A stretch of 64,000 bases of DNA from contig NZ_OZ241836.1 of assembly GCF_965202595.1 (NCBI RefSeq), positions 215,095 to 279,094 on the forward strand, written 5' to 3'. The notes beneath the pieces were generated by a model. That model did no database searches. It saw only the letters and a program-made list of their open reading frames with translations, and had not been told where the DNA came from. Position 1 is the first letter of the stretch, and the number at the start of each line of letters is the position of its first letter. The position numbers were made by a program, and so were the translations under genes. Origin of the DNA: Candidatus Poriferisocius sp. (GTDB lineage Bacteria; Actinomycetota; Acidimicrobiia; Acidimicrobiales; Bin134). This document shows, piece after piece, positions 1 through 64,000 of the stretch.

Positions 1-258
1 CGGCCGGCCCCGCCGCCGCTTGCTGGTCAGCACCTTGCCGTTGCGGAACAGTTGACCACCCCACACTCCCCACGGCTCGCGCCGGGTGATGGCACCCTCC
101 AAGCACTGGGCCATCACCGGGCACCGGGCGCAGATGGCCTTGGCCTGCGAGATGTGCTGGAGTTCGTCGGAGAAGAAAATCTCCCCCAGTGAGGCGTCGT
201 CGGTGCGGCATGCGGCATCGAGCCTCCAGGGTGCGTTCTCGAAAAGCAGCGCCTCCAT
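1..258 (-). CDS. WhiB-family Fe-S transcriptional regulator; C-terminus runs off the window edge
   Basis: Not in the ORF track because it is truncated. Manual reverse translation from ATG 258-256 (AGGAG 6 nt upstream) gives MEALLFENAPWRLDAACRTDDASLGEIFFSDELQHISQAKAICARCPVMAQCLEGAITRREPWGVWGGQLFRNGKVLTSKRRRGRP. Four Cys (C-x25-C-x2-C-x5-C), the GVWGG turn and the basic tail are Wbl hallmarks. Confidence 0.85.
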   Translation of the reverse strand, partial: MEALLFENAPWRLDAACRTDDASLGEIFFSDELQHISQAKAICARCPVMAQCLEGAITRREPWGVWGGQLFRNGKVLTSKRRRGRP

Positions 259-580
259 GGACTTCTCCTTTCGGGGCGGTGGGATTGTTCGTCCCCATCG
301 GTTGGGATGGGGGCGGTCGTAAATTGAAAAAGCCGCCGGATTGTTCCGGCGGCCTGGAGGAAATTTGATCCTTGTAGGTGCTCTACGTGGATCCTCCCCG
401 AGACCTGATGCCGGTAGTCTTGTGACCGAACGTTCCCGGTGTGGGGTTGATGGCCCAGAAATACTGGCTGACACGGGCTATTTCAGGCATTGCTACGCGC
501 GCGTCGCGGCTGGAGCAGCCGGTAGCGAGGAAGCTCTTGCTGAACATGCCCAATACTCAACAGCCTATGAGCCGCGATGT

Positions 581-694
581 CAACTCATTTCCCGATCTGG
601 TTGTGCCGGTCGGCCTGGTTTGCCCGATCAACTCATTTCCCGATCGGCCTGGTTTGCCCGGTTTGCGCGATCGGTCTGATCTGGTTGTGCCGGT
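581..694 (-). repeat. Imperfect 48-bp duplication covering the 3' end and stop codon of the MBL-fold gene
   Basis: caactcatttcccgatc at 581 and 629; cggcctggtttgcccg at 611 and 645; gatctggttgtgccggt at 594 and 678. On the minus strand, GAAATGAGTTGA (with stop) occurs twice, 48 nt apart and in the same frame. Confidence 0.8.
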
Positions 695-1782
695 TCGAGC
701 TCGAAGGTCACCAGGCCATCGGGGGTGATGTCCCTGTGGGCCTCGCCGATCACGTTCAGATGCACGAGATGGGCGAAGGTCTCGCTGGCGGCCATGTCAC
801 CCCAGGCCCGTTCGCTGAACAGCACTCGCATGTAGTCCTCGACCGTGGCGCGGCCCAGCCGGGAGCCGGCCTGGCGCAGCACATCCAGACGTTCGTGATG
901 GTGCATGCAGATGTCGTCGGCCCTGGCCCCGATATCGGTGAACGGGTGCCCGTGGGCCGGCAGGGCCACGGTGGTGCTCCCCAGGGTATTCATCCGCTGC
1001 AAGGAGTCGAAGAACTCGGCCAGCGAGTCCTGGGTGTCGCTGCGCTTGTCGCTGCGGGTGTCGCTGCGCCCGGCAATATGGGGGGTGATGGTGGGCAGCA
1101 CGTGGTCGCCGGAGAACACCACCCCGTGAGCGGGGTCGTAGAGGCACAGGTGATCGCCGGTGTGGCCCGGAGTATGGAGCGCCACCCACTCCCGCCGGGC
1201 CAGGCGGATCATCTGACTGTCAACCACCGTCACGGTGGGGGTGGGGGTCCGGAACCAGCGGGCGTTGAAGTTGCCCATCCTGCGGAATCGCTGGATCTGT
1301 TCCCGGCGGGGCGGCGTTCGTCGGGTGCCCCAGGGGGTGGGTCGGCGGAAGGTCTCCTCGATTCGCTCCAGGATCTCCTCCTCCGACGCGCCGTCCTCGG
1401 CATCATGGGTTTCCGCGGCCTCCTCGCTATCCCACAGCGGGGCGAAGCTCTCGTGGGTCAAGATATCGGCCCCGGACTCCTCCCTCAGCCGCTCGGCCCC
1501 CCCGAAATGGTCGAAGTGGGAGTGGGTGATGATGGCGGTGTGGACATCGCCGATCTTGTAACCGGCCCGGTTCAGCCGGTCGACCAGGGCGTTCCAGGAG
1601 TCGGGGCCCGGTAGGCCGGGATCTACCACCGCCACCCCCCGCTCATCCTCCATGATGTAGCAGTTGACATGGCCCAGACCCGGCAGGTCCACCGGCAGCA
1701 TTGTGCGCAAAACCCCGGGTGCTACCTCGGCGATGTCGGTGGTGGCCTCCTCCTGCTCCTGCTTGCGGGGTTTGCCGGTCAT
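628..1782 (-). CDS. MBL-fold metallo-hydrolase
   Basis: 384-aa ORF with the HSHFDHFGG (HxHxDH) metallo-beta-lactamase motif. Its ATG overlaps the orn stop (ATGA at 1779-1782). Confidence 0.85.
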   Translation of the reverse strand: MTGKPRKQEQEEATTDIAEVAPGVLRTMLPVDLPGLGHVNCYIMEDERGVAVVDPGLPGPDSWNALVDRLNRAGYKIGDVHTAIITHSHFDHFGGAERLREESGADILTHESFAPLWDSEEAAETHDAEDGASEEEILERIEETFRRPTPWGTRRTPPRREQIQRFRRMGNFNARWFRTPTPTVTVVDSQMIRLARREWVALHTPGHTGDHLCLYDPAHGVVFSGDHVLPTITPHIAGRSDTRSDKRSDTQDSLAEFFDSLQRMNTLGSTTVALPAHGHPFTDIGARADDICMHHHERLDVLRQAGSRLGRATVEDYMRVLFSERAWGDMAASETFAHLVHLNVIGEAHRDITPDGLVTFELEPAQPDQTDRANRANQADREMS

Positions 1783-2363
1783 TGGCTGGTTCCTGCCTGT
1801 TCCTGCTTTTGAGGTTCGCCCGTTCCCGTTTGGGGGCGTAAAAAGTTGTCGCGGTAGTGGCGCAGCTCGGTCAGGCTCTCGCGGATGTCATCCAGGGCCC
1901 GATGGCCCTTGGCTTTTTTGGGGGCTCCCCGGTAAGCCGGCGGGTTCCACCGGCGGGCCAGCTCTTTGACGGTGGAGACATCTATTGAGCGATAGTGCAG
2001 GAAGTTCTCCACATCGGGAAGCTGGGCGGCCAGGAAGCGGCGGTCCACGCCGATGGAGTTGCCGCACAGCGGGACGGAGCGGGGTTTAGCTATGTGCATC
2101 TTGAAAAAGGCCAGGGTCATCTCACCGGCGGCTTCCAGGCTGAGTGTTGACGTTGTGATCTCCTCCAGTAGACCGCTTTTGGTGTGCATTTCCGCCACCA
2201 CTGGCTCCATGGATGCCAGAACTTCCGGGGGGGCCGACACCACCAGGTCGGGTCCTTCCGCCACCAGCTCCAGGTTGTCGTCGGTGATCAGGCTGGCGAT
2301 CTCCACGATCACGTCGCGGGTCGGGTCCAACCCTGTCATCTCCAGGTCGATCCATGCCAGCAT
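1779..2363 (-). CDS. orn: Oligoribonuclease
   Basis: 194-aa ORF. The N-terminus [22 protein letters not shown] is the DEDD exonuclease motif typical of Orn. Confidence 0.9.
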
Positions 2364-2869
2364 CCCGGGTTGACCCTAGAGCCTGGCCGGAGCCGAACCT
2401 GAGTCGGCGGGATTTAGCTAACCTCACCGCCGTGTTGGAGATACCCATTGTTCGCAGCAATCCCGATCTGCCTCTTCCCCGCTACGCCAACGAGGGCGAT
2501 GCCGGTGCCGACCTGGTGGCTTGTGAGGATGTGGAGTTGGCCCCGGGTGGGGGCCGGGGCCTCGTGCCCACCGGAACGTTCATTGCCATTCCCGAGGGCT
2601 ACGCCGGGTTCGTGCAGCCCCGAAGCGGTCTGGCCCTGCGTCACGGCGTTACCTGCTTGAACACTCCGGGGCTGATCGATTCCGGCTACCGGGGGGAGCT
2701 GAGGGTTCTGCTGGTCAACACCGATCCGACCGAGCCGTTCACCGTCCGCCGCGGCGAGCGGATCGCCCAGCTCGTGCTGCAAAAAGTGGAGCAGGCCAGC
2801 TTTGTCGAGGTGGAGGAACTGCCCCCGTCGTCACGAGGTTCGGGCGGGTTCGGTTCCACCGGCCGTTGA
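2354..2869 (+). CDS. dut: dUTP diphosphatase
   Basis: [24 protein letters not shown] and the C-terminal [10 protein letters not shown] are dUTPase motifs. Coordinates give the maximal ORF. GTG 2432 is a more likely start because it avoids a 5' overlap with divergent orn. Confidence 0.9.
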
Positions 2870-3310
2870 GGTTGTGGTTTTTGCGGGTGCAGGCGTTGAG
2901 GTTGTGGTTTTTGCGGTTGCGACTGTTGAGGTTGGTTGCGGGATGCAACCTGTGGTTTTCTGAAGCCAGAGGCGATGCCGGTCCGGGTCCAACTTCCATG
3001 AGTCCACCCGTAATCCGACCGTGGCCTCGAACCAGTCGATCCTGCCGGGGCGGATCGGGAAGTTGGGTTCAGGGTTGATCCGGGCCTGGATGGTCATGAT
3101 CCCGGCCTTGCCCCGATAGCTGAGGGTAATCGAGTCGCCGCTCCGCTCCGGATCCAGCAGCAGCACCATCGTTGCCTCCATGACCAGGCTCAGGTCGGAT
3201 ACCTCACCGGTAGCGAATCCCAGCAGTCGAGCAATGTGGGTGGCCGGGGTGCGAGCCATGGTGCTGTACTCGGGGGCCGCAGGCAACCGGACTCGCACGT
3301 CACCGTTCAC
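2831..3310 (-). CDS. Hypothetical protein with a Thr/Ala-rich repeat tail
   Basis: 159-aa ORF with good GC3 bias. I recognise no family with confidence. Confidence 0.4.
2864..2945. repeat. 30-bp tandem repeat (about 2.7 copies) starting at the dut stop codon
   Basis: cgttgaggttgtggtttttgcgg at 2864 and 2894, with a degenerate copy at 2924. On the minus strand it encodes the AKTTTST tail of ORF 2831..3310. Confidence 0.8.
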
Positions 3311-3372
3311 GGTTTTGAGTTTGCCACCTTTGTTGGGGGTTGTGGCGGGTTTTTTGTGGGGGGTACTTGCGC

Positions 3373-3387
3373 GGGGGGGGGGGGGGG
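3373..3387. repeat. Homopolymeric G15 tract in the divergent promoter region upstream of the Fn3 giant gene
   Basis: Counted directly: G at positions 3373-3387, 80 nt upstream of the GTG/ATG at 3467. Confidence 0.9.
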
Positions 3388-3466
3388 TGTGTGAGAGTGT
3401 AGTGGAGTAGTTATTCGTTTTGGCTGGGGCTTTGGGGTTCTGGTCGTTTCAGGAAAGGGTGGCTTC

Positions 3467-6400
3467 GTGATGGTTGACCGGTTTGGTTTCGGTTGGGTGG
3501 GGTTGCGCCGGTTTGGTGGGCCTCTGGTTGTTTTGGTGTTGTTGGGGTCGGTGTTGGTTTCGGTGGGGGGTGTGGTTGCGCAGGGGGGTGTGCCGGCGTA
3601 TCCGTTGTCGCCGAAGGTGGAGGTGTTGGGTGGTGGTCAGGTTCGGTTGTCGTGGGAATCACCGGGGTCGGGTGAGGTGCGTTATGAGTACATGTTTTCG
3701 CAATCGACTGATGCTGGGACCACGTGGGTTCCGCCGGTGGACAGGGTGGTGGATACTTCTACGGGGTTAGCGCCTGTTTCGGGGGATCGTAGTGGGGTTG
3801 TGTGGCGGCCGGTGCCCGGGGGTGGGGGTGCTCGGTCGGTGGTGGTGTCGGGTTTGACGGTTGGTAGCAGGTACCGGTTCTGGGTGCGGGCGGTGAACGC
3901 TGCGGGAGCGGGCAAAATTCGGGGTATTGGTCGGTCGGATGGGTATTTGATGTCTGGTGTTGCGCCGGTGCCGGCGGCTTTGCGGGCGGTTCCTGGGGAT
4001 TCCCAGGTGGAGTTGAAGTGGACCAAGGCTCGGGGTGAGGTGGTGGGGTCGGGGTTTGCTACTATTTTGCGGTACGAGTACGCGATCAAACAAGGTGATG
4101 GGGGTTGGTCGGCGTGGTCGCCGATACCGGATTTGATTTCGAACAATGCGGTTGTGGCGGCTGAGGATCGCGAGTCGTTCACGGTCACGGGTTTGACCAA
4201 CGATGTTGGGTATTCGTTCCGGGTGCGGGCGGTCAACAAGCATGGCAACGGTGCCACCGGTATGGTGGGGCCGGTGGTGGTAGCAGGCGTGCCGGGGGCT
4301 CCTCGTGGGTTTGTGGTGATGCCGGGGGATAAGTCGGCGTTGTTGTCGTGGCAGCCGCCGGGGGTGGTTGGCTCGCCGATAACGGGTTGGGAAGTCCGGT
4401 GGACGAGTTCGGGTTACAGCGATCTGGGTAGCGCGGCGTGGCAGAGGGTTCCTGGTGGGGCCGGGGCCAGGTCTTATTATGTGAGTGGTTTGGATAATAC
4501 CAAGAGTCATTTGTTTGAGGTGCGGGCTGTCAACGCGTTGGGTGGGGGTTTGGGGGCGCGTTCCGGGTTCGTGTATTTGGGTGCGCTGCTGGAGGTGCCT
4601 GGTGGGTTTAAGACGAGGAAGGTGATGGAGTCGTCGGTGACATTGGGGTGGGACCAGCCGGCTAATTTAGTTAGTGGTGGTGGTAGTGAGGGGTTTCGGC
4701 GTTATGAGTATTCGGTGTGGGCTGGTGATGGTGATTGGGGTGGTTGGGTGGCGATACCGGGTGACTACGCGACTAGTTCGTTCACGGTTCCGGGTTTGAT
4801 GGCGGGCACCGGGTACCGGTTCAGGTTGCGGGCGGTGAATAGTGTGGGTGCGGGTGCGGTGGCTGAGACGGGTGTTGTTTATCCGGGTACGGTGCCGCCG
4901 GCGCCGGCGGTGGTTGCGGAGGTGGTGTCGGATTACACTATAGGGTTGCATCAGGTGGTTTTGTCGTGGACGGGTTCCGATGGTGGTTCCCCGGTGACGA
5001 AGTGGCAGTTGAAACATGCGACAACGGTGGACGGGTTGACCAGCGCGTCGTGGCATGATTTGTGTGATAACACAGCGGGGGCGGATCCGACCTGTGGGGG
5101 GTTGTTGACGGTGACGCTGCCCAGGAATCGGACTTTTGATTACAAGAATGCAACTAGCTGTTTGGTTGTGTTGTGTGTGGGGAGTTTGAAGGTGGGGGAT
5201 CATTATTTCGTGTTGCGGGCGCAGAATGCCAGGGGTGTGGGTTTGGAGTCTGGGGTTGTGAGGGTGAATATCGCCAAGGGTGTTCCCTCTATGGCGACGA
5301 CGGCGGTTTTGAGGGGTTATACTGATGATCCCCGCACCAATGGTCGCCCTCACATGGGGGTAAGCTCTCCTGTGAGTTATCTTCATGGTGGTAAGCGTTT
5401 GCGGTTTGAGTATTCGTGGAAGGTCGGTGATGGGCCGTGGAGTGGATGGGCTACTCAACAGGGTAGCTTGAGTAGAGCTACCGAGACTTTCGATGAGGTC
5501 ACTTTCCGGGTTGGGGAGACTTACACGTTCAGGACCCGGACGGTGTCTGATTTGGGGGCGGGTTATGCGGTCGAGTCGGAACCGTTTGTGTTCGGGGCTC
5601 CGCCTTTGCCCGGTGCTGATGGTTGGACGGGTTTTGCTTTGACGCGTCCGGAAGTGTTGGCGGTGCCGGGTAATGGTCAGGTGAAGTTGAACATCGTCCG
5701 ACCCAAAGCGACGCTTGTAAGACGTGCTGATGGGTTTGTGGTTGGTTATGAGAATGCTTTCACCGATACCGATGGTACTTATGATGACACGGTTTGGGAG
5801 TATTCGTATCGTCCCGCCGGGGGTGAGTGGTCGCCGTGGGCGGTGTCCAATACGGGTCAAAGGTTCGCTGATCGGGCTGGGAACAGCGCCGATGTGGCTG
5901 GCGATGGGATCACGGTGTCGGGTTTGCGCAATGGGGTGGCTTATGAGTTCCGGGTTAGGGCGCTGAACCGGCACGGTACCGGTTGGTTGGTGGGTCCGGT
6001 GTTGTATTCCAACGGTGCCGGTTTGTACAACAAAGCCGGCGATGTTTACCCCGACAGGGTAGCCATACCAGGTGTGGCACCCCCCGCCCCCGCAGGGTTG
6101 ACGGCTGTTGGTGGTGATGGTCAGGTAACGCTGTCGTGGATGTCGGTGGGTTCGGGGGGTCCGCCGATCATCCGCTGGGAGTACATAAAACAGGAACGAA
6201 CCGCGGGTAGTACAACGTTCGGTGATTGGGATGGAAATTGGACTCCGGTTCCGGGTTCGGGGCCGTCTACGACTTCGGCGGTGATAAAGGGTTTGACCAA
6301 CGGCTCGACGTACCGGTTCCGCCTGCGGGCGGTGAACGCTTTGATGGCCTTCGACAGCGAGGGTGTTTTGGAGACTGTGACTACCTCTGTCAACAAGGGT

Positions 6401-7660
6401 GCGCAGGCGCAGTCGTTGCCGGTTACCCCTGGCAATACGCCCACTGCGCCTCGCCAGGTGCGGGTGGTGCCCGGTGATGGTGAGGTGAGGGTCTCTTTGT
6501 TGGCCCCGCAGAGTGGTTCTACGGTTTTGGGTTACGAGGTTCGGACGCGTCGCAGCGGTAGCAGCAGTTTTGATGCGTGGCAATCGCTGGGAGCTCGCAT
6601 CACCCCACCGGCCCGCCATTTGGCCGAATCAGTTGGTGTGCCGGTGCGGGGTTTGGTCAATGGGTTGGCCTATGACTTTGAGGTGCGGGCGGTGAACCAG
6701 TTCGGTGCCGGCCCCGCCGCAGGCGTGGTCGGCCCGGTAACACCAGTGGGCGCACCGACAGGCGGTTCGCTGCGAGCGGTTGCTGGTGATGGGCAGGTTT
6801 CGTTGTCGTGGGCTGCGGTGAACACGGGGGGTTCTGTGGTTACGGGTTGGCAGTACCGCATGAAAACCGATGGTGGGGGTTACGGTTCATGGACCGATGT
6901 CACCGGTGGAGCAGCAGCGCGCAGCCTGGTGGTGGATGGTTTGGGCAATGGGCGGGCCTATGCGTTTCAGGTGCGAGCCATAACCACCGATGTTCAGGTG
7001 ATTGGGGCGGCGTTCGAGTCCACCCCGGTCACCCCCTCAGCGGTGCCCCCCGCCCCCACAGTGAAAGCCACCGCTGCCAACACGATGCTTACTTTGAACT
7101 GGACCGCTGTTGATGGTGGGGCGGTGGGGGAGTCGTCGTGGGCTGCTGCGGTTACCGGGTGGCAGTACCGGATGAAAACCGGCACCGCTGGTTACGGGGC
7201 TTGGGTTGATGTGCCTGCCGCTACCACCACCCGCGACATCGATGGTCTCACCAACGGTGTTGCCTACACCTTTGAGGTCCGAGCGCTGAACAGGATTGGT
7301 GCTGGTACTGCCGTTACCGCCACGGCGACACCGGCGACGGTGCCTGATGCGCCGGCCGTTACCACCACGGCTGGTGACAAGACAGTGACAGTGAACTGGA
7401 CACCGGGTGGTGATGGGGGTTCTGTGGTGACGGGTTGGCAGTTGCGCACCGGCGATGCCGAGTGGGCCAACTACCCTGCGGGCACCACTTCGGTGCCGGT
7501 TCAGAATCTGACCAATGGCACTACCTACACCTTTCAGGTCAGAGCCCAAAACGATATGGGCAACGGTGCTGTTGGGGTTGCTACTGCAACCCCTGCTACC
7601 ACTCCCGCTGCACCCACGGTTACTACCATGCCTGGAGACGGCACCGTGACTTTGTCGTGA
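3467..7660 (+). CDS. Secreted multi-fibronectin-type-III repeat surface protein, N-terminal 1,397 codons, ending at an in-frame TGA
   Basis: N-terminal signal/anchor (LVVLVLLGSVLVSVGGVVAQG), then more than 12 repeats of roughly 90-100 aa with the pattern VxLxW...GGSPITGW.Y......W..V......Y.V.GL.NG..Y.F.VRA.N..G.G. Confidence 0.85.
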   Translation: MMVDRFGFGWVGLRRFGGPLVVLVLLGSVLVSVGGVVAQGGVPAYPLSPKVEVLGGGQVRLSWESPGSGEVRYEYMFSQSTDAGTTWVPPVDRVVDTSTGLAPVSGDRSGVVWRPVPGGGGARSVVVSGLTVGSRYRFWVRAVNAAGAGKIRGIGRSDGYLMSGVAPVPAALRAVPGDSQVELKWTKARGEVVGSGFATILRYEYAIKQGDGGWSAWSPIPDLISNNAVVAAEDRESFTVTGLTNDVGYSFRVRAVNKHGNGATGMVGPVVVAGVPGAPRGFVVMPGDKSALLSWQPPGVVGSPITGWEVRWTSSGYSDLGSAAWQRVPGGAGARSYYVSGLDNTKSHLFEVRAVNALGGGLGARSGFVYLGALLEVPGGFKTRKVMESSVTLGWDQPANLVSGGGSEGFRRYEYSVWAGDGDWGGWVAIPGDYATSSFTVPGLMAGTGYRFRLRAVNSVGAGAVAETGVVYPGTVPPAPAVVAEVVSDYTIGLHQVVLSWTGSDGGSPVTKWQLKHATTVDGLTSASWHDLCDNTAGADPTCGGLLTVTLPRNRTFDYKNATSCLVVLCVGSLKVGDHYFVLRAQNARGVGLESGVVRVNIAKGVPSMATTAVLRGYTDDPRTNGRPHMGVSSPVSYLHGGKRLRFEYSWKVGDGPWSGWATQQGSLSRATETFDEVTFRVGETYTFRTRTVSDLGAGYAVESEPFVFGAPPLPGADGWTGFALTRPEVLAVPGNGQVKLNIVRPKATLVRRADGFVVGYENAFTDTDGTYDDTVWEYSYRPAGGEWSPWAVSNTGQRFADRAGNSADVAGDGITVSGLRNGVAYEFRVRALNRHGTGWLVGPVLYSNGAGLYNKAGDVYPDRVAIPGVAPPAPAGLTAVGGDGQVTLSWMSVGSGGPPIIRWEYIKQERTAGSTTFGDWDGNWTPVPGSGPSTTSAVIKGLTNGSTYRFRLRAVNALMAFDSEGVLETVTTSVNKGAQAQSLPVTPGNTPTAPRQVRVVPGDGEVRVSLLAPQSGSTVLGYEVRTRRSGSSSFDAWQSLGARITPPARHLAESVGVPVRGLVNGLAYDFEVRAVNQFGAGPAAGVVGPVTPVGAPTGGSLRAVAGDGQVSLSWAAVNTGGSVVTGWQYRMKTDGGGYGSWTDVTGGAAARSLVVDGLGNGRAYAFQVRAITTDVQVIGAAFESTPVTPSAVPPAPTVKATAANTMLTLNWTAVDGGAVGESSWAAAVTGWQYRMKTGTAGYGAWVDVPAATTTRDIDGLTNGVAYTFEVRALNRIGAGTAVTATATPATVPDAPAVTTTAGDKTVTVNWTPGGDGGSVVTGWQLRTGDAEWANYPAGTTSVPVQNLTNGTTYTFQVRAQNDMGNGAVGVATATPATTPAAPTVTTMPGDGTVTLS

Positions 7661-7684
7661 ACACCGGGCACCGATGGGGGTTCG

Positions 7685-8776
7685 GTGGTGACGGGTTGGC
7701 ATTTGCGGGTTGATGATGGTGAGTGGGTGGATTTGACCGGGATGGGTTTGGGCGCTGATGCCACCTCGGTGCCGGTACCCAACCTGGTCAATGGCACCAG
7801 CTACACCTTCCACATACGAGCCCAAAACGCAATGGGTGCCGGTGCTGTGGCCTCGGTGTCGGCGACACCTGCTGCGGTACCGGCTGCTCCCAGCGTCACA
7901 GCGACGGCCACCGATGGGACCGTCACCGTCACTTGGATGGCGGGTGCCGATGGTGGTTCTGTGGTGACGGGTTGGCAGTGGCGCACACGGGTCGGGAGCG
8001 CCGGTTTCGGTGAGTGGGCCGATGTCGGTGCGGCCACGATGAGCACGGTCATAACCGGTACTAATACTGGTACCGGTCCGGTGACCTATACCTTTGAGGT
8101 GCGGGCCGTCAACGCAGTCGGTGCCGGTCCCGCGGGCACATCGTCCACCGTCACCTCCGGCGACGATGCTCCTGGTGGTGATACCCCCAGCGATGAGGTT
8201 TATTACTCCGGTCCGGTCACCGGTCCGAGTTTTTGTGCGGAGTTCTCTTTGGGTGGGGCCCGCTTGTTCGCTTTGGACAGCGATGGTGACGGGGTGGCCG
8301 ACACCTGCTCTTTGCCGTATACCCGGCGTGAGGCGATAGCCCGGAACAACGCGGTGATTACCCTGGCCAACCGGTATCCCGATTTGTACCGCCGACTCGT
8401 CAACGCCGAATGCGCCAACCAACCCGGTAGCGGGGCTTGTGGGGGTGATGAGTTGGCTGTGCCGGGGTTCCCGCCGCCCAATGACGGGGGCGCCTACTAC
8501 TCGGGGACCATCACCGGCCCCTCCTACTGCGCCAACCGCTCTTTGGGTGGGCCCACCACCTACCCGTTGGACAGCGATGGTGACGGTGTGGCCGATGTCT
8601 GCTCGTTGCCCTACACGCGGCGTGAGGCCATAGCCCGCCAAAAAGCCGGCGACACCCTGGCTGCCACCTACCGCGACGAGTACAGGGCCGCCCTTGCTGA
8701 GGAGTGCCGCCGCCTGGGTCGCGGCAACTATGGCGACAGCGTTGCCGATCTGAACAACGACATCTGCAACAACTAG
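7685..8776 (+). CDS. Continuation of the Fn3 repeat protein (same frame as 3467..7660) with a duplicated Cys/Asp-rich C-terminal module
   Basis: 7685-3467 is divisible by 3. The sequence right after the TGA (TPGTDGGSVVTGWHLR) continues the Fn3 repeat consensus. The C-terminus has 2 copies of DSDGDGVAD.CSLPYTRREAIAR. Confidence 0.8.
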   Translation: MVTGWHLRVDDGEWVDLTGMGLGADATSVPVPNLVNGTSYTFHIRAQNAMGAGAVASVSATPAAVPAAPSVTATATDGTVTVTWMAGADGGSVVTGWQWRTRVGSAGFGEWADVGAATMSTVITGTNTGTGPVTYTFEVRAVNAVGAGPAGTSSTVTSGDDAPGGDTPSDEVYYSGPVTGPSFCAEFSLGGARLFALDSDGDGVADTCSLPYTRREAIARNNAVITLANRYPDLYRRLVNAECANQPGSGACGGDELAVPGFPPPNDGGAYYSGTITGPSYCANRSLGGPTTYPLDSDGDGVADVCSLPYTRREAIARQKAGDTLAATYRDEYRAALAEECRRLGRGNYGDSVADLNNDICNN

Positions 8777-8827
8777 CCAACCAACCTCCACCGGCCCCTG
8801 CCGGGTAACCCGCCGGGGTAACCTGGT

Positions 8828-9610
8828 TTGGTGCTTCGTGTTGGCCTGATCGGCTGTGGTGCCATCGGATCGGTGGTGGCTCGGGAACTCTCGGCCGGAG
8901 CAGTTGGTGGGGTGGGGTTGACCGCGGTTTTGGATCCGGTCACTCAGCACCCGCTCAAGGTGGGTGATCTGGGTTCGCTGCTCTCCCTGTCGGATGTGGT
9001 GGTGGAGGCCGCCGGCCACGCCGCGCTCCGGGAGAACGGGGTGGCGGTGAGGGAGTCGGGTACCGATCTGCTGGTGGTGAGCATCGGTGCGTTGGCCGAT
9101 GAGGATCTTGAGGCCGAGTTGCGAGGAGCCGGGGGCGGTCACCTGTTCTTGAGTACCGGTGCCATCGGGGGCTTGGACATCCTGCGGGCGGCCATGCTCC
9201 TGGGGCCATTGGAGGAAGTGTTCATCACCAGCACCAAGCCTGCGGTGGCGCTGAGCCGGCCGTGGATGGATGCAGCCATGCGGGATGCTCTGGCCAGTGG
9301 GTCCGAGCCGGTCGAGGTGTTCAGCGGCACGGCCCGTGAGGCTTGTGGCCGCTTTCCCGAATCGGCCAACGTGACCGCCACCCTGGCGCTGGCCACCGTC
9401 GGTTTCGACCGGGTGCGGGTGCGCATAGTGGGCGACCCGGCAGTCACCGGAGTGCGTCATACCGTGGGCGCGGCGGGTGGGGCCGGCAGGTACGAGCTGT
9501 CGTTCGAGAACGCCGCTTCCCCCGGCAACCCTCGAACCAGCGCGGTCACCGCGTACTCGGTGCTTCGAGCCCTCGGCGACATTCGCCGCCCCGAGGTTTC
9601 ATTTCTCTGA
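8828..9610 (+). CDS. nadX: L-aspartate dehydrogenase
   Basis: 260 aa. VGLIGCGAIG Rossmann start, STGAIGGLD, FPESANVTATLALA and NPRTSAVTAYSVLRAL match the NadX pattern as I recall it from the Thermotoga enzyme. Confidence 0.8.
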   Translation: MVLRVGLIGCGAIGSVVARELSAGAVGGVGLTAVLDPVTQHPLKVGDLGSLLSLSDVVVEAAGHAALRENGVAVRESGTDLLVVSIGALADEDLEAELRGAGGGHLFLSTGAIGGLDILRAAMLLGPLEEVFITSTKPAVALSRPWMDAAMRDALASGSEPVEVFSGTAREACGRFPESANVTATLALATVGFDRVRVRIVGDPAVTGVRHTVGAAGGAGRYELSFENAASPGNPRTSAVTAYSVLRALGDIRRPEVSFL

Positions 9611-9754
9611 GCCACCGCCGGCGCGCTTTGTACCAAGTTCGCTACCAGGCTCGCCCCGGTATCAAAATCCAGTGGTTGCCGGTTTGATAAGGTGAGCCTG
9701 ATCACAGTCGTTTTATTGACTGCTCCCCCATGGGGTAGCGGCTGAGGAGGGGCC

Positions 9755-11038
9755 TTGCCTGGAATCGACCTTGAAACCCAATTTGTTTTCAACACCTTCG
9801 CGTTCTTGATCTGGGGAGCACTGGTCATGTGGATGTGCGCGGGCTTCACGATGCTGGAGTCCGGGGCAGTGCGCACCAAGAACGCCTCCATGATCTGCCT
9901 GAAGAACATAGGCGTATATTCCATTGCCGGATTGGCCTACTTCTTCATCGGCTACAACCTCATGTACGTGGATGTCGGCGACCTGATCGGCTCGTTGGAG
10001 TTTCTCTACAAGTCCAGCTCCGATGAGATCGCATTGCTGGGTGGCTCGGAGAGTGCAGTGGCCGATGTGGTGGATACGGGATATTCCAAGATGTCGTACT
10101 GGTTCTTCCAGATGGTTTTTGTAGCCACCACCGCCTCCATCGTCTCGGGTGCCATCGCGGAGCGGATCAAGTTGTGGTCGTTCTTCTTGTTCACCTTGAT
10201 CCTGACCGCGTTCATCTACCCGATTGTGGGTTCGTGGACCTGGGGCGGAGGATGGCTTGCTGAGGAGGGCTTCTATGACTTCGCCGGCTCATCCATAGTT
10301 CACGGCACCGGTGGTTGGGCCGCCCTGGCCGGCGTGATCGTGGTGGGGCCGCGGCTCGGCAAATTCAAGCGCGACGGCAGCGTGAAGGCCACCCCCCCCT
10401 CCAACGTTTTGGTGGTAACCCTGGGGGTGTTCATCCTGTGGTTCGGGTGGTTCGGCTTCAACGGTGGCTCCCAGCTTGCCCTGGGGAGCGCGTCCGACGC
10501 GGTGGCCATCAGCAACATACTGGTCAACACCAACCTGGCCGCGGCTGCGGGGGTTATCGCCGCCCTCTCCCTCTCGCGGCGCCTGCTTGGTCGCACCGAC
10601 CTGTTTGCCGGTCTGAACGGGGCAATCGCCGGGCTGGTGGCGATCACTGCGAGCCCGGAAATGGTCAACCACTGGTGGGCCGTTGTCATCGGCGCGGTTG
10701 GTGGGTTGCTGTGCACCATGGGCATCAAGCTCTTGGAGAAGCTCAAGCTGGACGATGTGGTTGGCGCGGTTCCTGCCCACCTCATCTCCGGCATCTGGGG
10801 CACCTTGGCGGTTACCATCAATGGCGACATCGGGGCCCGGTTCCACATACAGCTTCTGGGCATCGTTTCCATTGGGGCGTTCGTGTTCGTGGTTTCGTTC
10901 TTGGTGTGGAAGGTCTTGGATGTCCTGCTCGGGCTGCGGGTGTCACCCGAAGTCGAGCGCATGGGCCAAGATGTCGGGGAGCTCGGCCTCGAGGCCTACC
11001 CCGAGTTCGTGCTCATGCCCGAACCGTTCGACGAGTAG
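9755..11038 (+). CDS. amt: Ammonium transporter
   Basis: 427-aa polytopic ORF with Amt/MEP signatures (FTMLESGAVRTKN, DFAGSSIVHGTGGWAAL, VPAHLISGIWGTL). TTG start, preceded by GAGGAGGGG. Confidence 0.9.
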   Translation: MPGIDLETQFVFNTFAFLIWGALVMWMCAGFTMLESGAVRTKNASMICLKNIGVYSIAGLAYFFIGYNLMYVDVGDLIGSLEFLYKSSSDEIALLGGSESAVADVVDTGYSKMSYWFFQMVFVATTASIVSGAIAERIKLWSFFLFTLILTAFIYPIVGSWTWGGGWLAEEGFYDFAGSSIVHGTGGWAALAGVIVVGPRLGKFKRDGSVKATPPSNVLVVTLGVFILWFGWFGFNGGSQLALGSASDAVAISNILVNTNLAAAAGVIAALSLSRRLLGRTDLFAGLNGAIAGLVAITASPEMVNHWWAVVIGAVGGLLCTMGIKLLEKLKLDDVVGAVPAHLISGIWGTLAVTINGDIGARFHIQLLGIVSIGAFVFVVSFLVWKVLDVLLGLRVSPEVERMGQDVGELGLEAYPEFVLMPEPFDE

Positions 11039-11040
11039 CC

Positions 11041-11097
11041 CCTGGGTGGAAGACCGAAGCCTGGGTGGAAGGCTGAATCCTGGGTGGAAAACCGAAG
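11041..11097. repeat. 19-bp tandem repeat x3 in a convergent intergenic region
   Basis: cctgggtggaagaccgaag / cctgggtggaaggctgaat / cctgggtggaaaaccgaag. Confidence 0.85.
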
Positions 11098-11120
11098 CTA
11101 CCGGCCGGTAGGGCCGAGGC

Positions 11121-11873
11121 TCAGGTGCAGGGCTCAACCGGAGCCACGGTGGGGAGCCGGCCGGCTCTCATGGAGGTAACCGTGGTGCCGTTGGTTTCGA
11201 AGATTACCCGGTACTCGGCATCGGCCTCGTCAACGGGAACGTACTGGATCGAGTTGCCGTTGCCGTCAGGGTAAGGAGTTTTCAGCAGTCGAGCCCCGAA
11301 CAGCTCATCCAGTTCGGCCTCGGTTTTGCCCACTCCGGCTCCCGATCGGGTGGTGATGGTGGCGTTGGTTATGTCCACTCGCTCGATGGTGTTGTTGTGC
11401 ACCGTGAACACCACGCCCGAAGGTCCGTTGGCGGGGGCGACCAGGTAACAGGCACCCTCCTGGTCCCCCGTCCATTGGGTGGAGACGGCCTCGGCCGCGC
11501 TCTGCGGGGTCATGCCGAAGTAGAGCCCGCCGAGGCCCACGGTGCTGAGCTTTGACGAGCTACCGAAGGCCGGCTGGCTCAGGTCGATGGGCTCAGGCCG
11601 CTCCAACGGTTCTGGCGTTGCCTCGGGAATCGGTGTGGGCTCCTCGACCGGGGTGGGGGTGGGTTCCTCAATTGGGGCGGGGGTGGGTTCCTGCTCGTCG
11701 GGATCCTCGCCGGCCGGAGTTTGATCCACCGGTTCGGGGGTGGTCGCCGGTTCGGGTGCCTCCTCGGTACTGGTAGCGGTAGGGGTGGGCTCCTCCGCCG
11801 AGTCGTTGCCATCGCTGCCGCAGGCCATAAGCACGATAACCAGAAAAGCGAACAAAGCAATCGAACGACGCAT
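11121..11873 (-). CDS. Secreted lipoprotein with a Pro/Glu/Thr-rich linker
   Basis: Signal peptide with lipobox (FLVIVLMACGS), a PEPT-rich low-complexity region, then a globular C-terminal domain. Confidence 0.6.
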   Translation of the reverse strand: MRRSIALFAFLVIVLMACGSDGNDSAEEPTPTATSTEEAPEPATTPEPVDQTPAGEDPDEQEPTPAPIEEPTPTPVEEPTPIPEATPEPLERPEPIDLSQPAFGSSSKLSTVGLGGLYFGMTPQSAAEAVSTQWTGDQEGACYLVAPANGPSGVVFTVHNNTIERVDITNATITTRSGAGVGKTEAELDELFGARLLKTPYPDGNGNSIQYVPVDEADAEYRVIFETNGTTVTSMRAGRLPTVAPVEPCT

Positions 11874-11908
11874 AACTTCATCGTAGTAGCTGGAGTGACA
11901 TGTACGTG

Positions 11909-12002
11909 AGTAGGCCGCTTGGGACTCGAACAGGATGCCTTAGCGGTAGGCCGCTTGGGACTCGAGTGGAGCGCTTGAGAAGTAGGCCGCCTGGGACTCG
12001 AA
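11909..12002 (-). repeat. 36-bp tandem repeat: the 3' 22 nt of tRNA-Lys is present three times
   Basis: agtaggccgcttgggactcgaa at 11909, ggtaggccgcttgggactcgag at 11945, agtaggccgcctgggactcgaa at 11981. The last copy is the genuine T-arm/acceptor 3' half. Confidence 0.85.
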
Positions 12003-12055
12003 CCCAGCACCTTGAGATTAAAAGTCTCCTGCTCTACCTGATGAGCTAGCGGCCC
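11983..12055 (-). tRNA. tRNA-Lys (anticodon UUU)
   Basis: Manual cloverleaf on the minus strand: gggccgc ta gctc atcaggta gagc a ggaga cTTTTaa tctca aggtg ctggg ttcgagt cccag gcggcct a. It has GTTCGAGT in the T-loop, one mismatch at the base of the anticodon stem, and no encoded CCA. Confidence 0.85.
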
Positions 12056-12276
12056 ATCGTTACTGTATCGCCCCAGTGCGGTGATGGAATCGGTAATATG
12101 ACCGGGGTGGAAACCTGGGAGTCACTTTTGGGTGAGGTGGAGGGCGAAATTGTCGATGTGGAGGCGGTGCTTGCCGACCTGGACGACCTGGATGCCCTGC
12201 ACAACCGGGTTCGGGCCGCGGAGGACGATGGGAGCATCGACCACCGCCCCGTTCTGAAGAACTGCGCCGCCCGGCT

Positions 12277-12882
12277 TCACAGCAGGTCCGACACCGGAAC
12301 CTGAACATCCACGCCGTCGAGGGGGTGCACCCGTTCGCCGGCCACCAGCGAACCGGGGTGAGCCGTCACCCACCGGCCGCTCATGTTCGGAACCCGCCCG
12401 TTGGCGCAACCCAGGTGGGCTTCCAGGCAGTGGATAACCCCACCGTGGGTGACCACGATTGCCGACCGGGGGCCGATCACGGTGGCCAGCCGCCCGAGGC
12501 CGGCCATGATCCGAGCTGACAGGGCTTCGTCATCCTCCCAGCCCGGCGGTCGCCGACCGGTTTCCAGGTATCCGGGGTAGCGCTCTTCTATCTGGTTCCG
12601 GGTCAGCCCGGAGAACTCCCGGACATCTCGTTCGATCAATTCGGGGACCAGGATTGGCGGATCGCAGCCCCACGCCTGGGCGATGATCGCCGCGCTGGCG
12701 CGGGCCCGTTGCAGGGTGGATGTTGCCACCATGCCGGTCGGTTCGAGACGGGCGGCCGCCTCGGTTGCCTGCTGCCGGCCGAGGTCCGACAGCGGGGGAT
12801 CGGCTTGACCCTGCCAGCGCCGCATGGCGTTCCAGGTTGACTGCCCGTGCCGGAGCAAAAGAAGGCGAGCCACGCTATCCAC
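12277..12882 (-). CDS. Histidine phosphatase family protein (phosphoglycerate mutase-like)
   Basis: LLLLRHGQSTWN (RHG catalytic motif) and VVTHGGVI. Confidence 0.8.
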   Translation of the reverse strand: MDSVARLLLLRHGQSTWNAMRRWQGQADPPLSDLGRQQATEAAARLEPTGMVATSTLQRARASAAIIAQAWGCDPPILVPELIERDVREFSGLTRNQIEERYPGYLETGRRPPGWEDDEALSARIMAGLGRLATVIGPRSAIVVTHGGVIHCLEAHLGCANGRVPNMSGRWVTAHPGSLVAGERVHPLDGVDVQVPVSDLL

Positions 12883-12910
12883 GGTAGTGCCCGCCGCTCC
12901 GGGGTGACTC

Positions 12911-13010
12911 GACCAGGCCGGGGATTGGATTGCTCCGGGGCCACTTGACCAGGCCAGGGGATTCGACCCGGTTGGGTGTTATGCCCAGGCCGGGGGATTC
13001 GACCCGGTGG
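12911..13010. repeat. 36-bp imperfect tandem repeat x3 in a divergent intergenic region
   Basis: gaccaggccggggattgga (12911), gaccaggccaggggattcgacccgg (12947), gcccaggccgggggattcgacccgg (12983). Confidence 0.75.
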
Positions 13011-13044
13011 GGTCCCGGTGGGGTATTGCCGTAAACTTGGGCTC

Positions 13045-13281
13045 ATGGCCACGTTGCGGCTGTTTGCTCAGATCAGGGAAGCGGTGGGTACTGGGCGTGA
13101 CGAGGTTCCGGGGGCCACCGTCAACCAGGTGCTGGCCGCGGCGGTTGATCGCTACGGCCCGGCGTTTGCCGAGCAGCTTCAGATTTGCCGGGTATGGCTG
13201 AACGGCCAACCCGTCACCGGCTCCGAGCCAGTGAGCGATGGCGATGAGGTGGCTGTGCTGCCCCCTGTCTCGGGTGGGTAA
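13045..13281 (+). CDS. MoaD/ThiS-family sulfur-carrier protein
   Basis: MATLRLFAQIRE...GDEVAVLPPVSGG*: ubiquitin-like beta-grasp pattern with a C-terminal GG. The start is taken at the internal ATG of track ORF 12976..13281. Confidence 0.7.
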   Translation: MATLRLFAQIREAVGTGRDEVPGATVNQVLAAAVDRYGPAFAEQLQICRVWLNGQPVTGSEPVSDGDEVAVLPPVSGG

Positions 13282-13290
13282 CCTGATCCC

Positions 13291-14505
13291 ATGACCCGGC
13301 GGGTGGCGATCTTGTCCCTGCATACCTCCCCCCTGTCCCAACCCGGTGAGGGTGACAGCGGGGGCATGAACGTGTATGTCCGGGAGATGGCGGCGGCGCT
13401 GGCCCACTCCGGCAACGAGTGCCGGGTGTATGTGCGCCGCGGGCGCGGCGGCCAGGCCGATGAGGTGCCCATCGAGCCGGGGGTGACCGTGGTTCATGTG
13501 GACGCCGGGTCCCCCGATCTGGGCAAGGAGGAGCTTCACGAGGTGGTGGACCGGTTCGCCGATGGCGTGCTGGCCGATTTGCAGCGGCAGGGAGATCCCG
13601 ATGTGATCCATGCCAATTACTGGCTGTCCGGTGTGGCCGGTCACCGGATCAAGCACGCGCTGGAGGTACCTCTGGCCGTGACGTTCCACACGCTGGCCCG
13701 GGTGAAATCGGCTACCGGCGACGCTGAGTCCGAGCGCCGGGCCCGGGCCGAGACCGAGGTGATCGGTTGCGCCGATGTGGTTATAGCCTCCTGCGAGCCG
13801 GAGGCTCAGCAACTGCGGAGTTTCTACGACGCCCCGCCCGAGCGGATCGAACTGGCCGCCCCCGGAGTTGAGCATGCCCTGTTCTCGCCCGGTGATCGGG
13901 AGGGTGCTCGTAGAGCCCTCGGCCTGGGTAGCGGCCCGGTGCTGCTGTTCGTCGGCCGGATCCAGCCGCTGAAACGACCCCTTGTCGCGGTGGAGACCAT
14001 GGCCTGCCTGGCCCGTGAGGATGCTCGGCTGCTCATTGTGGGAGGCCCCAGCGGCCCGGAGGGCAACAACGAGTACCAGCGTCTGCGGGGCCGCATCCAG
14101 GCCCTGGGTTTGGAGGATCGGGTGACGTTGGTGCCCCCCTGCCCCCACCACTGGCTGTCCACTTACTACCGGGCCGCAGATGTAGTGCTGGTTCCCAGCC
14201 GGAGCGAGTCGTTCGGGTTGGTGGCTCTGGAGGCCGCGGCCTGCGGAACCCCGGTGGTGGCTGCCCCCGTCGGCGGCCTGCGCGCGGTGGTTGACGACGG
14301 TCGCACCGGTTTTCTCGTGGACGAGGCTGTGCCCGAAAACTTCGCCAACCGGGTGGCCGCGCTGGTGGACAACCCGCTGCTGGCGGCGGAGATGGCCATG
14401 AACGCGGCCGAGCGAGCCCGATCCTTCTCCTGGGCCGCCATGGCTCGGTCGTTGGGGGCCGTCTACCGAAGGGTCGAGTCCCGAGTACCCGTCTATTGCC
14501 AGTGA
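13291..14505 (+). CDS. mshA: D-inositol-3-phosphate glycosyltransferase (mycothiol biosynthesis), GT4
   Basis: The N-terminal VAILSLHTSPLSQPGEGDSGGMNVYV is the characteristic MshA signature. GT4 C-terminal motif: PSRSESFGLVALEAAACGTPVV. Confidence 0.8.
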   Translation: MTRRVAILSLHTSPLSQPGEGDSGGMNVYVREMAAALAHSGNECRVYVRRGRGGQADEVPIEPGVTVVHVDAGSPDLGKEELHEVVDRFADGVLADLQRQGDPDVIHANYWLSGVAGHRIKHALEVPLAVTFHTLARVKSATGDAESERRARAETEVIGCADVVIASCEPEAQQLRSFYDAPPERIELAAPGVEHALFSPGDREGARRALGLGSGPVLLFVGRIQPLKRPLVAVETMACLAREDARLLIVGGPSGPEGNNEYQRLRGRIQALGLEDRVTLVPPCPHHWLSTYYRAADVVLVPSRSESFGLVALEAAACGTPVVAAPVGGLRAVVDDGRTGFLVDEAVPENFANRVAALVDNPLLAAEMAMNAAERARSFSWAAMARSLGAVYRRVESRVPVYCQ

Positions 14506-14515
14506 TTTATTGCCA

Positions 14516-14648
14516 ATGACGCGGCCTGGTGGTGTTGATCTGTGGGGTTGTCGATGACGCGGCCTGGTGGTGTTGATGTGTGGGGTTGTCGATGACGCGG
14601 CCTGGTGGTGTTGATGTGTGGGGTTGTCGATGACGCGGCCTGGTGGTG
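14516..14648 (+). repeat. 38-bp tandem repeat (3 full units plus a partial one) encoding three ATGA-chained 13-codon mini-ORFs that lead into the next gene
   Basis: Mini-ORFs at 14516-14557, 14554-14595 and 14592-14633 (MTRPGGVD[L/V]WGCR*). Each stop overlaps the next ATG. The last ATG, at 14630, starts the downstream gene (MTRPGGDTGG...). Confidence 0.9.
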
Positions 14649-15118
14649 ATACCGGCGGCAATTTGGCGCTGACGGTTGAGGAGTTGGCTGCGCTGGGGTC
14701 GGCCATCGACGCGTGGCTGGACGATCAGCTCCGAACCAATCCGACCGTGTTGACGGTGGACCGGGGGGAACCCGGCCGGCACCGCTGGTACGTGCGGATG
14801 GTGGGGGAGGAGAAGGCGGTGTCAACCGTGTGGTTCACTCTCGGCCAACGCCAGTTGCACTGCGAGTGCTACTTCATGCCCGCCCCCGAGGAGAACGAGG
14901 GCCAACTGTACGAGTACCTGCTGCGCCGCAATCGTGATCTGGCCGGGTTGCGGTTCGCCATCGGTGTCGAGGATGCCGTGTTCCTGGTTACCGAGTTGCC
15001 GGTCCACGCGGTGACCGAGGCCGAGATGGATCGCATTCTGGGTTCGTTCTACGCCTACGTGGAGAGGTGGTTCCGTCCCTGCATGCGCATCGGCTACGAG
15101 TCACGGTTCAACCCTTAA
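14630..15118 (+). CDS. YbjN-like conserved hypothetical protein (the gene usually found next to mshA in actinobacteria)
   Basis: Track ORF 14618..15118; ATG 14630 is preferred. The family call rests on my recollection of the mshA neighbourhood and on sequence style only. Confidence 0.5.
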   Translation: MTRPGGDTGGNLALTVEELAALGSAIDAWLDDQLRTNPTVLTVDRGEPGRHRWYVRMVGEEKAVSTVWFTLGQRQLHCECYFMPAPEENEGQLYEYLLRRNRDLAGLRFAIGVEDAVFLVTELPVHAVTEAEMDRILGSFYAYVERWFRPCMRIGYESRFNP

Positions 15119-15127
15119 CATCTTTAG

Positions 15128-15156
15128 TTGATTTTCATGTATTTTCAGTATACAAT
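15128..15156 (+). promoter_or_regulatory. Candidate sigma-70-type promoter inside a ~55-bp AT-rich patch upstream of proC
   Basis: TTGATT (15128-15133), 17 nt spacer, TACAAT (15151-15156). The patch stands out in otherwise GC-rich DNA. Confidence 0.4.
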
Positions 15157-15234
15157 GATTATTCCTGGCCGGTGGGGGGATCGGGGAAGTCCTCCTGCCG
15201 GCCACTGTTACGGCTTGGGGATTTTTAAGTCCTG

Positions 15235-16104
15235 GTGATGAGGCCGCCCGCCTGCTATAGCAGTGAGGTGGCACTTCGGCTGCAATTGATTGGTGGCGGC
15301 CGCATGGGTGAGGCTCTGCTCGGTGGCTTGCTGGCCGGCGGGTGGGCACAGCCCGGCGAGCTGGCGGTGGTGGAACCGATCCCGGCCCGGCGAGCGGAGT
15401 TGGCGGGGCGGTTCCCTGGCCTGACCGTGGCCGAGCAGCCGATTGATGGGGTTGAGGATGTGGTTTTGGCGGTCAAACCGGATGATGCCGCCGGCGCGGC
15501 CACCCGTCTCCGGGAGGCCGGTGTCACCAGGGTGCTCAGCATCGTGGCCGGGGTCACAACTGCGGCTCTGGAGGCGGTTTGGGATGGCGGGGTCACCACT
15601 GCGGCTCTGGTGGGGGTTTGGGATGGCGAAGTCAGGGTTGTTCGAGCCATGCCCAACACACCGGCGCTGATCGGCACCGGGGCGGCGGCAATTGCTCCGG
15701 GGCGAGGGGCCACCGATGAAGACCTGGCGTGGGCCACCACCATCCTTGAGGCGGTGGGCACGGTGGCGGTGTGTGACGAGTCGATGCTGGACGCTGTCAC
15801 CGGGCTCTCGGGTTCGGGGCCGGCTTACGTGTTCTGGTTGGCTGAGACCTTGATGGCCGCGGGGGTGAAGGTCGGCCTTCCCGAGGCCATGGCTGATGCC
15901 CTCACCCGCCAGACCATTCTGGGGGCGGCCAAGCTGCTGGTGGAGTCCGGCGAGGCCCCTGCCGACCTGCGGGCCGCGGTGACCTCTCCGGGCGGCACCA
16001 CCGCTCGGGGAATCGCTGAACTGGAGGATCGCCGGGCCGGAGCGGCTTTCGTGGCCGCGGTGACCGCTGCCACCGAGCGTAGCCGGGAGCTGGGTAAATC
16101 CTGA
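15235..16104 (+). CDS. proC: Pyrroline-5-carboxylate reductase
   Basis: LIGGGRMGEALL Rossmann motif, VRAMPNTPA, and SPGGTTARGI near the C-terminus. GTG 15268 is a more likely start. Contains an in-frame 39-bp duplication at 15550-15627. Confidence 0.9.
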   Translation: MMRPPACYSSEVALRLQLIGGGRMGEALLGGLLAGGWAQPGELAVVEPIPARRAELAGRFPGLTVAEQPIDGVEDVVLAVKPDDAAGAATRLREAGVTRVLSIVAGVTTAALEAVWDGGVTTAALVGVWDGEVRVVRAMPNTPALIGTGAAAIAPGRGATDEDLAWATTILEAVGTVAVCDESMLDAVTGLSGSGPAYVFWLAETLMAAGVKVGLPEAMADALTRQTILGAAKLLVESGEAPADLRAAVTSPGGTTARGIAELEDRRAGAAFVAAVTAATERSRELGKS

Positions 16105-16249
16105 TCCTTGGGGCACTTGTGTCCTTGGGGCATTTGTGGAGGCGGGGGTGGATATTGATATTTGGGGTATTTGAGGGGACTGGGTGGCACCCGGTCGGCC
16201 ACTCGGCATAAGGTGATCGCCCTACCGCGGAGTTGAGGGGTATTTTGGT

Positions 16250-16444
16250 ATGGCAAAGCCTGAAGGACGGGAGCGACTCATGACCGTGGCCGAGGTTGCC
16301 ACTCTCATGAGAGTTTCGACGATGACGGTTTACCGGCTTATCAACGCGGGGGACCTTCCCTCCGTTCGGATTGGCAAGTCGTACCGATTGCGGGAGAGCG
16401 ATGTGGATCACTACCTGGCCAGCCGCTACACCCAGGCTGGTTGA
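16250..16444 (+). CDS. Excisionase/MerR-like helix-turn-helix DNA-binding protein
   Basis: MTVAEVATLMRVSTMTVYRLINAGDLPSVRIGKSYRLRESDVDHYL is the classic excisionase-family HTH. This is a conserved proC neighbour in actinobacteria. Confidence 0.75.
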   Translation: MAKPEGRERLMTVAEVATLMRVSTMTVYRLINAGDLPSVRIGKSYRLRESDVDHYLASRYTQAG

Positions 16445-16501
16445 GGGCGTGGATCGCTACCTGGTCGGCCGGTACTCCTGGGCCGGTTTGTACCGCCTCG
16501 G

Positions 16502-17389
16502 TTGATACCGCCTCGGGGCACTGGCGCAGCCTTGCGCTACGACACCGTCTCGTTCTTGTCCGATTACGGGCTGGGTGATGAATTCGTCGGGGTGGTGAAG
16601 TCGGTCATCCGGTCTCTGGCTCCCGAGGTGGTGGTGGTGGACATCACCCATGACATTGCTCCTCACGATGTCAGGGCCGGGGGCCTGGCCCTGGCTCGCA
16701 GCGCCCAGTACCTGGTACCCGGGGTGGTGCTGGCCGTGGTCGATCCCGGAGTGGGGGGCAAGCGGCGGGCCGTGGCGGTGGAAGTGGGAGGCGGAACCTC
16801 GGTGCTGGTCGGCCCCGACAACGGCCTGCTGGCCCCGGCGGTGGCCATGGTCGGGGGAGCGACCCGAGTGGTGGAGCTGACCGCCGAGAAATACCACCTT
16901 CGCTCTCCCGGCCCTACATTCGCGGGCCGCGACGTGTTCGCTCCGGTGGCCGCCCACCTGTGTTCGGGGGTCGGGCTCGAAGACGTGGGCACGCCGATCC
17001 CTATGCACTCCCTGACTCCGGGAGTCGTGCCGGTGAGCCGTACCGGCGGCGACCGGATCGATGCCGAGGTGCTTTGGATCGATCGATTCGGGAACTTGCA
17101 GCTCAACCTCGACCCCTCCGACATCGACCCTATGGGTGATGTGCTGAGGATCACCGCGGGCGGTGTGGGTCGCAACGCCCGCCGGGTCAACTGCTTCAGC
17201 GATGTGAGCACTGGTGATCTGGGGATACTGGTAGACTCCTACGGGTTGGCGGCCGTTGCGGTCAACCGAGGTTCGGCAGCGATGGAGTTGAACTGCAAGG
17301 AGGGTGACTCCATCATCGTCGAATCGGGGGAGTCCGCTTTGGCCACCCCGGTGCAACTTCAACCCAGACCCCCGGAGGTGCCGGCATGA
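16502..17389 (+). CDS. SAM hydroxide adenosyltransferase / SAM hydrolase family (DUF62)
   Basis: VSFLSDYGLGDEFVGVVKSVI, PGVVLAVVDPGVG, LVGPDNGLL and IDRFGNL match the fluorinase/chlorinase-like family. Confidence 0.75.
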   Translation: MIPPRGTGAALRYDTVSFLSDYGLGDEFVGVVKSVIRSLAPEVVVVDITHDIAPHDVRAGGLALARSAQYLVPGVVLAVVDPGVGGKRRAVAVEVGGGTSVLVGPDNGLLAPAVAMVGGATRVVELTAEKYHLRSPGPTFAGRDVFAPVAAHLCSGVGLEDVGTPIPMHSLTPGVVPVSRTGGDRIDAEVLWIDRFGNLQLNLDPSDIDPMGDVLRITAGGVGRNARRVNCFSDVSTGDLGILVDSYGLAAVAVNRGSAAMELNCKEGDSIIVESGESALATPVQLQPRPPEVPA

Positions 17390-17484
17390 GACCGGGAACC
17401 ACCATCGCTATCGCCGTGCCATGAGACCGGGAACCACCATCGTCATCGCCGTGCCATGAGACCGGGAACCACCATCGTCATCGC
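17386..17484 (+). repeat. 35-bp tandem repeat (2 units plus a partial one) encoding two ATGA-chained 12-codon mini-ORFs
   Basis: Mini-ORFs 17386-17424 (MRPGTTIAIAVP*) and 17421-17459 (MRPGTTIVIAVP*). The first ATG overlaps the upstream gene's stop (ATGA at 17386-17389). The last stop overlaps ATG 17456. Confidence 0.9.
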
Positions 17485-17545
17485 TGTTTTGCTGCTGGCC
17501 ATCCTGGTGGCGGCGGCGGTCCAATTGTTCGTGCTGGCTCGCTGA
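17456..17545 (+). CDS. 29-aa hydrophobic micro-protein
   Basis: MRPGTTIVIAVLLLAILVAAAVQLFVLAR*: a single predicted TM helix. It is the terminal member of the repeat chain and too short for the ORF track. Confidence 0.4.
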   Translation: MRPGTTIVIAVLLLAILVAAAVQLFVLAR

Positions 17546-17558
17546 TCGGTATTACCGG

Positions 17559-18200
17559 TTGACCGTTATGCCCATCGAGGAAGCCCTCTACCCGGTGAAC
17601 CTGCGGATCAGGGGTTACCGTTGCCTGGTGGTGGGGGGAGGCCAAGTGGCACTGGCCAAAACCGAAGGGCTGCTGGAAGCCGGGGCGAGGGTGGACGTGA
17701 TCGCCCCCGATCCGGTTCCCGATCTGGAGAACCGCGAGCGGGTTACCGTTCACCGCCGCCGTTACCGCTCCGGGGACGTGGTTGGTTACCGCCTCGTGGT
17801 GGCGGCCACCGGCAACCGGGAGATCAACGCTCAGGTGTACCGCGATGGCGAGTCGTCCGGGGTGTGGGTGAACAGCGCCGATGACCCCGAGAACTGCTCG
17901 TTCACCCTCCCCAGCAAGATGCGCCGGGGGCCGATCATGGTTACCTGCTCCACCGGCGGCCACAGCCCGGCCCTGTCCCGCTGGCTCCGCCGCCGTTTTG
18001 AGGAAGAGATCGGACCCGAGTACGAGACGCTGCTGGGTCTGCTCAGCGAGGCCCGGGAGCGGTTCCGGGCCGCGGGCGTGTCCACCGAGGACCTGGCTTG
18101 GCAACAGGCACTGGATTCGGGGATGCTGGAGATGATCCGCTCCGGTGAAACCCGACGAGCACGAGACATCGTCGACCGCCTGGTCGATAACCCCGGATGA
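17559..18200 (+). CDS. Precorrin-2 dehydrogenase / sirohydrochlorin ferrochelatase (siroheme synthase N-terminal domain type)
   Basis: CLVVGGGQVALAKTEGLLEAGARVDVIAP Rossmann motif and the overall CysG-N/SirC pattern. Sits upstream of hemA. Confidence 0.8.
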   Translation: MTVMPIEEALYPVNLRIRGYRCLVVGGGQVALAKTEGLLEAGARVDVIAPDPVPDLENRERVTVHRRRYRSGDVVGYRLVVAATGNREINAQVYRDGESSGVWVNSADDPENCSFTLPSKMRRGPIMVTCSTGGHSPALSRWLRRRFEEEIGPEYETLLGLLSEARERFRAAGVSTEDLAWQQALDSGMLEMIRSGETRRARDIVDRLVDNPG

Positions 18201-18204
18201 ACCA

Positions 18205-19455
18205 GTGTCAGTACTTGCCATAGGCCTCAACCATCGAACAGCGCCCCTCGGCCTGCTGGAGCAGATGACCATTGACGAGTCCCACCAACCCAAGGCGCTG
18301 ACCGACCTGATGGGGAGGGAGAACATATCCGAGGCGGTTGTGCTCTCCACCTGCAACCGCATCGAGGTTTACGCTTTTGCCGAGACCTTTCACGGGGCGT
18401 TCCAGAATGTGCGGGACTTTTTGTCCGAGACCGCTCATGTGCCCCCTGAGCGGTTCAGCGATGCTCTCTACGTCCACTACGAGGCCGATGCCGTGTCGCA
18501 CCTGTTCGCGGTGACCAGCGGTTTGGATTCCGCGGTACTGGGCGAGCATGAGATTCAGGGTCAGGTGAGGAACGCATGGGAGGCAGCCCGGCTGGAGGGC
18601 ACCTGCGGCACCACTCTGAATGCCCTGTTCCGTCATGCGGTGGAGGTTGGTAAGCGGGCCCGCTCCGAGACCGGCATCTCCCATCACATCACCTCGGTGT
18701 CCCACGCGGCCGTGGCTCTGGCCGGCGAGCGGCTGGGCGGGTTGGTCGGCCGTCGCATGATGGTGCTGGGAGCCGGGGACATGGGCGGGGGAATGGCCGC
18801 CGGCCTGGCCAACAGTGGGGTTGGAGAGGTTGTGGTGGCCAACCGCACCGCCGACCGGGCCGCGGAGCTGGCCCGCCGGGTGGGAGGCCGGTCGGTGGGT
18901 CTCGACGAGTTGGCCGCCGAGCTGGTGGCAGTGGATGTGCTTTTGACCTCCACCGGTGCGTCCTCGATGATTCTGGAGCACTGTGATGTGGCCGGGATCA
19001 TGGCCCGGCGGGGACACCGCCCGCTGCTGATCGTGGATGTGGCCGTACCCCGGGACGTGGATCCGACCGCGGGCAACCTGGACGGGGTAACCCTGCTGGA
19101 CATGGACGACCTGCGGGCCTTCGCCGACCGGGGCCTTCAGGAGCGTCGGGCCGAATCGGAACGGGTGCGAAACATCATCGGCCACGAGGTGAACCGCTAC
19201 ATGGATTACAGCTCGGCTCGGGAGGCGGCCCCCCTGGTAGCCGCGCTCCGGTCCCGGGCCGAGATCCTGCGCCGGGAGGAGCTGGATCGTCATGGCGGCG
19301 GGTTGTCGCCGGCCGAGCGGGAAGCAGCCGAGGCCGCCACCAGAAGGGTGGTGAACAAACTCCTGCACGAGCCCACCGTCAGGCTCAAGCAGGCTGCGGG
19401 GTCGCCGCGAGGTGATCGGTTGGCCGAAGCCCTACGGGATCTTTTCGATCTCTGA
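18205..19455 (+). CDS. hemA: Glutamyl-tRNA reductase
   Basis: GLNHRTAPL, STCNRIEVY and VLGAGDMG motifs. The start is set at GTG 18205, just after the upstream stop; the maximal ORF begins at 18145. Confidence 0.9.
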   Translation: MSVLAIGLNHRTAPLGLLEQMTIDESHQPKALTDLMGRENISEAVVLSTCNRIEVYAFAETFHGAFQNVRDFLSETAHVPPERFSDALYVHYEADAVSHLFAVTSGLDSAVLGEHEIQGQVRNAWEAARLEGTCGTTLNALFRHAVEVGKRARSETGISHHITSVSHAAVALAGERLGGLVGRRMMVLGAGDMGGGMAAGLANSGVGEVVVANRTADRAAELARRVGGRSVGLDELAAELVAVDVLLTSTGASSMILEHCDVAGIMARRGHRPLLIVDVAVPRDVDPTAGNLDGVTLLDMDDLRAFADRGLQERRAESERVRNIIGHEVNRYMDYSSAREAAPLVAALRSRAEILRREELDRHGGGLSPAEREAAEAATRRVVNKLLHEPTVRLKQAAGSPRGDRLAEALRDLFDL

Positions 19456-19459
19456 TCCA

Positions 19460-20434
19460 ATGCTGCGCGCCGCCACCCGAGGCAGCGCCTTGGCCCGCTG
19501 GCAAGCAGCCCACGTAGCCGATCTGCTGGGCGATGCCATCGACGTTCAACTGCTTGTTGTGACCACAACCGGCGACCGGCGAGCCGGCGAGCCCATATCG
19601 TCCATCGGCGGCAAGGGGGTGTTCGTCAAGGAGGTGCAGGCCGCGGTGCTGGACGGGCGGGCCGACCTGGCCGTCCACTCGGCCAAGGACCTGCCCGCCA
19701 CCACCCCCGATGGTCTGGTGGTGGCTGCGGTGCCCCCCCGGGCCGATCCTCGGGACGCGCTGGTGGGCAGCCGGTTGGACGACCTTCCCCCCAAAGGGTT
19801 GGTGGCCACCGGCTCGGCCCGCCGCCGGGTTCAGCTCCGCCGGCTCCGCCCCGATCTGCGGTTCGCCGAGTTGCGGGGCAACATTGACACCCGGCTGGCC
19901 AAGGTGCCCGACTACCACGCAGTGATCATGGCCAAAGCCGCCCTGGACCGGCTGGGCGAGCATCCGAGCGTTGTGGCGGCGCTGGGTCGGCGGGGCGAGC
20001 AACCGAGCGTTGTGGCCGCCCTGGAGCGGCTGGGCGAGCAACCGAACGTTGTGGATGTGTTGGGTCGGCGGCGCGAGCAGCCGGCCATCGTGGATGTGTT
20101 GGACTGCGAGGTTATGGTTCCTCAGGTGGGTCAAGGGGCCCTGGCGGTGGAGTGCCGGGAGGGCGATGATCGGGTCCGCTCCCTTCTGGCCGCCATCGAG
20201 GATCCAATGGCCCGGCGAGCGGTGGACGCCGAGCGGGCCTTTCTGTCCACCCTGGGCGGTGATTGCACCTTGCCCGCGGGAGCCCACGCCCGGATACTCG
20301 ACAACCGGGTGGTGATGCGGGCCGTGCTGGCCGGCGGTGTGGACGGCCGCTGCCACACCATGGTTGACGAGGGCAGCGACGGTGAATCCCTGGGCCAAGA
20401 CTTGGCCCGCCGGTTGCTTGCCGCGGCCCGATGA
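19460..20434 (+). CDS. hemC: Hydroxymethylbilane synthase (porphobilinogen deaminase) with a 39-bp x4 in-frame insertion
   Basis: LRAATRGSALARWQA, GKGVFVKE, RGNIDTRL and PQVGQGALAVECR motifs. ATG 19460 is preferred over the maximal ORF start at 19412. Confidence 0.9.
   Translation: MLRAATRGSALARWQAAHVADLLGDAIDVQLLVVTTTGDRRAGEPISSIGGKGVFVKEVQAAVLDGRADLAVHSAKDLPATTPDGLVVAAVPPRADPRDALVGSRLDDLPPKGLVATGSARRRVQLRRLRPDLRFAELRGNIDTRLAKVPDYHAVIMAKAALDRLGEHPSVVAALGRRGEQPSVVAALERLGEQPNVVDVLGRRREQPAIVDVLDCEVMVPQVGQGALAVECREGDDRVRSLLAAIEDPMARRAVDAERAFLSTLGGDCTLPAGAHARILDNRVVMRAVLAGGVDGRCHTMVDEGSDGESLGQDLARRLLAAAR
19955..20110 (+). repeat. In-frame 39-bp (13-aa) tandem repeat x4 inside hemC
   Basis: ggcgagca[t/a]ccgagcgttgtgg at 19955, 19994 and 20033, with a degenerate copy at 20072. 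Protein: GEHPSVVAALGRR GEQPSVVAALERL GEQPNVVDVLGRR REQPAIVDVLD. Confidence 0.9.
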
Positions 20435-20662
20435 CCGTTTATCCACGATGGCAGGGTTGATGGGCATGGCGTTGAACACTCGCCGGTTGCTTGCTGCGGC
20501 CCGATGACCGTTTATCCACGATGGCAGGGTTGATGGGCATGGCGTTGAACACTCGCCGGTTGCTTGCTGCGGCCCGATGACCGTTTATCCACGATGGCAG
20601 GGTTGATGGGCATGGCGTTGAACACCCGCCGGTTGCTTGCTGCGGCCCGATGACCGTTTACC
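20408..20662 (+). repeat. 73-bp tandem repeat (3 units plus a partial one) of the hemC-stop/cobA-start junction, encoding six chained mini-ORFs
   Basis: cgccggttgcttgc at 20408, 20481, 20554 and 20627. Mini-ORFs: 20431-20460, 20460-20507, 20504-20533, 20533-20580, 20577-20606, 20606-20653. They alternate between 9 aa (MTVYPRWQG) and 15 aa (MGMALNTRRLLAAAR), linked by ATGA and TGATG overlaps. Confidence 0.9.
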
Positions 20663-22170
20663 TGGTTGGTGCCGGGCCGGGCGATCCCGACCTTTTGACC
20701 CTGAGGGGGGCCGAGGTGTTGGCCGGTGCCGATGTGGTTGTGTACGACCGGCTCTCGGCCCCCTCGCTGCTGGATTTGGTTCCCGATGGGGCCGAGCGCG
20801 TATCAGTGGGCAAAACCCCCGGCGGTCCCCGCACTTCGCAGGAGGACATCAACGCCCTGTTGGTGGATCGGGGCCGAGCCGGCCGGCAAGTGGTGCGGCT
20901 CAAGGGGGGCGACCCTTTCGTGTTTGCTCGCGGTGGCGAGGAGGCCGCGGCGCTGGCTGCCGCGGGGGTTGCCTTTGAGATCGTGCCCGGTGTTACTGCC
21001 GCGGTGGCCGTTCCCGCCTATGCCGGGATCCCCGTGACCATGCGCTACTCCTCCACCTCCCTAACCGTGGTTACCGGTCACGAGGATCCGGCCAAGGGTG
21101 ATGTGTCGGGTGATGGGGAGGATCCGGCCAAAAGCGATGTGTCGGGTGATGGGGAGGACCTGGCCAAAAATGATGGGTCGGTCAATTGGGAAGCGGTGGC
21201 TGCTTTGGGGGGCACGGTTGTGGTGCTCATGGGGGCGGCTCGCTGCCGCGCCATCTGCGATCGGCTCATAGCGGCGGGCTTGGCCGCCGACACCCCGGCG
21301 GCTGCCGTTCAGTGGGGCACTCGCCCGGACCAGCGCACGCTACGAGCCACGGTGGGGACTCTGGCCGGTTTGAGCCCCGAACCGCCGAGCACCATTGTGA
21401 TCGGCGAGGTGGCAGCGGTGGATCTGGCCTGGTTCGAGAACCGGCCGCTGTTCGGGCGGCGCATCGTGGTGACCCGAGCCCAACCTCGGGCCTCGGCCCT
21501 GGCCGCTGAGCTGCGGCGGCGGGGAGCGGAAACCGTGGAGTTGCCGACCATCGCCTTCGAACCTCCCGACGACCTCGACCTCATGGCCCGGGCCGCGGCT
21601 CAGGTCGGTGGCTACGACTGGGTTGTGTTCACCTCGCCCACCGGGGTGGCCCGGTTCCTGGAGCAGCTTCGAGATGCTCGCGACCTGGGCGGGGTGCAGG
21701 TGGCAGCCATCGGGCCGGGGACGGCGGCCGCGCTGGCCGAGCGCAACGTCATTGCCGATCTGGTTCCGGGCCGGTTCGTGGCCGAGGCTCTGCTGGAGGC
21801 CATGCCCCGCGGGCCGGGACGGGTGCTCATCCCCCGAGCCGAGACCGCCCGCGACGTGCTGCCCGAGGGTTTGGCCGCCGCGGGTTGGGATGTGGATGTG
21901 GTTCCCGTGTACCGCACGGTGGCCCCGCCCCCCGATCCCACCGCCCCCGCCCGGCTGGCCGGGGCCGAGGTCATCACCTTCACCTCGTCCTCCACGGTGA
22001 CCAACTTCGTGGATATCCACGGCACCGGCGGGGTGCCCCCGGTGGTGGCCACCATTGGGCCGATTACCACCGCCACTGCCCGCAACCGGGGCCTGGAGGT
22101 AGCAGTGGAGGCCACCGAGCACACCATCGCCGGTTTGGTGGCCGCTCTGGAGGATTTCTTCACCCGCTGA
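20650..22170 (+). CDS. Fused uroporphyrinogen-III C-methyltransferase / uroporphyrinogen-III synthase
   Basis: N-terminal VYLVGAGPGDPDLLTLRG...VVRLKGGDPFVF (CobA/SUMT). The C-terminal half from about residue 270 is HemD-like (RIVVTR...VVFTSPTGV...ITFTSSSTV). Contains an in-frame 36-bp x2.8 repeat at 21082-21180. Confidence 0.9.
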   Translation: MTVYLVGAGPGDPDLLTLRGAEVLAGADVVVYDRLSAPSLLDLVPDGAERVSVGKTPGGPRTSQEDINALLVDRGRAGRQVVRLKGGDPFVFARGGEEAAALAAAGVAFEIVPGVTAAVAVPAYAGIPVTMRYSSTSLTVVTGHEDPAKGDVSGDGEDPAKSDVSGDGEDLAKNDGSVNWEAVAALGGTVVVLMGAARCRAICDRLIAAGLAADTPAAAVQWGTRPDQRTLRATVGTLAGLSPEPPSTIVIGEVAAVDLAWFENRPLFGRRIVVTRAQPRASALAAELRRRGAETVELPTIAFEPPDDLDLMARAAAQVGGYDWVVFTSPTGVARFLEQLRDARDLGGVQVAAIGPGTAAALAERNVIADLVPGRFVAEALLEAMPRGPGRVLIPRAETARDVLPEGLAAAGWDVDVVPVYRTVAPPPDPTAPARLAGAEVITFTSSSTVTNFVDIHGTGGVPPVVATIGPITTATARNRGLEVAVEATEHTIAGLVAALEDFFTR

Positions 22171-22280
22171 GAGGCGGCGGTTCCACCGGGGGCATTCGGA
22201 TTTCTTCGCCCGCTGAGATCCAATGGCTTTTCCCGCTCCTCACCGGGGGCGCTCGGATTTCTTTGCCCGCTGATATCCAA
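22151..22280 (+). repeat. The 3' end and stop of cobA/hemD is present three times (spacings 46 and 57 bp)
   Basis: ggatttctt[c/t][a/g]cccgctga at 22152, 22198 and 22255. The longer unit, caccgggggc..tcggatttctt.gcccgctga.atccaa, occurs at 22184 and 22241. Confidence 0.8.
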
Positions 22281-22339
22281 CCTTTCCGGGGCTTGCTCGC
22301 TGGTTGGCTGGGCCGATTTGAGTTCTAGGATCAGCCGGT

Positions 22340-23587
22340 ATGGCCACCAACCGGGATTTGTTCGAGCGGGCGCAGAGGGTCATTCCCGGGGGGGTCAACT
22401 CGCCGGTGCGCTCGTTCCGGTCGGTGGGGGGGACTCCCTACTTCGTGGCCCGGGCCGAGGGACCCTATGTGTGGGATGTGGAGGGGAACCGCTACATCGA
22501 CTACGTGCAGAGCTATGGCCCCGGCATTTTGGGCCATACCCATCCGGCGGTGACCGCGGCGATCGCCGAAGCGGCCGCGGGCGGTACCAGCTACGGGGCC
22601 CCCACCGAGCGCGAGGTGGTGCTGGCCGAGCTGCTGTGCGACCGGGTTCCCGGTTTGGCATGGACAAGGCTCACTTGCAGCGGTACCGAGGCGGCCATGG
22701 CTGCCGTCAGGCTGGCCCGGGGGGCAACCGGTCGCAGCAAGATCATCAAATTCGCCGGCTGCTACCACGGTCACAGCGACGCTCTTTTGGCGGCGGGGGG
22801 CAGCGGGGTGGCCAATCAGGGACTGGCCGGCTCGGCCGGGGTGACTCCCGGGGCGGTGGCCGACACCGTGGTGGCTCCTTACAACGAGATTCCCGAGATG
22901 GATGCCGAGGTGGCCGCAGTGCTGGTGGAACCGGTGGCGGCCAACATGGGGGTGGTGGCTCCGGCCCCCGGCTTTCTGGAGGGTTTGCGGGCGGCCTGTG
23001 ACCGATCCGGGGCCCTCCTGGTGTTCGATGAGGTGATAACCGGTTTCCGGCTGGCCCCCGGGGGGGCCACCGAGTGGTTCGGGGTCATCCCCGACCTGTG
23101 GTGCTTTGGCAAGGTGGTGGGGGGCGGCCTGCCCATCGGCGTTTTCGGGGGGCGATCCGAGCTGATGGACCACCTGGCCCCACTGGGTGGGGTGTACCAG
23201 GCCGGGACTCTGTCGGGGAACCCGCTGGCCACCGCGGCCGGTCTGGCCACGCTCGAGCTTTTGACCCCCGATGCCTACCGCACACTGGCCGGCACCGCCG
23301 CTCGGCTGGCCACTGGACTGGTGGCCGCTGCTGCTGCCGCCGGCGTGGCCTGCACGGTGCCCCGGGTGGGGTCGCTGCTCGGCCTGTTCTTCTGCGAGGA
23401 ACCCCCCTCGAACTTCGATCAGGCTCGGGCCGCCGCCGAGAACGGCATTTACCCCCGAGTGTTCCATGCCCTCCTGGATGCCGGCGTGTCGTTCGCCCCC
23501 GGCCCCTACGAGGCCCTGTTTCCAAGCCTGGCCCACACCGGTTCTCACTTAGATGCCACTGTTGAGGCTTTCGCGGCTGCTTTGTAG
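22340..23587 (+). CDS. hemL: Glutamate-1-semialdehyde 2,1-aminomutase
   Basis: RAQRVIPGGVNSPVRSF, YGP.ILGH, FDEVITGFR and GKVVGGGLPIG are canonical HemL motifs. Confidence 0.95.
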   Translation: MATNRDLFERAQRVIPGGVNSPVRSFRSVGGTPYFVARAEGPYVWDVEGNRYIDYVQSYGPGILGHTHPAVTAAIAEAAAGGTSYGAPTEREVVLAELLCDRVPGLAWTRLTCSGTEAAMAAVRLARGATGRSKIIKFAGCYHGHSDALLAAGGSGVANQGLAGSAGVTPGAVADTVVAPYNEIPEMDAEVAAVLVEPVAANMGVVAPAPGFLEGLRAACDRSGALLVFDEVITGFRLAPGGATEWFGVIPDLWCFGKVVGGGLPIGVFGGRSELMDHLAPLGGVYQAGTLSGNPLATAAGLATLELLTPDAYRTLAGTAARLATGLVAAAAAAGVACTVPRVGSLLGLFFCEEPPSNFDQARAAAENGIYPRVFHALLDAGVSFAPGPYEALFPSLAHTGSHLDATVEAFAAAL

Positions 23588-24789
23588 ATGTACTCGGCTG
23601 TTTTGGGGTTGTCGGGATCCATGAGGTTGGCCATGATGCGCAGGGCCCACTCCATGATCGGCCGGGATTGCATGCCGATCCGGGTTAGTTCCCGCAGCAG
23701 CGCCGGTTTGCCGATGAGCCGGGCAAACAGGCGGGCCACCCGAAAGTAATCCCCGTAGCATTCGTCCAGCAGGTTCGGGTACCGCCAGATCACCCCGCCG
23801 TCACCGGTGGCCAGGGCCTCGGCCACCAGATCGGCGGCCATCCGACCCGTCTCGTAGGCGTAGTCGATGCCCTCACCGTTGAACGGGTTGACCGACCCGG
23901 CCGCGTCCCCCACCACCAGGTGGTTGGGCCCCACCTTGGGGTTGACCGACCCGGCCATGGGCAGGCGCCCCCCCACCGGGTCCATCAGCGGCCGGTTGGG
24001 GTCGATCTCCCAGTGGGCGGGCAGGGTGGCCGCGAACTCCCGCATCAAGTGGGAGGTGTTGACCGAGGTGTAGTCACGAAACGTGGACAGCAGACCCACG
24101 CCCACGTTCACGCTCCCGTCGCCCACGGGGAAGATCCAGCCGTATCCCGGCAGTGAATTGCCGTTGCGGTCCCGCACATCCAGGGCGCTCTCGATCCAGG
24201 GGGTGTCGTGGAGCGGGCTCTCGAAGTATGTGCGGATGGCCATGCCCTGGGGGTAGGTCCGGTCCCGGGCCGTTCCCAGGGCCCGGCCGAACCGGGAGTT
24301 GGCCCCGTCGGCGACCACCACATAGCGGGCCCGTACCCGGTCGGTGCCGCCCGTTATGGTGTTCTTCACCTCGACCCCGTCCAGCAGCCCGTTGACCAGC
24401 AGCGGTCGGGTGGCTTCAACCCCGAGCCGGAGTTCGGCCCCCCCGGCTACCGCGTGGTCGGCCACCAGTTGGTCGAGCTCCCGCCTCCGCACCACATAGC
24501 CGTAGTCGGGGAATACCGGGTGGCGGGGCCAGGCCAATTCCATGGTCCGGCCATGGGCCACCGCCCGCAAACCCCGGTAACGGTGGTAGCGGATCATCCG
24601 GTGACCCAAACCCATGTCGTTCAGCGCCTTTACCGCCCGGGGGGTGAGTCCATCGCCGCACGTTTTGTCACGGGGGAACTGCTTGCGCTCCACCACCACC
24701 ACGTCCAGCCCGTGCCGGGCCGCCCAGTAGGCCGTGGCGGCTCCGGCCGGGCCACCGCCGACGACCAGAAGGTCGCGGGAAGTGGTCAG
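23545..24789 (-). CDS. Geranylgeranyl reductase family FAD-dependent oxidoreductase
   Basis: DLLVVGGGPAGAATAYWAARHG dinucleotide fold, RDKTCGDGLTPRA and GDAAGSVNPFNGEGI. No ATG or GTG lies near the fold. The start is inferred as CTG 24789, overlapping a TGA. The maximal ORF (to 24915) would overlap the upstream gene by about 100 nt. Confidence 0.75.
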   Translation of the reverse strand: MTTSRDLLVVGGGPAGAATAYWAARHGLDVVVVERKQFPRDKTCGDGLTPRAVKALNDMGLGHRMIRYHRYRGLRAVAHGRTMELAWPRHPVFPDYGYVVRRRELDQLVADHAVAGGAELRLGVEATRPLLVNGLLDGVEVKNTITGGTDRVRARYVVVADGANSRFGRALGTARDRTYPQGMAIRTYFESPLHDTPWIESALDVRDRNGNSLPGYGWIFPVGDGSVNVGVGLLSTFRDYTSVNTSHLMREFAATLPAHWEIDPNRPLMDPVGGRLPMAGSVNPKVGPNHLVVGDAAGSVNPFNGEGIDYAYETGRMAADLVAEALATGDGGVIWRYPNLLDECYGDYFRVARLFARLIGKPALLRELTRIGMQSRPIMEWALRIMANLMDPDNPKTAEYIYKAAAKASTVASK

Positions 24790-24829
24790 TTCTCCCCCAG
24801 AAGGTCGCGGGAAGTGGTCAGTTCTCCCC
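24765..24829 (-). repeat. 32-bp tandem duplication of the cytochrome-c-stop / reductase-start junction
   Basis: ccagaaggtcgcgggaagtggtcagttctccc at 24765 and 24797. On the minus strand this gives an 11-codon ORF (CTG 24821 to TGA 24786: LTTSRDLLGEN*) between the two genes. Confidence 0.8.
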
Positions 24830-25603
24830 GATCCCGGCCCCGGCGAGTAGGTTGCGCAGCGTGCTGGGGAAGACCTGCCCGATCTCGAAGTCCTCCGGTA
24901 ATGTTGCTCCGGCATCGAACAGCTCCTCCAGTTCGACCAGGTCGGCTTCCGAGGCTCCGCCGAGTTCGGCCCGCTCGAAGTAGGTAACCGCCAGTATCTC
25001 CCGGGCGCTCAGCTTGTCGCCGAAAGCGGGCATGCCGTTGGCGGCACCCACCGACAGATCACCGCCGTCGCCGTAGGGGGTGCCGGGTTCGGGCGGTGAG
25101 CCGTTGATCACCCAGATGACGTGGTCCTCCCAGTCGTTGAATGTTCGAATCACGTCGCCGTTGCTCAGCGCGGGGCCGACCCCACCTCCGCCCTCGGCCC
25201 CGTGGCAGCCGGCGCACCCGCCGTCGTTCTCGTAGACCTCGCGACCCAGGGCAACTATCTCGCTGTCCTGCTCCGGCGACTCCAGGGTACCGGCGAAGAT
25301 GATGGCCCAGAACGGCAGGAAGATCAGCACCGGTACCGCCCATACCGGGATCTTCTTGCGGGTCAGTGCGGCTTTGACCCAGGGCTTGATGGGTTCGGGT
25401 TGAGGCTTGGGATCCGGCTTCAGTTCGGGCAGTTCGGGTAGGGAGGGAGCCGTTGCCGCCGGGGTTCGGGTTTGGGCTACGGCGGGAGCGGCGGTGGTTT
25501 CCGAGGGGGGAACCGATGCGGCCGGTTCGCCGTCAACGGTCGCGCCGAGAGCCTTGCGGCGATCCTTCGATCGTTGCAGCAGATGCTCGGGTACCTCGGT
25601 CAA
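24818..25603 (-). CDS. Membrane-anchored monoheme class-I cytochrome c
   Basis: One CAGCH heme-binding motif, one TM helix (VWAVPVLIFLPFWAIIFAG), and an N-terminal MTEVPEHLLQRS motif. Confidence 0.75.
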   Translation of the reverse strand: MTEVPEHLLQRSKDRRKALGATVDGEPAASVPPSETTAAPAVAQTRTPAATAPSLPELPELKPDPKPQPEPIKPWVKAALTRKKIPVWAVPVLIFLPFWAIIFAGTLESPEQDSEIVALGREVYENDGGCAGCHGAEGGGGVGPALSNGDVIRTFNDWEDHVIWVINGSPPEPGTPYGDGGDLSVGAANGMPAFGDKLSAREILAVTYFERAELGGASEADLVELEELFDAGATLPEDFEIGQVFPSTLRNLLAGAGIGEN

Positions 25604-25678
25604 CGCTCCTCCGGTGTGCCTCCCGGCCGGCAGATCAGCCGACCCGGTGACACATTAGGCCCGCCCGGTGCCGGCGGC

Positions 25679-25753
25679 CCAACTATTCATCCCCCAAGTA
25701 TTCATCCCTCAAGTATTCATCCCCCAAGTATTCATCCCCCAACTATTCATGGC
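25679..25753. repeat. 15-bp direct repeat x5 (iteron-like) in the divergent control region of the respiratory cluster
   Basis: ccaactattcatccc, ccaagtattcatccc, tcaagtattcatccc, ccaagtattcatccc, ccaactattcatggc. Confidence 0.85.
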
Positions 25754-25876
25754 GTTCATAACCAACTGTTGCGGGGTCGCCTGGGCAAGGGGCATGGTTG
25801 GCGGGCACTTTGATGTGTAGTAGCGCGTGGCGCGGCTACTACTATCTTTGGCAACCGCACCCTTGAGGGGAGGAAC

Positions 25877-26461
25877 GTGGCCGCCAAGAGGCCCATAGAC
25901 AACGCTGTCACCAATTTCTACAAGGCCATGGGGGCGGTTTTTGCCCTGTTCATGGCCCTGTGGGCCTTTATTGCCGTTCACCAGTACGACGAGGGTCTGG
26001 GGGCTCCGTATTTCAATGTGGCCTTCACCGCCAGCTCGGTGGTGGCGGTTCTGGGTACGGTGGCCTTCCTGGAGTACGCCCGCCGCCGGCCGGTGGGGGC
26101 CTATCACACCTGGGGCGAGGCCATGCTGGCGGCAGCGGCGGTGTTCTTCCTGCTGTTCTGGGTCTACGGCGTGGTGCCCCATCAGTGGCTGGTGTACGCC
26201 GACAGCGAGCTGGGCTGGCGCAAGGACCGTCTCATCGAGGGCTACCATGTGGGTGGTCAGGGCATCATTGCCTGGGCTCTGCCGTTCGACCTTCCCTACC
26301 TGGTGCTGCGAGATGTTGTGGCGGTGCTGATCTACGGCGTGGGTCTGGCCGGGAACGTGGCCGGTTGGATGGTGTGGCAGAACCGGGGCAAGACCGCCCC
26401 GGTGGAGGTGGAGAAGTCCGAGTACGGGCGACCGATCGTGAAAAAGGGGGTAACGGTCTGA
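25877..26461 (+). CDS. Integral membrane protein of unknown function; first gene of the Rieske/cytochrome b cluster
   Basis: 194-aa ORF with about 4-5 hydrophobic segments. Its stop overlaps the next ATG (TGATG at 26459-26463). Confidence 0.5.
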   Translation: MAAKRPIDNAVTNFYKAMGAVFALFMALWAFIAVHQYDEGLGAPYFNVAFTASSVVAVLGTVAFLEYARRRPVGAYHTWGEAMLAAAAVFFLLFWVYGVVPHQWLVYADSELGWRKDRLIEGYHVGGQGIIAWALPFDLPYLVLRDVVAVLIYGVGLAGNVAGWMVWQNRGKTAPVEVEKSEYGRPIVKKGVTV

Positions 26462-26952
26462 TGGCCGACGGCGATACCAACCCCCCCGAACCGGGGGTCA
26501 GTGAGCAGGAGTACGAGAAGTTCGACACGCTGTGGACGACGATTGCCAACGCCAACCCCCCCATGCCGGAGTTCCGGGACGACTACGTGCTGGTTGAGGT
26601 GGACAACGAGTACCTCCAGAGCCAGGTGAAGCCCAAGCAGTTCATCCACATCGATCAGTCCGAATGCATCATGTGCGAGGGTTGTGTGGACATCTGCCCG
26701 TGGAAGTGCATTCACATGGTGACCCCGGATGCGGTGGACATGGCGGTGGGGGCCGAGCAGCCCGGTGTGGACCCCAGCGACCATGTGATCTTCACCATCG
26801 ACGAGGATGCCTGTACCCGCTGCGCCCTGTGTGTGGATCGGTGCCCCACCGGTGTGATTACCCTGGGCCGGCTGGGCGATCCGGGGGGAGACGGCGACCC
26901 CCACCAGCGTATGACCAGCTACGGCTACGGCTACGGGATGAGATTGGCCTAG
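26461..26952 (+). CDS. 2x[4Fe-4S] dicluster ferredoxin-domain protein
   Basis: CIMCEGCVDICP and CTRCALCVDRCP motifs. The ATG is internal to the long track ORF 25960..26952. Confidence 0.8.
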   Translation: MADGDTNPPEPGVSEQEYEKFDTLWTTIANANPPMPEFRDDYVLVEVDNEYLQSQVKPKQFIHIDQSECIMCEGCVDICPWKCIHMVTPDAVDMAVGAEQPGVDPSDHVIFTIDEDACTRCALCVDRCPTGVITLGRLGDPGGDGDPHQRMTSYGYGYGMRLA

Positions 26953-26992
26953 AACTAGGCCCGGACGAACGCAACAGGACACGGGGAGAAAC

Positions 26993-27778
26993 GTGGCAAA
27001 ACAGCCCAGACCACCGGCGAGCGAGCGGGCCAAGCAGGCCGTCAGCGGCATGCTGAGCGATGTTCAGGGGTCGCAGGCCTGGTCGTCCATATTCCGTCCG
27101 GGTTCCATCTTCAGGAAGGGCTACAGCGACAGCCCCCGGAACCGCAGCTACGTCATCATGAACAGCGTGCTCTACCACCTTCATCCGGTGAAGGTGAAGC
27201 GTCACGCGGTGAAGGTCAGCTACACCTTGTGCCTGGGCGGCCTCAGCTTCTTCCTGTTCATCCTGCTCACGGTGACCGGTATCTTCTTGATGTTCTTCTA
27301 CCGGCCCACCGCCGCCCAGGCCTGGGACGACATCTACAACCTCCAGACCTCGGTCACCTTCGGGCTTCTGGTGCGGAACATGCACCGGTGGGCCGCGCAC
27401 CTCATGGTGATAACCGTGTTTTTGCACATGGCCCGGGTTTTCTACCACGGGGCCTACAAGCCGCCCCGGGAGTTCAACTGGGTCATAGGGGTCATCCTTT
27501 TGACCCTCACCCTGCTGCTGTCGTTCACCGGCTACCTGCTTCCCTGGGACCAGTTGGCCCTGTGGGCGGTGACGGTGGGAACCAACATGATGGGCTTCAC
27601 CCCGGTATTCGGCGATCAAGTGCGCTTCGTGCTGCTCGGCGGGGTGGAGATCGGCACTGACACCTTGCTGCGATGGTATGTGTTGCACGTGCTGATGTTG
27701 CCCTTCGTGATCGTCATTTTCATGGCTATCCACTTCTGGCGAGTTAGAAAGGACGGAGGTATTTCCGGGCCCCTCTAA
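26993..27778 (+). CDS. Cytochrome b, N-terminal (b6-like) subunit
   Basis: 261 aa, four TM helices, with conserved His pairs (NMHRWAAHLMV, and LRWYVLHVL...AIHFWRVRKDG). Confidence 0.85.
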   Translation: MAKQPRPPASERAKQAVSGMLSDVQGSQAWSSIFRPGSIFRKGYSDSPRNRSYVIMNSVLYHLHPVKVKRHAVKVSYTLCLGGLSFFLFILLTVTGIFLMFFYRPTAAQAWDDIYNLQTSVTFGLLVRNMHRWAAHLMVITVFLHMARVFYHGAYKPPREFNWVIGVILLTLTLLLSFTGYLLPWDQLALWAVTVGTNMMGFTPVFGDQVRFVLLGGVEIGTDTLLRWYVLHVLMLPFVIVIFMAIHFWRVRKDGGISGPL

Positions 27779-27784
27779 GGAGCG

Positions 27785-28621
27785 ATGCCACCACGCCGCT
27801 CCGGCCCCACCCCAAAGCCCATGGCCGAAGTTCCCGAACATCTCCTGAAGCGGGCCCAGCAGGCTCGCGAGCGCGCCGAGGCCCAGCAGGGCAGTGCCGG
27901 TTCCGACGCGCCCGGTTCCGACGCGCCCGGTTCTGCCGATGCCCCGTCCGGGGAATCCTCGGGTGGTCCCCGGATTCCCGATCACCTGCTGGACCGGTCC
28001 CGGTCGGCTCGCGAGCAGGCCGCCTCCGGGGGGTCCGGGGGGTTGGCCCCCGCACCGGCCACCGGTGCCGCCACCGCAGTGGCCGCCGCCCCGGCGGTGG
28101 CTCAGCCGGCGGCCACCGGACCGGGAGGCGGTACCCAGCGGTTGCTCACCGTGGTCAAGTCGGGCTCGATCCAAGATGTCAAGGCCATGCCCGCCGACAA
28201 GGTCCATGTCTGGCCCCACCTGCTGGTGGTGGAGTTCGTGGCTGCGCTGGTCTTCACCGCCTTCACCTTGATCTTCTCGATCTTCGTGAACGCCCCGCTG
28301 CTGGAGCTGGCCAACTTCAACGAGACCCCCAACCCGTCCAAGGCCCCCTGGTACTTCCTCGGCCTTCAGGAGCTGCTCACCATGTTCCACCCGATGGTGG
28401 CCGGGGTGACCATTCCCGGAATCGGGTTGTTCCTGCTGATTTTGGCCCCCTACATCGACCGCAATCCCAGCAAGCGACCCGAGGATCGCAAGTTCGCCAT
28501 CTCGATCATGACCATTCACCTGATGTTCTGGGCCACGCTGGTTCTCATCGGCTCGTTCTTCCGGGGCCCCGGCTTCAACTTCGTCTTCCCGTGGGAAGCC
28601 GGTCTCTTCTTCGATCTCTAG
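27785..28621 (+). CDS. Cytochrome b C-terminal domain / subunit-IV-like protein with a long low-complexity N-terminus
   Basis: PNPSKAPWYFLGLQELL corresponds to the PEWYFL motif of the cytochrome b C-terminal half/PetD. The N-terminus carries two [VI]P[ED]HLL.R motifs. Confidence 0.7.
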   Translation: MPPRRSGPTPKPMAEVPEHLLKRAQQARERAEAQQGSAGSDAPGSDAPGSADAPSGESSGGPRIPDHLLDRSRSAREQAASGGSGGLAPAPATGAATAVAAAPAVAQPAATGPGGGTQRLLTVVKSGSIQDVKAMPADKVHVWPHLLVVEFVAALVFTAFTLIFSIFVNAPLLELANFNETPNPSKAPWYFLGLQELLTMFHPMVAGVTIPGIGLFLLILAPYIDRNPSKRPEDRKFAISIMTIHLMFWATLVLIGSFFRGPGFNFVFPWEAGLFFDL

Positions 28622-28624
28622 GAA

Positions 28625-29497
28625 TTGCCCGTGGGTATTGCACTCTCCATCGCCATACCGATCATCGTGGTGGCCGCCGCGATCATGCTGGTGGCCGCGG
28701 CCCGCCGCCGGGAGACCATGGCCGCCGAGGGGCACCTGAACCGGGAGACCCGCCGCCGGGATCGCGGCCGGGTGGCCGTCGACGGCGAACCCGTTGCCGG
28801 CCCCACCGGCCGGGAGGTGGAGAGGGCCGCGGTGGTGGCTCGCCAATCCGCCGGCACCGAGGTGGTGGAGGCGGTGGATGCGTCGGTCGAGGAGTGGACC
28901 CCGCCCCATCCCGAGATGGTCGGGGTGAGCCGCCGCCAGTTCCTGAATCGCAGCACGGTGGCCATGATGGGTTTTGGCCTCAGTGGTTTCGGTGCCGCTT
29001 GCATAGCCTTCTTGTGGCCGCCGTTCGTCACCGGTTTCGGTGCCGACGTGAACGTGGGCCTGGTGGACGATGTGAAGTCCCGCATCAAGGATGAGAACGG
29101 TTTCCTTTATATTCCCGAGGGTCGCGCCTGGGTGACGGAGTACCCGCAAGCCGCCTTGCAGAAGGCGCAGAACGTGTACAGCGCTCCGGAGTTGGCGGGG
29201 ATCGAGTCCGGGCTGATTGCCTTGTTCCAGAAGTGCCCCCATCTGGGGTGCCGGGTGCCGTCGTGTTTGACCTCGCAGTGGTTCGAGTGCCCGTGCCACG
29301 GATCCCGCTACAACCAGGTGGGCGAGAAGCGGGGTGGGCCCGCTCCCCGGGGCATGGACAGGTTCGCCATGTCGGTCAACTCCAAGGGGGAGTTCATCAT
29401 CCGCACCGGCACCATTATCCAGGGGCCCCCCATCGGGGTGAACACCACCGGCCAGGAGCCCGAGGGGCCGAGCTGTCTTGGGGGAGCATCGCACTGA
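28625..29497 (+). CDS. Rieske [2Fe-2S] subunit
   Basis: CPHLGC and CPCHGS boxes. Confidence 0.85.
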   Translation: MPVGIALSIAIPIIVVAAAIMLVAAARRRETMAAEGHLNRETRRRDRGRVAVDGEPVAGPTGREVERAAVVARQSAGTEVVEAVDASVEEWTPPHPEMVGVSRRQFLNRSTVAMMGFGLSGFGAACIAFLWPPFVTGFGADVNVGLVDDVKSRIKDENGFLYIPEGRAWVTEYPQAALQKAQNVYSAPELAGIESGLIALFQKCPHLGCRVPSCLTSQWFECPCHGSRYNQVGEKRGGPAPRGMDRFAMSVNSKGEFIIRTGTIIQGPPIGVNTTGQEPEGPSCLGGASH

Positions 29498-29573
29498 TGT
29501 TCGAGTATCCCCGCCGATTCGATGCTCCAACCTGGTGGGGGCCGAGCTGTCTTGGGGGAGCATCGCACTGATG
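29466..29573 (+). repeat. 74-bp duplication of the Rieske-stop / cytochrome-c-start junction, encoding one 24-codon bridging mini-ORF
   Basis: ggccgagctgtcttgggggagcatcgcactgatg at 29466 and 29540. Mini-ORF 29497-29571 (MFEYPRRFDAPTWWGPSCLGGASH*). TGATG overlaps at both ends. Confidence 0.9.
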
Positions 29574-30917
29574 CCCCTGCTTGCCGCTTCTACCCAGCGC
29601 AATCTGGGCATGGCCATCGCGGTTGTCGCCATTGTTGGCTTTGCCATCTACCTCATCTACAACGTGTTGTGGGCGGGTCGGGAGGAGAGGGGATCGGAGC
29701 TGGAGCTGGCCCCCAACCGCAAGCCCTACATGAACGATCAGGAGCTGGAGACCAGAAGGTTGGACCTGGCCCTGGCCGGGGGGCTGGCAACCCTGGTCAT
29801 CATCGGCGTGGCCCTGCCCCTGTACTGGTTGGGGGAGCCGGGCCGCCAGCAGGGCTACGTGGAGGACTCCCGGAGGCAGTTCACCAGCCGGGGGGGCGAG
29901 ATGTTCGAGGAGCAATGCTCGGACTGTCACGGCGGCGGCGGTTTGGGTGGCTCCACCGCCACGACGATCGTGGACGACAGCGGCAATTTCGTGACCCCGG
30001 TCCAGTGGGAGGTTCCCGCGCTCACCACCACGCTGTACCGCTTCTCCGAGGACGAGGTGCGTCACATCCTCAATTACGGCCGCCCCCCCACCCCCATGCA
30101 AGCGTGGGGGGCACCCGGCGGAGGTCCTTTGACCACCCAGCAGGTTGACGAGCTCATCCAGTACATTCAGAGCATCCAGCTCTCCCCCGAGGAGGTGGAG
30201 CAAGAAGTGCTGGACGGCCTCATCCTTCAAGTTCGCGGGGACGTGTTGGAGGCCAACCCCGAGCTGGGGGCGCGATTGGCCGAGGCCAACGATGCGGTGA
30301 GGCAGGCGGGGGCCGACGAGGCCGCGGCCGAGGCTGCCGCCCGCAACCTGGCCGCGGTCGAGCAGGAGATTCGCGAGACCAGCGAGCAGTACATACGTGA
30401 TCTGCCCGGGGTGGATGGGGCATCGGCGGCCCGGGGGGAGCTGCTGTTCAACAACGGGGTTTACGGCTGCGCCCGCTGCCACACCCCGAGGGACTCGTGG
30501 CGGTTCACCGTACCCGAGGAAGCGCCCGGGGAGGATCCGAAGACCTACGAACAGGGTTCCCCCGAGGAGGCCGAGGTCGTCGCCCGGTTGGGGTCGCTGA
30601 TCCCCGAGCGGGAACCCGGCGGGGGTGCGTTCGGCCCCAACCTCACCAACGGGTCCACCAAGCGCCAGTTCGACACCGCCGGTGACCATGCCGGCTTCGT
30701 CGCCGAGGGTTCCCAGGAGGGGAAGGCTTTCGGCAACTTCGGCCAGGGCGACGGTGGGGGTCAGATGCCGGCCTTTGGTGTTTGCGTGGGTGACCGGGAC
30801 TCGGGTGAGCGCAGCCCGATCCACGGTTTCTGCACCTTGACCGACGGCAGTCCCCGACCCGGGATGTTGACCCCCGAACAAATCGACGACATCGTGGCTT
30901 ACGAGCGGGGGTTGTAG
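29571..30917 (+). CDS. Membrane-anchored diheme cytochrome c
   Basis: Two heme motifs (CSDCH, CARCH) and an N-terminal TM helix. The start is set at ATG 29571 (MPLLAAST...), within track ORF 29478..30917. Confidence 0.8.
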   Translation: MPLLAASTQRNLGMAIAVVAIVGFAIYLIYNVLWAGREERGSELELAPNRKPYMNDQELETRRLDLALAGGLATLVIIGVALPLYWLGEPGRQQGYVEDSRRQFTSRGGEMFEEQCSDCHGGGGLGGSTATTIVDDSGNFVTPVQWEVPALTTTLYRFSEDEVRHILNYGRPPTPMQAWGAPGGGPLTTQQVDELIQYIQSIQLSPEEVEQEVLDGLILQVRGDVLEANPELGARLAEANDAVRQAGADEAAAEAAARNLAAVEQEIRETSEQYIRDLPGVDGASAARGELLFNNGVYGCARCHTPRDSWRFTVPEEAPGEDPKTYEQGSPEEAEVVARLGSLIPEREPGGGAFGPNLTNGSTKRQFDTAGDHAGFVAEGSQEGKAFGNFGQGDGGGQMPAFGVCVGDRDSGERSPIHGFCTLTDGSPRPGMLTPEQIDDIVAYERGL

Positions 30918-30994
30918 GCAAGCATGGGAGAATTGTTCAGCTTCATTCCGGCCCCGTACCTGGCTTACGAGTGGGGGTTGTAGGCAAGCATGGG
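30896..30994 (+). repeat. 66-bp duplication of the cytochrome-c-stop / next-gene-start junction with a 19-codon mini-ORF
   Basis: ggcttacgag.gggggttgtaggcaagcatggg at 30896 and 30962. Mini-ORF 30924-30983 (MGELFSFIPAPYLAYEWGL*). The 6-nt stop-to-ATG spacing is preserved in both copies. Confidence 0.85.
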
Positions 30995-32126
30995 CTCGGT
31001 TATTTCCTTGCTGGTTGCACCCGCAGCCATCTCGTTCGACAACGAGGTGCGCGGCCTGCTGGTGGTGTTGCTGGGCTCGGCCATCCTCATGGGATCGGTG
31101 TGGCTCATCGTGTCCACCAACACCGGCTTTCGCCTGGGGTCCCTCATCGCCATATCGGCCATATTCGGGTGGACGGCCATCATGTCGTTGATCTGGGCCC
31201 TCTACGGCATCGGCCTCCAGGGAGCCCGCCCCACCTGGGAGGTCCAGGCCATCCATATCGGCAACCCATCGGTGACGGCCAATGAGGCCAACCCCCCTCC
31301 CGGGATTCTGGATGACCTGCCCAACCCGGTGACCTGCGACCGGCTCGGCGATCAGGACTGCCTGCCCCGGGCCATCGAAATCGTCAGGACCCTGGGTAGC
31401 AGCGAGGTGCGGGCCGAGTTGGACTCCATTGATGGTGAGACCATCAGGGCCGAGGTCTCCGCATTCCACGCCGCTCTGGCCGGCAACGACTCCCGCAAGC
31501 TCACCGGGGCCGAACTCGAGGCCGACATCGAGCGCCTGATCGACCAGCAGCGCATCCGCAACGAGGATCTGACCCTGAGCGAGTTGAAGGGCATCGCTCC
31601 CGGGTTGATCGACGAGGCCCAGAGCCGAGGCTGGCTGGAGCTGGGCGACTGGAATCTGGAGGCCACCCAGGCCGCCGGGGAGGCCATAACCGAGGCCGGC
31701 GACTACCTGACCCAGGCCGATCTGGGATTCGGGCCCACCGATGACCAGAGCAACAGCTTCGTGGTGCTGGATGCCTTCCAGCAGGGTGGCAAACCTCCAC
31801 GGCTGAGCGATGGGGTTTGGGAGCGGGTCAGCAACAAGGTGATCACCAGCGCCATGCCCCGCCATCCCACCAACTACACGGTGGTGCAGGTGCAGCGGTC
31901 GCTGTACAAGCCGACCGTGGCTGGCCAGGCCCCTCCCCCCGTCGAGGTGGATACCGGCGAGCCGGTCATCTCGGTGCTTTTACGCCGCAACCTGGGCCGT
32001 TTCCGCCTACCCGGCATTTTGGTGGCCATAGGTTCCGGGTTGCTGTTTTTGGCATCCCTGCTGATGCTCCACACCCGCGACCTGGAGGTTCGCCGCCGCT
32101 TGGAGGGCGGGAGCGCGGCCCCGTGA
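30990..32126 (+). CDS. Membrane protein of unknown function (last gene before nuoA)
   Basis: 378-aa ORF with N-terminal TM helices, a large soluble domain and a C-terminal TM helix. Confidence 0.5.
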   Translation: MGSVISLLVAPAAISFDNEVRGLLVVLLGSAILMGSVWLIVSTNTGFRLGSLIAISAIFGWTAIMSLIWALYGIGLQGARPTWEVQAIHIGNPSVTANEANPPPGILDDLPNPVTCDRLGDQDCLPRAIEIVRTLGSSEVRAELDSIDGETIRAEVSAFHAALAGNDSRKLTGAELEADIERLIDQQRIRNEDLTLSELKGIAPGLIDEAQSRGWLELGDWNLEATQAAGEAITEAGDYLTQADLGFGPTDDQSNSFVVLDAFQQGGKPPRLSDGVWERVSNKVITSAMPRHPTNYTVVQVQRSLYKPTVAGQAPPPVEVDTGEPVISVLLRRNLGRFRLPGILVAIGSGLLFLASLLMLHTRDLEVRRRLEGGSAAP

Positions 32127-32146
32127 TCGACCGGGGGTAGATCGCG

Positions 32147-32680
32147 ATGACCGGCCAGTACCTGCCGATCCTCGCCCTCGGGGTGCTGGCCGTGTTGTTT
32201 GCCGCCCTCAGCTTCGGTGCATCCCGCCTGCTGGCTCCCCGGCGGCAGACCCGGGCCAAGCTGGCTCCCTACGAGTGCGGGGTCGCCGAGAGCGGTGATG
32301 TCCCGGAGCGGTTCGGGGTGCGGTTCTTTCTCATCGCCATGATCTTCATAGTCTTCGACATCGAGATCATCTTCTTGTACCCCTGGGCGGTGTCCTACCG
32401 GGGGTTGGGTCTGTTCGGCCTGGTGGCCATGGGGGTGTTCGCCCTGGTGGTGTTCGAGTCCTTCGTCTATCTCATAGGCAACGGGGCTCTGGACTGGGGG
32501 CCGGCGCGGTCCTCGTGGCGGCGCGACCCCCGGGTGTTGGCCCACCGCACCAGCGACACCACCATCCGCCGGGTTGGTTTGGACGGTCGCGGTTCTGCGG
32601 GTGGGGTTGGTTTGGATGGTCGCGGTTCTGCGGGTGGGGTTGGTTTGGATGGTCGCGGTTCTGCGGGGGAGGCGGCGTGA
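32147..32680 (+). CDS. nuoA: NADH-quinone oxidoreductase subunit A with a repeat-expanded C-terminal tail
   Basis: PYECG, and [21 protein letters not shown]. The tail carries [11 protein letters not shown] x3. Confidence 0.9.
32571..32669 (+). repeat. In-frame 33-bp tandem repeat x3 at the nuoA 3' end
   Basis: gggttggtttgga[c/t]ggtcgcggttctgcgggtg at 32571, 32604 and 32637. Confidence 0.9.
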
Positions 32681-33297
32681 AGTTGCCGCTTCTGGGCGAT
32701 TCCGAGGCCATCGCCGGCCGGGGCCTGGAGGGATTGGACCACAATTTTTTGACCGGCAGGATCGAGGATCTGGTCAAGTGGTCCCGGGCCCGAAGCTGCT
32801 GGCCCGCCACCTTCGGCTTGGCTTGCTGCGCCATAGAGATGATGGCCACCGGTGGGGCCCACTACGACCTGGCCCGTTACGGCATGGAGGTGTTCAGAGC
32901 CTCTCCCCGCCAGGCCGATCTGATGATCGTGGCCGGCCGCGTCTCGCAGAAGATGGCTCCCATACTGCGCCGCATATACGACCAGATGATGGAGCCCAAG
33001 TGGGTGATCTCCATGGGGGTATGCGCTTCCAGCGGCGGCATGTTCAACAACTACGCCATCGTGCAGGGGGTGGATCAGATCGTGCCGGTGGATGTGTACG
33101 CCCCCGGCTGCCCGCCCGGCCCGGAGACGCTCATGCACGCCATCTTGACCCTCCACGACAAGATCCTCAGCGGGGAGATCACCCGCCGCCGGGATCAAAC
33201 CGGGGCTGGGGCCAACCTGACGGTGAGCGAGAGCGGGGGGCCCGGTACCACGGGGGGTGCCAAAGGTAGTACCACGGGTGTGGTTATTCGCGCATGA
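32677..33297 (+). CDS. nuoB: NADH-quinone oxidoreductase subunit B
   Basis: [20 protein letters not shown] and GCPPGPE motifs. GTG start overlaps the nuoA stop (GTGA). Confidence 0.9.
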
Positions 33298-33728
33298 GCG
33301 ATTCGGTGCTGCATGTGCCTCGTGAGCAGCTCATCGAAACGGTGAGCCGCTTGCGGGATGGTGGCTACGTGATGGTTTTGGACGTGACCGCGGTGGACTA
33401 CCTTCAGCATCCGGGCCGCGACGACCTGCCCCCCGAGGTGACCGCCGAGCGGTTCGAGGTGGTGGTCACCCTCATCTCCCACGCCGAGTTGGCCCGGATC
33501 AGGCTGCGGGTGCAGGTGCCCGCCGAGGATCCCACCGTGCCCACCCTGTTCGACCTCTTTCCCGGTACCGAGGCCCTGGAGCGGGAGGTGGCCGACATGT
33601 TCGGCATAGTTTTCGAGGGCCATCCCGATCCCACCCGCATCCTTATGCCCCCCGACTGGGACGGTCACCCGCTGCGCAAGGACTTCTCGGTCGGTCGCAT
33701 ACCGGTTCAGTTCAAGGCAACCCGATGA
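33294..33728 (+). CDS. nuoC: NADH-quinone oxidoreductase subunit C
   Basis: [17 protein letters not shown] and HPLRKDF motifs. ATGA overlap with nuoB. Confidence 0.9.
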
Positions 33729-35104
33729 GCGCCAGCGCTCCCGGTGCTGTGGTTGATGCCGGTGCTGCCGGTGCCGGTGCTGTGATTGATGCCGGTGCTG
33801 CCGCCCCTGGCACCGTGGTTGATGCCGGTGCTGCCGGTGCCGCGGACACGGCCGAAGCCGTTTGCCGGCGGGAGGGTAGCGCGGTGCTCAGGATCGGTGA
33901 GGACGACGGTGAGCGTTTGGAGGCCGAGGCCGGCACCAGCGCCACCAGCATGGTCATGAACATGGGGCCCCAGCATCCCAGTACCCACGGTGTGCTGCGG
34001 CTCATGCTGGAGATGGATGGGGAGACCGTGATGCGGTCCAAGCCGGTCATCGGCTACCTCCACACCGGTATGGAGAAGACCGCCGAAACCCTCACCTACC
34101 TCCAGGGCCCCACCAACGTCACCCGCATGGATTACGCCTCGCCGCTGTTCAGCGAGCTGGCCTTCTCGATGGCCACCGAGGCGTTGCTGGGCCTGGAACT
34201 GCCCCCCCGAGCCGTATGGATCAGGATGCTCATGTGCGAGTTGAACCGCATCAGCTCGCACCTGCTGTTCCAGGCCACCAACGGCATGGACATCGGGGCG
34301 GTGTCGATGATGCTGTACGGCTGGCGGGAGCGGGAGGAGGTTCTCCGGCTGCTGGAGAAGATCACCGGGCTGCGGATGAACCACAACTACATCCGGCCCG
34401 GCGGGGTGGCTGCTGACCTTCCCGATGGCTGGCGGGACGGCGTGCTTTCCCTGATCGACACCCTGCCCGCCCGGCTCGACGAGTTCGACACCCTGCTCAC
34501 CGGCCAGCCCATCTACCGGCAAAGGTTGCAGGGCGTGGGGGTGATCAACCCCGCCGAGTGCCTGGCCCTGGGGGTGACCGGGCCCATCCTGCGCTCCACC
34601 GGCTACGCCTGGGACCTGCGGCGCGACATGCCCTATCTGGCCTATGACCAGGTGGATTTCGACGTGGTGGTGGGCACCTACGGGGACTGCTTCGACCGCT
34701 ACGCCATCCGGTTGAACGAGATAAGGGAATCGATTCGCATAGTGGCTCAGATCCTCGACCGGATGCCCGCCGGTGACTACCGGGTACAGGACAAGAAGGT
34801 CACCCCGCCGCCCCGGGCCCGTATTGATGAGTCGATGGAGGCCCTCATCCACCACTTCAAGATCTTCACCGAGGGGTTCAAGGTGCCGGCCGGTGAGGTG
34901 TATGCCGCCGTGGAATCCCCCCGGGGCGAGCTGGGCTGTTACATGGTGTCCGATGGCTCGGCGGTGCCCTACCGCATGCACATCCGCGGCCCCAGCTTCG
35001 TGAACCTGCAAACCCTGCCTCACCTGATGCGGGGGGGCCTGGTGGCCGACGCGGTGGCCATCATCTCCTCGGTGGATCCCATTATGGGAGAGGTGGACCG
35101 GTAG
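33725..35104 (+). CDS. nuoD: NADH-quinone oxidoreductase subunit D with a repeat-expanded N-terminus
   Basis: MNMGPQHPSTHGVLRL, and ESPRGELG near the C-terminus. Confidence 0.95.
   Translation: MSASAPGAVVDAGAAGAGAVIDAGAAAPGTVVDAGAAGAADTAEAVCRREGSAVLRIGEDDGERLEAEAGTSATSMVMNMGPQHPSTHGVLRLMLEMDGETVMRSKPVIGYLHTGMEKTAETLTYLQGPTNVTRMDYASPLFSELAFSMATEALLGLELPPRAVWIRMLMCELNRISSHLLFQATNGMDIGAVSMMLYGWREREEVLRLLEKITGLRMNHNYIRPGGVAADLPDGWRDGVLSLIDTLPARLDEFDTLLTGQPIYRQRLQGVGVINPAECLALGVTGPILRSTGYAWDLRRDMPYLAYDQVDFDVVVGTYGDCFDRYAIRLNEIRESIRIVAQILDRMPAGDYRVQDKKVTPPPRARIDESMEALIHHFKIFTEGFKVPAGEVYAAVESPRGELGCYMVSDGSAVPYRMHIRGPSFVNLQTLPHLMRGGLVADAVAIISSVDPIMGEVDR
33743..33841 (+). repeat. In-frame 33-bp tandem repeat x3 at the nuoD 5' end
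   Basis: ggtgctgtggttgatgccggtgctgccggtgcc at 33743, with copies at 33776 and 33809. Protein: GAVVDAGAAGA GAVIDAGAAAP GTVVDAGAAGA. Confidence 0.85.
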
Positions 35105-35106
35105 CC

Positions 35107-35745
35107 ATGGCCCGCCTGAACGCGGCCAACCTGCCGGTGGCCCGGGAGATAATCAGCCGGTACCCGGTTGCCCGGTCGGCGCTCATCCCACTTCTTCACC
35201 TGGCCCAGGAGCAGGACGGCTACGTCACCGAGGAGGCCATGGTCCACATTGCCGAGTTGGTGGGGGTCACCCCGGCCGAGGTCATGGGCACGGGCAGCTT
35301 TTACGAGATGCTCAAGCGGGCTCCGGTGGGTGATTACGTGGTCAACATATGTCACGGCATCTCCTGCCACCTGCTCGGCGCGGCCGATCTGATCCATCAC
35401 GCCGAGGCCACCCTGGGGGTGAAGCCCGGCGGGACCACCGGCGACGGCAGGATCACCCTGGAAGCGGTTGAGTGCATCGCCGCCTGCACCGAGGCCCCCT
35501 GCTTGCAGGTGAACTACCGGTACCGCAACCGGGTCACCCCCGAAGCCTTCGACCGGTTGGTGGCCGAACTGCGGGCCGGTACCTCCGGGGTTGCCCCCCA
35601 TGGCAAGCTGGCCAATGTCCGCCAGCACGTGAGCAATGACCGCCGGGCCGGGGTGTCACCCCCCGATGGCCAGGGCGAGCCCGCCTGGATGGCCCGCAAC
35701 CCCTCCGACAATGTGGATGGTTCCAACAACGGGGGTGTTTCGTGA
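35107..35745 (+). CDS. nuoE: NADH-quinone oxidoreductase subunit E
   Basis: [2Fe-2S] thioredoxin-like pattern (ICHGISCHL ... CIAACTEAP). Confidence 0.9.
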   Translation: MARLNAANLPVAREIISRYPVARSALIPLLHLAQEQDGYVTEEAMVHIAELVGVTPAEVMGTGSFYEMLKRAPVGDYVVNICHGISCHLLGAADLIHHAEATLGVKPGGTTGDGRITLEAVECIAACTEAPCLQVNYRYRNRVTPEAFDRLVAELRAGTSGVAPHGKLANVRQHVSNDRRAGVSPPDGQGEPAWMARNPSDNVDGSNNGGVS

Positions 35746-37166
35746 TGGTGGTGGATGGGGGTGTGCGGATTGTTACGTCCCGCTTCGATGTGTCCGACGG
35801 GCACACAATGGCTGGCTATCAGCGTACTGGGGGGTATGAAGGGTTGCGGCGGGCGCTGGGGATGACCCCGGAGCAGGTCCACGACGAGGTTCGTGCCGCC
35901 AGCCTGCTGGGCCGGGGCGGGGCCGGGTTCCCCGCCGGGGTCAAGTGGGGGTTCTGCCCGCCCGGGGTCTGGCCCCGCTACCTGGTGGTGAACGGTGACG
36001 AGTCGGAACCCGGCACCTACAAGGATCGCCTCCTCATGGAGCGTGACCCCCACCAGCTCATCGAGGGTTGCCTGATCGCCTGCTACGCCCTCGGCCTCTC
36101 CCAGTGCTTCCTGTACGTGCGGGGCGAGATGGCCCATGCCCAGGAGCGGCTGGCCGCCGCTCTCAACGAGGCCTACGAGGCCGGGTACGTGGGCCGCAAC
36201 GTGCTCGGTGCCGGCGACTTCTCGGTGGACATCACCCTGCACTGGGGGGCCGGGGCCTACATCGTGGGGGAGGAGACCGCCCTGATCGAGAGCCTGGAGG
36301 GCAAGCGGGGTATGCCCCGATTGAAACCGCCCTACTTCCCGGCTTCCATAGGTCTCTACGGCAAACCCACCATCGTCAACAACGTGGAAACCCTGTCCAA
36401 CCTGCCGTGGATCTTGGCCAAAGGGGGAGCGGCCTTCGCCGCGATGGGGGCGGACGGCTCCACCGGTACCCGGGTGTTCGCAGTGTCGGGCCACGTGGTT
36501 TCCCCCGGCGTGTTCGAGGTTCCCTTCGGCACCACCACATTTCGCGACATCATCTTCGATCCCCGGTACGCCGGTGGCCTCCACCCCGGCCGTACCCTCA
36601 AGACGTTCATCCCCGGCGGGGCGTCGGCTCCCTGGTTCTTCGAGGAGCACCTTGACTTGCCCCTGGAGAAGACCACGGTGGACAAGGCCGGCTCGATGCT
36701 CGGCTCGGGAGCCATCGTGGTCATGGACGACACCACCGACGTGGTGAGGGCCTGCCACAACGTGGTGCGCTTCTTCGCCCGGGAATCCTGCGGCAAGTGC
36801 ACCCCGTGCCGGGAAGGCACCTCGTGGATGGAGAAGATCCTCAGCCGCATCCTGGACGGTCAGGGCCGACCCGATGACCTGGAACTACTGATCGACGTGG
36901 GCGACAACATCAGCCCGGGCGGGCACTGGCCCCCCCGCCAGACCACCATATGCCCGCTGGGCCCATCGGCGGTCTCACCAATCGCCTCCGCGCTGGGCCG
37001 GTTCCGCGACGAGTTCGAGGCCTACCTGCCCGCTGATGCTGTTGTGCCCGCTGACGCTGTTGTGCCGGCTGACGCTGTGATGCCCGCTGACGCTGTTGTG
37101 CCGGCTGATGCTGTGATGCCGGCCACTTCGGTGACCATAACTGCGAGTTCGGGAGCGGCACCGTGA
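35742..37166 (+). CDS. nuoF: NADH-quinone oxidoreductase subunit F with a repeat-expanded C-terminus
   Basis: GRGGAGFPAG, YLVVNGDESEPG and ESCGKCTPCREG motifs. Confidence 0.95.
   Translation: MMVVDGGVRIVTSRFDVSDGHTMAGYQRTGGYEGLRRALGMTPEQVHDEVRAASLLGRGGAGFPAGVKWGFCPPGVWPRYLVVNGDESEPGTYKDRLLMERDPHQLIEGCLIACYALGLSQCFLYVRGEMAHAQERLAAALNEAYEAGYVGRNVLGAGDFSVDITLHWGAGAYIVGEETALIESLEGKRGMPRLKPPYFPASIGLYGKPTIVNNVETLSNLPWILAKGGAAFAAMGADGSTGTRVFAVSGHVVSPGVFEVPFGTTTFRDIIFDPRYAGGLHPGRTLKTFIPGGASAPWFFEEHLDLPLEKTTVDKAGSMLGSGAIVVMDDTTDVVRACHNVVRFFARESCGKCTPCREGTSWMEKILSRILDGQGRPDDLELLIDVGDNISPGGHWPPRQTTICPLGPSAVSPIASALGRFRDEFEAYLPADAVVPADAVVPADAVMPADAVVPADAVMPATSVTITASSGAAP
37029..37118 (+). repeat. In-frame 18-bp tandem repeat x5 at the nuoF 3' end
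   Basis: cc[c/g]gctga[t/c]gctgt[t/g][g/a]tg at 37029, 37047, 37065, 37083 and 37101. Protein: PADAV[V/M] x5. Confidence 0.9.
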
Positions 37167-39790
37167 ACCGGCCGGAAACCGTGGTCAACATCACCGTCAA
37201 CAACCGGTCGGTGCAAGCCACCCCCGGAGAGTGGGTGATTGCCGCTGCCGAACGGGCCGGGGTGTACATCCCCCACTTTTGCTACCACCCCCGCATGAAC
37301 TCGGTGGGCATGTGCCGCATGTGCATCGTGGACATCGACACCGGGCGCGGCCCCGCCCTGCAACCCTCCTGCATGGTGCCGGTCAGCGAGGGAATGGTGG
37401 TGGACACCACCTCCGAGCAGACCCGCAAGGCTCAGGAGGGGGTGCTGGAGTTCCTGCTGTTGAACCACCCGCTGGACTGCCCGGTGTGCGACAAGGGCGG
37501 CGAGTGCCCCCTCCAGGACCAAACCATGTCCCACGGCCCCGGCGAGAGCCGCTTGGTGGAGGAGAAGCGCCATTTCGAGAAGCCCATCCCGGTGAACGAT
37601 CTGGTTTATCTGGACCGGGAGCGCTGCATCCTCTGCGATCGCTGCACCCGGTTTGCCGATGAGGTGGCTGGGGACCCGCTCATCACGTTCCAGGATCGGG
37701 GGGATCGGACTCAGGTCAACACCTTCCCCAATCTGCCCTTCTCCTCGTACTTCAGCGGCAACACCGTGCAGATCTGCCCGGTGGGGGCCCTCACCGCTCG
37801 ACCCTACCGGTTCAAGGCCCGCCCCTGGGACCTCACCGAGGTGGAGTCCACCTTCCCCAACCCCATGGGTGATCGGGTGGTGGTGCAGGCCTCTCGCGAC
37901 CAGGTGCTGCGCTACCAGGGAGTGGACAGCGACGCGGTCAACTGGGGGTGGCTCACCGACAAGGATCGGTTCGCATTCGAAGCTCTTGATCGGGGGCCAC
38001 GGCTGACGGTGCCGCTGGTTCGGGGCTCCTCGATGAGTGGCTCCGACCCCGGCGGCCAGGAGCTGGTGGAGTCCTCCTGGCATCAAGCCCTCAACCGGGC
38101 CGCGGAGGCCATCCGGGCTGCGGTGGCCGACCGGGGTCCGGGGTCGGTGGCGATACTGGGTGGGGCCCGCTCGACCAACGAGGACCAGTACGCCTGGGCT
38201 CGCCTGGCCAAGGGGGTTATCGGCACCGACCATGTTGACGCTCAGCTCGACGACGGCCTGCCCGCCGATGTCGTGCTCGGCCTGCCTCGGGCCACCATCA
38301 ATCGGGCCTGCACCCCCGGCGGCACCGTGATCTTGATGGCACCCGATCCCAAGGAGGAACAAGGCACCCTCTACCTGCGGCTCCGCCACGCCGTGACCAA
38401 CGACGGCGTGCAGCTCATCGAGCTGACCCCCCGAGCCACCGGTTTGAGCCATCTCGCCGCCCACCGGCTGCACCACCGCCCCGGTGAGGTTGCCGCGGTG
38501 GCGGCGGCCCTGGTGGGCGGCGATATCGATGTCGGACCCGCCGGTGAGATCGGCGGGGTTCCCGGTCCGGTGCTGGCCGCTGCGGCGGCCGGGCTGGTGG
38601 CCCGAGCCGATCAACCCATAACCGTGATCCTGGGTCGCCCTTCGCTGGCCGAGTCGGCCGCCCCTACGGTGGAGGCCGCCGCCGAACTGTCCAAGCTGGC
38701 CCGGCTGCTCGCCGCGGGCGGGCGACCCGGCATGAGTTTCCTGCCCGTACTGCACCGGGGCAACGTGTTCGGCGCGCTCGACATGGGTCTGGCTCCCGGT
38801 CTGCTGCCGGGCCGGGTGTCCCGGGCCGATGGTGGCTCGGCGGTGGCCGAGTTTTGGGGTTCGTTACCGGCGGACCCGGGCGCTGGGGCCGGCATCGCCA
38901 CCGGCGCTGCCACCGGCGCTGGGGCTGGTGCTGTCACCGGCGCTGCCACCGGCGCTGCCACCGGCGCTGGGGCCGGCGGGATCCTGGAAGCGGCCGCAGG
39001 GGGACGAATCGAGGTGCTGATCCTTTTGGGGGCCGATCCTTTGGGCGACGTTCCCAACGCCAAGCTGGCCGAGACCGCTCTGGCCGGGGTGGGCACCATC
39101 ATTGCCTCCGACTTGTTCCTGAACCCCTCCGCGGCCCGGGCCGACATCGTTTTCCCGGTCACGGCGTTCGGTGAGCATCGGGGTACCCACACCAACCTGG
39201 AGGGTCGGATCACCCGGCAGCGCCAGATTGTCACCCCTCCGGGTACGGCCCGGACCAACTGGTCCATCGCCACCGATCTGGCTCGGTTGCTGGGCACCGA
39301 TTTCGGGTTTGCCGACCCCGAGGCGGTGTGGTCCGAGATCACCCGGGTGGCCCCGTCGCACCGGGACCTGACCCTGGAGGCCGTGGAAGCCGAAACCGAT
39401 GGCGTGGTGGTTGCCGGTAGCTCCATCGTGTTCACCCCGCCCGGCGAACCGGTGCCGGTACCCCCGGCCGATGCCTACGGCCTGCGGTTGGTGTCGTCGC
39501 GCCGCATGTACGACCGGGGCACGCTGCTTCAGCACTCCCCCTCCCTGGCCGGTTTGGCTCCCACGGCGGTGCTGGCCGTGAACCCCTCCGACTTTCAGGG
39601 TGTCGGGGTGGATCCCGGTACCGAGGTTCAGGTCGTCTCCCCGGTCGGTGAGATGACCGTGCCGCTGGTGGTCGACCCCGGTGTGCCCCGAGGGACCGCA
39701 GCTTTTGGCTACAACCACCCCGACCGCGATGTACGAGAACTCATCGACCCGGCCGCGGTGGTTACCGATGTGAGGATTCAGACCCGATGA
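37163..39790 (+). CDS. nuoG: NADH-quinone oxidoreductase subunit G
   Basis: N-terminal 2Fe-2S/4Fe-4S Cys clusters (CYHPRMNSVGMCRMC, HPLDCPVCDKGGECPLQD, CILCDRC) and a molybdopterin-like domain. A GA/T-rich low-complexity insertion lies around 38870-38990. Confidence 0.95.
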   Translation: MNRPETVVNITVNNRSVQATPGEWVIAAAERAGVYIPHFCYHPRMNSVGMCRMCIVDIDTGRGPALQPSCMVPVSEGMVVDTTSEQTRKAQEGVLEFLLLNHPLDCPVCDKGGECPLQDQTMSHGPGESRLVEEKRHFEKPIPVNDLVYLDRERCILCDRCTRFADEVAGDPLITFQDRGDRTQVNTFPNLPFSSYFSGNTVQICPVGALTARPYRFKARPWDLTEVESTFPNPMGDRVVVQASRDQVLRYQGVDSDAVNWGWLTDKDRFAFEALDRGPRLTVPLVRGSSMSGSDPGGQELVESSWHQALNRAAEAIRAAVADRGPGSVAILGGARSTNEDQYAWARLAKGVIGTDHVDAQLDDGLPADVVLGLPRATINRACTPGGTVILMAPDPKEEQGTLYLRLRHAVTNDGVQLIELTPRATGLSHLAAHRLHHRPGEVAAVAAALVGGDIDVGPAGEIGGVPGPVLAAAAAGLVARADQPITVILGRPSLAESAAPTVEAAAELSKLARLLAAGGRPGMSFLPVLHRGNVFGALDMGLAPGLLPGRVSRADGGSAVAEFWGSLPADPGAGAGIATGAATGAGAGAVTGAATGAATGAGAGGILEAAAGGRIEVLILLGADPLGDVPNAKLAETALAGVGTIIASDLFLNPSAARADIVFPVTAFGEHRGTHTNLEGRITRQRQIVTPPGTARTNWSIATDLARLLGTDFGFADPEAVWSEITRVAPSHRDLTLEAVEAETDGVVVAGSSIVFTPPGEPVPVPPADAYGLRLVSSRRMYDRGTLLQHSPSLAGLAPTAVLAVNPSDFQGVGVDPGTEVQVVSPVGEMTVPLVVDPGVPRGTAAFGYNHPDRDVRELIDPAAVVTDVRIQTR

Positions 39791-39840
39791 CGGCTGACCC
39801 GGCTGCGGTGGTTACCGATGTGAGGATCCGGACCCGATGA
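39746..39840 (+). repeat. 50-bp duplication of the nuoG/nuoH junction with a 17-codon bridging mini-ORF
   Basis: gacccggc.gcggtggttaccgatgtgaggat.c.gacccgatga at 39746 and 39796. Mini-ORF 39787-39840 (MTADPAAVVTDVRIRTR*). ATGA overlaps at both ends. Confidence 0.9.
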
Positions 39841-41063
39841 ACGTCGCCCCGGCGCTTTTGGGTCCGACCGTGTTCGGCCTCGACCCGCTCTACATCGGGG
39901 GGGTGGGCCTGGCCGAGGTTCTCATCACCCTGCTCAAGGTGGGGGTGGCTTTTGCTCTTCTGCTGATGGCGGTCATGCTGATGATCTGGTTCGAACGCAA
40001 GTTGATCGGCGACATGCAGAACCGTATCGGGCCTGCGCTGGCCGGGCCGTTCGGCATCTTCCAGACCCTGGCCGACGGGATCAAGCTGTTCTTCAAGGAG
40101 GACCTGATCCCCGACCGCTCCGACCGGTTGGTGTTCAAGCTGGCCCCCTACCTGTCGCTGGTGCCTGCCTTTTTGGTGTTCGCCGTGATCCCCGTGGGCG
40201 GCGATTTCAGCGGTGGCAACGGGCGGGTCAGCCTGTTCGGTCACGAGACCTTCCTCCAGGTGTCCGACCCGCCGGTGGGCATCCTGCTGGTGCTGGCCAT
40301 GTCGTCGGTGGCCGTTTACGGGGTGATGCTGGCCGGGTGGTCGTCGGGCTCCAAGTATCCCCTGCTGGCGTCGGTGCGGGCCTCGGCCCAGATGGTTTCC
40401 TACGAGGCCGCACTGGGTTTGTCGCTGGCCGCGGTGCTGCTGAAATCGGGCAGCCTGTCCACCCACCTGATCGTTTCCGAGCAGTCGGTGTGGAACTGGA
40501 ACCTGTGGGTTACATGGGTGGTGCCCATGGTCGTCTTCTTGATCGCTGCCACCGCCGAACTGAACCGGCCCCCCTTCGACCTGGTGGAGGCCGAGCAGGA
40601 GCTGGTCGGCGGCTTCCACACCGAGTACAGCTCCATCCGGTTCGCCCTGTTCTACCTGGCCGAGTTCATGAACACCATCACGATGTCGGCCATCGTGGTG
40701 ACCCTGTTCCTGGGCGGGCCCAACGGTCCCGACTTCACCTCGGTGGGCTGGCTGTCGGGGTTGCTGTGGTTCTTGGGCAAGCTGCTGATCCTGCTGTTCA
40801 CCTTTGTGTGGTTGCGGGCCACCCTGCCCCGCTTCCGCTACGACCAGCTCATGGACCTGGGTTGGAAATTGCTCATCCCCCTGTCGCTGGGGTGGCTGCT
40901 GGTGCTGGCCTCCTACGACGTGGCCGGGGATCGGGGCTGGAACCGCTTCGCCACCGTGCTGGCGGTGATGGCGGTGATGGCCGCTCTGGCCGGGTTGTTG
41001 AGCCTGGCCCTGCGAAATGCCCGCCGCCACCGGGAGTTGGATCCCCAAGGTGGTTTTGCCTGA
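39837..41063 (+). CDS. nuoH: NADH-quinone oxidoreductase subunit H
   Basis: WFERKLIGDMQNRIGP and EAEQELVGGFHTEYS motifs. Confidence 0.95.
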   Translation: MNVAPALLGPTVFGLDPLYIGGVGLAEVLITLLKVGVAFALLLMAVMLMIWFERKLIGDMQNRIGPALAGPFGIFQTLADGIKLFFKEDLIPDRSDRLVFKLAPYLSLVPAFLVFAVIPVGGDFSGGNGRVSLFGHETFLQVSDPPVGILLVLAMSSVAVYGVMLAGWSSGSKYPLLASVRASAQMVSYEAALGLSLAAVLLKSGSLSTHLIVSEQSVWNWNLWVTWVVPMVVFLIAATAELNRPPFDLVEAEQELVGGFHTEYSSIRFALFYLAEFMNTITMSAIVVTLFLGGPNGPDFTSVGWLSGLLWFLGKLLILLFTFVWLRATLPRFRYDQLMDLGWKLLIPLSLGWLLVLASYDVAGDRGWNRFATVLAVMAVMAALAGLLSLALRNARRHRELDPQGGFA

Positions 41064-41130
41064 TGGGATACCTTGAGTTCACCCGATGGTGGCTGGATCC
41101 CCAAGGTGGTTTTGCCTGATGGGATACCTT
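41039..41130 (+). repeat. 56-bp duplication of the nuoH/nuoI junction with an 18-codon bridging mini-ORF
   Basis: ggatccccaaggtggttttgcctgatgggatacctt at 41039 and 41095. Mini-ORF 41063-41119 (MGYLEFTRWWLDPQGGFA*). TGATG overlaps at both ends. Confidence 0.9.
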
Positions 41131-41775
41131 CAGGGCTTTGCCGTCACCCTTCGCAAGTTGTTCAAGGGCACCGAGACCGGTCGGGTGGTCACCAGCCAGT
41201 ACCCCGACGAGAAGCGTCCCAAACCCGAGCGCTTCCACGGCCGCCACGTGCTGAACCGCTACGAGGACGGCATGGAGAAGTGCATCGGGTGCGAGCTGTG
41301 CGCCGGGGTCTGCCCGGCCCGGTGCATTTATGTTCGGGGGGCCGACAACCAGCCCGATGATCCGGTTTCGCCCGGCGAGCGATACGGCTATGTCTACGAG
41401 ATCAACTACCTGCGGTGCATCCACTGCGACCTGTGCGTGGAGGCCTGCCCCACCGAGGCCATAACCGAGTCGAAACTGTTCGAGTTCTCGTTCACCGACC
41501 GGGCCGATGCCATCTACACCAAGGACGAGCTGGTGGTGGATGACGATGGCCGCCCCCAGCAGCTTCCCTGGGAACACTGGAATCCCGGTGACGATCAGCA
41601 CACCTCGGCCTGGGTCCGGGCCACATCCCCCTCGGGGCGGGCCGACTACGAGGGTCGGGTGGCCTGGTCGGGCGAGCTGGGCTACGGCATCCGCGCCCCC
41701 GAGCGGGGTCAGTCGGCCGGCGACGAGTCCCCCGCCGATTATGACCAGGAAGATCTTGGCGGGGGTCACCACTGA
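41119..41775 (+). CDS. nuoI: NADH-quinone oxidoreductase subunit I
   Basis: CIGCELCAGVCP and CIHCDLCVEACP motifs. The start is at the second junction copy (MGYLQGFAVTLRK). Confidence 0.95.
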   Translation: MGYLQGFAVTLRKLFKGTETGRVVTSQYPDEKRPKPERFHGRHVLNRYEDGMEKCIGCELCAGVCPARCIYVRGADNQPDDPVSPGERYGYVYEINYLRCIHCDLCVEACPTEAITESKLFEFSFTDRADAIYTKDELVVDDDGRPQQLPWEHWNPGDDQHTSAWVRATSPSGRADYEGRVAWSGELGYGIRAPERGQSAGDESPADYDQEDLGGGHH

Positions 41776-41818
41776 TGGAGACAGCGGTTCGCAAAGCCCA
41801 TGGCGGGGGTCACCACTG

Positions 41819-41826
<8 letters not shown>
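41758..41826 (+). repeat. 44-bp duplication of the nuoI/nuoJ junction with a 14-codon bridging mini-ORF
   Basis: ggcgggggtcaccactgatggagac at 41758 and 41802. Mini-ORF 41775-41819 (METAVRKAHGGGHH*). Confidence 0.9.
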
Positions 41827-42356
<530 letters not shown>

Positions 42357-42370
<14 letters not shown>

Positions 42371-42461
42371 TGGTCACCGCATTCTGGTATGTCCGTTGCC
42401 GGCCACCGCGGGGGCTGCGACCGGCCCCCGGTGAAGACTGATGGTCACCGCATCCTGGTAT
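42357..42461 (+). repeat. 71-bp duplication of the nuoJ/nuoK junction with a 23-codon bridging mini-ORF
   Basis: ccggtgaagactgatggtcaccgcat.ctggtat at 42357 and 42428. Mini-ORF 42370-42441 (MVTAFWYVRCRPPRGLRPAPGED*). Confidence 0.9.
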
Positions 42462-42743
42462 CTGGTGCTGGCTGGCGCGCTGTTCACCATCGGGGCGGTG
42501 GGCCTGCTGGTGCGGCGGAACCCGCTGATCATGTTCATGTGCGTGGAGCTGATGCTCAACGCGGTCAACCTCACCTTCATCACCTTCGGGCGGGAGCTGA
42601 ATGACATCGGGGGGCAGGTGTCGGTGTTCTTCGTGCTGGTGGTGGCCGCGGCCGAGGTGGTGGTGGGTCTGGCCATCGTGGTGGCCATCAAGCGCCACCA
42701 ACCCCGGGCCACCGCCGACGACCTTGCGGCCCTGAAGGGTTAG
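42441..42743 (+). CDS. nuoK: NADH-quinone oxidoreductase subunit K
   Basis: 100 aa: LVLAGALFTIGAVGLLVRRNPLIMFMCVELMLNAVNL. Confidence 0.95.
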   Translation: MVTASWYLVLAGALFTIGAVGLLVRRNPLIMFMCVELMLNAVNLTFITFGRELNDIGGQVSVFFVLVVAAAEVVVGLAIVVAIKRHQPRATADDLAALKG

Positions 42744-42843
42744 TGGGTACATGAGCATGCTCGTGGATGCTGAAGGGTTAGTGGGTACATGAGCACCCTC
42801 GTGGATGCTGAAGGGTTAGTGGGTACATGAGCACGCTCGTGGA
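42732..42843 (+). repeat. 38-bp tandem repeat x3 of the nuoK/nuoL junction with two chained 13-codon mini-ORFs
   Basis: ctgaagggttagtgggtacatgagca..ctcgtggat at 42732, 42770 and 42808. Mini-ORFs 42751-42792 (MSMLVDAEGLVGT*) and 42789-42830 (MSTLVDAEGLVGT*), ATGA-chained to the nuoL ATG at 42827. Confidence 0.9.
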
Positions 42844-44722
42844 TCTGGTGTGGCTGATCCCCGCCTTCCCGCTGGCCGGGGTTCTGATCCTCGTGGTTTC
42901 GGGGCGCAGGCTGGGCGAACCCCGGGCCGGCTGGCTGGCCACCGCCATGATGGGCGGATCGTTCGTGACCACGCTGCTGGTGTTCATCGGGCTCCTGGGC
43001 CACGACGGTGAGGAGCGTCAAAAGGTGCTCACCCTGTTCGAGTGGGTACCCGCGGGGCGGCTGGCGGTGGACATCGGCTTTCTGGCCGACCCGCTGGCCA
43101 TCACCATGGCCTTGTTCGTGACCGGGGTCGGAGCTCTCATCCACCTTTACTCCATCGGCTACATGCACGGCGACGAGGGGTTCTCCCGGTTCTTCGTGTA
43201 CCTCAACCTGTTCGCCTTCTCCATGCTCATGCTGGTGCTGGGCGACAACCTCCTGCTCACCTTCCTGGGCTGGGAGGGGGTGGGGGCCTGCTCCTACCTG
43301 CTCATCTCGTTCTGGTTCACCGACGAAACCAACGCCACCGCGGGCAAGAAGGCGTTCGTCACCAACCGGGTGGGCGACTGGGGCTTCTTGGTGGCCATGT
43401 TCCTGGCGTTCTTGACCTTCGGGTCGCTCCAGTACGGCGAGATCTTCTACGACCTGGAGTCCAACGGGGTGGCCGCTGGCACCGCGTCGGCCATCGTGGT
43501 GCTGCTGCTGGTGGGCGCGGCCGGCAAATCAGCCCAGTTCCCGCTGCACATCTGGCTGCCCGATGCCATGGCCGGCCCCACCCCGGTGTCGGCGCTCATT
43601 CACGCCGCCACCATGGTCACCGCCGGGGTTTACCTGCTGATCCGCATGAACCCGATCATTGCCGAGGCCCACGGGTGGGTGCCCGACCTGATCATGTGGT
43701 TGGGTCTGGGGACCGCGCTGATGGCCGCCACCATCGCGGTGGCCCAGAACGACATCAAGAAGGTGCTGGCCTACTCCACGGTCAGCCAGCTCGGGTTCAT
43801 GTTCGTGGCGGTGGGGTCGGGGGCCTACGTGGCCGCCATCTTCCACATGGTAACCCACGCCTTTTTCAAGGCCCTCCTGTTCCTGGGGGCCGGGTCGGTG
43901 ATCCACGCCATGCACGGCGATCAGGATCTTCGCCGCTACGGCGGTCTGGCCCGATTTCTGCCCGTTACCTCGATGACCTTCGTGGCCGGCTGGCTGGCCA
44001 TTGCCGGCGTTCCCCCGTTCTCCGGTTTCTGGTCCAAGGACGAGATCCTGGTTTACGCCTATGGCGAGAACAAGCTGCTGTGGCTGCTGCTGCTGGTGAC
44101 CGCGGTGCTCACCGCCTTCTACATGACCCGGCTGGTGCTCATGACGTTCTTCGGCCCCCGCCGCTGGGCGGGCGAAGCAGCCGATCCCCACGAGTCGCCG
44201 TGGACGATGACCGCTCCCCTGGTGGTTCTGGCCGCCCTGGCCGTGGTGGCCGGGGTGGTGAACCTGCCGTTTGCCTCCAGCACCCACTTCTTGGGGAACT
44301 GGCTGGATCCGGCCTTTTTCGGCAATGCCTCTCACCTGAGCCTCGGCGGGGGCACCAAATGGGTGCTGGCCGCCGTTGCCATCGTGGGCAGCCTTCTGGG
44401 AGTCTCGGCCGGGGCCGCGGTGTACGCCCGGCGCCGGGTGGATCCGGCTCGCCTCGAGCACCCCTTCCTGGCCCGGGCCTGGCGCATCGATGAGCTGGTC
44501 ACCGCCTTCATGGGTGGTCCCGGCCGCCGGGCGTTCGAGCGCACCACCCGGTTTGATGAGCAGGTGGTGGACGGCGCGGTCAACGCCACCGGCGCTTTGA
44601 TCCGCCGGGCCGGAACCAAACTGCGGGTGTCGCAAACCGGCCTGGTGCGCAGTTACGCCCTGGGTATCGCCGCCGGGGCAGTGGCACTTTTGGCCTGGTT
44701 CCTGTCGCGGGCGGGGTTGTGA
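42827..44722 (+). CDS. nuoL: NADH-quinone oxidoreductase subunit L
   Basis: 631 aa, with antiporter-like motifs (WEGVGACSYLLISFW, KSAQFPLHIWLPDAMAGPTPVSALIHAATMVTAG). Confidence 0.95.
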   Translation: MSTLVDLVWLIPAFPLAGVLILVVSGRRLGEPRAGWLATAMMGGSFVTTLLVFIGLLGHDGEERQKVLTLFEWVPAGRLAVDIGFLADPLAITMALFVTGVGALIHLYSIGYMHGDEGFSRFFVYLNLFAFSMLMLVLGDNLLLTFLGWEGVGACSYLLISFWFTDETNATAGKKAFVTNRVGDWGFLVAMFLAFLTFGSLQYGEIFYDLESNGVAAGTASAIVVLLLVGAAGKSAQFPLHIWLPDAMAGPTPVSALIHAATMVTAGVYLLIRMNPIIAEAHGWVPDLIMWLGLGTALMAATIAVAQNDIKKVLAYSTVSQLGFMFVAVGSGAYVAAIFHMVTHAFFKALLFLGAGSVIHAMHGDQDLRRYGGLARFLPVTSMTFVAGWLAIAGVPPFSGFWSKDEILVYAYGENKLLWLLLLVTAVLTAFYMTRLVLMTFFGPRRWAGEAADPHESPWTMTAPLVVLAALAVVAGVVNLPFASSTHFLGNWLDPAFFGNASHLSLGGGTKWVLAAVAIVGSLLGVSAGAAVYARRRVDPARLEHPFLARAWRIDELVTAFMGGPGRRAFERTTRFDEQVVDGAVNATGALIRRAGTKLRVSQTGLVRSYALGIAAGAVALLAWFLSRAGL

Positions 44723-44795
44723 TGTTCCGTAGCCGATCATCTGGCCCATTCCGGCAACTTTTGGCCTGGTTCCTGTCGCGGGCGGGGTTGTGATG
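44686..44795 (+). repeat. 71-bp duplication of the nuoL/nuoM junction with a 23-codon bridging mini-ORF
   Basis: acttttggcctggttcctgtcgcgggcggggttgtgatg at 44686 and 44757. Mini-ORF 44722-44793 (MFRSRSSGPFRQLLAWFLSRAGL*). Confidence 0.9.
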
Positions 44796-46382
44796 GACGG
44801 ATCCAGCATTTTGGCGGCCATAATCTTTTTGCCCCTGGTGGGTGCGGTTGCCCTCGCGCTGGTGGCCCCGTCCCGCTCGACGGTGCTCAAACCGGTGGCA
44901 GTGGCCACCTCGTCGGCCACCGGGGCCCTCACCCTCTGGCTGATGGCCGCCTTCGACAGCGGTGACAGCGGCTTCCAGTTCACCCAGGTGGCCGGGTGGA
45001 TCGATTCGGCCGGCATCTCCTGGCATGTGGGGGTGGACGGCATCTCGCTGTTCCTGGTCGTGCTCACCGGGGTGCTGTTCCCCATTGCCATCGTGGCCTG
45101 TGACCCACCCCATAACGCCAAGGCCTACTACGTCTGGCTGCTGGTGCTGGAGACCGGCTGCCTCGGGGTGTTCCTGGCGCTGGATCTGGTGCTGTTCTTC
45201 CTGTTCTTCGAGATCGTGCTGGTGCCGATGTACTTCCTCATCGGCTCCTGGGGTCACGACAACCGCCGCTACGCCGCCACCAAGTTCTTCCTCTTCACCA
45301 TGCTGGGCTCGGCCCTGATGCTGGTGGGAATGCTCACCCTGGCTCTGCTCACCGCCCACCACACCGGCAACGCCGTCACGTTCAACGTCGTAGAGCTGGC
45401 CCAAAGCGCCGGTGAGCTGCCCACCATCACCGCCCGCTGGGTGTTCCTGTCGTTCGTTTTGGCCTTTGCGGTGAAGGTTCCCATGTTCCCGGTGCATACC
45501 TGGTTGCCCGATGCCCACACCGAGGCCCCCACCGCCGGCTCGGTGATCCTGGCCGGGGTCATGCTCAAGCTGGGTACCTACGGTCTGGTCCGTTTCGGCC
45601 TGTACCTGTTTCCCGAGGCCACCCGCTACTTCGCTCCGCTCATGTTCACCCTGGGGGTGATCGGCATCCTCTACGGCGCGGTGGTGGCCACCATGCAGCG
45701 TGACCTGAAGCGCCTGGTGGCCTACTCATCGGTGGCCCACCTCGGTTTCATCGTGCTGGGCATATTCGCCCTCAACACCGAGGGACTGGAGGGCGGCCTG
45801 CTCCAGATGGTCAACCACGGGCTGTCCACCGGGGCGTTGTTCCTGCTGGTGGGGTTCATCTACGAGCGTCGCCACACCCGCCGGATCTCCGAGCTGGTGG
45901 GTCTGCAAAAGGCCGCCCCGGTTCTGGCCGCGGTGTTCACCGTGGTGATGCTGTCGTCGGTGGGGCTCCCCGGGCTCAACGGCTTCGTCGGCGAGTTCCT
46001 CATCCTGACCGGGGCGTTCGTGGCTCACCGCTGGTGGGCGGTGGTGGCCACCGCCGGGGTGATTCTGGCCGCGCTCTACCTGTTGTGGGCCTACCAGAGG
46101 GTGTTTCACGGCACCCCCGACGGCAAGAACGCGTCCACGCCCGACCTCACATGGCAGGAGAAGCTGGTGATGCTGCCGCTGGTGGGCCTCATCGTGTTCT
46201 TGGGGGTGTACCCCAAACCGGTGATAGAGAGGATGGAACCAGCGGTGAACGCCCTGATCGAGCACATGGAACGGGTCGAGGGGTTCGAGTCGCCCACGGT
46301 GGGTGATCGACCCGGCGGCAGCTTCGAGGAGCTGCGCGACCTCCGGGTGGATCACGATGACACCGGGGAGGGTCACCACTGA
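44790..46382 (+). CDS. nuoM: NADH-quinone oxidoreductase subunit M
   Basis: FAVKVPMFPVHTWLPDAHTEAPTAGSVILAGVMLKLGTYG. Start is GTG 44790 or ATG 44793. Confidence 0.95.
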   Translation: MMDGSSILAAIIFLPLVGAVALALVAPSRSTVLKPVAVATSSATGALTLWLMAAFDSGDSGFQFTQVAGWIDSAGISWHVGVDGISLFLVVLTGVLFPIAIVACDPPHNAKAYYVWLLVLETGCLGVFLALDLVLFFLFFEIVLVPMYFLIGSWGHDNRRYAATKFFLFTMLGSALMLVGMLTLALLTAHHTGNAVTFNVVELAQSAGELPTITARWVFLSFVLAFAVKVPMFPVHTWLPDAHTEAPTAGSVILAGVMLKLGTYGLVRFGLYLFPEATRYFAPLMFTLGVIGILYGAVVATMQRDLKRLVAYSSVAHLGFIVLGIFALNTEGLEGGLLQMVNHGLSTGALFLLVGFIYERRHTRRISELVGLQKAAPVLAAVFTVVMLSSVGLPGLNGFVGEFLILTGAFVAHRWWAVVATAGVILAALYLLWAYQRVFHGTPDGKNASTPDLTWQEKLVMLPLVGLIVFLGVYPKPVIERMEPAVNALIEHMERVEGFESPTVGDRPGGSFEELRDLRVDHDDTGEGHH

Positions 46383-47881
46383 TGCTCCCGATGCCGGCCC
46401 AGGTGGTTTCCCCCGACACCCCCGACATCGAGTGGTTGGCCCTGACCCCCCATCTGGTGATGGCTGGGGCCGCGGTGGTGCTGCTGACCATCGTTTCGGT
46501 GGCCGGCCGCCGGCTGCCGGGTTGGTTCGCGGCGGCGTGGACGGTGGCGGCCGGGGTGGCGGTGCTGATCACCGCCGTGCCGGTATGGCTGCGGGTACAC
46601 GACCAGGGGCCGTCCTCGGCGGTGGCGGGAGCCATTGGCGTGGACAAGTTCTCGGTGTTCTTGATCGTGCTGCTGGCCGGGGTTGTGGTGCTGGCCGCCC
46701 TGGTGGCCGATGGCTTCCTGCGCCGGGAGAGTCTGGATGGTCCCGCCTTCTATGCATTGTTGATGTTGTCGGCGGCCGGGGGCATGACCATGGCCTCGGG
46801 CAACGACCTGATCGTGCTGTTCCTGGGGCTGGAGATCCTGTCGCTGGCGGTTTACGTCCTGGTGGCCATGCACCTGCGCCGATCCGAATCCCAGGAGGCG
46901 GGCATAAAGTACTTCGTGCTGGGAGCGTTCGCGTCGGCGTTCTTGCTGTACGGAATTGCCCTGGTTTACGGGGCCACCGGGTCGACCAACCTGGTGGACA
47001 TCCAGGAGTCGGTGACGGGCCAACCCGGTAGTGACGGCGCGCTGCTGATGGCCGGGCTGGCCATGCTGCTGGTGGGGTTCGGCTTCAAAGTGGCTGCGGT
47101 GCCGTTCCACGCCTGGACCCCCGATGTGTACCAGGGGGCACCGTCACCGGTGGTGTCGTACATGGCCGCCGGGGTGAAAGCGGCCGGGTTTGCCGCCCTG
47201 ACCCGGGTGTTCGTGGCTGCCTTCGGGGCGCAGGCCGGGGACTGGAAGCCGGTGATCCTCGGCCTGGCCGTGGCCAGTCTGGCCGTGGGATCGCTGCTGG
47301 CCATCGTGCAGGCCGACGTGAAGCGAATCCTGGCCTACTCCTCGATCAGCCACGCCGGTTTCATCCTCGTGGGGGTGCAGTCCGCCACCGACGCCGGGAC
47401 GGCTGCGGTGCTGTTCTATCTGGCGGCCTACGCGGCCATGGCCCTGGGCAGCTTCGCGGTGGTGACCCTGGTCAGCGCCCCCGGCGACGAGGGGGTCAGC
47501 ATTGGTGATCTGCGGGGCCTGGCCGCCCGCCGCCCGGTGCTCGCCGGTGCCTTCACCCTGCTGCTGCTGTCGCAGGCCGGCATACCGTTCACTGCCGGCT
47601 TCTGGGCCAAGTTCGAGGTTATCGCCGCCGCCGTGGATGCTCGATCCTTCTGGCTGGCGGTGATAGCCATGCTGGCCGCGGTGGTAGCGGCGTTCCTGTA
47701 CCTGCGGATCGTGGTGTCCATGTACCTGGAGGCTCCCGACCCCGATGCCCCCCGCATCAGCATCCCCCGCGGCCCCGCCCTGGCCATCGCCATCGTGGTG
47801 CTGTTCACGGTGGTTATAGGTGTCTACCCCGAGCCCCTCACCAACCTGGCCGGCGACGCACTGCCCATCATCATGGACTAG
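46382..47881 (+). CDS. nuoN: NADH-quinone oxidoreductase subunit N
   Basis: FGFKVAAVPFHAWTPDVYQGAPSPVVSYMAAGVK. TGATG overlap with nuoM (not duplicated). Confidence 0.95.
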   Translation: MLPMPAQVVSPDTPDIEWLALTPHLVMAGAAVVLLTIVSVAGRRLPGWFAAAWTVAAGVAVLITAVPVWLRVHDQGPSSAVAGAIGVDKFSVFLIVLLAGVVVLAALVADGFLRRESLDGPAFYALLMLSAAGGMTMASGNDLIVLFLGLEILSLAVYVLVAMHLRRSESQEAGIKYFVLGAFASAFLLYGIALVYGATGSTNLVDIQESVTGQPGSDGALLMAGLAMLLVGFGFKVAAVPFHAWTPDVYQGAPSPVVSYMAAGVKAAGFAALTRVFVAAFGAQAGDWKPVILGLAVASLAVGSLLAIVQADVKRILAYSSISHAGFILVGVQSATDAGTAAVLFYLAAYAAMALGSFAVVTLVSAPGDEGVSIGDLRGLAARRPVLAGAFTLLLLSQAGIPFTAGFWAKFEVIAAAVDARSFWLAVIAMLAAVVAAFLYLRIVVSMYLEAPDPDAPRISIPRGPALAIAIVVLFTVVIGVYPEPLTNLAGDALPIIMD

Positions 47882-50371
47882 TTGACAACTTCAACACTGT
47901 TATAAAATTTGAAAAATACACTGTTCAAGTAAGTGACTTCTTCTGAAATACTGTCACAATTTTTTCAAATTACTACTGTAGTTGAGTTTACCAATATAGG
48001 ACTCCATGAAATCCCAATCCGGTAATCCGGGTTTTATTACAGGCAAAGGTATCCGTGATCGTTCCAAGCGGGCTTTCACAAGGGCATATCCGTAGTTGTA
48101 GGTGCCCTTGTGAGCGAAATCCATCACAGTCACTAGAAAGATGCCAATACCTGCGCTCATTCTCTCGTGCCTGATAATGTTTACCTTGTTACCCTTCAAG
48201 AACTCATCTGGCTGATAGAAGGCCACTACTCCCTCTGCTCCTATCGTTATACAGTTCCCCTCATAGGATGTGTCATGCCTACCGAAGCCGTCCACCCCGT
48301 TGTTAGACGCGGTACGCGTGATGTACGGCAGGCTGCCTTCAATAAGCTCTCTCTTATCGGTGTAAGGTCCAAGGGTAACAGCGAACGTTTCTCCGATATT
48401 GAAATACTCCCATTCCCTGTCAGTGAGCCGAAGATCAGATTCAGATATGGGTTGTGAATGTACGGCGTTAAGCTTACCCTGAGAAAACATAGCTCCTGTG
48501 AGTAATCTCAAAGAATACTGGAAGTCTTCCTGTGTCAACTGCCGGTAATCTCGCGTAATACAGGCCTCTGCGCACCACTCATCAGCTGGGTTAAGCTCTC
48601 TCATTTCACTGAAATATGGGACTTCATCTCTGTTGAGGAAATGCCTTACCCACTGATCTCGAATGGAAGGCCACTTGTTGTCCGGATCTACTCGACCCTT
48701 GTGCATCTCCACCACATAGCCGTCATCTTTGGCAAGTGCCAGCCAGACTTTTTTACCTTTTGGATGTGGGCGATGGGCTATAATCACCATGACGCAGGTA
48801 ACAGCGCTAGCTTTGGAGTTAAAAAACAGTTGATTTGGCATGGACAACACTGCTTCCAGCGTGTGTTTTTTCATCAACTTTGACTTGAAGTTGATGATCT
48901 TGTCACTTGTGGATAGAGCTGACTGCATGGGAATGATGGCAATACAGATGCCTCCATCACCTAAAATATCAAGGTTATTGAGTACAAACTCCCACTCTTC
49001 TTTGTCGTGTCTTTTGTTCGATTTATATGGAGGGTTGAGCATTCCTACAGTGGGCCGTTTAATTTTCATTCTTGCAATAATATCGGTATCGAAACAACTT
49101 GCTTGCTCTATATTGGATTTGCCATCTTGATGTATAAACATGTTGGAGACAGCCAGTGGAAAAATGTCAGCCTGTAGTTCAACTCCGAAAAGCTGGCTGT
49201 TCTTTATACGGGTTTCTAGTTCTTCCGATCCCTTAGCATCTGTAATCATACGTTTCATAGCGCTGATCAGGAATCCCCCAGTACCTGCACAATTATCGTA
49301 GACTATGGAGGACTTATTCACCTGGGCTAGATCTGCAAATAACTCGGTTATATGCGGTGGTGTAAGAACTATACCCAGGCCCTTATCCTTGTTGGCATAT
49401 CTCAGGAACTCAACGTACAGTTCGCCTAGGACATCCCGGTATTCATGGTTTTTGATGAAGGAGTTTATTTCGCTATCTATCTGCTGTACTAACTCTCTCA
49501 GTTCCCCATCCTTTTGAATCAAAGCTGTCTCGTGTTCAATGAATGAGAACTTCTGTTCCAGCAATCTAAGTTTTTCCTCATCCAAGTCGGCCTTCAACTC
49601 TGCTAGGACTCGTTTCTGAATATCCTTTGCCAATTCTACCGAGTCGTTTTCCGCGCCATATGATCTTTTGAAGGACGGATTCTCCAAAGCTATTAGTATA
49701 GCACTTATCAAGAGTGCTCTGTTGCTTTCAGCGACTTTGTTTCTATGTAAACGCTCATTCAATATACGAAGAAAACTCTTCAAAGAATCGTAGTCTTGCC
49801 TGTACTTATCAGGATTATTGTAGTAGCCCCGAATATAATCTGACGGAGAAAGCAAAGTTTCATCAAATATTGGAGTCGGGCACGCAACTCCTTTGAGGTG
49901 TAGAAAATGGGAAATTCTGGCATCTGTGTGAGTTTCTCCACTGATACCTATACAAATCACGTCGAATTCTTTTGATAGGTAAGACGAGTAATGCATGGCA
50001 CCATCAACCGCAAATTCGATGGGACGGTCCCGGTCAGGACTCTCATGTTTGTTCCGGTCAGCCTTGCACTCGATCACGATTAAAAGATCGGGTTCGTCTT
50101 TCAAAGTAACCAGGAACTCGGGATAACCTCGTCCTGCCCCTCCTTTCGATGCCGATGCCAGCAGTTTTTCGATTCGGCGGTGCTTGGATTTTTGCTCTTC
50201 CACTTCTACCTGGTCGGCGTACTGCCTGAAGTGGGATCGAACTATTTCCTCTGTGTTTCTCTCGTTAGGCACTGTTCGTTACTGGCTTCCTTGAGAGCGG
50301 TCGACCGGAGCACTCCATTTCACTTTCTCCATGAGCACATAGTACAGGTGGTGCGTGACAATTTGTGTGAT
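47882..50371. other. AT-rich islet 1 (about 2.5 kb), filling the space between the stop codons of convergent nuoN and the PQQ dehydrogenase gene
   Basis: An abrupt compositional switch is visible in the raw sequence at both edges. Hand counts on a few 60-nt lines give roughly 30-50% G+C, against roughly 65-70% in the flanks. No integrase or transposase is present. Confidence 0.8.
47954..50272 (-). CDS. Single-chain Type IIG-like restriction-modification enzyme (PD-ExK nuclease + gamma N6-adenine methyltransferase + HsdS-like target recognition domain)
   Basis: 772 aa. The N-terminus has PDLLIVIECK (D...ExK). The centre has VLTPPHITELFADL, DNCAGTGGFL (motif I) and MLNPPY (motif IV). The C-terminal ~270 aa show the HsdS TRD pattern ending in IPLPV. 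Confidence 0.7.
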   Translation of the reverse strand: MPNERNTEEIVRSHFRQYADQVEVEEQKSKHRRIEKLLASASKGGAGRGYPEFLVTLKDEPDLLIVIECKADRNKHESPDRDRPIEFAVDGAMHYSSYLSKEFDVICIGISGETHTDARISHFLHLKGVACPTPIFDETLLSPSDYIRGYYNNPDKYRQDYDSLKSFLRILNERLHRNKVAESNRALLISAILIALENPSFKRSYGAENDSVELAKDIQKRVLAELKADLDEEKLRLLEQKFSFIEHETALIQKDGELRELVQQIDSEINSFIKNHEYRDVLGELYVEFLRYANKDKGLGIVLTPPHITELFADLAQVNKSSIVYDNCAGTGGFLISAMKRMITDAKGSEELETRIKNSQLFGVELQADIFPLAVSNMFIHQDGKSNIEQASCFDTDIIARMKIKRPTVGMLNPPYKSNKRHDKEEWEFVLNNLDILGDGGICIAIIPMQSALSTSDKIINFKSKLMKKHTLEAVLSMPNQLFFNSKASAVTCVMVIIAHRPHPKGKKVWLALAKDDGYVVEMHKGRVDPDNKWPSIRDQWVRHFLNRDEVPYFSEMRELNPADEWCAEACITRDYRQLTQEDFQYSLRLLTGAMFSQGKLNAVHSQPISESDLRLTDREWEYFNIGETFAVTLGPYTDKRELIEGSLPYITRTASNNGVDGFGRHDTSYEGNCITIGAEGVVAFYQPDEFLKGNKVNIIRHERMSAGIGIFLVTVMDFAHKGTYNYGYALVKARLERSRIPLPVIKPGLPDWDFMESYIGKLNYSSNLKKL

Positions 50372-51805
50372 CTAACCCGCTGCGTCCAGCCGGTACACGG
50401 TGCCGTCGAAGCTCAGCGCGTACAGCTCCCCACCGGCATCCTCACCGAATGAGACCAGGGAGACGGGTGGGACGGAGACCCCCAGTTCGATCCGGGTGAA
50501 CATCCCCTGGTCGTCAACGCTCAGCCCCCACAGGTGGCCGGCGCAGTAGTCCCCGAACACGTAGGTTCCCACCAGGTCGGGAATGGCCGATCCCCGGTAG
50601 ACATGGCCGCCGGTGATCGAGCAGCCGTCCTCATGGCTGTACACGTGGATGGGTGGCACCAGGTCATCGGGGGTTGCGGTGCCGGAGAACCGCTCGTTTC
50701 CCTCGAACAGCGGCCACCCCAGGTTGGTCCCCGGCTCCCAGCCGTCGCCGGCCGCCAGCCTGTGAATCTCTTCCCACTCGTTCTGCCCGACATCGGCGAT
50801 CCACAGGTCGCCGGTGGTCCGGTCGAATGAGAACCGCCATGGGTTGCGGGCCCCGTAGGCCCAGATCTCGGGGCGGGCCCCGCCATCGGTGAAGGGGTTG
50901 CCGGGGGGAATGGTGTAGCCGGTTCCACCGCCGGCTTCGGGGTCGATGCGGATCATGGCCCCCAGAACCGAGTTCAGGTTCTGGCCGTGTCCGAAGGTGT
51001 CGTTGGCCCCACCCCCGTCCCCTAATCCGATCCAGAGGTGGCCGTCGGGTCCGAAGACCAGGTGGCCGCCGTTGTGGTTGCAAGCCGGTTGGGTCACGTC
51101 CAGCACCCTCCGGCCCCCATCCTCCAGAACCCGTTGCCCGGCCATGGGATACTCCACAACCTGGTTGTTGCCCTCCAGGTCGGTGTAGTGGGCGTAGAGT
51201 TTCGATCCGTCGGGGGAGAAGGCGATGCCCAGCAGTCCCATTTCGCATCTATTGGTGGTCAGATCGCCGATGTCCAGCACCGTTAGGGGAGGCTCATCAC
51301 CGCCGGCGGCCAGGAGCCACACCTGCCCGCCACGGGAGGCCACGTAAAGATCGCCCGGATCGCCGGTGCCCGGCCGGGCAACCAGGGCAATAGGTTCGGT
51401 CAGCGACACCACCGGGGCCAGCATCAGCAATGGCGCATTGGGTTGGTTGGGGTCGTTGGGTGTTGGCGGATTGGGTTGGTTGGGGTCGTTGGGTGTTGGC
51501 GGATTGGGTTGGTCGGGGGTTGCTGGTTGTGTTGGCTGCTGGGGTGGGGTTGATGTTGGGGTTGGTTCTGGGGGTTGGTTGGTGGTTGCTGGTTGTGTTG
51601 GCTGCGGGCGTGGGGTCGCATTGGTGGTTTCGGGGTCTCCGATACCTTCGTCGTTACCGCCCCCGCAGGCACCGGCCACCAGGCATACCCCGGCGATGAC
51701 CACCACCATTTGGCCCCGGGAGTTCGCGATCAAGTTCGCAGCAAGCCGGCTCGCTGACCGCAACCTGATGTGAGTAAGCATTCGGATCAGGAAGCTCGCG
51801 ATCAA
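50372..51805 (-). CDS. PQQ-dependent sugar (glucose/sorbosone) dehydrogenase, secreted or lipoprotein, with a Pro-rich repeat linker
   Basis: NHNGGHLVFGPDGHLWIGLGDGG, GNPF, EIWAYGARNPWRFSFD and GWPLFEG motifs. The N-terminal 24 codons lie in a 72-bp junction duplication, so TTG 51733 may be the ancestral start. A 33-bp in-frame repeat lies at 51437-51515. Confidence 0.8.
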   Translation of the reverse strand: MIASFLIRMLTHIRLRSASRLAANLIANSRGQMVVVIAGVCLVAGACGGGNDEGIGDPETTNATPRPQPTQPATTNQPPEPTPTSTPPQQPTQPATPDQPNPPTPNDPNQPNPPTPNDPNQPNAPLLMLAPVVSLTEPIALVARPGTGDPGDLYVASRGGQVWLLAAGGDEPPLTVLDIGDLTTNRCEMGLLGIAFSPDGSKLYAHYTDLEGNNQVVEYPMAGQRVLEDGGRRVLDVTQPACNHNGGHLVFGPDGHLWIGLGDGGGANDTFGHGQNLNSVLGAMIRIDPEAGGGTGYTIPPGNPFTDGGARPEIWAYGARNPWRFSFDRTTGDLWIADVGQNEWEEIHRLAAGDGWEPGTNLGWPLFEGNERFSGTATPDDLVPPIHVYSHEDGCSITGGHVYRGSAIPDLVGTYVFGDYCAGHLWGLSVDDQGMFTRIELGVSVPPVSLVSFGEDAGGELYALSFDGTVYRLDAAG

Positions 51806-52641
51806 GTTCGCAGGGGTCTCATCAACCCCTCCTGTACCACCGAGGCCACCAGATCACCGCTGCGGGTCCAGGCCGTACCCCAGGCCAAACCTCGGGCGTT
51901 GGATGCCGAATTCGACACTTGATCCAGAAAGATCCAGTCGTTCATGCTCAGCGGCCGGTGGAACCACATGGCGTGGTCCAAGCTGGCCATCTGCATGTCC
52001 ACATCGTTGCCCTGCACCGGGTGGGGGCGGGTGGCGGTGTCCAGAACCGTCAGGTCGCTGGCGTAGGTGAACATGCAGGTGTGCAGTACCGGGTCGTCGG
52101 GTAGGGTGCCGGTCGCCCGCAACCACACCTGAAGCCGGGGTTCCCGGCTCTCGGATCGTTTCGCCGGCGACCCGGTCGCATAGCGCAGCTCGATCGGGCG
52201 TTTCATCCGGCCCTGGTCATCCACCGGGAAACCGGGCCATACGAAAGGTTCCAGCTCCTCGGGATCGGGTATCCCGGTGGGGAAGTGGGTTTGGTGTTCG
52301 AAGCCGTCCTCCCGGCTCTGGAAGGAGGCCGACATGGCGAAGATGGGTTTGCCGTGCTGGATGGTGGTCACCCTGCGGGTGGTGAACGAGCGGCCGTCCC
52401 GCACCCGCTCCACCAGGTACACCAGGGGAGCCATAACATCGCCGGGACGGATGAAGTAGGCGTGAAGGCTGTGGACCGCCCGGCTCTCCACGGTGCGAGC
52501 TGCGGCCACCAGGGCCTGGCCGGCTACTTGACCGCCGAACACCCGCTGGCGGTCCTCTGTGGGGCTGACCCCCCGGAAGATGTCCTTCTCGATGGGTTCC
52601 AGATCCAGTAGCTCGACCAGATCATCCACCTCCGACTGCAT
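51802..52641 (-). CDS. tesB: Acyl-CoA thioesterase II
   Basis: LLDLEPIEKDIFRG....RQRVFGGQVAGQAL...HSLHAYFIRPGD parallels the E. coli TesB N-terminus. Double hot-dog length (279 aa). Confidence 0.9.
   Translation of the reverse strand: MQSEVDDLVELLDLEPIEKDIFRGVSPTEDRQRVFGGQVAGQALVAAARTVESRAVHSLHAYFIRPGDVMAPLVYLVERVRDGRSFTTRRVTTIQHGKPIFAMSASFQSREDGFEHQTHFPTGIPDPEELEPFVWPGFPVDDQGRMKRPIELRYATGSPAKRSESREPRLQVWLRATGTLPDDPVLHTCMFTYASDLTVLDTATRPHPVQGNDVDMQMASLDHAMWFHRPLSMNDWIFLDQVSNSASNARGLAWGTAWTRSGDLVASVVQEGLMRPLRT
52472..52551. repeat. Left copy of an 80-bp direct repeat (inside intact tesB)
   Basis: 76/80 identical to 54530-54609 by manual alignment. Confidence 0.85.
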
Positions 52642-52835
52642 GACCGGCTCATTCTACCGCCTTGAACCCGTGGCTGATGCATCTATCTGAAAATGTCCAC
52701 GTCTAACGGCCAAATAATCGGCTACCCACAAGTTCATGTCTGTAACAAACTCGTCAAACCACTCTGGTGGCATCTCATATGCTTTCTGTTTCCCTCTGGA
52801 AGTGTCCGTTTTCTACTCTAATGCATCAACATTTT

Positions 52836-53555
52836 TTAGAAGGGTAGGCGGTTGTTATAAGAAGCTTTGATTAACCGATTCTCAGCAGCAGTGAAATAGG
52901 CTTGGTCCAATTCAGCACCTAGGAAGCGTCGTTTCAGGTTTAGCGCTGCTACACCAGTTGATCCGACACCCATAAATGGATCATAAACAAGATCACCTTC
53001 TAGGGTGGCCAAATTTATTATATGTTCCAACACACGTACTGGTTTCTGCGTTGGGTGTTTAGGGTCTTTCAATCGTTCCCTGCCCATGCAGATAGGAGTT
53101 TCAATAAAGTTGTGCATATCAGACTGTTTCCCGAAGTTCCAGGTATGCCCTTTGTTCCACACACAAATAATTAGTTCACATGAGTTGAGAAATCCTGCTT
53201 TTCTGATCTTGGGTGCAGGGTTAGTTTTGTGCCAGACCATAAACTGAAACGTGTCAAACTCTGGGTCGAAAGCGTCATGCCACTGTCCCAACAAGTTATA
53301 ACTAGTGAAGGCAAAAATGTTTCCAGTTGGTTTCAAAATGCGTGTGAATTCATGTAACCACTTGGCTGGTATGAACTCTTCTCTATCCCATTCTGCTAGA
53401 TCATTGTTGAGATCAGAACGCCAGTTAAATTTCATGTTGCCAGTCGAATATGGGCTGAGATTGTATGGAGGGTCTGTGAGGATAAGGTCAACGGTGTGGT
53501 CAGGTATTGTTTTGATGTGCTCAGCGCTGTCAGCCCACACTGTTTCATATTCCAT
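52836..53555 (-). CDS. Beta-class N4/N6 DNA methyltransferase
   Basis: DLILTDPPYN (motif IV) lies near the N-terminus and DPFMGVGSTGVAA (motif I) near the C-terminus. That order and the 239-aa size fit the N6_N4_Mtase family. Confidence 0.85.
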   Translation of the reverse strand: MEYETVWADSAEHIKTIPDHTVDLILTDPPYNLSPYSTGNMKFNWRSDLNNDLAEWDREEFIPAKWLHEFTRILKPTGNIFAFTSYNLLGQWHDAFDPEFDTFQFMVWHKTNPAPKIRKAGFLNSCELIICVWNKGHTWNFGKQSDMHNFIETPICMGRERLKDPKHPTQKPVRVLEHIINLATLEGDLVYDPFMGVGSTGVAALNLKRRFLGAELDQAYFTAAENRLIKASYNNRLPF

Positions 53556-53556
53556 A

Positions 53557-54396
53557 TTATTCTCCCAAGTAGGTGTTTCGTATAGAGTCTAAAGCTAGTC
53601 GGATATAGTGTGCACTGTCCCTGTATGCTTTCAATACCCATTCATAACCGTTGTCTGATTGGCACACAAAGTTCCAAAAGTCTTGACCTATCAATAGTTC
53701 TTCGTCTGCAAAAAATTGTCGTACTCTTTCTTGTGCCCACGGTTGGCCTTCTCCAAATCTGTTATAGGCAGTAGCGAAGAAAGTACGGACTGTGGCATCC
53801 TCGGAAAGCTGATTGGTCAGTATCGTATATTGTTCCATAATAGCTTCTTTTTCAGAGCGTGCCTTCTTGTTGTCCAGGTCACCGCCTATCTTTAGTTCTA
53901 TCAGGTAGTGTTTGTTAGCTGCTCTGTCAATCAGATAATAGTCAGACCCGTGCTGTTTTATGATAGGTGAACCTTTTACTGATTTGTGCAGCTTTCTGTA
54001 GTCAGATAGAGATGGTGTTGCCCGTCGGCTTTTATAACTTTCTAATATCGCAGCGATGGTCGATATTTGATCTTCACTTATAAAGCCAGATATATTATTG
54101 TGAACCTCAAACGAGAGTTCTGCAATTTGGATTGCTAGTTTTTCTAACATGTTGCCTAGCGAACTGTCTAGTGATCGAACTAAAGCAGTATAGTATCGTA
54201 TTTCCGGCCCTAAAGCTTCAATAAAAATATTGTGTATTTTCATGTTTATCACGCCATTAGGGTTGTTTACTTCACTTTCGTGGCGCAGCTTAAACCCTTC
54301 CGCGTATGCCATCACACAGCCGCGTACAAGCGTTTCAACTGCCAGTTGCTTGGGTGTGTTGTCGTGCGTCATGCGGCCCCTGTTTCCAATTTTCAT
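53557..54396 (-). CDS. Probable Type II restriction endonuclease, partner of the adjacent methyltransferase
   Basis: 279-aa AT-rich ORF ending 1 nt before the methyltransferase start. It has a candidate PD-(D/E)xK-like core (DYYLIDRAANKHYLIELKIGGDLDNKK). It resembles the TdeIII-type family from memory only; this is unverified. Confidence 0.5.
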   Translation of the reverse strand: MKIGNRGRMTHDNTPKQLAVETLVRGCVMAYAEGFKLRHESEVNNPNGVINMKIHNIFIEALGPEIRYYTALVRSLDSSLGNMLEKLAIQIAELSFEVHNNISGFISEDQISTIAAILESYKSRRATPSLSDYRKLHKSVKGSPIIKQHGSDYYLIDRAANKHYLIELKIGGDLDNKKARSEKEAIMEQYTILTNQLSEDATVRTFFATAYNRFGEGQPWAQERVRQFFADEELLIGQDFWNFVCQSDNGYEWVLKAYRDSAHYIRLALDSIRNTYLGE

Positions 54397-54529
54397 TGCT
54401 GGTATTGTGTCAGACAGGAGTGACAGTTTTGCATTTTACCTGGTCAGATGTGATTTTGTTCATATTTGGTATAAACCTATAATAGGCCGAGCGGAGTAAG
54501 TCAAGAAGAAATACGCTGGGACAATCCTG

Positions 54530-54609
54530 GACCGCCCGGCCCTCCACGGTACGAGCCGCGGCCACCAGGGCCTGGCCGGCCACTTGACCGCCGAACACCC
54601 GCTGGCGCA
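54530..54609 (-). pseudogene. Orphan 80-bp fragment of tesB (codons ~31-57); right copy of the direct repeat bounding islet 2
   Basis: Encodes RQRVFGGQVAGQALVAAARTVEGRAVQ, versus RQRVFGGQVAGQALVAAARTVESRAVH in tesB. Homology stops abruptly on both sides. Confidence 0.8.
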
Positions 54610-54692
54610 CCAGCGTCGGCGCCGGGTGGTGGGGTGGGGCTGGCTTCGCCTACCCTCGGTTCAGGGGGTCTGGGCTACGCTTTCCTTCTCCC

Positions 54693-55322
54693 ATGTCGCT
54701 TCTTGTTTCGGCCCGCGCCCACTTGGTGGACTACAGGCACCGCCTGCTGCGTTACGGCGGGGCATCGGCGGTGGGGGTGGTGTTGGGGCAGACCATCCTG
54801 CGAGTGTGCTACGACCTGCTGGGATGGTCGGCGTTGGTGGCCAACCTGGTGGCGTTCCTTATAGCCAACATCCCCGTGTACCACCTGAACCGGTCATGGG
54901 TGTGGGACCGATCGGGTCCCAGTAGCTGGAGGCGCGAGGTGCTGCCCTTCTGGCTGGTTTCCTTCGCGGGGCTGGCCCTGTCGTCGCTTGCCGTGGGTTT
55001 GATCGACCGGGTGACCGGCAACGGCTGGTTGATCACCGTGGCATCGGTGGGGGCGTTCGGCACGGTATGGCTGGTGAAGTACGCGGTGTGCGACCAGTAC
55101 CTGTTCGGCCCCCCAGGCCAAAGCGGCGACCATGACGGTCCCAATCGGGAGATGGCAGGGGATCACAACGATCCCAATCGGGAGATGGCTGGGGATCACG
55201 ACAGCTCCAATCGGGGAATGGCTGGGGATCACGACAGCTCCAACCGGGGGATGGCAGGGGATCACAACAGCTCCAATCGGGGAATGGCAGGCGATGGAGC
55301 CCGACCGGCGGGCGTTCGCTGA
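54693..55322 (+). CDS. GtrA-family membrane protein with a repeat-expanded C-terminal tail
   Basis: GASAVGVVLGQ, FLIANIPVYHLNRSWVW and VKYAVCDQYLF fit the GtrA pattern. The tail is GDH[DN]..NR[EG]MA x5. Confidence 0.75.
   Translation: MSLLVSARAHLVDYRHRLLRYGGASAVGVVLGQTILRVCYDLLGWSALVANLVAFLIANIPVYHLNRSWVWDRSGPSSWRREVLPFWLVSFAGLALSSLAVGLIDRVTGNGWLITVASVGAFGTVWLVKYAVCDQYLFGPPGQSGDHDGPNREMAGDHNDPNREMAGDHDSSNRGMAGDHDSSNRGMAGDHNSSNRGMAGDGARPAGVR
55125..55295 (+). repeat. In-frame 33-bp tandem repeat x5 at the GtrA 3' end, abutting the next gene's start
   Basis: Units encode GDHDGPNREMA, GDHNDPNREMA, GDHDSSNRGMA, GDHDSSNRGMA and GDHNSSNRGMA. Confidence 0.9.
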
Positions 55323-55923
55323 GGCCGCCCGGGGTTTCATGCCCCCCGACGAGGGGTTGGCTCTGAACCGGGCCGCGTGCGGCCTGGGCGTGGATGGGCC
55401 GCTTTTGGAGGTGGGCAGCTATTGCGGCAAGTCCTCGGTCTATTTGGGTGATGCCGCCCAGTCCCAGGGGCGGCTGCTTTTCGCTCTGGATCATCACCGG
55501 GGATCGGAGGAGAACCAGCCCGGTTGGGAGTGGCACGAGCCCGACCTGGTGGACCCCGAGGTGGGCCTGATCGACACCCTGCCCCATTTCCGCCGCACTG
55601 TTAACCGGGCCGGGCTGGAGCCGTGGGTGGTGGCGGTGGTGGGTGACTCGGTGACCATCGCCCGGAACTGGTCCACCCCGCTGGCCTTTCTGTTCATCGA
55701 CGGCGGTCACGGCCCCGAGCCGGCCCACGCCGACTACGAGAACTGGGTGCCCCACGTGGCCATCGGGGGCCGGTTGGCCATCCACGATGTGTTTCCCGAT
55801 CCCGCCGACGGTGGCCGCCCGCCCTACGAGATCTACTGCCGGGCCATGGACTCGGGAGCGTTCACCGAACTGGCCGCCACCGGCTCGCTGCGGATACTCA
55901 CCCGCCACGCCCCCGGAATCTGA
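55294..55923 (+). CDS. Class I SAM-dependent methyltransferase (Methyltransf_24-like)
   Basis: LLEVGSYCGKSSVYL and FLFIDGGH motifs. The start is set at ATG 55294. The longer track ORF from 55132 only reads the GtrA repeat in another frame. Confidence 0.7.
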   Translation: MEPDRRAFAEAARGFMPPDEGLALNRAACGLGVDGPLLEVGSYCGKSSVYLGDAAQSQGRLLFALDHHRGSEENQPGWEWHEPDLVDPEVGLIDTLPHFRRTVNRAGLEPWVVAVVGDSVTIARNWSTPLAFLFIDGGHGPEPAHADYENWVPHVAIGGRLAIHDVFPDPADGGRPPYEIYCRAMDSGAFTELAATGSLRILTRHAPGI

Positions 55924-55980
55924 CCGGGTTCGAGGGATGAACCTCCCAGGCCGGTCCCAGACTTCAACCCAACGCCTTTA

Positions 55981-57255
55981 GTGCACAGTGCCGAGCCAGT
56001 GGTTGGCCGGGTTCGTTACGGTGACAGGCGTACCTGGTTATCCGCTTGTGGCCCGGTTCGTTACGGTGATGGGGTGGACAATGAGGAGAGGCTGGCATCG
56101 GGCGAGGCGTGGAGGGAGTTCTGCGAACGGCTCAAAGCGTCGGGTGACCGCCTGCTGGGCCCTGACTTCCCCGGCGGGGCGAGGGAGCGAGCCGAGGGGT
56201 ACCGCCACCTGAGCCGGCTTCTCATGCAGGGGTTGCTGGAGCAGGTGGAGATGAGCGATCGGGACTTTCCGGTCATGTACCGTCACAACGACGACATCAT
56301 GCGTTGGGGTGGGCCCAACGTGGACAACACCTACTGGCGGGCTCCTGTCAGCGCTCAACACACCTACCGGGTCACCGGTTGGCTGCCACCGGGGGCGCTG
56401 TTCGTGATTCAGAGCGCCCACGGTGAGATGCACCAGAACCGGCCGGGCATATGCGCCGAGCGTTCCAACGACGACTTCGCCGTGGACCCCGATGGCAGCT
56501 TCACCTTCGTGGTCAGCTCCGCTCCTCATGACGGCAACTGGCTTCCCATCGACGAGGATACCGATCGCATCTCCATACGGGAGTACAACGTTGAATGGGG
56601 TGCTGCCCAACCGGGCCGGTTCTTCATCGAGCGGGTGGGCAATGAGGGTGGGCATCCCGCACCCCTGAATCCTGCCGGTTTCGTCGGTGCCCTGGACCGA
56701 GCCATGACCTGGGCCGACGACGCTCTGGTGTTCTGGAACCGGTGGATGGATCAAAGCCGCGGATCCGCGCCGCCCAACGTGTTCTACGGCCCGCGCTCGG
56801 TACCGGGCGGGGCCGCCGCCATCGGCTACGGCGGTTGTTCCTACCAGTTGGCTCCCGACGAGGCCATGATCGTGACCTGCGACATACCCCAGGCCCGGTA
56901 CTGGTCGTTCATGATCTACAGCTACGCCTGGTTCGAGTCGCTGGACTTCGCCAACCGCACGGTCAGCCTGAACAACGCCCAGATTGCCACCGACCCCGAC
57001 GGCCGTTTCCGGCTGGTGGTGGCCCACACAGACCCCGGTGTGCAGAATTGGCTCGATACCGAGGCCCGCCCCGAAGCCCTAATTTCCTTCCGCTGGGTGC
57101 AAAGCACCACCATGCCCACTCCCGAGGCCCAGGTAGTCCCCTTCTCCCAGCTAGGCCAATATCTACCCGATTTCATCACCCGAACCACCCCCGCCCAACG
57201 CATCGACCAAATAAACCTCCGTCGCCACTCCCGAGCCCTCCGCTTCCGCTGCTAA
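55981..57255 (+). CDS. Conserved hypothetical protein (DUF1214-like, from memory)
   Basis: 424-aa maximal ORF with host-like codon bias. GTG 56074 is a plausible start. A 45-bp duplication (ggcc.ggttcgttacggtga at 56005 and 56050) lies at the 5' end. Confidence 0.45.
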   Translation: MHSAEPVVGRVRYGDRRTWLSACGPVRYGDGVDNEERLASGEAWREFCERLKASGDRLLGPDFPGGARERAEGYRHLSRLLMQGLLEQVEMSDRDFPVMYRHNDDIMRWGGPNVDNTYWRAPVSAQHTYRVTGWLPPGALFVIQSAHGEMHQNRPGICAERSNDDFAVDPDGSFTFVVSSAPHDGNWLPIDEDTDRISIREYNVEWGAAQPGRFFIERVGNEGGHPAPLNPAGFVGALDRAMTWADDALVFWNRWMDQSRGSAPPNVFYGPRSVPGGAAAIGYGGCSYQLAPDEAMIVTCDIPQARYWSFMIYSYAWFESLDFANRTVSLNNAQIATDPDGRFRLVVAHTDPGVQNWLDTEARPEALISFRWVQSTTMPTPEAQVVPFSQLGQYLPDFITRTTPAQRIDQINLRRHSRALRFRC

Positions 57256-58600
57256 TCCTATAGTTGTTCTCTGAGCACTCGAAGAAGGCGGTCATGCTCT
57301 GTATCCAAAAGTTCCTTTTGTGCTTCAAATTCTTCCAGTGCCTCAAAAAACTCTTTAACCATCTCTCTCTGGTTATCAATGGGTATAACTGGAATGGGAA
57401 TACATTCAATATGTTTTTTGTAAATGTGAGGCTGCCCTGTCCCTTGTTGTCTACTGTAAATTTCATTTTGGCGGCTTTTTACGCAAGCATAAAGGTATCC
57501 AGTTAGAAATTTAAATTCATCCCTACTATATACTACAATACTATCTGATGCCCATATAGGCCCACTGTGCCACCAAACATAGCATGAGTAGGCACCGCTC
57601 TTGCTTATAGTAAAGCAATTTCCGCGGTGTGTAAAATTTTTGTGGTTGTACGGACTGGACCCACCGCCAGCAATAACAGGTATATTTCCTGGGAGTATCT
57701 CCTGCTTTGTGATTGATTTCCCATTCTCTAAATAAGCAACATTTTTTAGTAATACATAGTCGACACTTTCAGGAACAGGCCATAGTGAATTGGTTAGTGC
57801 AGCAAACACGTTTTTCATGTTACGGGTTTTGACGACAGAGACTGAGCGATTCATATCCTCAGGAATCGGGTCAGGTTCATCCTGGTATGATAACTGCCAT
57901 ACTTCCTCCTTCTGACAAAGAGTTGAAACACCGTAGCAAACAGGCTTCATCAGCGTCCTTCGCATCACTGTCAACCAGGCGAATCTCACCCCTGCTGAGA
58001 CTTTGGGAAAATGGAATGTTGGAGAAGACAACTTGGAATTTGTTCTCTGGAGGGTTGTTTATGCTGTTAATTTGAGTCACACCTGAGTGGCCATCTCCGA
58101 ACAGAATCATATTCATTTTCGCTATTCGTGCGTTGCTAGTTATTTCTTGCCCAAATATGGTTTTGGTTTGAAGAATCTCTATATCCCGAGGTGACCTCCC
58201 AGCTTTGAAGCTAAGGTGTTTGTATGATTCTACTAGAAATCCACCTGTGCCACAGAAGAGATCGAATACTGTCTGCCTAAACTCTGGATCAACAAGTTTT
58301 ACCATAAATCGGACAATATGTCTGGGTGTGAAGTATTCACCAAGGTCATTCTGAATGGTTGTACGCTGAATAAAATGCTCAAATGCAACTCCTTTTATGT
58401 CTTCATCAACACTTGACAAACTTAAAGGGTTCAATTCTAATATAATTTTCTTTAGTACTTTTCCATCCTTAATTTTGGTTTCAGAAATAACCTCACTAGC
58501 ACCGTATCGACATCTGCGACAGTTACCCCTGAACCACAAAACACCAGGTCAGAAGGGGTGTCTTTAGCGCCGTACATAAGTCGTGTTCTGGTCAGATCAA
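57256..58600. other. AT-rich islet 3 (about 1.3 kb) between two convergent host genes
   Basis: A sharp compositional switch follows the stop at 57255. The right edge is fuzzier, around 58550-58660. Confidence 0.7.
57258..58539 (-). pseudogene. Decayed Type I/IIG-like methyltransferase-specificity (M-S) gene: frameshifted and truncated
   Basis: ORF 57877..58539 has the YFTPRHIVRFMV, DLFCGTGGFL and SNIPFS N6-MTase motifs, but lacks the N-terminal domain and ends early. The overlapping ORF 57258..58031, in another frame, encodes one HsdS-type TRD plus a conserved helix. A further frame break lies near 58540-58590. Confidence 0.7.
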
Positions 58601-58664
58601 GTCAACACCCGATGAGCAAGCGAGTTTGGCGACCCCGGCGCTCCCTTGAACACGGGGGGAAGGG

Positions 58665-59744
58665 TTAGCCGATGGTGATTAGTTCGGGTAGGGATTGGTG
58701 GTTGGAAAAGATGGTGGCGGCGGGGGAGCCTCCGGCTAGGGCGTCGGCGGCCAGGATGACGGCGGCGGCGGTGTAGGTGGAGCGCTCGGCGGCGGGGAAG
58801 TGGGTTCGCTCGGGGTGGACCATGCCGGTGAAGTAGGAGCCGTCGTCGGCCCGCAGATCCTGCACCCATTCGAACATCTCGGTAGCGATGTCCCGCCGGC
58901 CCACGCCCAGGTGGGCGATGATGCACTCGCAGGTTTCCGCTGCGGTGACCCACGGTCGGTCCGAAACGCAGCGCACCCCGTGGCCGTCCATCACGAACTG
59001 GTCGAAGCGGGAGGCCAGCATGCTCCGACCGGCCTGCCCGGTGACCACCCCGGACAGAACCGGGTAGTACCAGTCCATGGCCCAGCGGTGCTTGGGCGCA
59101 AAAGCACCGGGCTGGGTACGGATCACATCGGCCAACCGGGCGGCACTCAACTCCCAGTCGGGGCGCTCGTGGCCCAGCTCCTCACCAATGGCGATGGCCG
59201 CCCTCAGGCTGTGACAGATACTGGACGATCCGGTCAGAAGGGCGAACGACCACGGCGTGCCGTCGGCGTGGCGGGCCCAGCGGATCTCCCCCCGGGGCAG
59301 TTGCAGATCGAGCACGAAATCCACCGCCGGTTCCACCACCGTCCACATCGTCTCCAAGAAGCCCCGATCGCCGGTACACAGGTAGTGGTGCCACACCCCG
59401 GTGGCCACGTAGCCCACGCAGTTGGCATCCAGCTTGTCCTGTTCCACGCCGTCGGCCAGGTAGTACTGGTGCCAGGCTCCGTCGGACCGCTGGTTGTCCA
59501 CCAGCCACTGGTAGGCCCGCTCGGCCTCGGCCCGAAACCCCATAACCATGAGAGCCATGGCCGCCTCCACGTGGTTCCACGGATCGGCATGACCGCCGGG
59601 GAACCAGGGGATCATCCCGCTGGGCAGTTGCCAGGCGGCAATGCTGCTCGCGGTCAACTCCAGTTCGGCTGAAGACAGAACCCCGGCCACCTGAGGGACA
59701 AAAAGCCCTGCCTCTTTATGGTTATGGGGTTCAGGCGGCGACAC
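58665..59744 (-). CDS. Alpha/alpha-barrel protein (prenyltransferase / terpene-cyclase-like repeat family)
   Basis: 359 aa with recurrent aromatic-rich DGxW/GGW-like repeats (QRSDGAWHQYY, RADDGSYFTG). The family assignment is tentative. Confidence 0.4.
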   Translation of the reverse strand: MSPPEPHNHKEAGLFVPQVAGVLSSAELELTASSIAAWQLPSGMIPWFPGGHADPWNHVEAAMALMVMGFRAEAERAYQWLVDNQRSDGAWHQYYLADGVEQDKLDANCVGYVATGVWHHYLCTGDRGFLETMWTVVEPAVDFVLDLQLPRGEIRWARHADGTPWSFALLTGSSSICHSLRAAIAIGEELGHERPDWELSAARLADVIRTQPGAFAPKHRWAMDWYYPVLSGVVTGQAGRSMLASRFDQFVMDGHGVRCVSDRPWVTAAETCECIIAHLGVGRRDIATEMFEWVQDLRADDGSYFTGMVHPERTHFPAAERSTYTAAAVILAADALAGGSPAATIFSNHQSLPELITIG

Positions 59745-60483
59745 TCTTGGCCTCCTTCAAATGGCTGGAACCTGATTTCCGGCTGTAAAGCACCAGGCTC
59801 TTGCCCAGGACCGGACTCAGAACCCGGTCAGCAATTCGGGTAATTCTGGGTTGGTCAACAATATCCCATTCCAGGAGTCGGCGGTAAGCCGCAACCAGCC
59901 GGTGGTTATCGTTGTTCGGACCCACCGCGCACCGCAACCACCAGTAGGGGCTGTGCAGCCCATGAGCGTGGTGGCTGGAGAACGGGGTGAGGCCGGCGCA
60001 CCGGAGCCGACCGCGGAGCTGTCCGTGCCGGTAGATGCGCACGTGGCCGCCCACCGCTCGGGGGGCGTGGTACTCGTCCGACAGGGCCCAGCAGATCTTC
60101 TCGGGTAGCCAGGTGGGTACGGTCACGGCCAGGACCCCGCCGGGTCGCAGCACCCGGGCCAGCTCGGTCAGGGCCTGCTCGTCGGAGTGCACGTGCTCGA
60201 GCACCTCCGAGGCGATGATCCGGTCGAATACCCGGTCGGCAAAAGGTAGGCGGGTGGCATCGCCCCGGACGGTTTGGCAGGTTCCGCGGTACCGCTCGCC
60301 GGCCTCCGACATGGCGGCAAAGGTGGCCCTCACCTGGGCCAGCTCTGTCGATGCCAGATCGCAGGCCACCACGTGCGCCCCCAATCGAGCAGCCTCATAG
60401 GCGTGGCGCCCGAAACCGCACCCCAGATCCAGGAGCTGCTCGCCGGGTTTCAACCCCAGCCGGTTGTAGTCAACGGTCAGCAC
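59731..60483 (-). CDS. Class I SAM-dependent methyltransferase
   Basis: LLDLGCGFGRHA (motif I), VVACDL and RVLRPGGVLAV. GTG start at 60483. Confidence 0.8.
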   Translation of the reverse strand: MLTVDYNRLGLKPGEQLLDLGCGFGRHAYEAARLGAHVVACDLASTELAQVRATFAAMSEAGERYRGTCQTVRGDATRLPFADRVFDRIIASEVLEHVHSDEQALTELARVLRPGGVLAVTVPTWLPEKICWALSDEYHAPRAVGGHVRIYRHGQLRGRLRCAGLTPFSSHHAHGLHSPYWWLRCAVGPNNDNHRLVAAYRRLLEWDIVDQPRITRIADRVLSPVLGKSLVLYSRKSGSSHLKEAKSVAA

Positions 60484-60647
60484 CTGCTGTCCAGCAGTAC
60501 CCGGTAGTGCTCCGCTGGGGAGGAGGGCCGTATTCTCACCGTCACGCGTGCCATTCGTTGAGCAGTACCCGGTAGTGCTCCGCTGGGGATGCGGTTTGGG
60601 TTCTCACCGTCACGCGTGCCATTCGTTGAGCAGTACCCGGTAGTGCT
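60477..60647 (-). repeat. 68-bp tandem repeat (2 units plus a partial one) of the GT4-stop / methyltransferase-start junction, with two chained mini-ORFs
   Basis: The tca (stop) recurs at 60610 and 60542. Minus-strand mini-ORFs: 60613-60542 (VTVRTQTASPAEHYRVLLNEWHA*) and 60545-60477 (VTVRIRPSSPAEHYRVLLDSRC*). They are GTGA-chained, and the last overlaps the methyltransferase GTG by 7 nt. Confidence 0.85.
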
Positions 60648-61869
60648 CAACGGTCTTTTCCGCAGTGTGGTGCCAACTCCAGCGGCTCCTCACCCGTTCC
60701 CGCCCGGCTTGGCCTATCCGAGCGGCCATGGCCGGATTGTCCAGAATCCGAACGAGCGCCCCGGCCAATGCCTCGCTGTCTGCGGGGGGCACCAGCAGGC
60801 AGGTCTCGCCGCTGGTGCCGGCCACCTCGGGCAGCGCCCCGCCGGTGGTGGCCACCAGCGGTGTGGCGCTGGACATGGTTTCGATGGCCGGCAGCGAGAA
60901 CCCCTCGTACAGCGAGGGCACCACTGCCACTGAGCTGGTGGCGTACAGCTCCACAATGCGGTCATCGGGCACCCCCGACACGAACTCCACCACCTCGCCC
61001 AGTCCCAGGCTGTTGATGGTGGAGGAGGATGCACCCCCCTCGCGGGGTTTTCCGATCACGATCAGCCGCACATCCCGCTCGGTGCGCAACTTGGCCACCG
61101 CCTCCAGCAGGTAGCGCAGGCCCTTCATGGGCACATCCGCGCTGGCGGTGGTGATGATCTGCCCCGGCCGGCGGTCCACGCCGGGAAGCGGGCGGAACAG
61201 CTCGGTATCCACCCCCACCGGTACCACATGCATCCGGCCATGGGGTACCCGCTGGTCCCGGGCTATGTCGTCGAGGGACGACTCCGACACGGTGATGATG
61301 CGCCGCAAGCGGCGGGCCACCCGGGCCTGCATCCGGATGAAGGAGTACCAGCGTCGCTTGCCGAAACGATCCATCATCCCCCGGGCGTGCTCGAGCTCCA
61401 GTTGGCGGTCCACGGTGATGGGATGGTGGATGGTGGCCAGTACCGGTAGCCCGTCCCGCTCCATGCCCAAAAGCCCGTAGCCCAATGACTGGTTGTCGTG
61501 CACGATATCGAATTCCCCGGCTCGGGAGCGCAGTGCCTGCCAGGCCCGGAGCGAGAAGGCCAGCGGTTCGGAGAAGGCTCCGGTCATGAACGAGCCCACC
61601 TCGGCGGCATCGGCCCACGATTTGATCTCCCAGAATCCGGGTAACCGGCCCGGGTAGGCATCGTTGAAGATATCCAGGCTGGGAAGCCGGTGAAGCGGTA
61701 CCCGAGGGTCCAGAACCGGGTAGGGCTGCCCGCTCAGCACCTCCACGTGGTGCCCCAGATCGGTCAGCGCCCGACTCAGGTGATGGACGTACACGCCCTG
61801 GCCCCCGCAATGGGGTTTGCCCCGGTACGAAAGCAGGGCAATCCTGAGGGATCGATCCTCCGGGGCCAT
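60610..61869 (-). CDS. GT4-family glycosyltransferase
   Basis: IALLSYRGKPHCGGQGVYVHHLSRAL, and PSLYEGFSLPAIETMSSATPLV (EX7E region). Confidence 0.85.
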   Translation of the reverse strand: MAPEDRSLRIALLSYRGKPHCGGQGVYVHHLSRALTDLGHHVEVLSGQPYPVLDPRVPLHRLPSLDIFNDAYPGRLPGFWEIKSWADAAEVGSFMTGAFSEPLAFSLRAWQALRSRAGEFDIVHDNQSLGYGLLGMERDGLPVLATIHHPITVDRQLELEHARGMMDRFGKRRWYSFIRMQARVARRLRRIITVSESSLDDIARDQRVPHGRMHVVPVGVDTELFRPLPGVDRRPGQIITTASADVPMKGLRYLLEAVAKLRTERDVRLIVIGKPREGGASSSTINSLGLGEVVEFVSGVPDDRIVELYATSSVAVVPSLYEGFSLPAIETMSSATPLVATTGGALPEVAGTSGETCLLVPPADSEALAGALVRILDNPAMAARIGQAGRERVRSRWSWHHTAEKTVEHYRVLLNEWHA

Positions 61870-61875
61870 GACCTA

Positions 61876-61981
61876 CAAGGTTCTCGGAATCAGGTTGGTT
61901 GGGTCAAATATCAGTTGTTGAGGGGTTTGGTGGAGCAGGTGGGCAAGGTTCTCGGAATCAGGTTGGTTGGGTCAAATATCA
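61876..61981 (-). repeat. 68-bp duplication of the lnt 3' end/stop region upstream of the GT4 gene
   Basis: caaggttctcggaatcaggttggttgggtcaaatatcag at 61876 and 61944. Confidence 0.85.
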
Positions 61982-63456
61982 GGCTTTGGGGGTTTGGGGG
62001 TTATGGTTCGCGAGCGGAAAGCCCAGGCGGCAACCCCGATTGCCAGGGCCAGGGCAACCATGGGCCAGGGGCCGGCTCGGGTGGCGAGGGTTTGGCCGGT
62101 CCGCAGCTCGACGGGAGCTTGGATCACTGCTTGTTCGGAAACGCCGGTGCGCTGGTAAACGTTTCCGCCGGGGTCCACGAACGCGCTGAAACCGGTTGGA
62201 GATGCCTGCGCCACCCACCGCCCCGTCTCCAGGGCCCGCAACCGGGAGCTGGCAACCTGCTGGGTCTGCACGATGGTGAGCCAGTAGCTGGACCCGTTGG
62301 TGGGGTTCAACAGCACCTCACCACCGTTGCCGATGGCATCCCGAGCCCGATCCTCGAAGAAGACCTCCCAGCTTATTGATACCCCCAGGCGACCCGCGGG
62401 GGTGTCCAGCACCGCGGGGGCGTTCCCCCGCCGCATGTCCTGGGCCGGTAGGTAGTCGGGGGCCAGCGGCTCGATGAGCCACCGCAGCGGCACGTACTCC
62501 CCGAACGGCACCAGCCGCACCTTGTCGTAGCGGCCCGCCGGGGTTCCCTCAGGGGTGAACACCGCAACGAAGTTGGCTCCTGCGCCGCCGGGCAGGTCTT
62601 CGATCACCCCGGCCACCAGGGTGGTGTTCAGTTCCTGGGCCAGCTCGGCCAACCGTTGCTGCTGGGGGCTGGCGGCGAACAGGCCCTGCACGTCCACCAC
62701 GTCCTCGGGCCACACCACCAGATCCACCGGTGGTTGCACCAGTTGGCTGGCTTCCCAGTGCCGTTCGAACACCACGGCCGGGTCGGTGTTCGCGGCTCGG
62801 GTCCGCTGGGGTCCTCCCCCCTGCACCAGGGCCACGTCGATGGTGCCGAGCGCCGAACCCTGGGGGGCTACCGCGGCCCAGCCCCAGAATCCCACCACCA
62901 CCACCGCCAGAACCAGTGCGGTCTGCCAATGGCGGTGCAAAGCTGCGGCCACAACCATGGCCACCGCTACCGCCACCCCCACCAGTAGCAACGGGCCCAG
63001 CACCCGAACGGTGATGGCCCATGGGCTGTCCACCTGGCTCATGGGCAGGGTGGACAGTGGCACCCCGCCGAAGGGCCACCGCCACCGTATCGCTCCGGCC
63101 AGCACGAACAGGCCGGGCAGGGCAACCCACCGGCCGATCCCCGGTGGGCAAGCCACCCCCACCGAGCCGTAAAGAATCGAGAACACCACGCCAACGGCCA
63201 GGTAACCGGGAAGGGTGAAATCGACCATCCACAATGTGGAGGGAAACAACCAGCCGGCCCCGAATCCCAACCCCCGCCAGGCCCGGGCCCATAAGGGTTG
63301 ATCGGCCAGCAGGCGCTCCAGAACCACCAGCGCCACCAGCGCGAGGGGCCACCATCCCCAGGGTGGCATCGACAGGGCAACCAGTCCCCCAGCCCCCAAG
63401 GAGCCCACCGCCGGCACCCCGCTGGTGCGAGCCCAAAGCCCGGGTGCGAAGTTCAC
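61972..63456 (-). CDS. lnt: Apolipoprotein N-acyltransferase
   Basis: N-terminal polytopic membrane domain plus a C-terminal CN-hydrolase domain (VVWPED..., FGEYVP, ISWEVFF). GTG start at 63456. Confidence 0.8.
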   Translation of the reverse strand: MNFAPGLWARTSGVPAVGSLGAGGLVALSMPPWGWWPLALVALVVLERLLADQPLWARAWRGLGFGAGWLFPSTLWMVDFTLPGYLAVGVVFSILYGSVGVACPPGIGRWVALPGLFVLAGAIRWRWPFGGVPLSTLPMSQVDSPWAITVRVLGPLLLVGVAVAVAMVVAAALHRHWQTALVLAVVVVGFWGWAAVAPQGSALGTIDVALVQGGGPQRTRAANTDPAVVFERHWEASQLVQPPVDLVVWPEDVVDVQGLFAASPQQQRLAELAQELNTTLVAGVIEDLPGGAGANFVAVFTPEGTPAGRYDKVRLVPFGEYVPLRWLIEPLAPDYLPAQDMRRGNAPAVLDTPAGRLGVSISWEVFFEDRARDAIGNGGEVLLNPTNGSSYWLTIVQTQQVASSRLRALETGRWVAQASPTGFSAFVDPGGNVYQRTGVSEQAVIQAPVELRTGQTLATRAGPWPMVALALAIGVAAWAFRSRTITPKPPKPDI

Positions 63457-63524
63457 TGGTATCTCATTGCCACGGGCATCTCATCGCCACTGGCATCTCA
63501 TCGCCGCGGGTATCTCATCGCCAA
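63453..63524 (-). repeat. 17-bp tandem repeat x4 encoding four ATGA-chained 4-6-codon mini-ORFs, ending on the lnt GTG
   Basis: tcat at 63464, 63481, 63498 and 63515; tcac at 63453. Minus-strand ORFs, verified base by base: MRYPRR* (63518-63498), MRCQWR* (63501-63481), MRCPWQ* (63484-63464), MRYQ* (63467-63453). Confidence 0.9.
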
Positions 63525-63543
63525 AGGATGCACCAGGTGCCGG

Positions 63544-64000
63544 CTACCGGGGGCCCGGGGCACCATTTGTGGCGGCAAGGGCTGCCTGGCGACCCTGATG
63601 GATGCAGGCCGGGATGCCCAATCCTCGGGCCCACGCCCCGGTGACCTGTACCCAGGGCGCGTCTTTGGACAACGCTTGTTCGATGGTGGTCACCAACTCC
63701 AGGTGGCCGGGGAAATACTGCGGCAGGGAGTGCTCCCAGCGGCTGATGCGCACATGCTGGGGCGTGGCGTTCAGCCCCATCGTCGTTTCCAAGTCCGACA
63801 TCACCACCCCCAGCAGGGCCTCGTCGCTCAGGTACAGCAGCTCGTTGTCGCCGTACCGGCCCAGGGACACTCTCATTATCACGGTGTTCGGCGATGCCAG
63901 GTGGGCCCACTTGCTTGAGGCCCATGAGCAGGCGGTGATGCTGAGGCCCTCCACGGCCGGTACCAGAAAACCCGATCCGGCCAGGGGGTGTTTCACGGCG
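63544..64000 (-). CDS. hemY: Protoporphyrinogen/coproporphyrinogen III oxidase, C-terminal part (5' end outside the window)
   Basis: GFLVP, SSKWAH, RWEHSLPQYFPGH and GLGIPACI match the HemY/CgoX C-terminal pattern. Confidence 0.75.
   Translation of the reverse strand, partial: AVKHPLAGSGFLVPAVEGLSITACSWASSKWAHLASPNTVIMRVSLGRYGDNELLYLSDEALLGVVMSDLETTMGLNATPQHVRISRWEHSLPQYFPGHLELVTTIEQALSKDAPWVQVTGAWARGLGIPACIHQGRQAALAATNGAPGPR

Follow-up and report, generated by a model that had tools for sequence, protein, structure and literature searches.

A very probably foreign, single-chain restriction-modification gene of the HaeIV kind in an AT-rich islet beside the nuo operon of a sponge-associated Acidimicrobiales genome

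Between the last gene of the nuo operon and a sugar dehydrogenase gene of a sponge-associated Acidimicrobiales MAG lies a short AT-rich islet with one gene, which raises the question of what its product is, how it would act, and how it came to lie there. In the window, that is, the whole stretch of 64,000 nucleotides analysed (contig NZ_OZ241836.1), the composition profile drops sharply from about position 47880 to 50370, with a GC content of 0.40–0.50 in the islet (47882–50371) and 0.64–0.71 outside it. The sole gene of the islet is an R-M-S ORF of 772 aa with a GC3 of 0.48, against 0.78–0.88 in the neighbouring genes; GC, GC3 and ORF all agree with the original prediction of an AT-rich islet holding a single intact gene. 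The features of the locus are as follows.

46382..47881, plus strand: nuoN, native flank and last gene of the nuo operon (Pfam Proton_antipo_M, 7.8e-75)
47882..47953, no strand: spacer between the nuoN stop and the R-M-S stop, 72 bp, very AT-rich (GC ~0.28)
47954..50272, minus strand: intact single-chain R-M-S gene, 772 aa, GTG start, without internal stops
47957..48433, minus strand: single TRD and short C-terminal helix, residues 614–772 (Methylase_S, Specificity_II, S-subunit alignment)
48434..48592, minus strand: linker with helix 581–597 (AF2 model; alignment to a 639-aa RM subunit reaches residue 588)
48593..49447, minus strand: gamma-class N6-adenine methyltransferase domain, residues 276–560 (Pfam N6_Mtase, 2.7e-29, residues 279–557)
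49025-49036, minus strand: methylase motif IV, NPPY, residues 413–416
49268-49297, minus strand: methylase motif I, DNCAGTGGFL, residues 326–335
49448..49822, minus strand: multi-helical connector between nuclease and methylase, residues 151–275 (all helices over 143–275 in the AF2 model)
49823..50272, minus strand: N-terminal PD-(D/E)xK-type nuclease domain, residues 1–150 (PADLOC REase_MTase_IIG; AF2 fold)
50063..50122, minus strand: nuclease catalytic motif P51-E52-x15-E68-C69-K70 (PEFLVTLKDEPDLLIVIECK), from conservation in family representatives
50273..50371, minus strand: spacer between the GSDH stop and the R-M-S start, 99 bp, GC ~0.5
50372..51805, minus strand: GSDH-family (PQQ-type) sugar dehydrogenase gene, native flank (Pfam GSDH, 4.2e-35)

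A nuclease, a gamma-class N6-adenine methylase and one HsdS-like TRD are all present in the protein, as expected for the solitary, horizontally acquired R-M-S fusion that had been proposed. We consider it highly likely that the gene is of foreign origin and, jointly with this, that its product is a BcgI-type RM chain fused to half an S subunit, i.e., a HaeIV-type single-chain Type IIB/IIG enzyme. The PADLOC model REase_MTase_IIG (PDLC03608) matches residues 29–589 at 5.8e-131, and a second PADLOC IIG model of 637 positions matches at 4.9e-57. Residues 22–588 share 31% identity (E 2e-64) with a 639-aa RM subunit encoded by the C. perfringens plasmid NZ_CP075906, on which the gene for a 353-aa S subunit adjoins the RM gene. 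The TRD is matched by PADLOC Specificity_II (1.6e-16) and, just below the gathering score, by Pfam Methylase_S (residues 620–761, E 2.9e-4). It aligns to TRD1 (1–169, E 4e-25) as well as to TRD2 (188–340, E 7e-21) of the plasmid S subunit, and residues 614–770 amount to half of such a BcgI-type S subunit with its two TRDs. The linker has its counterpart in the helical tail at the C-terminus of stand-alone BcgI-type RM subunits, a tail with a role in the M2S four-helix bundle (PMC11997821). In the methylase domain, motif I precedes NPPY, which is the gamma order, and the best PDB matches are HsdM structures. The paper on BsaXI describes an R-H-M layout equivalent to the connector arrangement.

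Among characterised enzymes, the closest architecture is that of HaeIV from Haemophilus aegyptius (Piekarowicz et al., 1999, as given in PMC4081073 and PMC3874165), written as "2R~gammaM~[GAY]", a homodimer whose recognition site, GAY N5 RTC, is symmetric and is flanked by cuts on both sides (PMC4081073; PMC3874165). Both enzymes have one chain with an N-terminal nuclease, a gamma-class N6-adenine methylase and a single specificity domain, and neither has a separate M or S gene; this likeness is one of architecture, set against the published description of HaeIV, and the host here differs in being a sponge-associated Acidimicrobiales MAG. The BcgI-type two-gene systems share the homologous RM part, a nuclease glutamate at the position of BcgI Glu53 (E52 here) and S halves that are each homologous to the TRD. 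Unlike them, the islet protein has RM and a single TRD fused in one chain, and no separate S gene, two-TRD or otherwise, was found in the islet, whose neighbours are nuoN and GSDH. AloI, PpiI, TstI and CjeI are single-chain Type IIB enzymes of ~1250 aa with the layout TRD1-CR1-TRD2-CR2 (PMC3874165; PMC4027205; PMC11997821). They have the same R-M-S order and a BcgI-like RM core, but carry two TRDs and recognise asymmetric bipartite sites, whereas the islet protein has one TRD and is ~480 aa shorter. A Type I R-M or Type ISP system was also considered and rejected, with no helicase (HsdR) domain in the Pfam, NCBIfam or PADLOC matches; TIGR00497 (hsdM) scored 51, far under its cut-off of 242.75.

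The protein is a typical representative of a known and very large family, in which thousands of homologues measure about 770–800 aa. The family splits into R-M-S chains (~770–810 aa) and RM-only chains of ~580–660 aa that match residues 3–590. The GTG start is backed by an ATG in an 84%-identical copy (MPNER...) and by the conservation of residues from 3 onwards across the family. The original prediction had called 772 aa compact, with MmeI as the comparator. Neither point held: lengths of 770–800 aa are the commonest in the family, and the chain matches, in the same order, a BcgI-type RM subunit followed by half of its two-TRD S partner, so that ~600 aa of RM and ~160 aa of TRD explain its length. 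A phage homologue is annotated as "bcgIA protein".

How such a chain would act is suggested by the stoichiometry of BcgI, which PMC3592470 gives as A2B, where A is the nuclease-methylase and B the two-TRD S subunit. Since two RM chains there share one S subunit with two TRDs, two chains that each carry RM and half an S should pair into an A2B equivalent, probably through helix 581–597 and the C-terminal helix. [quoted passage not shown] By analogy with these enzymes, we regard this dimeric, symmetric and two-sided mode as likely, and the whole explanation, in which a foreign HaeIV-type enzyme, the dimeric mode and the locus history below are combined, as one to be held with fairly good confidence. 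In the AF2 model (pLDDT 89.1, pTM 0.83), the helices that flank the TRD are short, at 17 and ~15 residues. The conserved regions of Type I HsdS are roughly 40 residues long, so that the dimer interface is not assured.

These short helices would also fit with a mode of action like that of MmeI or BpuSI (Type IIG/IIL), in which a monomer would recognise a contiguous asymmetric site, methylate one strand and cut on one side, one to two helical turns away. The MmeI family resembles the islet protein in its solitary gene and its nuclease-methylase-TRD chain, and both MmeI and BpuSI have one TRD per chain. Foldseek matches of the AF2 model include HsdM, BpuSI, DrdV and BsaXI, with BpuSI (3s1s, E 2.6e-16) and DrdV (7lo5) ranking above BsaXI, and the Type IIB R-M-S chain of RdeGBIII has an S domain like that of MmeI (PMC11997821). 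Against this stand the sequence matches. Pfam MmeI_Mtase reached only E 0.2 and 11.3 bits, far under its gathering cut-off of 27, and the MmeI N, hel, TRD and C domains of Pfam were not found in the protein. PDB searches with the protein and with the family profile matched only HsdM and HsdS at the sequence level, and not MmeI, BpuSI or BsaXI; methylase and TRD resemble HsdM/HsdS and BcgI, and in this differ from those of MmeI. Homology links the TRD to each half of a BcgI-type S subunit and the RM part to RM subunits that require a two-TRD S partner, and the stoichiometry argument speaks for a dimer. We therefore consider the monomeric mode unlikely.

The dimeric, two-sided mode also presupposes an active nuclease. 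The original prediction placed a PD-ExK motif in the N-terminal part, with "PD" at residues 61–62. A motif of this type exists, but its conserved version is P51-[E/D]52...E68-x-K70. Conservation was assessed in 129 family representatives at 50% identity, with residues counted over the sequences that cover the nuclease region: [E/D]52 is present in 115/115, E68 in 115/115 and K70 in 116/116. As the catalytic aspartate, the "PD" at 61–62 was rejected, being variable (D 50, N 26, E 11, G 7) against the invariant [E/D]52. The AF2 nuclease domain has an alpha/beta core with strands 53–57 and 60–70. For BcgI, PMC3592470 describes the E53A mutant as being without nuclease activity. NPP[YF] is found in all 129 representatives. 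Compared with close copies, the gene has a dN/dS of ~0.05 overall and about 0.05–0.1 across all domains, and these values are rough because dS is saturated. Judging by these data, no catalytic motif is damaged and purifying selection acts on all of them, which answers the concern, raised at the outset, that homology might reveal a non-cleaving methyltransferase family.

A protein that functions as a methyltransferase only, with its nuclease silent in vivo and its gene retained for a role in epigenetics or self-labelling, would fit with the public annotation of the named homologues, all of which are called "N-6 DNA methylase", and with the 15/129 representatives that lack the N-terminal domain. 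Cleavage by the islet enzyme is itself a sequence-based prediction. However, all representatives that have the domain keep the nuclease motif residues, the domain has a dN/dS of 0.09–0.11, and the annotation carries no functional weight, as it mirrors the sole Pfam domain above threshold. This alternative thus appears very improbable. A correct annotation of this "N-6 DNA methylase" family would describe a complete one-gene R-M system of the HaeIV/BcgI kind; the family abounds in metagenomes, and no close relative of it has been characterised.

The flanks of the islet are native. Orthologues of nuoN in congeners share 77–89% identity, and GSDH orthologues are present in 23/24 congeners. The two genes converge on the islet, and the R-M-S gene has the same orientation as the thioesterase-GSDH genes upstream of it. 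It had been proposed that the gene was inserted precisely between the two convergent stop codons. This is borne out by composition, but most congeners, about 17 genomes of the same genus, carry a gene for a TPP enzyme in the same slot. The suggested comparison of synteny did yield relatives without the R-M-S gene at the slot; the sole empty state found is that of the divergent genome G013, in which the flanking genes are only ~100 bp apart. In the sister genome, nuoN and GSDH are separated by 22.8 kb of other genes. This makes the slot a variable one. A tree assigns to the G000/G008 lineage the event by which the TPP gene was lost or replaced, and the R-M-S gene now sits in its former place. 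No remnant of the TPP gene was detected by tblastn in the islet or its spacers, and the best match to the TPP enzyme in the same genome is a 34% paralogue elsewhere.

Related copies of the gene lie at other sites. Among 40 relatives searched at E<=1e-20, two have the gene, one of them at full length, and it was not found in the other 38. The five closest homologues (61–84% amino acid identity) all come from Acidimicrobiales or Acidimicrobiia MAGs, the closest copies sit at different, non-orthologous loci, and all four copies examined are co-oriented behind a host gene. The close copies have a GC of 0.45–0.49 in hosts of ~66% GC, and dS among them is saturated. DNA homology with the closest Acidimicrobiales copies extends no more than 4 bp upstream of the start and 6 bp downstream of the stop. 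The 84%-identical copy is found in OZ220474. A sister copy in OZ220491 (81% amino acid identity) is flanked by a target duplication of 172–190 bp with 85% identity.

The islet as an old resident of the lineage, its low GC maintained by selection and with no recent foreign insertion, is an extremely unlikely reading, for although the closest homologues are all from Acidimicrobiales or Acidimicrobiia and GC stays low while dS is saturated, the copies occupy non-orthologous loci, most relatives searched lack the gene, congeners hold another gene in the slot and GC3 is 0.30–0.40 below that of the neighbours.

The edges of the foreign gene were no more informative about its entry than the original prediction had found them to be. 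No direct or inverted repeats or target duplication occur at the islet edges beyond chance-level 8–13-mers, no integrase or transposase gene lies inside the islet, and the flanking ORFs scanned with Pfam include no mobility genes, each having a non-mobility assignment. In the 72-bp spacer, only the 6 bp nearest the R-M-S stop are common to related copies, and 3 of these overlap the stop codon. A bidirectional terminator hairpin was considered for this spacer and dropped, as shuffled sequences fold equally well (z 0.02 and -0.67) and no other significant terminator or hairpin was found in it. The 99-bp spacer contains a Shine-Dalgarno-like AAGGAAG; only its last 4 bp are homologous to sister copies by blastn, and ~25 bp are weakly alignable. 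No sigma-70-like promoter was found upstream of the gene on the minus strand with a scan that covers actinobacterial promoters poorly. Searched as possible donor flanks, 95 bp of islet sequence upstream of the gene and 66 bp downstream of it match none of 85 family loci. The comparators are different species, and the breakpoints are for this reason not fixable to the base.

R-M genes have been described as mobile units, with substitution-type loci and insertions with long target duplication (Furuta, Abe and Kobayashi, 2010; PMC2853133). The islet resembles their substitution class, being an R-M gene without mobility genes in a slot where relatives have unrelated DNA. Their long target duplication is seen in the sister copy of OZ220491, whereas the copy in the window has neither duplication nor repeats. 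The islet thus adds to a known kind and overturns nothing known about R-M enzymes or their mobility. A more speculative idea, which we think quite doubtful, is that the moving unit is close to the bare ORF, in an enzyme-driven, promoterless "cassette" mode of R-M spread in sponge microbiomes that is so far undescribed. It is prompted by the ORF-limited homology, the unrelated sites, the co-orientation, the one target duplication, the one replacement of a metabolic gene and the low GC of the clade; as part of the same idea, the AT-richness might be kept by selection, e.g., through xenogeneic silencing.

This genome has three R-M islets within 11 kb, each placed independently of the others, and the islet described here is one of them. 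Together with the variable slot by the nuo operon, these islets are useful for the study of defence-gene turnover in sponge-associated Acidimicrobiales.

The gene studied here encodes a nuclease, a methylase and one target-recognition domain (TRD) in a single chain (RMS protein), and its reading frame lies between the convergent genes for nuoN and a dehydrogenase of the PQQ-type sugar dehydrogenase (GSDH) family:

46382-47881, + strand, nuoN, islet flank, convergent with the GSDH-family dehydrogenase
47954..50272, - strand, RMS ORF, 772 codons, no interruption
50372-51805, - strand, GSDH-family dehydrogenase, islet flank, convergent with nuoN

The islet (~47880-50370) has a GC content of 0.40-0.50 versus 0.64-0.71 in the two flanking genes, and the GC3 of the RMS gene is 0.48 (neighbours 0.78-0.88). 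The spacers measure 72 bp on the nuoN side (GC ~0.28) and 99 bp on the GSDH side. ORF, GC, GC3 and gene order confirm the islet and intact 772-aa frame described in the original prediction. The GTG start matches the ATG (MPNER...) at which the 84%-identical copy of sister genome G008 begins, and it agrees with conservation across the family from residue 3 onward. The predicted lack of repeats, integrase and transposase also held: no repeats above chance were found at the islet edges, the RMS ORF is the sole gene of the islet, which contains no mobility gene, and the surrounding ORFs that were Pfam-scanned were all assigned to non-mobility families.

The RMS protein matches Pfam N6_Mtase at residues 279-557 (2.7e-29) and, below threshold, Methylase_S at residues 620-761. 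The PADLOC Type IIG REase-MTase model PDLC03608 covers residues 29-589 (5.8e-131), a second such model (637 positions) scores 4.9e-57, and a Type II specificity model (341 positions) matches residues 607-763 (1.6e-16). A word-indexed search returned more than 3500 homologues, nearly all of 770-800 aa, while an exhaustive search gave 5495 matches among 50% representatives. The chain had been called compact; its length is in fact the family norm. The family splits into RMS chains of ~770-810 aa and chains with nuclease and methylase only (RM) of ~580-660 aa, equivalent to residues 3-590; a few chains among the 50% representatives lack the N-terminus.

On a Clostridium perfringens plasmid, a 639-aa RM gene adjoins a 353-aa specificity subunit (S) gene. 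RMS residues 22-588 align to this RM chain (31% identity, E 2e-64), and each half of the S subunit aligns with residues 614-770, namely TRD1 at 1-169 (E 4e-25) and TRD2 at 188-340 (E 7e-21). By these alignments, the RMS protein is an RM chain of BcgI type joined to half a BcgI-type S subunit, which accounts for its length of ~600 + 160 residues. We are highly confident in this class, a bifunctional RM of BcgI type with a single TRD attached. BcgI is the closest known type by demonstrable homology, and HaeIV the closest known enzyme by architecture; the RMS enzyme is a new, uncharacterised addition to a known architecture. The MmeI-type enzymes initially used as comparators proved inappropriate, and membership of that family is ruled out, with the MmeI methylase model reaching only E 0.2 and the other MmeI domains absent from the Pfam results. 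An AloI-type two-TRD chain is ruled out by the single TRD aligned, and Type I and ISP enzymes were rejected in membership tests.

Catalytic integrity was assessed in 129 representatives, with N-terminal figures taken from those covering that region. P51 is kept in 112/115, position 52 is E or D in 115/115, E68 is kept in 115/115 and K70 in 116/116, and NPP[Y/F] is present in all 129. E52 falls at the position of BcgI Glu53, which belongs to the BcgI PD...EXK motif (PMC3592470). The 'PD' at 61-62 originally proposed as catalytic is discarded, the position being variable (D 50, N 26, E 11, G 7). A methylase-only family and unconserved D/E/K residues, either of which would have told against the original prediction, were looked for and neither was found. 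Estimates of dN/dS against the two closest copies were ~0.05 for the whole protein and 0.09-0.11 for its nuclease domain; these are rough because dS is saturated, and still clearly well below 1. The AlphaFold2 model of the protein is confident (pLDDT 89.1, pTM 0.83), and its Foldseek matches include HsdM structures, BpuSI (3s1s), DrdV (7lo5) and BsaXI RM (8w2p/8w0p).

BcgI has the composition A2B: two RM chains share a single S subunit, which carries a pair of TRDs (PMC3592470). In enzymes of the RM+S group, a four-helix bundle forms between the C-terminal helix of RM and the CR helices of S (PMC11997821). HaeIV is the single-chain form, written '2R~gammaM~[GAY]'; it acts as a homodimer with two copies of one specificity domain and cuts on either side of the symmetric sequence it recognizes, GAY N5 RTC (PMC4081073; PMC3874165). 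By analogy, two RMS chains would pair, probably via helix 581-597 and the C-terminal helix 753-771, and the dimer would read a symmetric bipartite site. It would protect the host's DNA by methylating one adenine per half-site and, on unmodified DNA, excise the site by double-strand cuts on both sides. We consider this dimeric, symmetric, two-sided mode probable. The main rival, in which one chain works as a monomer in the manner of MmeI or BpuSI, appears unlikely.

The placement between two convergent stops stood as a compositional description; as a history of simple insertion it did not, since the interval is a variable slot. Close homologues are rare among relatives: just two of 40 match the RMS protein at E<=1e-20, and the sole full-length copy, in G008 (84% identical), lies at an unrelated locus. 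MT24-GtrA / thioesterase-GSDH synteny is kept in 19 congeners, and ~17 congeners carry, downstream of GSDH and convergent with nuoN, a gene for an ~811-aa TPP-dependent enzyme in a 2.66-kb interval. This gene is absent from the window's own genome (G000; best match a 34% paralogue) and from G008, G002, G013 and G005. The slot spans 22.8 kb in G008, giant fn3-repeat genes included, and only ~100 bp in G013 (50% GC), the most divergent relative. In a thioesterase+GSDH tree rooted on G013, G000 and G008 are sisters nested within TPP-bearing genomes, so the TPP gene was lost or replaced in their lineage. The RMS gene sits in a variable slot formerly held by a metabolic gene; comparators being other species, the islet breakpoints are placed only within the spacers and the few codons at the gene ends. 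In the G008 slot (L040, G008:C1:1511500-1531499, at 1977-19081), the giant ORFs of 1745, 1872 and 1752 aa have native-like GC, and the 1745- and 1872-aa ones, which were Pfam-scanned, consist of fibronectin type III repeats.

All five of the closest homologues (84, 81, 77, 65 and 61% aa identity) come from Acidimicrobiales or Acidimicrobiia MAGs. At ~50% identity the family reaches across many phyla and takes in several lineages associated with sponges, for example Poribacteria and Candidatus Spongiihabitans. DNA homology between the islet and any relative is confined to the stretch that begins 4 bp ahead of the start codon and ends 6 bp past the stop, with ~25 bp of weak similarity upstream in alignments, ribosome-binding site included. 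The RMS gene is co-oriented with its upstream gene in all four cases (window, G008, OZ220491 and the 65% copy, which follows a run of small ORFs). The 81% copy (L046, OZ220491.1:2553701-2568019) lies between adnB- and adnA-like genes and is flanked by direct repeats at 5576-5747 and 8442-8631 (172-190 bp, 85% identity). The repeat is the duplicated adnB/adnA target junction, part of which occurs a third time upstream, and it matches the 'insertion with long target duplication' published as a footprint of R-M genes (PMC2853133). The window copy has no insertion footprint at its edges and resembles the 'substitution' class, common at 116/760 locus pairs (Furuta et al., 2010; PMC2853133). Plasmids, both mobilizable and conjugative, and staphylococcal phages carry RM-only relatives. 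The G008 copy lies in an AT-rich islet of 4.3 kb. Behind it, within that islet, comes a DUF6119 gene broken into two ORFs of 401 and 133 aa (L042, G008:C1:630000-646000, at 9612-11256), possibly an accessory gene or a decaying passenger. The copies in the window, L042 and L046 have GC of 0.45-0.49 in hosts of ~60-68% GC, with dS of 1.7-2.1; either repeated recent transfers from an unseen low-GC pool or maintained AT-richness could explain this. The ORF-only homology, and AT-richness persisting despite saturated dS in an Acidimicrobiales-restricted clade, remain curiosities.

A third is the presence of three R-M islets within 11 kb. AT-rich islet 2 (52650-54500) lies between thioesterase and GtrA genes:

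52836-53555, - strand, N6_N4 methylase
53557-54396, - strand, TdeIII-family endonuclease

The two flanking genes are directly adjacent (~100-150 bp apart) in 19/19 congeners examined, which identifies islet 2 as a clean insertion. AT-rich islet 3 (57258-58539) holds a degraded methylase~TRD gene. Its 220-aa ORF contains motif I (FDLFCGTGGFL) and the sequence NIPF before an early stop, and an overlapping 257-aa ORF in another frame encodes an HsdS-like TRD with a long CR helix; together they probably represent an M~S fusion that was frameshifted or truncated. In the 5' part of the GSDH gene (51350-51650), GC skew is strong (+0.44) and AT skew negative. The BLAST self-match of the GSDH protein breaks at residues 60-125, which suggests a low-complexity N-terminal linker there.

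Follow-up and report, generated by a model that had tools for sequence, protein, structure and literature searches.

Nobusato et al. (2000; Gene 259:99) are said to have described a restriction-modification (R-M) insertion with long target duplication. Furuta, Abe, and Kobayashi (2010, NAR) reported R-M insertions that lack mobility genes and have target duplications exceeding 30 bp, one of them in an actinobacterium (Clavibacter); a translation start or stop is often included in the repeats at such insertions, and the target gene thereby stays intact (PMC2853133). The locus analyzed here, between tesB and gtrA of a sponge symbiont, is a variant of this known R-M insertion footprint, and neither a new kind of element nor a gene-rebuilding island.

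The locus was read from a metagenome-assembled genome of Candidatus Poriferisocius sp., an uncultured sponge-symbiont actinobacterium, in a window of 64,000 nucleotides (NZ_OZ241836.1, positions 215,095 to 279,094), and compared with 15 Ca. Poriferisocius/Acidimicrobiales relatives, all of other species and none a conspecific strain. The gene order DUF1214, methyltransferase, gtrA, tesB, GSDH is common to all 15, with tesB proteins 74 to 94% identical at the same position and a gtrA–tesB spacer of 88 to 192 bp. The middle of this spacer is strongly variable across the relatives, and the nearest of them, L001, has internal repeats of its own there. In the symbiont, the two ends of the ancestral spacer (IG_a and IG_b, Table 1) lie on either side of foreign DNA, and the ectopic repeat copy X' and the R-M cassette therefore form a single block inserted within the spacer. 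The outer boundary of IG_b is uncertain by ∼10 bp, giving a native stretch of ∼35 to 45 bp; it contains a conserved GGTAG(A/G)AT...GGTC motif directly before the ATG, probably the tesB core promoter. Nucleotides 1 to 90 of tesB are 92% identical to those of L001, as compared to 85 to 95% for other tesB segments, and codons 1 to 30 with the core upstream region are native, undisturbed, and in their ancestral position. None of the 15 relatives has an R-M cassette in this spacer, and each has a single copy of the 80-mer, within tesB; both the duplication and the cassette are thus specific to this lineage. The initial annotation had proposed such a comparison, and the duplication indeed travels with the islet, the relatives that lack the R-M genes being the same 15 that lack a second 80-mer. 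No TesB closer than that of L001 (94% protein identity) was found in a homologue search. Exact-protein look-ups of TesB and of a 271-aa form of the endonuclease returned no conspecific genome with an empty site or an intermediate, and an exact 25-mer from the gtrA-side spacer had no match among metagenome contigs.

Table 1. Features of the tesB–gtrA locus, in window coordinates.
Feature	Position	Strand	Description
tesB (acyl-CoA thioesterase II)	51802..52641	-	279 aa, intact; Pfam PF02551, PF20789, PF13622
Repeat copy X	52472..52551	-	tesB nt 91–170 (codons 31–57); resident functional copy
IG_b, tesB-proximal end of ancestral spacer	52642..52685	-	Aligns to last 30–40 bp of spacer in L001–L014; high GC
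AT-rich cassette 3' tail	52686..52835	-	Short conserved reading frame (MPPEWFDEFVTDMNLWVAD...) common to the L053 cassette
Beta-class amino-methyltransferase	52836..53555	-	239 aa; PF01555 (N6_N4_Mtase), 1.9e-35; TDPPY motif
Type II restriction endonuclease	53557..54396	-	279 aa; PF09520 (TdeIII/MjaII/HinfI family); 1 nt upstream of methyltransferase gene
AT-rich cassette leader	54397..54527	-	Promoter-like site (54462->54433); without homologue in the L053 cassette
Repeat copy X'	54528..54607	-	Ectopic 80-bp copy of tesB codons 31–57; cassette on one side, gtrA-side spacer on the other
16-bp near-palindrome	54600..54615	.	Arms CGCTGGCG and CACCAGCG; centered exactly on the X'/spacer junction (54607/54608)
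IG_a, gtrA-proximal ancestral spacer	54608..54692	.	85 bp; first ∼60 bp align to gtrA side of relatives
gtrA-family membrane protein gene	54693..55322	+	PF04138; divergent from tesB; syntenic in 15/15 relatives

The cassette measures ∼1.84 kb at 42% GC in a 65%-GC genome (0.38–0.45 across the AT-rich block versus 0.63–0.69 in the flanks) and encodes the endonuclease and then the methyltransferase as a compact pair co-oriented with tesB; the earlier reading of the AT-rich islet as carrying a Type II R-M pair is borne out. In a profile search the endonuclease matched PF09520 at 3.6e-37 (128.7 bits, curated cutoff 27.2), and 2911 homologues were found at E ≤ 1e-10, mostly 62 to 66% identical and from diverse organisms. 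The best named matches of the methyltransferase were adenine enzymes (CcrM model, 1.5e-37; M1.HpyAVI, 2.5e-32; CcrM structure, 1.1e-29), versus 2e-16 for N4-cytosine enzymes. As in Type IIP systems of the PF09520 family (MjaII, TdeIII, HinfI), a family-matching endonuclease is predicted in a compact, co-transcribed pair; in contrast, its partner here is a short CcrM-like beta-class amino-methyltransferase. MjaII cuts GGNCC, and M.MjaII is an m5C methyltransferase (PMC11033074). Hints as to the recognition sequence conflict, with named PF09520 members pointing to GGNCC and the CcrM-like methyltransferase to GANTC, of which GANTC seems the more likely because the methyltransferase resembles CcrM-type adenine enzymes with a DPPY motif, unlike M.MjaII. 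Literature searches yielded no specificity for TdeIII, and the frequencies of GGNCC and GANTC in the genome were unremarkable among 16 similar palindromes.

No integrase, transposase, or recombinase was found in the neighboring genes or among the ORFs of 52691 to 54527, where the scan covered the long ORFs, of which there are two, the endonuclease and methyltransferase genes; terminal inverted repeats of the cassette were likewise absent. A related cassette (L053), 81% identical in DNA and with an endonuclease 88% identical in protein, occupies an unrelated locus in another genome of 3.05 Mb, shares a 93-bp match in the cassette tail (52809–52718 with L053 9846–9937), and lacks X', so that the cassette lineage moves on its own. 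The initial annotation had proposed looking elsewhere for the same cassette flanked by tesB fragments; none was present at L053 or at the distant cassettes L054 to L060, these being few loci. Scanning metagenomes with a conserved methyltransferase 20-mer recovered only distant (∼70%) cassettes, on contigs of 34 to 59% GC and none with tesB, and phages and plasmids gave only short matches of 69 to 74% identity to unrelated R-M genes.

A repeat search returned one 80-nt family of two copies, X and X', 76/80 identical (95%) and spaced by 2056 bp, a similarity far beyond chance. The tesB-derived repeat and its identity had been reported correctly in the initial annotation, which placed the second copy two nucleotides off (54530–54609) and rightly had intact tesB with codons 1 to 30 on the near side, the tesB 5' end and the cassette between the copies. 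The inter-repeat segment comprises codons 1 to 30 of tesB, ∼45 bp of native upstream DNA, and the AT-rich block. X' joins the AT-rich DNA to the base, whereas X is separated from the cassette by 139 bp of native sequence (codons 1–30 plus IG_b). For a 66-aa ORF that starts in X' and continues into cassette sequence (54410..54610), a weak, sub-threshold match to 4HBT_3 was the only one obtained, a consequence of its tesB origin, and the ORF was treated as presumably nonfunctional. At the other two AT-rich R-M islets no flanking repeats were found, so such repeats are not typical of the islets in general. Since the source is a metagenome-assembled genome, a chimeric join or collapsed repeat could in principle have produced the arrangement. 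This is extremely improbable: a second contig record (L052, ERZ26051151), spanning DUF1214 to tesB, has the same structure at 99.985% identity over 6720 bp with one homopolymer indel, which argues against misassembly even if its reads are possibly not independent; furthermore, the copies differ at four sites and all open reading frames are intact.

The four differences between X and X' are transitions, and the longest stretch of perfect identity is 26 bp. When polarized against outgroups, three of the four changes were derived on the functional copy X and one on X', leaving X' in the outgroup-like state at three of the four variable sites. The mismatches, which had earlier been read as showing that the event is not very recent, are real, but they provide no simple date because most of the changes lie on X, which could equally well reflect a later exchange of tesB alleles.

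The locus resembles an R-M insertion with long target duplication in that the insert holds R and M homologues with no other mobile-element genes among its long ORFs, is far shorter than 20 kb at ∼1.84 kb, and is accompanied by a direct repeat exceeding 30 bp. As expected for this class, the 15 relatives, although of other species, show an empty site with a single repeat copy, and the target spans a gene start while the neighboring gene survives. In contrast to published cases, in which both copies flank the insert, only X' abuts it. X lies 139 bp outside, and for that reason a second event, a deletion, or else a different mechanism is required. A crossover between X and X' would fail to regenerate the empty site, because the tesB promoter and codons 1 to 30 would be lost along with the cassette.

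The reading we favor, at somewhat less than even confidence, is an R-M insertion with a target duplication of ∼220 bp over the tesB start, after which the copy on the gtrA side lost 139 bp or more. In a first step, insertion of the cassette would have duplicated a target from 52472 to about 52690, covering the tesB promoter, the start codon, and codons 1 to 57, so that the cassette would have come to lie between a 5' tesB stub on its upstream side and the intact gene on its downstream side. At least 139 bp (promoter-proximal spacer plus codons 1–30) would then have been deleted from the gtrA-side stub between two 8-nt inverted repeats, whose arms would now abut as the palindrome at 54600 to 54615, with only codons 31 to 57 (X') remaining. 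The copies would subsequently have diverged by the four transitions, or allelic recombination would have partly replaced tesB. Palindrome-mediated deletions of the Glickman and Ripley type, in which a loop is lost at the base of a hairpin, leave such a scar. Because the near-palindrome is centered exactly on the X'/spacer junction, loss of a hairpin loop fits the locus. Its arms match at 7/8 symmetric pairs, a level reached by 0.07% of centers (7e-4) in native DNA; the feature was spotted post hoc, and its arm on the gtrA side falls within the variable mid-spacer, where ancestry is unverifiable from alignment. Target duplication also explains directly why X' derives from a sequence as close as 139 bp to the edge of the cassette. 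Against the two-step reading, two events are required, and a search for the intermediate that it predicts, with a full ∼220-bp upstream copy, found none in the collections searched, which contain no conspecific genome of another state. With the direct ancestor of X as the template for X', the excess of derived changes on X (three, versus one in the presumably neutral X') would be mildly unexpected.

The main rival, which we regard as rather unlikely, is a one-step complex insertion, in which end joining or template switching at a break in the spacer would have taken up the cassette and, at one junction, an 80-nt tesB patch. The patch would have been copied or cut from tesB on a sister chromosome as filler DNA, and the larger duplication would never have existed. 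Direct contact of X' with the cassette and an otherwise simple split of the spacer halves are consistent with this, and nearby host sequence at a foreign/host junction is reminiscent of filler-DNA or templated insertions (e.g., homology-facilitated or double illegitimate recombination, natural transformation). Unlike such insertions, the locus lacks anchoring homology, 80 bp is long for bacterial filler, and neither junction of X' displays microhomology able to prime copying. A gapped microhomology between the starts of IG_b and X (GCCA-CGG--GTTC against GCCAGCGGGTGTTC) reached p = 0.07 versus random window pairs and was not relied on. Both ends of X lie within 1 nt of GGNCC sites (52473–77 and 52551–55), as do 0.5% of random native 80-mers (p ∼ 0.005), a placement compatible with a restriction fragment, provided that the enzyme, like MjaII, cuts at GGNCC (PMC11033074). 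However, the GGNCC site at 52512 within X is uncut, the CcrM-like DPPY methyltransferase makes GANTC the likelier specificity, and GANTC was absent from all junctions; the self-restriction reading of the X boundaries was downgraded in view of the adenine-like methyltransferase and the m5C activity of M.MjaII. In addition, random fragment capture would not favor a source 139 bp away, and one-step insertion leaves the palindrome unexplained.

Alternatively, X' and the cassette could be products of independent events at a rearrangement-prone spacer, the fragment being older or younger than the cassette. Both are unique to one lineage, so their co-occurrence is a single case (n = 1), and the high variability of the mid-spacer among relatives, with the internal repeats of L001, is in keeping with this. 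Yet there is not a single base between X' and the AT-rich DNA, two independent rare events would need the same breakpoint, and no relative carries an ectopic tesB fragment; we consider such a coincidence highly doubtful.

According to the initial annotation, the island entered by integration or recombination through tesB sequence, and the 5' end of the gene was brought along or regenerated by it. As in integrative islands that regenerate a gene end (the tRNA/tmRNA att type with a tyrosine integrase), host-gene direct repeats bracket foreign DNA and the gene is intact. Unlike in those islands, there is no integrase, the 5' region of a protein-coding gene serves as the target, X' is followed by spacer rather than by a displaced gene end, and the tesB 5' end is native rather than element-borne. 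Homologous or site-specific recombination through the 80-bp sequence, bringing in the cassette with a tesB 5' segment, is accordingly not supported and in our estimate improbable. The displaced spacer end and codons 30 to 1 expected beside X' are absent, no recombinase was found, the tesB 5' end and IG_b run without a similarity break to relatives, perfect identity between the copies is short (26 bp), and the related L053 cassette has no tesB sequence. In its favor, the 2056-bp inter-repeat unit holds the cassette, the tesB promoter, and codons 1 to 57, a circle of which could in principle enter a naive conspecific tesB by a single crossover and leave the gene intact, and the outgroup-like state of X' at three of four variable sites is compatible with two alleles having met. 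The donor would have to be a conspecific already with the structure, which leaves its origin unexplained.

A further reading of the same unit, for which we see little likelihood, is that the 2,056-bp X–X' segment constitutes an R-M system in a mobile form that is guided by homology and needs no recombinase, looping out as a circle through the 80-bp repeats. If this were true, the circle would carry the cassette, the tesB promoter, and the first 57 codons and could then re-enter a naive conspecific tesB by single crossover, leaving an intact gene, and loss of the unit from the present host would cripple tesB, stabilizing the unit by linkage; in a related variant, cleavage by the endonuclease itself would have determined where the repeats end.

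Movement of R-M systems frequently involves no recognizable mobility gene, and junction footprints are still the main source of inference on its mechanism. To these the locus adds a well-resolved one, with a clean empty site in 15 relatives, an offset target-derived repeat, and a palindromic scar, which together suggest that long target duplications can be trimmed secondarily. If so, surveys demanding repeats that abut the insert would undercount long target duplications. At this locus, the repeats also link R-M loss with host-gene damage.

The window has a GC content of 63–69% outside three AT-rich islets (~47.95–50.3 kb, 52.69–54.53 kb, and 57.26–58.56 kb), and the repeat analyzed here concerns the second of these. 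A repeat search recovered an 80-nt direct repeat in two copies, 76/80 identical with a longest perfect identity of 26 bp: X, internal to the thioesterase gene tesB, and X′, on the gtrA side of a restriction-modification (R-M) cassette. The repeat is as described in the initial annotation, except that X′ had been placed 2 nt away from its position. A second contig record (L052) has an identical arrangement over 6.7 kb, making misassembly unlikely, and an assembly artefact is regarded as extremely improbable. Window and record differ only in the length (G6/G7) of one homopolymer, at window 52568 (L052 5513) within tesB codons 24–25, by which the TesB start called in L052 is shifted (274 aa). Because the name of the L052 record carries “2x,” this is probably a sequencing error, the alternative being a real frameshift variant.

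Coordinates of features at and around the second AT-rich islet (window positions)
Feature	Position	Strand	Description
GSDH-family gene	50372..51805		
tesB	51802..52641	minus	279 aa, acyl-CoA thioesterase II domains
X	52472–52551		tesB nt 91–170, codons 31–57
IG_b	52642 to ~52685		tesB-proximal end of ancestral gtrA-tesB spacer
Amino-methyltransferase gene	52836..53555	minus	239 aa, PF01555
Restriction endonuclease gene	53557..54396	minus	279 aa, PF09520 (TdeIII-family); 1 nt upstream of methyltransferase gene
X′	54528–54607		between AT-rich DNA and gtrA-side spacer
IG_a	54608–54692		gtrA-proximal end of ancestral gtrA-tesB spacer
gtrA	54693..55322	plus	divergent from tesB
AT-rich islet 1	47954–50272		
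AT-rich islet 2	52691–54527		
AT-rich islet 3	57258–58560		

One genome per species was scanned, yielding 15 close relatives (TesB 74–94% identical), which are sponge-associated Acidimicrobiales, several of them named Candidatus Poriferisocius. All 15 share the gene order DUF1214–methyltransferase–gtrA↔tesB–GSDH, apart from a missing DUF1214 match in L001 and L013–L015 and a match cut by the contig end in L006. The gtrA-tesB spacer is 88–192 bp in these genomes and contains neither R-M genes nor low-GC DNA in any of them, and the 80-mer is single-copy, within tesB, in every one. Relatives that kept the fragment without the R-M genes would have made the duplication unrelated to the islet; all 15 are without both, so that ectopic copy and cassette are both lineage-specific. 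The duplication is thus real and linked to the islet as annotated, and cassette and ectopic copy as independent events is an unlikely reading. In spacer alignments, IG_a and IG_b match the two ends of the ancestral spacer, IG_b including a conserved GGTAG(G/A)AT...GGTC motif directly before the tesB ATG. The inserted block therefore consists of X′ and the AT-rich cassette, which, as judged from sequence comparison, occupy the variable middle of the spacer. This middle part evolves rapidly; a ~27-bp motif, CTGGACAA[T/G]CGGCC[A/G]CTACCCG[G/A]TAA, occurs twice in the spacer of the closest relative (L001 5900–5975) and is absent from the window and the other relatives.

Tandem repeats were also observed in two nearby genes. 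Imperfect 33-nt units at 51431–51629 code for a low-complexity linker, rich in Pro, Thr, and Gln, within the N-terminal region of the GSDH-family protein, to which relatives align from residue 127 onwards only. Four to five 33-nt units at 55125–55295 encode an 11-aa repeat (GDH[DN]xxNR[EG]MA) at the GtrA C terminus and overlap the 5′ end of the methyltransferase ORF that follows; the GtrA match ends at residues ~139 to 174 of 209 in most relatives and reaches 209 in L001 and L013.

The initial annotation had proposed integration or recombination through tesB sequence, with the island carrying or regenerating the 5′ end of the gene. Recombination through X with an imported 5′ end is expected to leave the original codons 30–1 and promoter on the gtrA side of X′, where spacer is found instead. 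Moreover, tesB nt 1–90 are 92% identical to L001 (other segments, 85–95%), i.e., as relative-like as the rest of the gene, and the 5′ end shows no sign of import. The scanned ORFs include no recombinase gene, and islet 2 has no terminal inverted repeat within it or next to it. A related cassette in another 3.05-Mb genome (L053; endonuclease 88% identical, DNA 81.4% over exactly the two genes and a 93-bp tail) adjoins a TacA antitoxin gene at an unrelated locus and has no flanking repeat or X′. The cassette lineage thus moves without tesB sequence, and the proposed mechanism is unsupported and improbable. More distant cassettes (~70%) lie on metagenome contigs of 34–59% GC.

A short reading frame (MPPEWFDEFVTDMNLWVAD...) 3′ of the methyltransferase gene is kept in both cassettes (window 52718–52809; L053 9846–9937), with mostly synonymous-type changes and ~370 bp extra before it in L053. 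In L053 (7350–7927), the cassette comes directly after the gene for the TacA-type antitoxin and an ORF of 122 aa without Pfam match, which takes the usual place of the cognate toxin gene. That toxin gene may have been the insertion site, or have been partly replaced by the cassette.

Among documented phenomena, the nearest is R-M “insertion with long target duplication”: target copies >30 bp bracket R-M genes with no mobility gene, the empty site is single-copy, and a translation start or stop frequently falls within the repeats, so that the target gene is left intact. It is reported for Type I–IV systems from numerous phyla, with an actinobacterium among the cases, and DNA breakage has been proposed to be involved (PMC2853133). 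Four of five features of this footprint are present. The exception is that X′ adjoins the cassette, whereas X lies 139 bp past its other edge, and the locus is best viewed as an offset and probably secondarily trimmed variant. Duplication followed by deletion is the simplest route from this known process to the observed structure and is tentatively favored. First, ~220 bp (52472 to ~52690) comprising the tesB core promoter, start, and codons 1–57 would have been duplicated; at least 139 bp would later have been deleted from the gtrA-side copy. The X′/IG_a junction (54607/54608) is the exact center of a 16-bp near-palindrome (CGCTGGCG and CACCAGCG on either side; 7/8 pairs), a level reached by only 0.07% of centers in native DNA, which supports a secondary deletion. 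Palindrome-mediated deletion between 8-nt inverted repeats, the loop being lost at the stem base, leaves such a scar. A loop between two 8-nt inverted repeats at the junction may have been lost in this manner, a deletion that would abolish tesB function in the single-copy ancestral state but do no harm in a redundant stub.

The main alternative, a single-step event involving local filler DNA, is possible but doubtful. Both ends of X lie ≤1 nt from GGNCC sites, as for 0.5% of random 80-mers, a striking coincidence if the enzyme cuts GGNCC like MjaII. Against such a restriction-fragment origin, M.MjaII is an m5C enzyme (PMC11033074), whereas the methyltransferase here carries a DPPY motif and is matched far better by the adenine methyltransferases CcrM and M1.HpyAVI than by N4-cytosine enzymes; a precomputed domain listing also labels PF09520 HinfI. 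GANTC is thus the likelier predicted specificity, and no GANTC site occurs at any junction. Genome-wide site frequencies did not separate the two, and the GGNCC coincidence is retained as an unexplained lead. GGNCC is mildly depleted in the native DNA of the window (observed/expected 0.86 by maximal-order Markov estimate; 485 observed vs 618 expected in second-order simulations). Since TGNCA (0.67) and ATNAT (0.74) have still lower ratios, this deficit does not point specifically to selection by an enzyme that recognizes GGNCC. Explanations outside those listed here retain a slight probability.

The four X/X′ mismatches are all transitions, three at third codon positions and one changing Ser52 to Gly. 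Polarization on the 15 outgroups shows their base retained by X′ at three sites and by X at one, so that most change falls on the functional gene; this may reflect chance, a replacement of the tesB allele at a later time, or derivation of X′ from another allele. The structure is not brand new, yet the mismatches do not date it cleanly. With its GC content still at 42%, the cassette is young on a compositional-amelioration scale.

All three R-M-type islets (~39–47% GC) lie in a stretch of 10.6 kb, and each separates native genes in a block that has a conserved gene order in the 15 relatives; the equivalent ~12.8 kb has only short low-GC stretches, at other positions, in L001, L003, L010, and L015. 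The region has the appearance of an R-M acquisition hotspot. In islet 3 (57258–58539, minus), a 220-aa N6_Mtase ORF covering only profile positions 2 to 184 of 311 overlaps a 257-aa specificity-domain ORF, and no restriction subunit was found nearby. The two ORFs resemble a methylase-specificity fusion that has been frameshifted or has decayed; islet 1 encodes an intact 772-aa protein of the same architecture, at only 27% identity. Between two minus-strand genes, at 60493–60648, a 68-bp unit that begins with AGCAGTACCCGGTAGTGCTC is repeated in tandem: two complete copies are 90% identical, and a third is represented by its first 20 bp.

After the insertion, tesB retains ~35 to 45 bp of native upstream sequence, including a conserved −10-like motif, and gtrA retains 85 bp of its own; both genes are probably still expressed. 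Because X and X′ are offset, recombination between them would not excise the cassette cleanly, but would delete it together with the tesB promoter and codons 1–30.

Follow-up and report, generated by a model that had tools for sequence, protein, structure and literature searches.

A 68-bp tandem array at a glycosyltransferase-methyltransferase junction forms a chain of overlapping small ORFs in a Poriferisocius sponge symbiont

Organization of the locus

The DNA analysed here, referred to as the window, is a 64-kb stretch (64,000 nucleotides) of the 3.04-Mb chromosome of "Candidatus Poriferisocius sp.", an uncultivated member of an Acidimicrobiales clade of sponge symbionts. On its minus strand, a gene for a GT4 glycosyltransferase (Pfam Glycos_transf_1, 6e-29; Glyco_transf_4, 5e-26), the product of which ends in ...EHYRVLLNEWHA, is followed by a gene for a class I SAM-dependent methyltransferase, which in turn shares 14 nt with the gene that follows it (58665-59744). 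The homologous methyltransferase starts of relatives are ATG, with a few GTG, and their position supports GTG 60483 as the methyltransferase start. No promoter-like or terminator-like site was found between positions 59600 and 62100. The coordinates of these genes, of the repeats between them and of other junction arrays in the window are given in Table 1.

Table 1. Genes, repeat units, small ORFs and junction arrays in the 64-kb window.
Feature	Coordinates	Strand	Description
GT4 glycosyltransferase gene	60610..61869	-	419 aa; TGA at 60612-60610
29-nt quasi-palindrome CGTTGAGCACTACCGGGTACTGCTCAACG	60624..60652	-	left unit edge; inverted repeat
GT4-methyltransferase tandem array	60493..60648	-	68-bp unit, 2.3 copies
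Unit 1	60581..60648	-	20-nt "a" segment (codes for EHYRVLL), GT4 tail, TGA/GTG, 29-nt spacer
Unit 2	60513..60580	-	7 differences from unit 1, all at unit positions 49-59
Partial unit 3	60493..60512	-	"a" segment only; then 9 nt, GGACAGCAG (60492-60484), then methyltransferase GTG
Small ORF 1	60542..60613	-	23 aa, VTVRTQTASPAEHYRVLLNEWHA, then stop; GTG overlaps GT4 TGA as GTGA (60613-60610)
Small ORF 2	60477..60545	-	22 aa, VTVRIRPSSPAEHYRVLLDSRC, then stop; GTG overlaps ORF 1 TGA as GTGA (60545-60542)
Class I SAM-dependent methyltransferase gene	59731..60483	-	250 aa; GTG start at 60483; Pfam Methyltransf_11, 1e-23
Lnt-GT4 junction, same operon	61876..61998	-	two 55-nt copies, 68 nt apart; no tight chain
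Amine oxidase-Lnt, same operon as GT4	63454..63523	-	17-nt unit x about 3.7
Second GT4 gene-YbjN-family gene	14502..14633	+	14-nt mini-duplication and 38-nt unit x 3.5; four small ORFs, all NTGA-linked
SAM_HAT gene-29-aa ORF	17386..17459	+	35-nt unit x 2.9; two 12-aa ORFs, ATGA-linked
hemC-cobA/hemD	20431..20653	+	73-nt unit x 3.5; two small ORFs per unit, six ORFs, all links d = -1
Cytochrome c gene / FAD-dependent oxidoreductase gene	24765..24829	-	32-nt unit x 2.0; CTGA without a canonical start; chain uncertain
nuoG-nuoH	39787..39840	+	50-nt unit x 1.9; one 17-aa ORF, ATGA at both ends
nuoK-nuoL	42743..42830	+	38-nt unit x 3.0; VGT and stop, then two 13-aa ORFs

The interval between the GT4 and methyltransferase genes is occupied by a tandem array (period 68, 2.3 copies, 92% matches, score 263 in Tandem Repeats Finder). 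A repeat search resolved it into two 68-nt copies with 90% identity and a 20-nt segment that is present as three exact copies, 68 nt apart. Read on the coding strand, the layout is (a b)(a b) a, then GGACAGCAG and the GTG, where "a" stands for 20 nt from the coding part of GT4 and "b" for 48 nt that hold the GT4 tail, the TGA/GTG and a 29-nt spacer. The unit is thus of local origin: it consists of the final 39 nt of GT4, including the stop, and the 29-nt native spacer, which has no second occurrence within the 64-kb window. All seven differences between the two full units are confined to a single 11-nt patch.

An assembly artefact that conceals a single-copy junction is highly improbable. A second contig of 6007 bp (ERZ26051151, ENA) is identical over 63952..57946 and has an equal copy number, though it is possibly not an independent assembly and, judging by its name, has only 4x coverage. 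The seven differences between the full units are unlike a collapse or expansion error, and independently assembled relatives, short-read assemblies among them, have different repeats at their junctions. A search of the JGI metagenome collection for copy-number variants in other samples, made with a 27-mer that spans the methyltransferase start and had to match exactly, gave no hit.

Small ORFs within the array

The initial annotation had described 68-bp units with GTGA overlaps between the two genes and, within them, a 23-aa ORF (GTG 60613 to TGA 60542) with a GT4-like end and a 22-aa ORF (GTG 60545 to TGA 60477) that overlaps the methyltransferase GTG 60483 by 7 nt. All of these coordinates and both translations were reproduced, as were the successive links, which read GTGA, GTGA and GTGCTGA. 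The last of these is the methyltransferase start itself, inside which the TGA of small ORF 2 (60479-60477) is found, so that the overlap spans 60483-60477. A chain algorithm gave link distances of d = -1, -1 and -4, where d is the distance in nt of the start from the first base of the stop, and every link of the chain has its start within coupling-type distance of, or overlapping, the upstream stop. On reading the sequence, no recognisable Shine-Dalgarno was found upstream of either small-ORF GTG.

In each small ORF, one half repeats the C-terminal tail of GT4 and the remainder is translated former spacer. The C-termini of the small ORFs resemble GT4 automatically, because the unit length is 2 mod 3. 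This composition argues against the two ORFs being functional micro-proteins, which we consider extremely unlikely: they are intact, with start and stop codons present, but they are missing from all relatives and differ from each other in the 11-nt patch.

Open reading frames of this size carry little information themselves, since an open interior is likely once the ends and the frame fit. Twenty-two random codons are open with P of about 0.55, and in a shuffle null that kept the ends and the gap length the bridged gaps gave P of 0.6-0.86, so an open interior is expected. The shuffle null was dropped as a test of chains, as uninformative; what sets the chains apart is the residue of their length and the context at their ends rather than the interior, and the period mod 3 was used instead. 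Most chains are broken by deletions of 1 or 2 nt. The probability that a chain arises by chance, given a repeat that contains a stop, is a few percent by rough estimate, a figure that was not computed; a chain requires a start-forming base before the TGA, a unit length of the right residue, the correct frame at the last link and open frames.

The junction in related genomes

A comparison of the gene cluster among related genomes, which the initial annotation had proposed, was carried out with 80 orthologous GT4 loci. As the annotation had anticipated in calling the cluster conserved, the gene order from GT4 to methyltransferase is kept in all related loci. The 68-nt repeat, on the other hand, is absent from the 78 related Acidimicrobiales loci compared, which indicates that the array is a recent, lineage-specific duplication.

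In a typical Poriferisocius, GT4 ends in ...EHYRALLDEWRPNR, followed by a spacer of 31-48 nt and then by ATGCTGACC; the usual junction is TAG, 31-48 nt and ATG. The window unit aligns to the ancestral GT4 tail and spacer of these relatives. In the window a new stop, embedded in GTGA, has arisen two codons before the ancestral one, the place of which is still held by a second in-frame TGA. The (a b)(a b) a plus 9 nt form does not fit a single duplication of a contiguous ancestral segment, and the array appears to need one more step at the least, for example the loss of 39 nt from a third copy.

In 31 relatives the gap at this junction measures 20 nt or more; it is bridged in 2 of them and unbridged in 29. 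Since the ancestral spacer is unbridged, there was no overlap coupling to preserve, and a relay between GT4 and methyltransferase would be new rather than preserved. Three relatives have their own, different duplications at the same junction: L003 (gap 114), L030 (gap 122) and L025 (gap 74). Four independent expansions can therefore be compared, of which those in the window and L030 form a chain and those in L003 (a 72-nt duplication) and L025 (a 43-nt unit) do not.

These observations bear on the view that the array is a neutral product of slippage in a lineage prone to tandem duplication, with a length of 2 mod 3 and open frames by coincidence, in which the chain is incidental at this junction and the methyltransferase is translated independently, as in the unbridged relatives. 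We regard this view as possible but doubtful. In its favour, the relatives function with an unbridged spacer of 31-48 nt, two of the four expansions are unbridged, open frames are expected when the ends fit, and the roughly estimated few-percent chance of a chain is not negligible. Against it, two bridged cases among four expansions clearly exceed the junction's baseline of 2 in 31, and the window has gained the new GTGA stop described above.

Segment "a" sits inside the 29-nt quasi-palindrome, which as DNA forms a predicted hairpin of -8.3 kcal/mol (z = -4.4) and, lying at the unit edge, is a possible hot spot for slippage or template switching. The predicted RNA fold of 60470-60660 (-73.7 kcal/mol, z = -2.75) has the palindrome copies pairing with each other. 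Together with the two inverted repeats, these folds would suit an RNA or DNA structural element, comparable to REP/BIME, in which three copies of a 21-29 nt quasi-palindrome modulate mRNA stability, processing or ribosome access and the ORFs are irrelevant. Such a role is, in our judgement, very unlikely. The palindrome segment is ordinary conserved coding sequence (EHYR[AV]LL), present as a single copy in all relatives, and the RNA fold is better than that of shuffled sequences because the palindrome is repeated. An Rfam scan gave no RNA family match apart from one tRNA, and no terminator-like site was found. The units of the other relay arrays are unrelated in sequence, and a structural element also leaves unexplained the mod-3 rule described below.

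Junction arrays elsewhere in the window and in relatives

The GT4-methyltransferase array is of interest mainly as one instance of a genome-wide pattern. The window holds 27 tandem repeats with a period of at least 10, or 4.2 per 10 kb, as against about 1 per 10 kb in related loci, a density that also lends some support to neutral slippage. The sister species (OZ220474.1) is similarly rich in tandem repeats. Two further claims of the initial annotation, that the phenomenon is independent of strand and that it uses GTG starts, hold across the window: chains occur on the minus strand (63454-63523 and 60493-60648) and on the plus strand (from 14502, 17386, 20431, 39787 and 42743), and their starts include ATG, GTG and TTG. 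The links have d = -1 at almost every step, with some d = +2, and d = -4 at the final GT4-methyltransferase link.

Two more repeats lie in the same operon. The repeat between Lnt and GT4 is homologous to a 68-nt x 2.6 repeat of the sister species. Between the amine oxidase and Lnt genes, ATGA-linked ORFs of six codons (MRYPRR, MRCQWR and MRCPWQ, each with its stop) and four codons (MRYQ and stop) are followed by a GTGA into the Lnt GTG at 63456. One relative (L010) has an ATGA overlap at this junction, and three species have independent ATGA relays there, with units of 17, 11 and 41 nt.

At four of the junctions that carry arrays in the window, the sister species is plain, with an ATGA overlap at GT4-YbjN and at hemC-cobA/hemD, a 4-nt overlap at nuoG-nuoH and a 7-nt spacer at nuoK-nuoL; the window arrays at these four junctions are therefore new. 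For nuoK-nuoL, a metagenome scan with NuoK, which reached only distant actinobacteria of at most 80% identity, gave a baseline spacing with a median of -4. At the SAM_HAT junction both species have an array, 38 nt x 3.9 in the sister and 35 nt x 2.9 in the window, with units that differ by 3 nt. Copy number and period thus differ between sister species at one orthologous junction, and the second contig of the window strain is identical to the window over its 6007 bp. The sister has other arrays with periods of 47, 38, 65, 53, 68, 62 and 59 nt, and a 62-nt array is found in another species.

A period of 68 nt recurs at five or six unrelated loci. [quoted passage not shown] The spacer and filler sequences of the arrays were found only at their own locus within the window. 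Small ORFs also bridge many operon gaps in which no repeat was detected: single ORFs with overlapping ends are found in the window at nuoH-nuoI, nuoI-nuoJ and nuoL-nuoM, and gaps bridged by one small ORF occur in relatives at nuoA-nuoB, nuoF-nuoG and nuoH-nuoI.

A reading-frame rule for junction repeats

For units with one stop/start junction to link into a closed chain, the period and d must leave the same remainder on division by 3, and the common junction types (d = -4, -1, +2 and +5) are all 2 mod 3. Of 20 co-directional junction repeats with a period of at least 14, drawn from the window, the sister loci L163, L164 and L003, and L165, 18 have a period of 2 mod 3 (binomial P = 2.3e-7). Within the window the count is 7 of 8 (P = 0.0026). 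Non-junction repeats have this residue in 4 of 10 cases, which is not significantly off uniform, and the difference between junction and non-junction repeats is significant (Fisher P = 0.007). Within genes, the period of every repeat is divisible by 3.

Exceptions were found on both sides. A residue of 2 mod 3 also occurs in a few repeats away from co-directional junctions (L163, periods 68, 44 and 35). The 73-nt array between hemC and cobA/hemD is 1 mod 3, but it has two small ORFs per unit, and for two ORFs per unit a period of 1 mod 3 is what the arithmetic requires. Outside the tally, the amine oxidase-Lnt units of 17, 11 and 41 nt are in line with the rule, and the 43-nt unit of L025 (1 mod 3), which makes no chain, is a clear counter-example at a junction that was never overlap-coupled. 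A neutral origin of the bias through codon-phase microhomology was considered, but the nuoK-nuoL case contradicts it: microhomology predicts a period of 1 mod 3 there, and the relay predicts the 2 mod 3 that is seen.

A reading frame is visible only to ribosomes, and the rule would thus imply that ribosomes read the start and stop codons of the duplicated copies and that duplications out of frame are lost, through what appears to be selection that keeps only those compatible with the frame. The cost of the other residues can be pictured. After a duplication of 0 mod 3 the downstream protein would gain an N-terminal extension, as seen at 55141, and after one of 1 mod 3 ribosomes would cross the true start out of frame. 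The same clade-wide proportion, 18 of 20 (P = 2.3e-7), weighs against the neutral account of the GT4-methyltransferase array, in that it points to a filtering of junction duplications by frame. It is this window-wide and clade-wide pattern that makes the case beyond chance for the GT4-methyltransferase chain.

A proposed translated relay between GT4 and methyltransferase

The reading that we prefer, with a probability of about 0.63, is that the array is a translated relay retained by selection, which would couple the methyltransferase to GT4 by termination and reinitiation through by-product ORFs. The array probably originated by replication slippage or template switching at the quasi-palindrome on the unit boundary. 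As 68 nt is 2 mod 3 and the GT4 stop lies in GTGA, each copy sets a GTG one base before the previous TGA. The small ORFs are, on the evidence of the frame rule, probably translated from these GTGs. A ribosome that ends GT4 would reinitiate at GTG 60613 and read 23 codons; after the stop at TGA 60542 it would reinitiate at GTG 60545 and read 22 codons; and after the stop at TGA 60477, four bases into the methyltransferase ORF, it would reinitiate at GTG 60483. The peptides of the small ORFs would be by-products. What the cell might gain is an operon mRNA with no stretch left untranslated and a methyltransferase gene that no ribosome enters out of frame.

If such a relay operates, the genome amounts to a natural mutagenesis experiment on translational coupling, in which operon junctions have been duplicated independently dozens of times and only the duplications that keep the stop/start register have survived. 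It would provide sequence-level evidence that duplicated junction starts are used and that a broken hand-off is costly, and it would mean that an architecture like that of the MIRUs arises repeatedly from local sequence, without a mobile family and beyond the mycobacteria.

A bolder proposal, which we think unlikely, is that junctions are a preferred target of duplications of 3k+2 nt and that the number of relay units is a heritable, reversible rheostat, each termination-reinitiation step attenuating the downstream cistron and so tuning operon stoichiometry. Were it true, Nuo subunits, haem enzymes and envelope enzymes would be tuned without any change to promoters or coding sequences.

Comparison with known systems

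The closest known system is the MIRUs of mycobacteria, repeats 40-100 bp long that stand in tandem inside polycistronic operons, between the genes (Supply et al. 1997, cited via PMC12548453 and PMC3184786). Each small ORF in them shares bases with the neighbouring stop and start codons at a spacing of -4 nt, an arrangement believed to leave downstream expression little affected (PMC12548453, PMC3184786), and 9 of the 12 classical MIRU loci have units of 53 or 77 bp, that is, 2 mod 3 (PMC3558156, Table 2). The array described here resembles them in its 68-bp unit x 2.3, which lies within the 40-100 bp range and between co-oriented genes whose order is conserved, in having one small ORF per unit with ends that overlap the neighbouring stop and start codons, and in the same 2 mod 3 length arithmetic.

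The differences lie in origin, host and density. MIRUs form a dispersed family of homologous units, present at about 40-50 loci and bearing traces of transposition in their filled and empty sites and 4-nt direct repeats (PMC12548453, PMC3184786), whereas in the 64-kb window and about 49 kb of the sister that were examined the units are not one dispersed family and each derives from its own flanks. The GT4-methyltransferase unit consists of the 3' end of the adjoining GT4 gene and its native spacer, with no foreign DNA and no sign of transposition. The host is an acidimicrobial (Acidimicrobiia) sponge symbiont and not a Mycobacterium, and the arrays are far denser, with at least 8 of them in 64 kb. 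Judged by its sequence, the element is predicted to work like a MIRU and is not a member of the MIRU family.

In translational coupling, spacings of -4 and -1 nt are enriched and coupling declines with distance; the architectures are NTGA at -4 and TGATG at -1 (PMC12548453). Every chain link described here is of a canonical architecture. Classical coupling by termination and reinitiation, however, joins two real genes, whereas here two to six non-functional ORFs lie between them and the coupling would have to survive several successive reinitiations. The arrays may also be likened to ribosome-delivering short ORFs (PMC12548453), in which the peptide is irrelevant and the ORF is coupled to the start of the annotated gene; these are usually single 5' leaders, whereas the small ORFs here are intercistronic, in tandem and recent products of duplication.

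Our literature search found nothing on VNTRs with translational coupling, nor on tandem repeats in sponge-associated Acidimicrobiia. The arrays share with slippage VNTRs and minisatellites their head-to-tail local copies of 90-100% identity and the differences in copy number and period found in the sister species. Ordinary intergenic VNTRs have no reading-frame constraint, and the arrays here obey one. Such arrays are potential strain-typing markers for uncultivated sponge symbionts. In annotation, gene callers take the arrays for intergenic gaps of 50-220 nt or pick wrong starts, as in the called SAM_HAT start of L163; the cobA start of the same locus also looks doubtful.

Architecture of the repeat arrays

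Several arrays in the window (14516-14648, 20408-20660 and 39746-39840) follow the pattern (a b)n a: native flanking sequence, a, alternates with a filler, b, that has no other occurrence within the window. At the nuoG-nuoH array, a 45-nt duplication combined with a 5-nt filler produces a period of 50 nt. Arrays of the (a b)n a form are more than simple one-step duplications. Proteins, too, are enlarged by tandem duplications in this lineage: an in-frame tandem repeat of 39/78 nt lies at 19937-20083 inside hemC (19412-20434), and the HemC that it lengthens has 324 aa, versus 286 aa in most relatives and 303 aa in the sister species.

An exact 68-nt period was observed at five or six loci of the window and the sister species (OZ220474.1), with unit sequences that are mutually unrelated. 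This recurrent period may represent a preferred duplication length.

Features of the window and of sister-species loci L003, L163 and L164
Feature	Locus	Position	Strand	Remarks
fn3 repeat ORF, 1397 aa	window	3467-7660	+	8 or more fibronectin type III domains (Pfam fn3, 2e-80)
second fn3-containing ORF	window	7685-8776	+	after the 1397-aa ORF
Methylase_S domain	window	57258-58031		type I restriction-modification, low-GC island
N6_Mtase domain	window	57877-58539		type I restriction-modification, low-GC island
68-nt period	window	60493		
68-nt period	window	61876		
68-nt period	L003	2820		
68-nt period	L163	1320		
68-nt period	L163	16048		
68-nt period	L164	7295		

The segment conserved upstream of GT4 has undergone duplication at this 68-nt period, with about 1.8 copies in the window (61870-61975) and 2.6 copies, 100% identical and with TTGA-linked ORFs, in L003 (2820-2994). 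Most relatives carry an antisense gene, which we take to be the D-tyrosyl-tRNA deacylase gene dtd, in a gap of 513 nt between Lnt and GT4. It is missing from the window, where the gap is 102 nt, and has shrunk to a 126-nt remnant in the related locus L028; L003 retains most of the stretch (gap 673).

Small ORFs at gene junctions

Bridging small ORFs occur beyond Poriferisocius, since in a distantly related actinobacterium (metagenome contig Ga0214469_1000269, 10113-10306), whose NuoK is 69% identical, an ORF of 45 aa spans nuoK to nuoL with an ATGA overlap at each end. Downstream of the 35/38-nt relay, and 5' of the sirC-like gene, lies a hydrophobic ORF of 29 aa, MRPGTTIVIAVLLLAILVAAAVQLFVLAR (17456-17545, plus strand), which is also kept in the sister species (L163, about 7937-8030) and could represent a true small membrane protein.

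In L163, an IS3-type transposase pair with HTH_Tnp_1 and rve domains (16258-17420) adjoins a 34/68-nt repeat array (16048-16198). There the chain algorithm places four NTGA-linked ORFs between the transposase stop and the cytochrome c gene, connecting the two.

Base composition and neighboring genes

Three islands (48000-50000, 52000-54000 and 56000-58600) have a GC content of 0.44-0.56, versus about 0.66 elsewhere, and hold ORFs with type I restriction-modification domains; they were probably acquired horizontally. The stretch holding the 1397-aa ORF has a strong G>C skew (0.2-0.37), and the predicted product of this ORF is a eukaryote-like repeat protein. Such proteins are frequent in reports on sponge symbionts.
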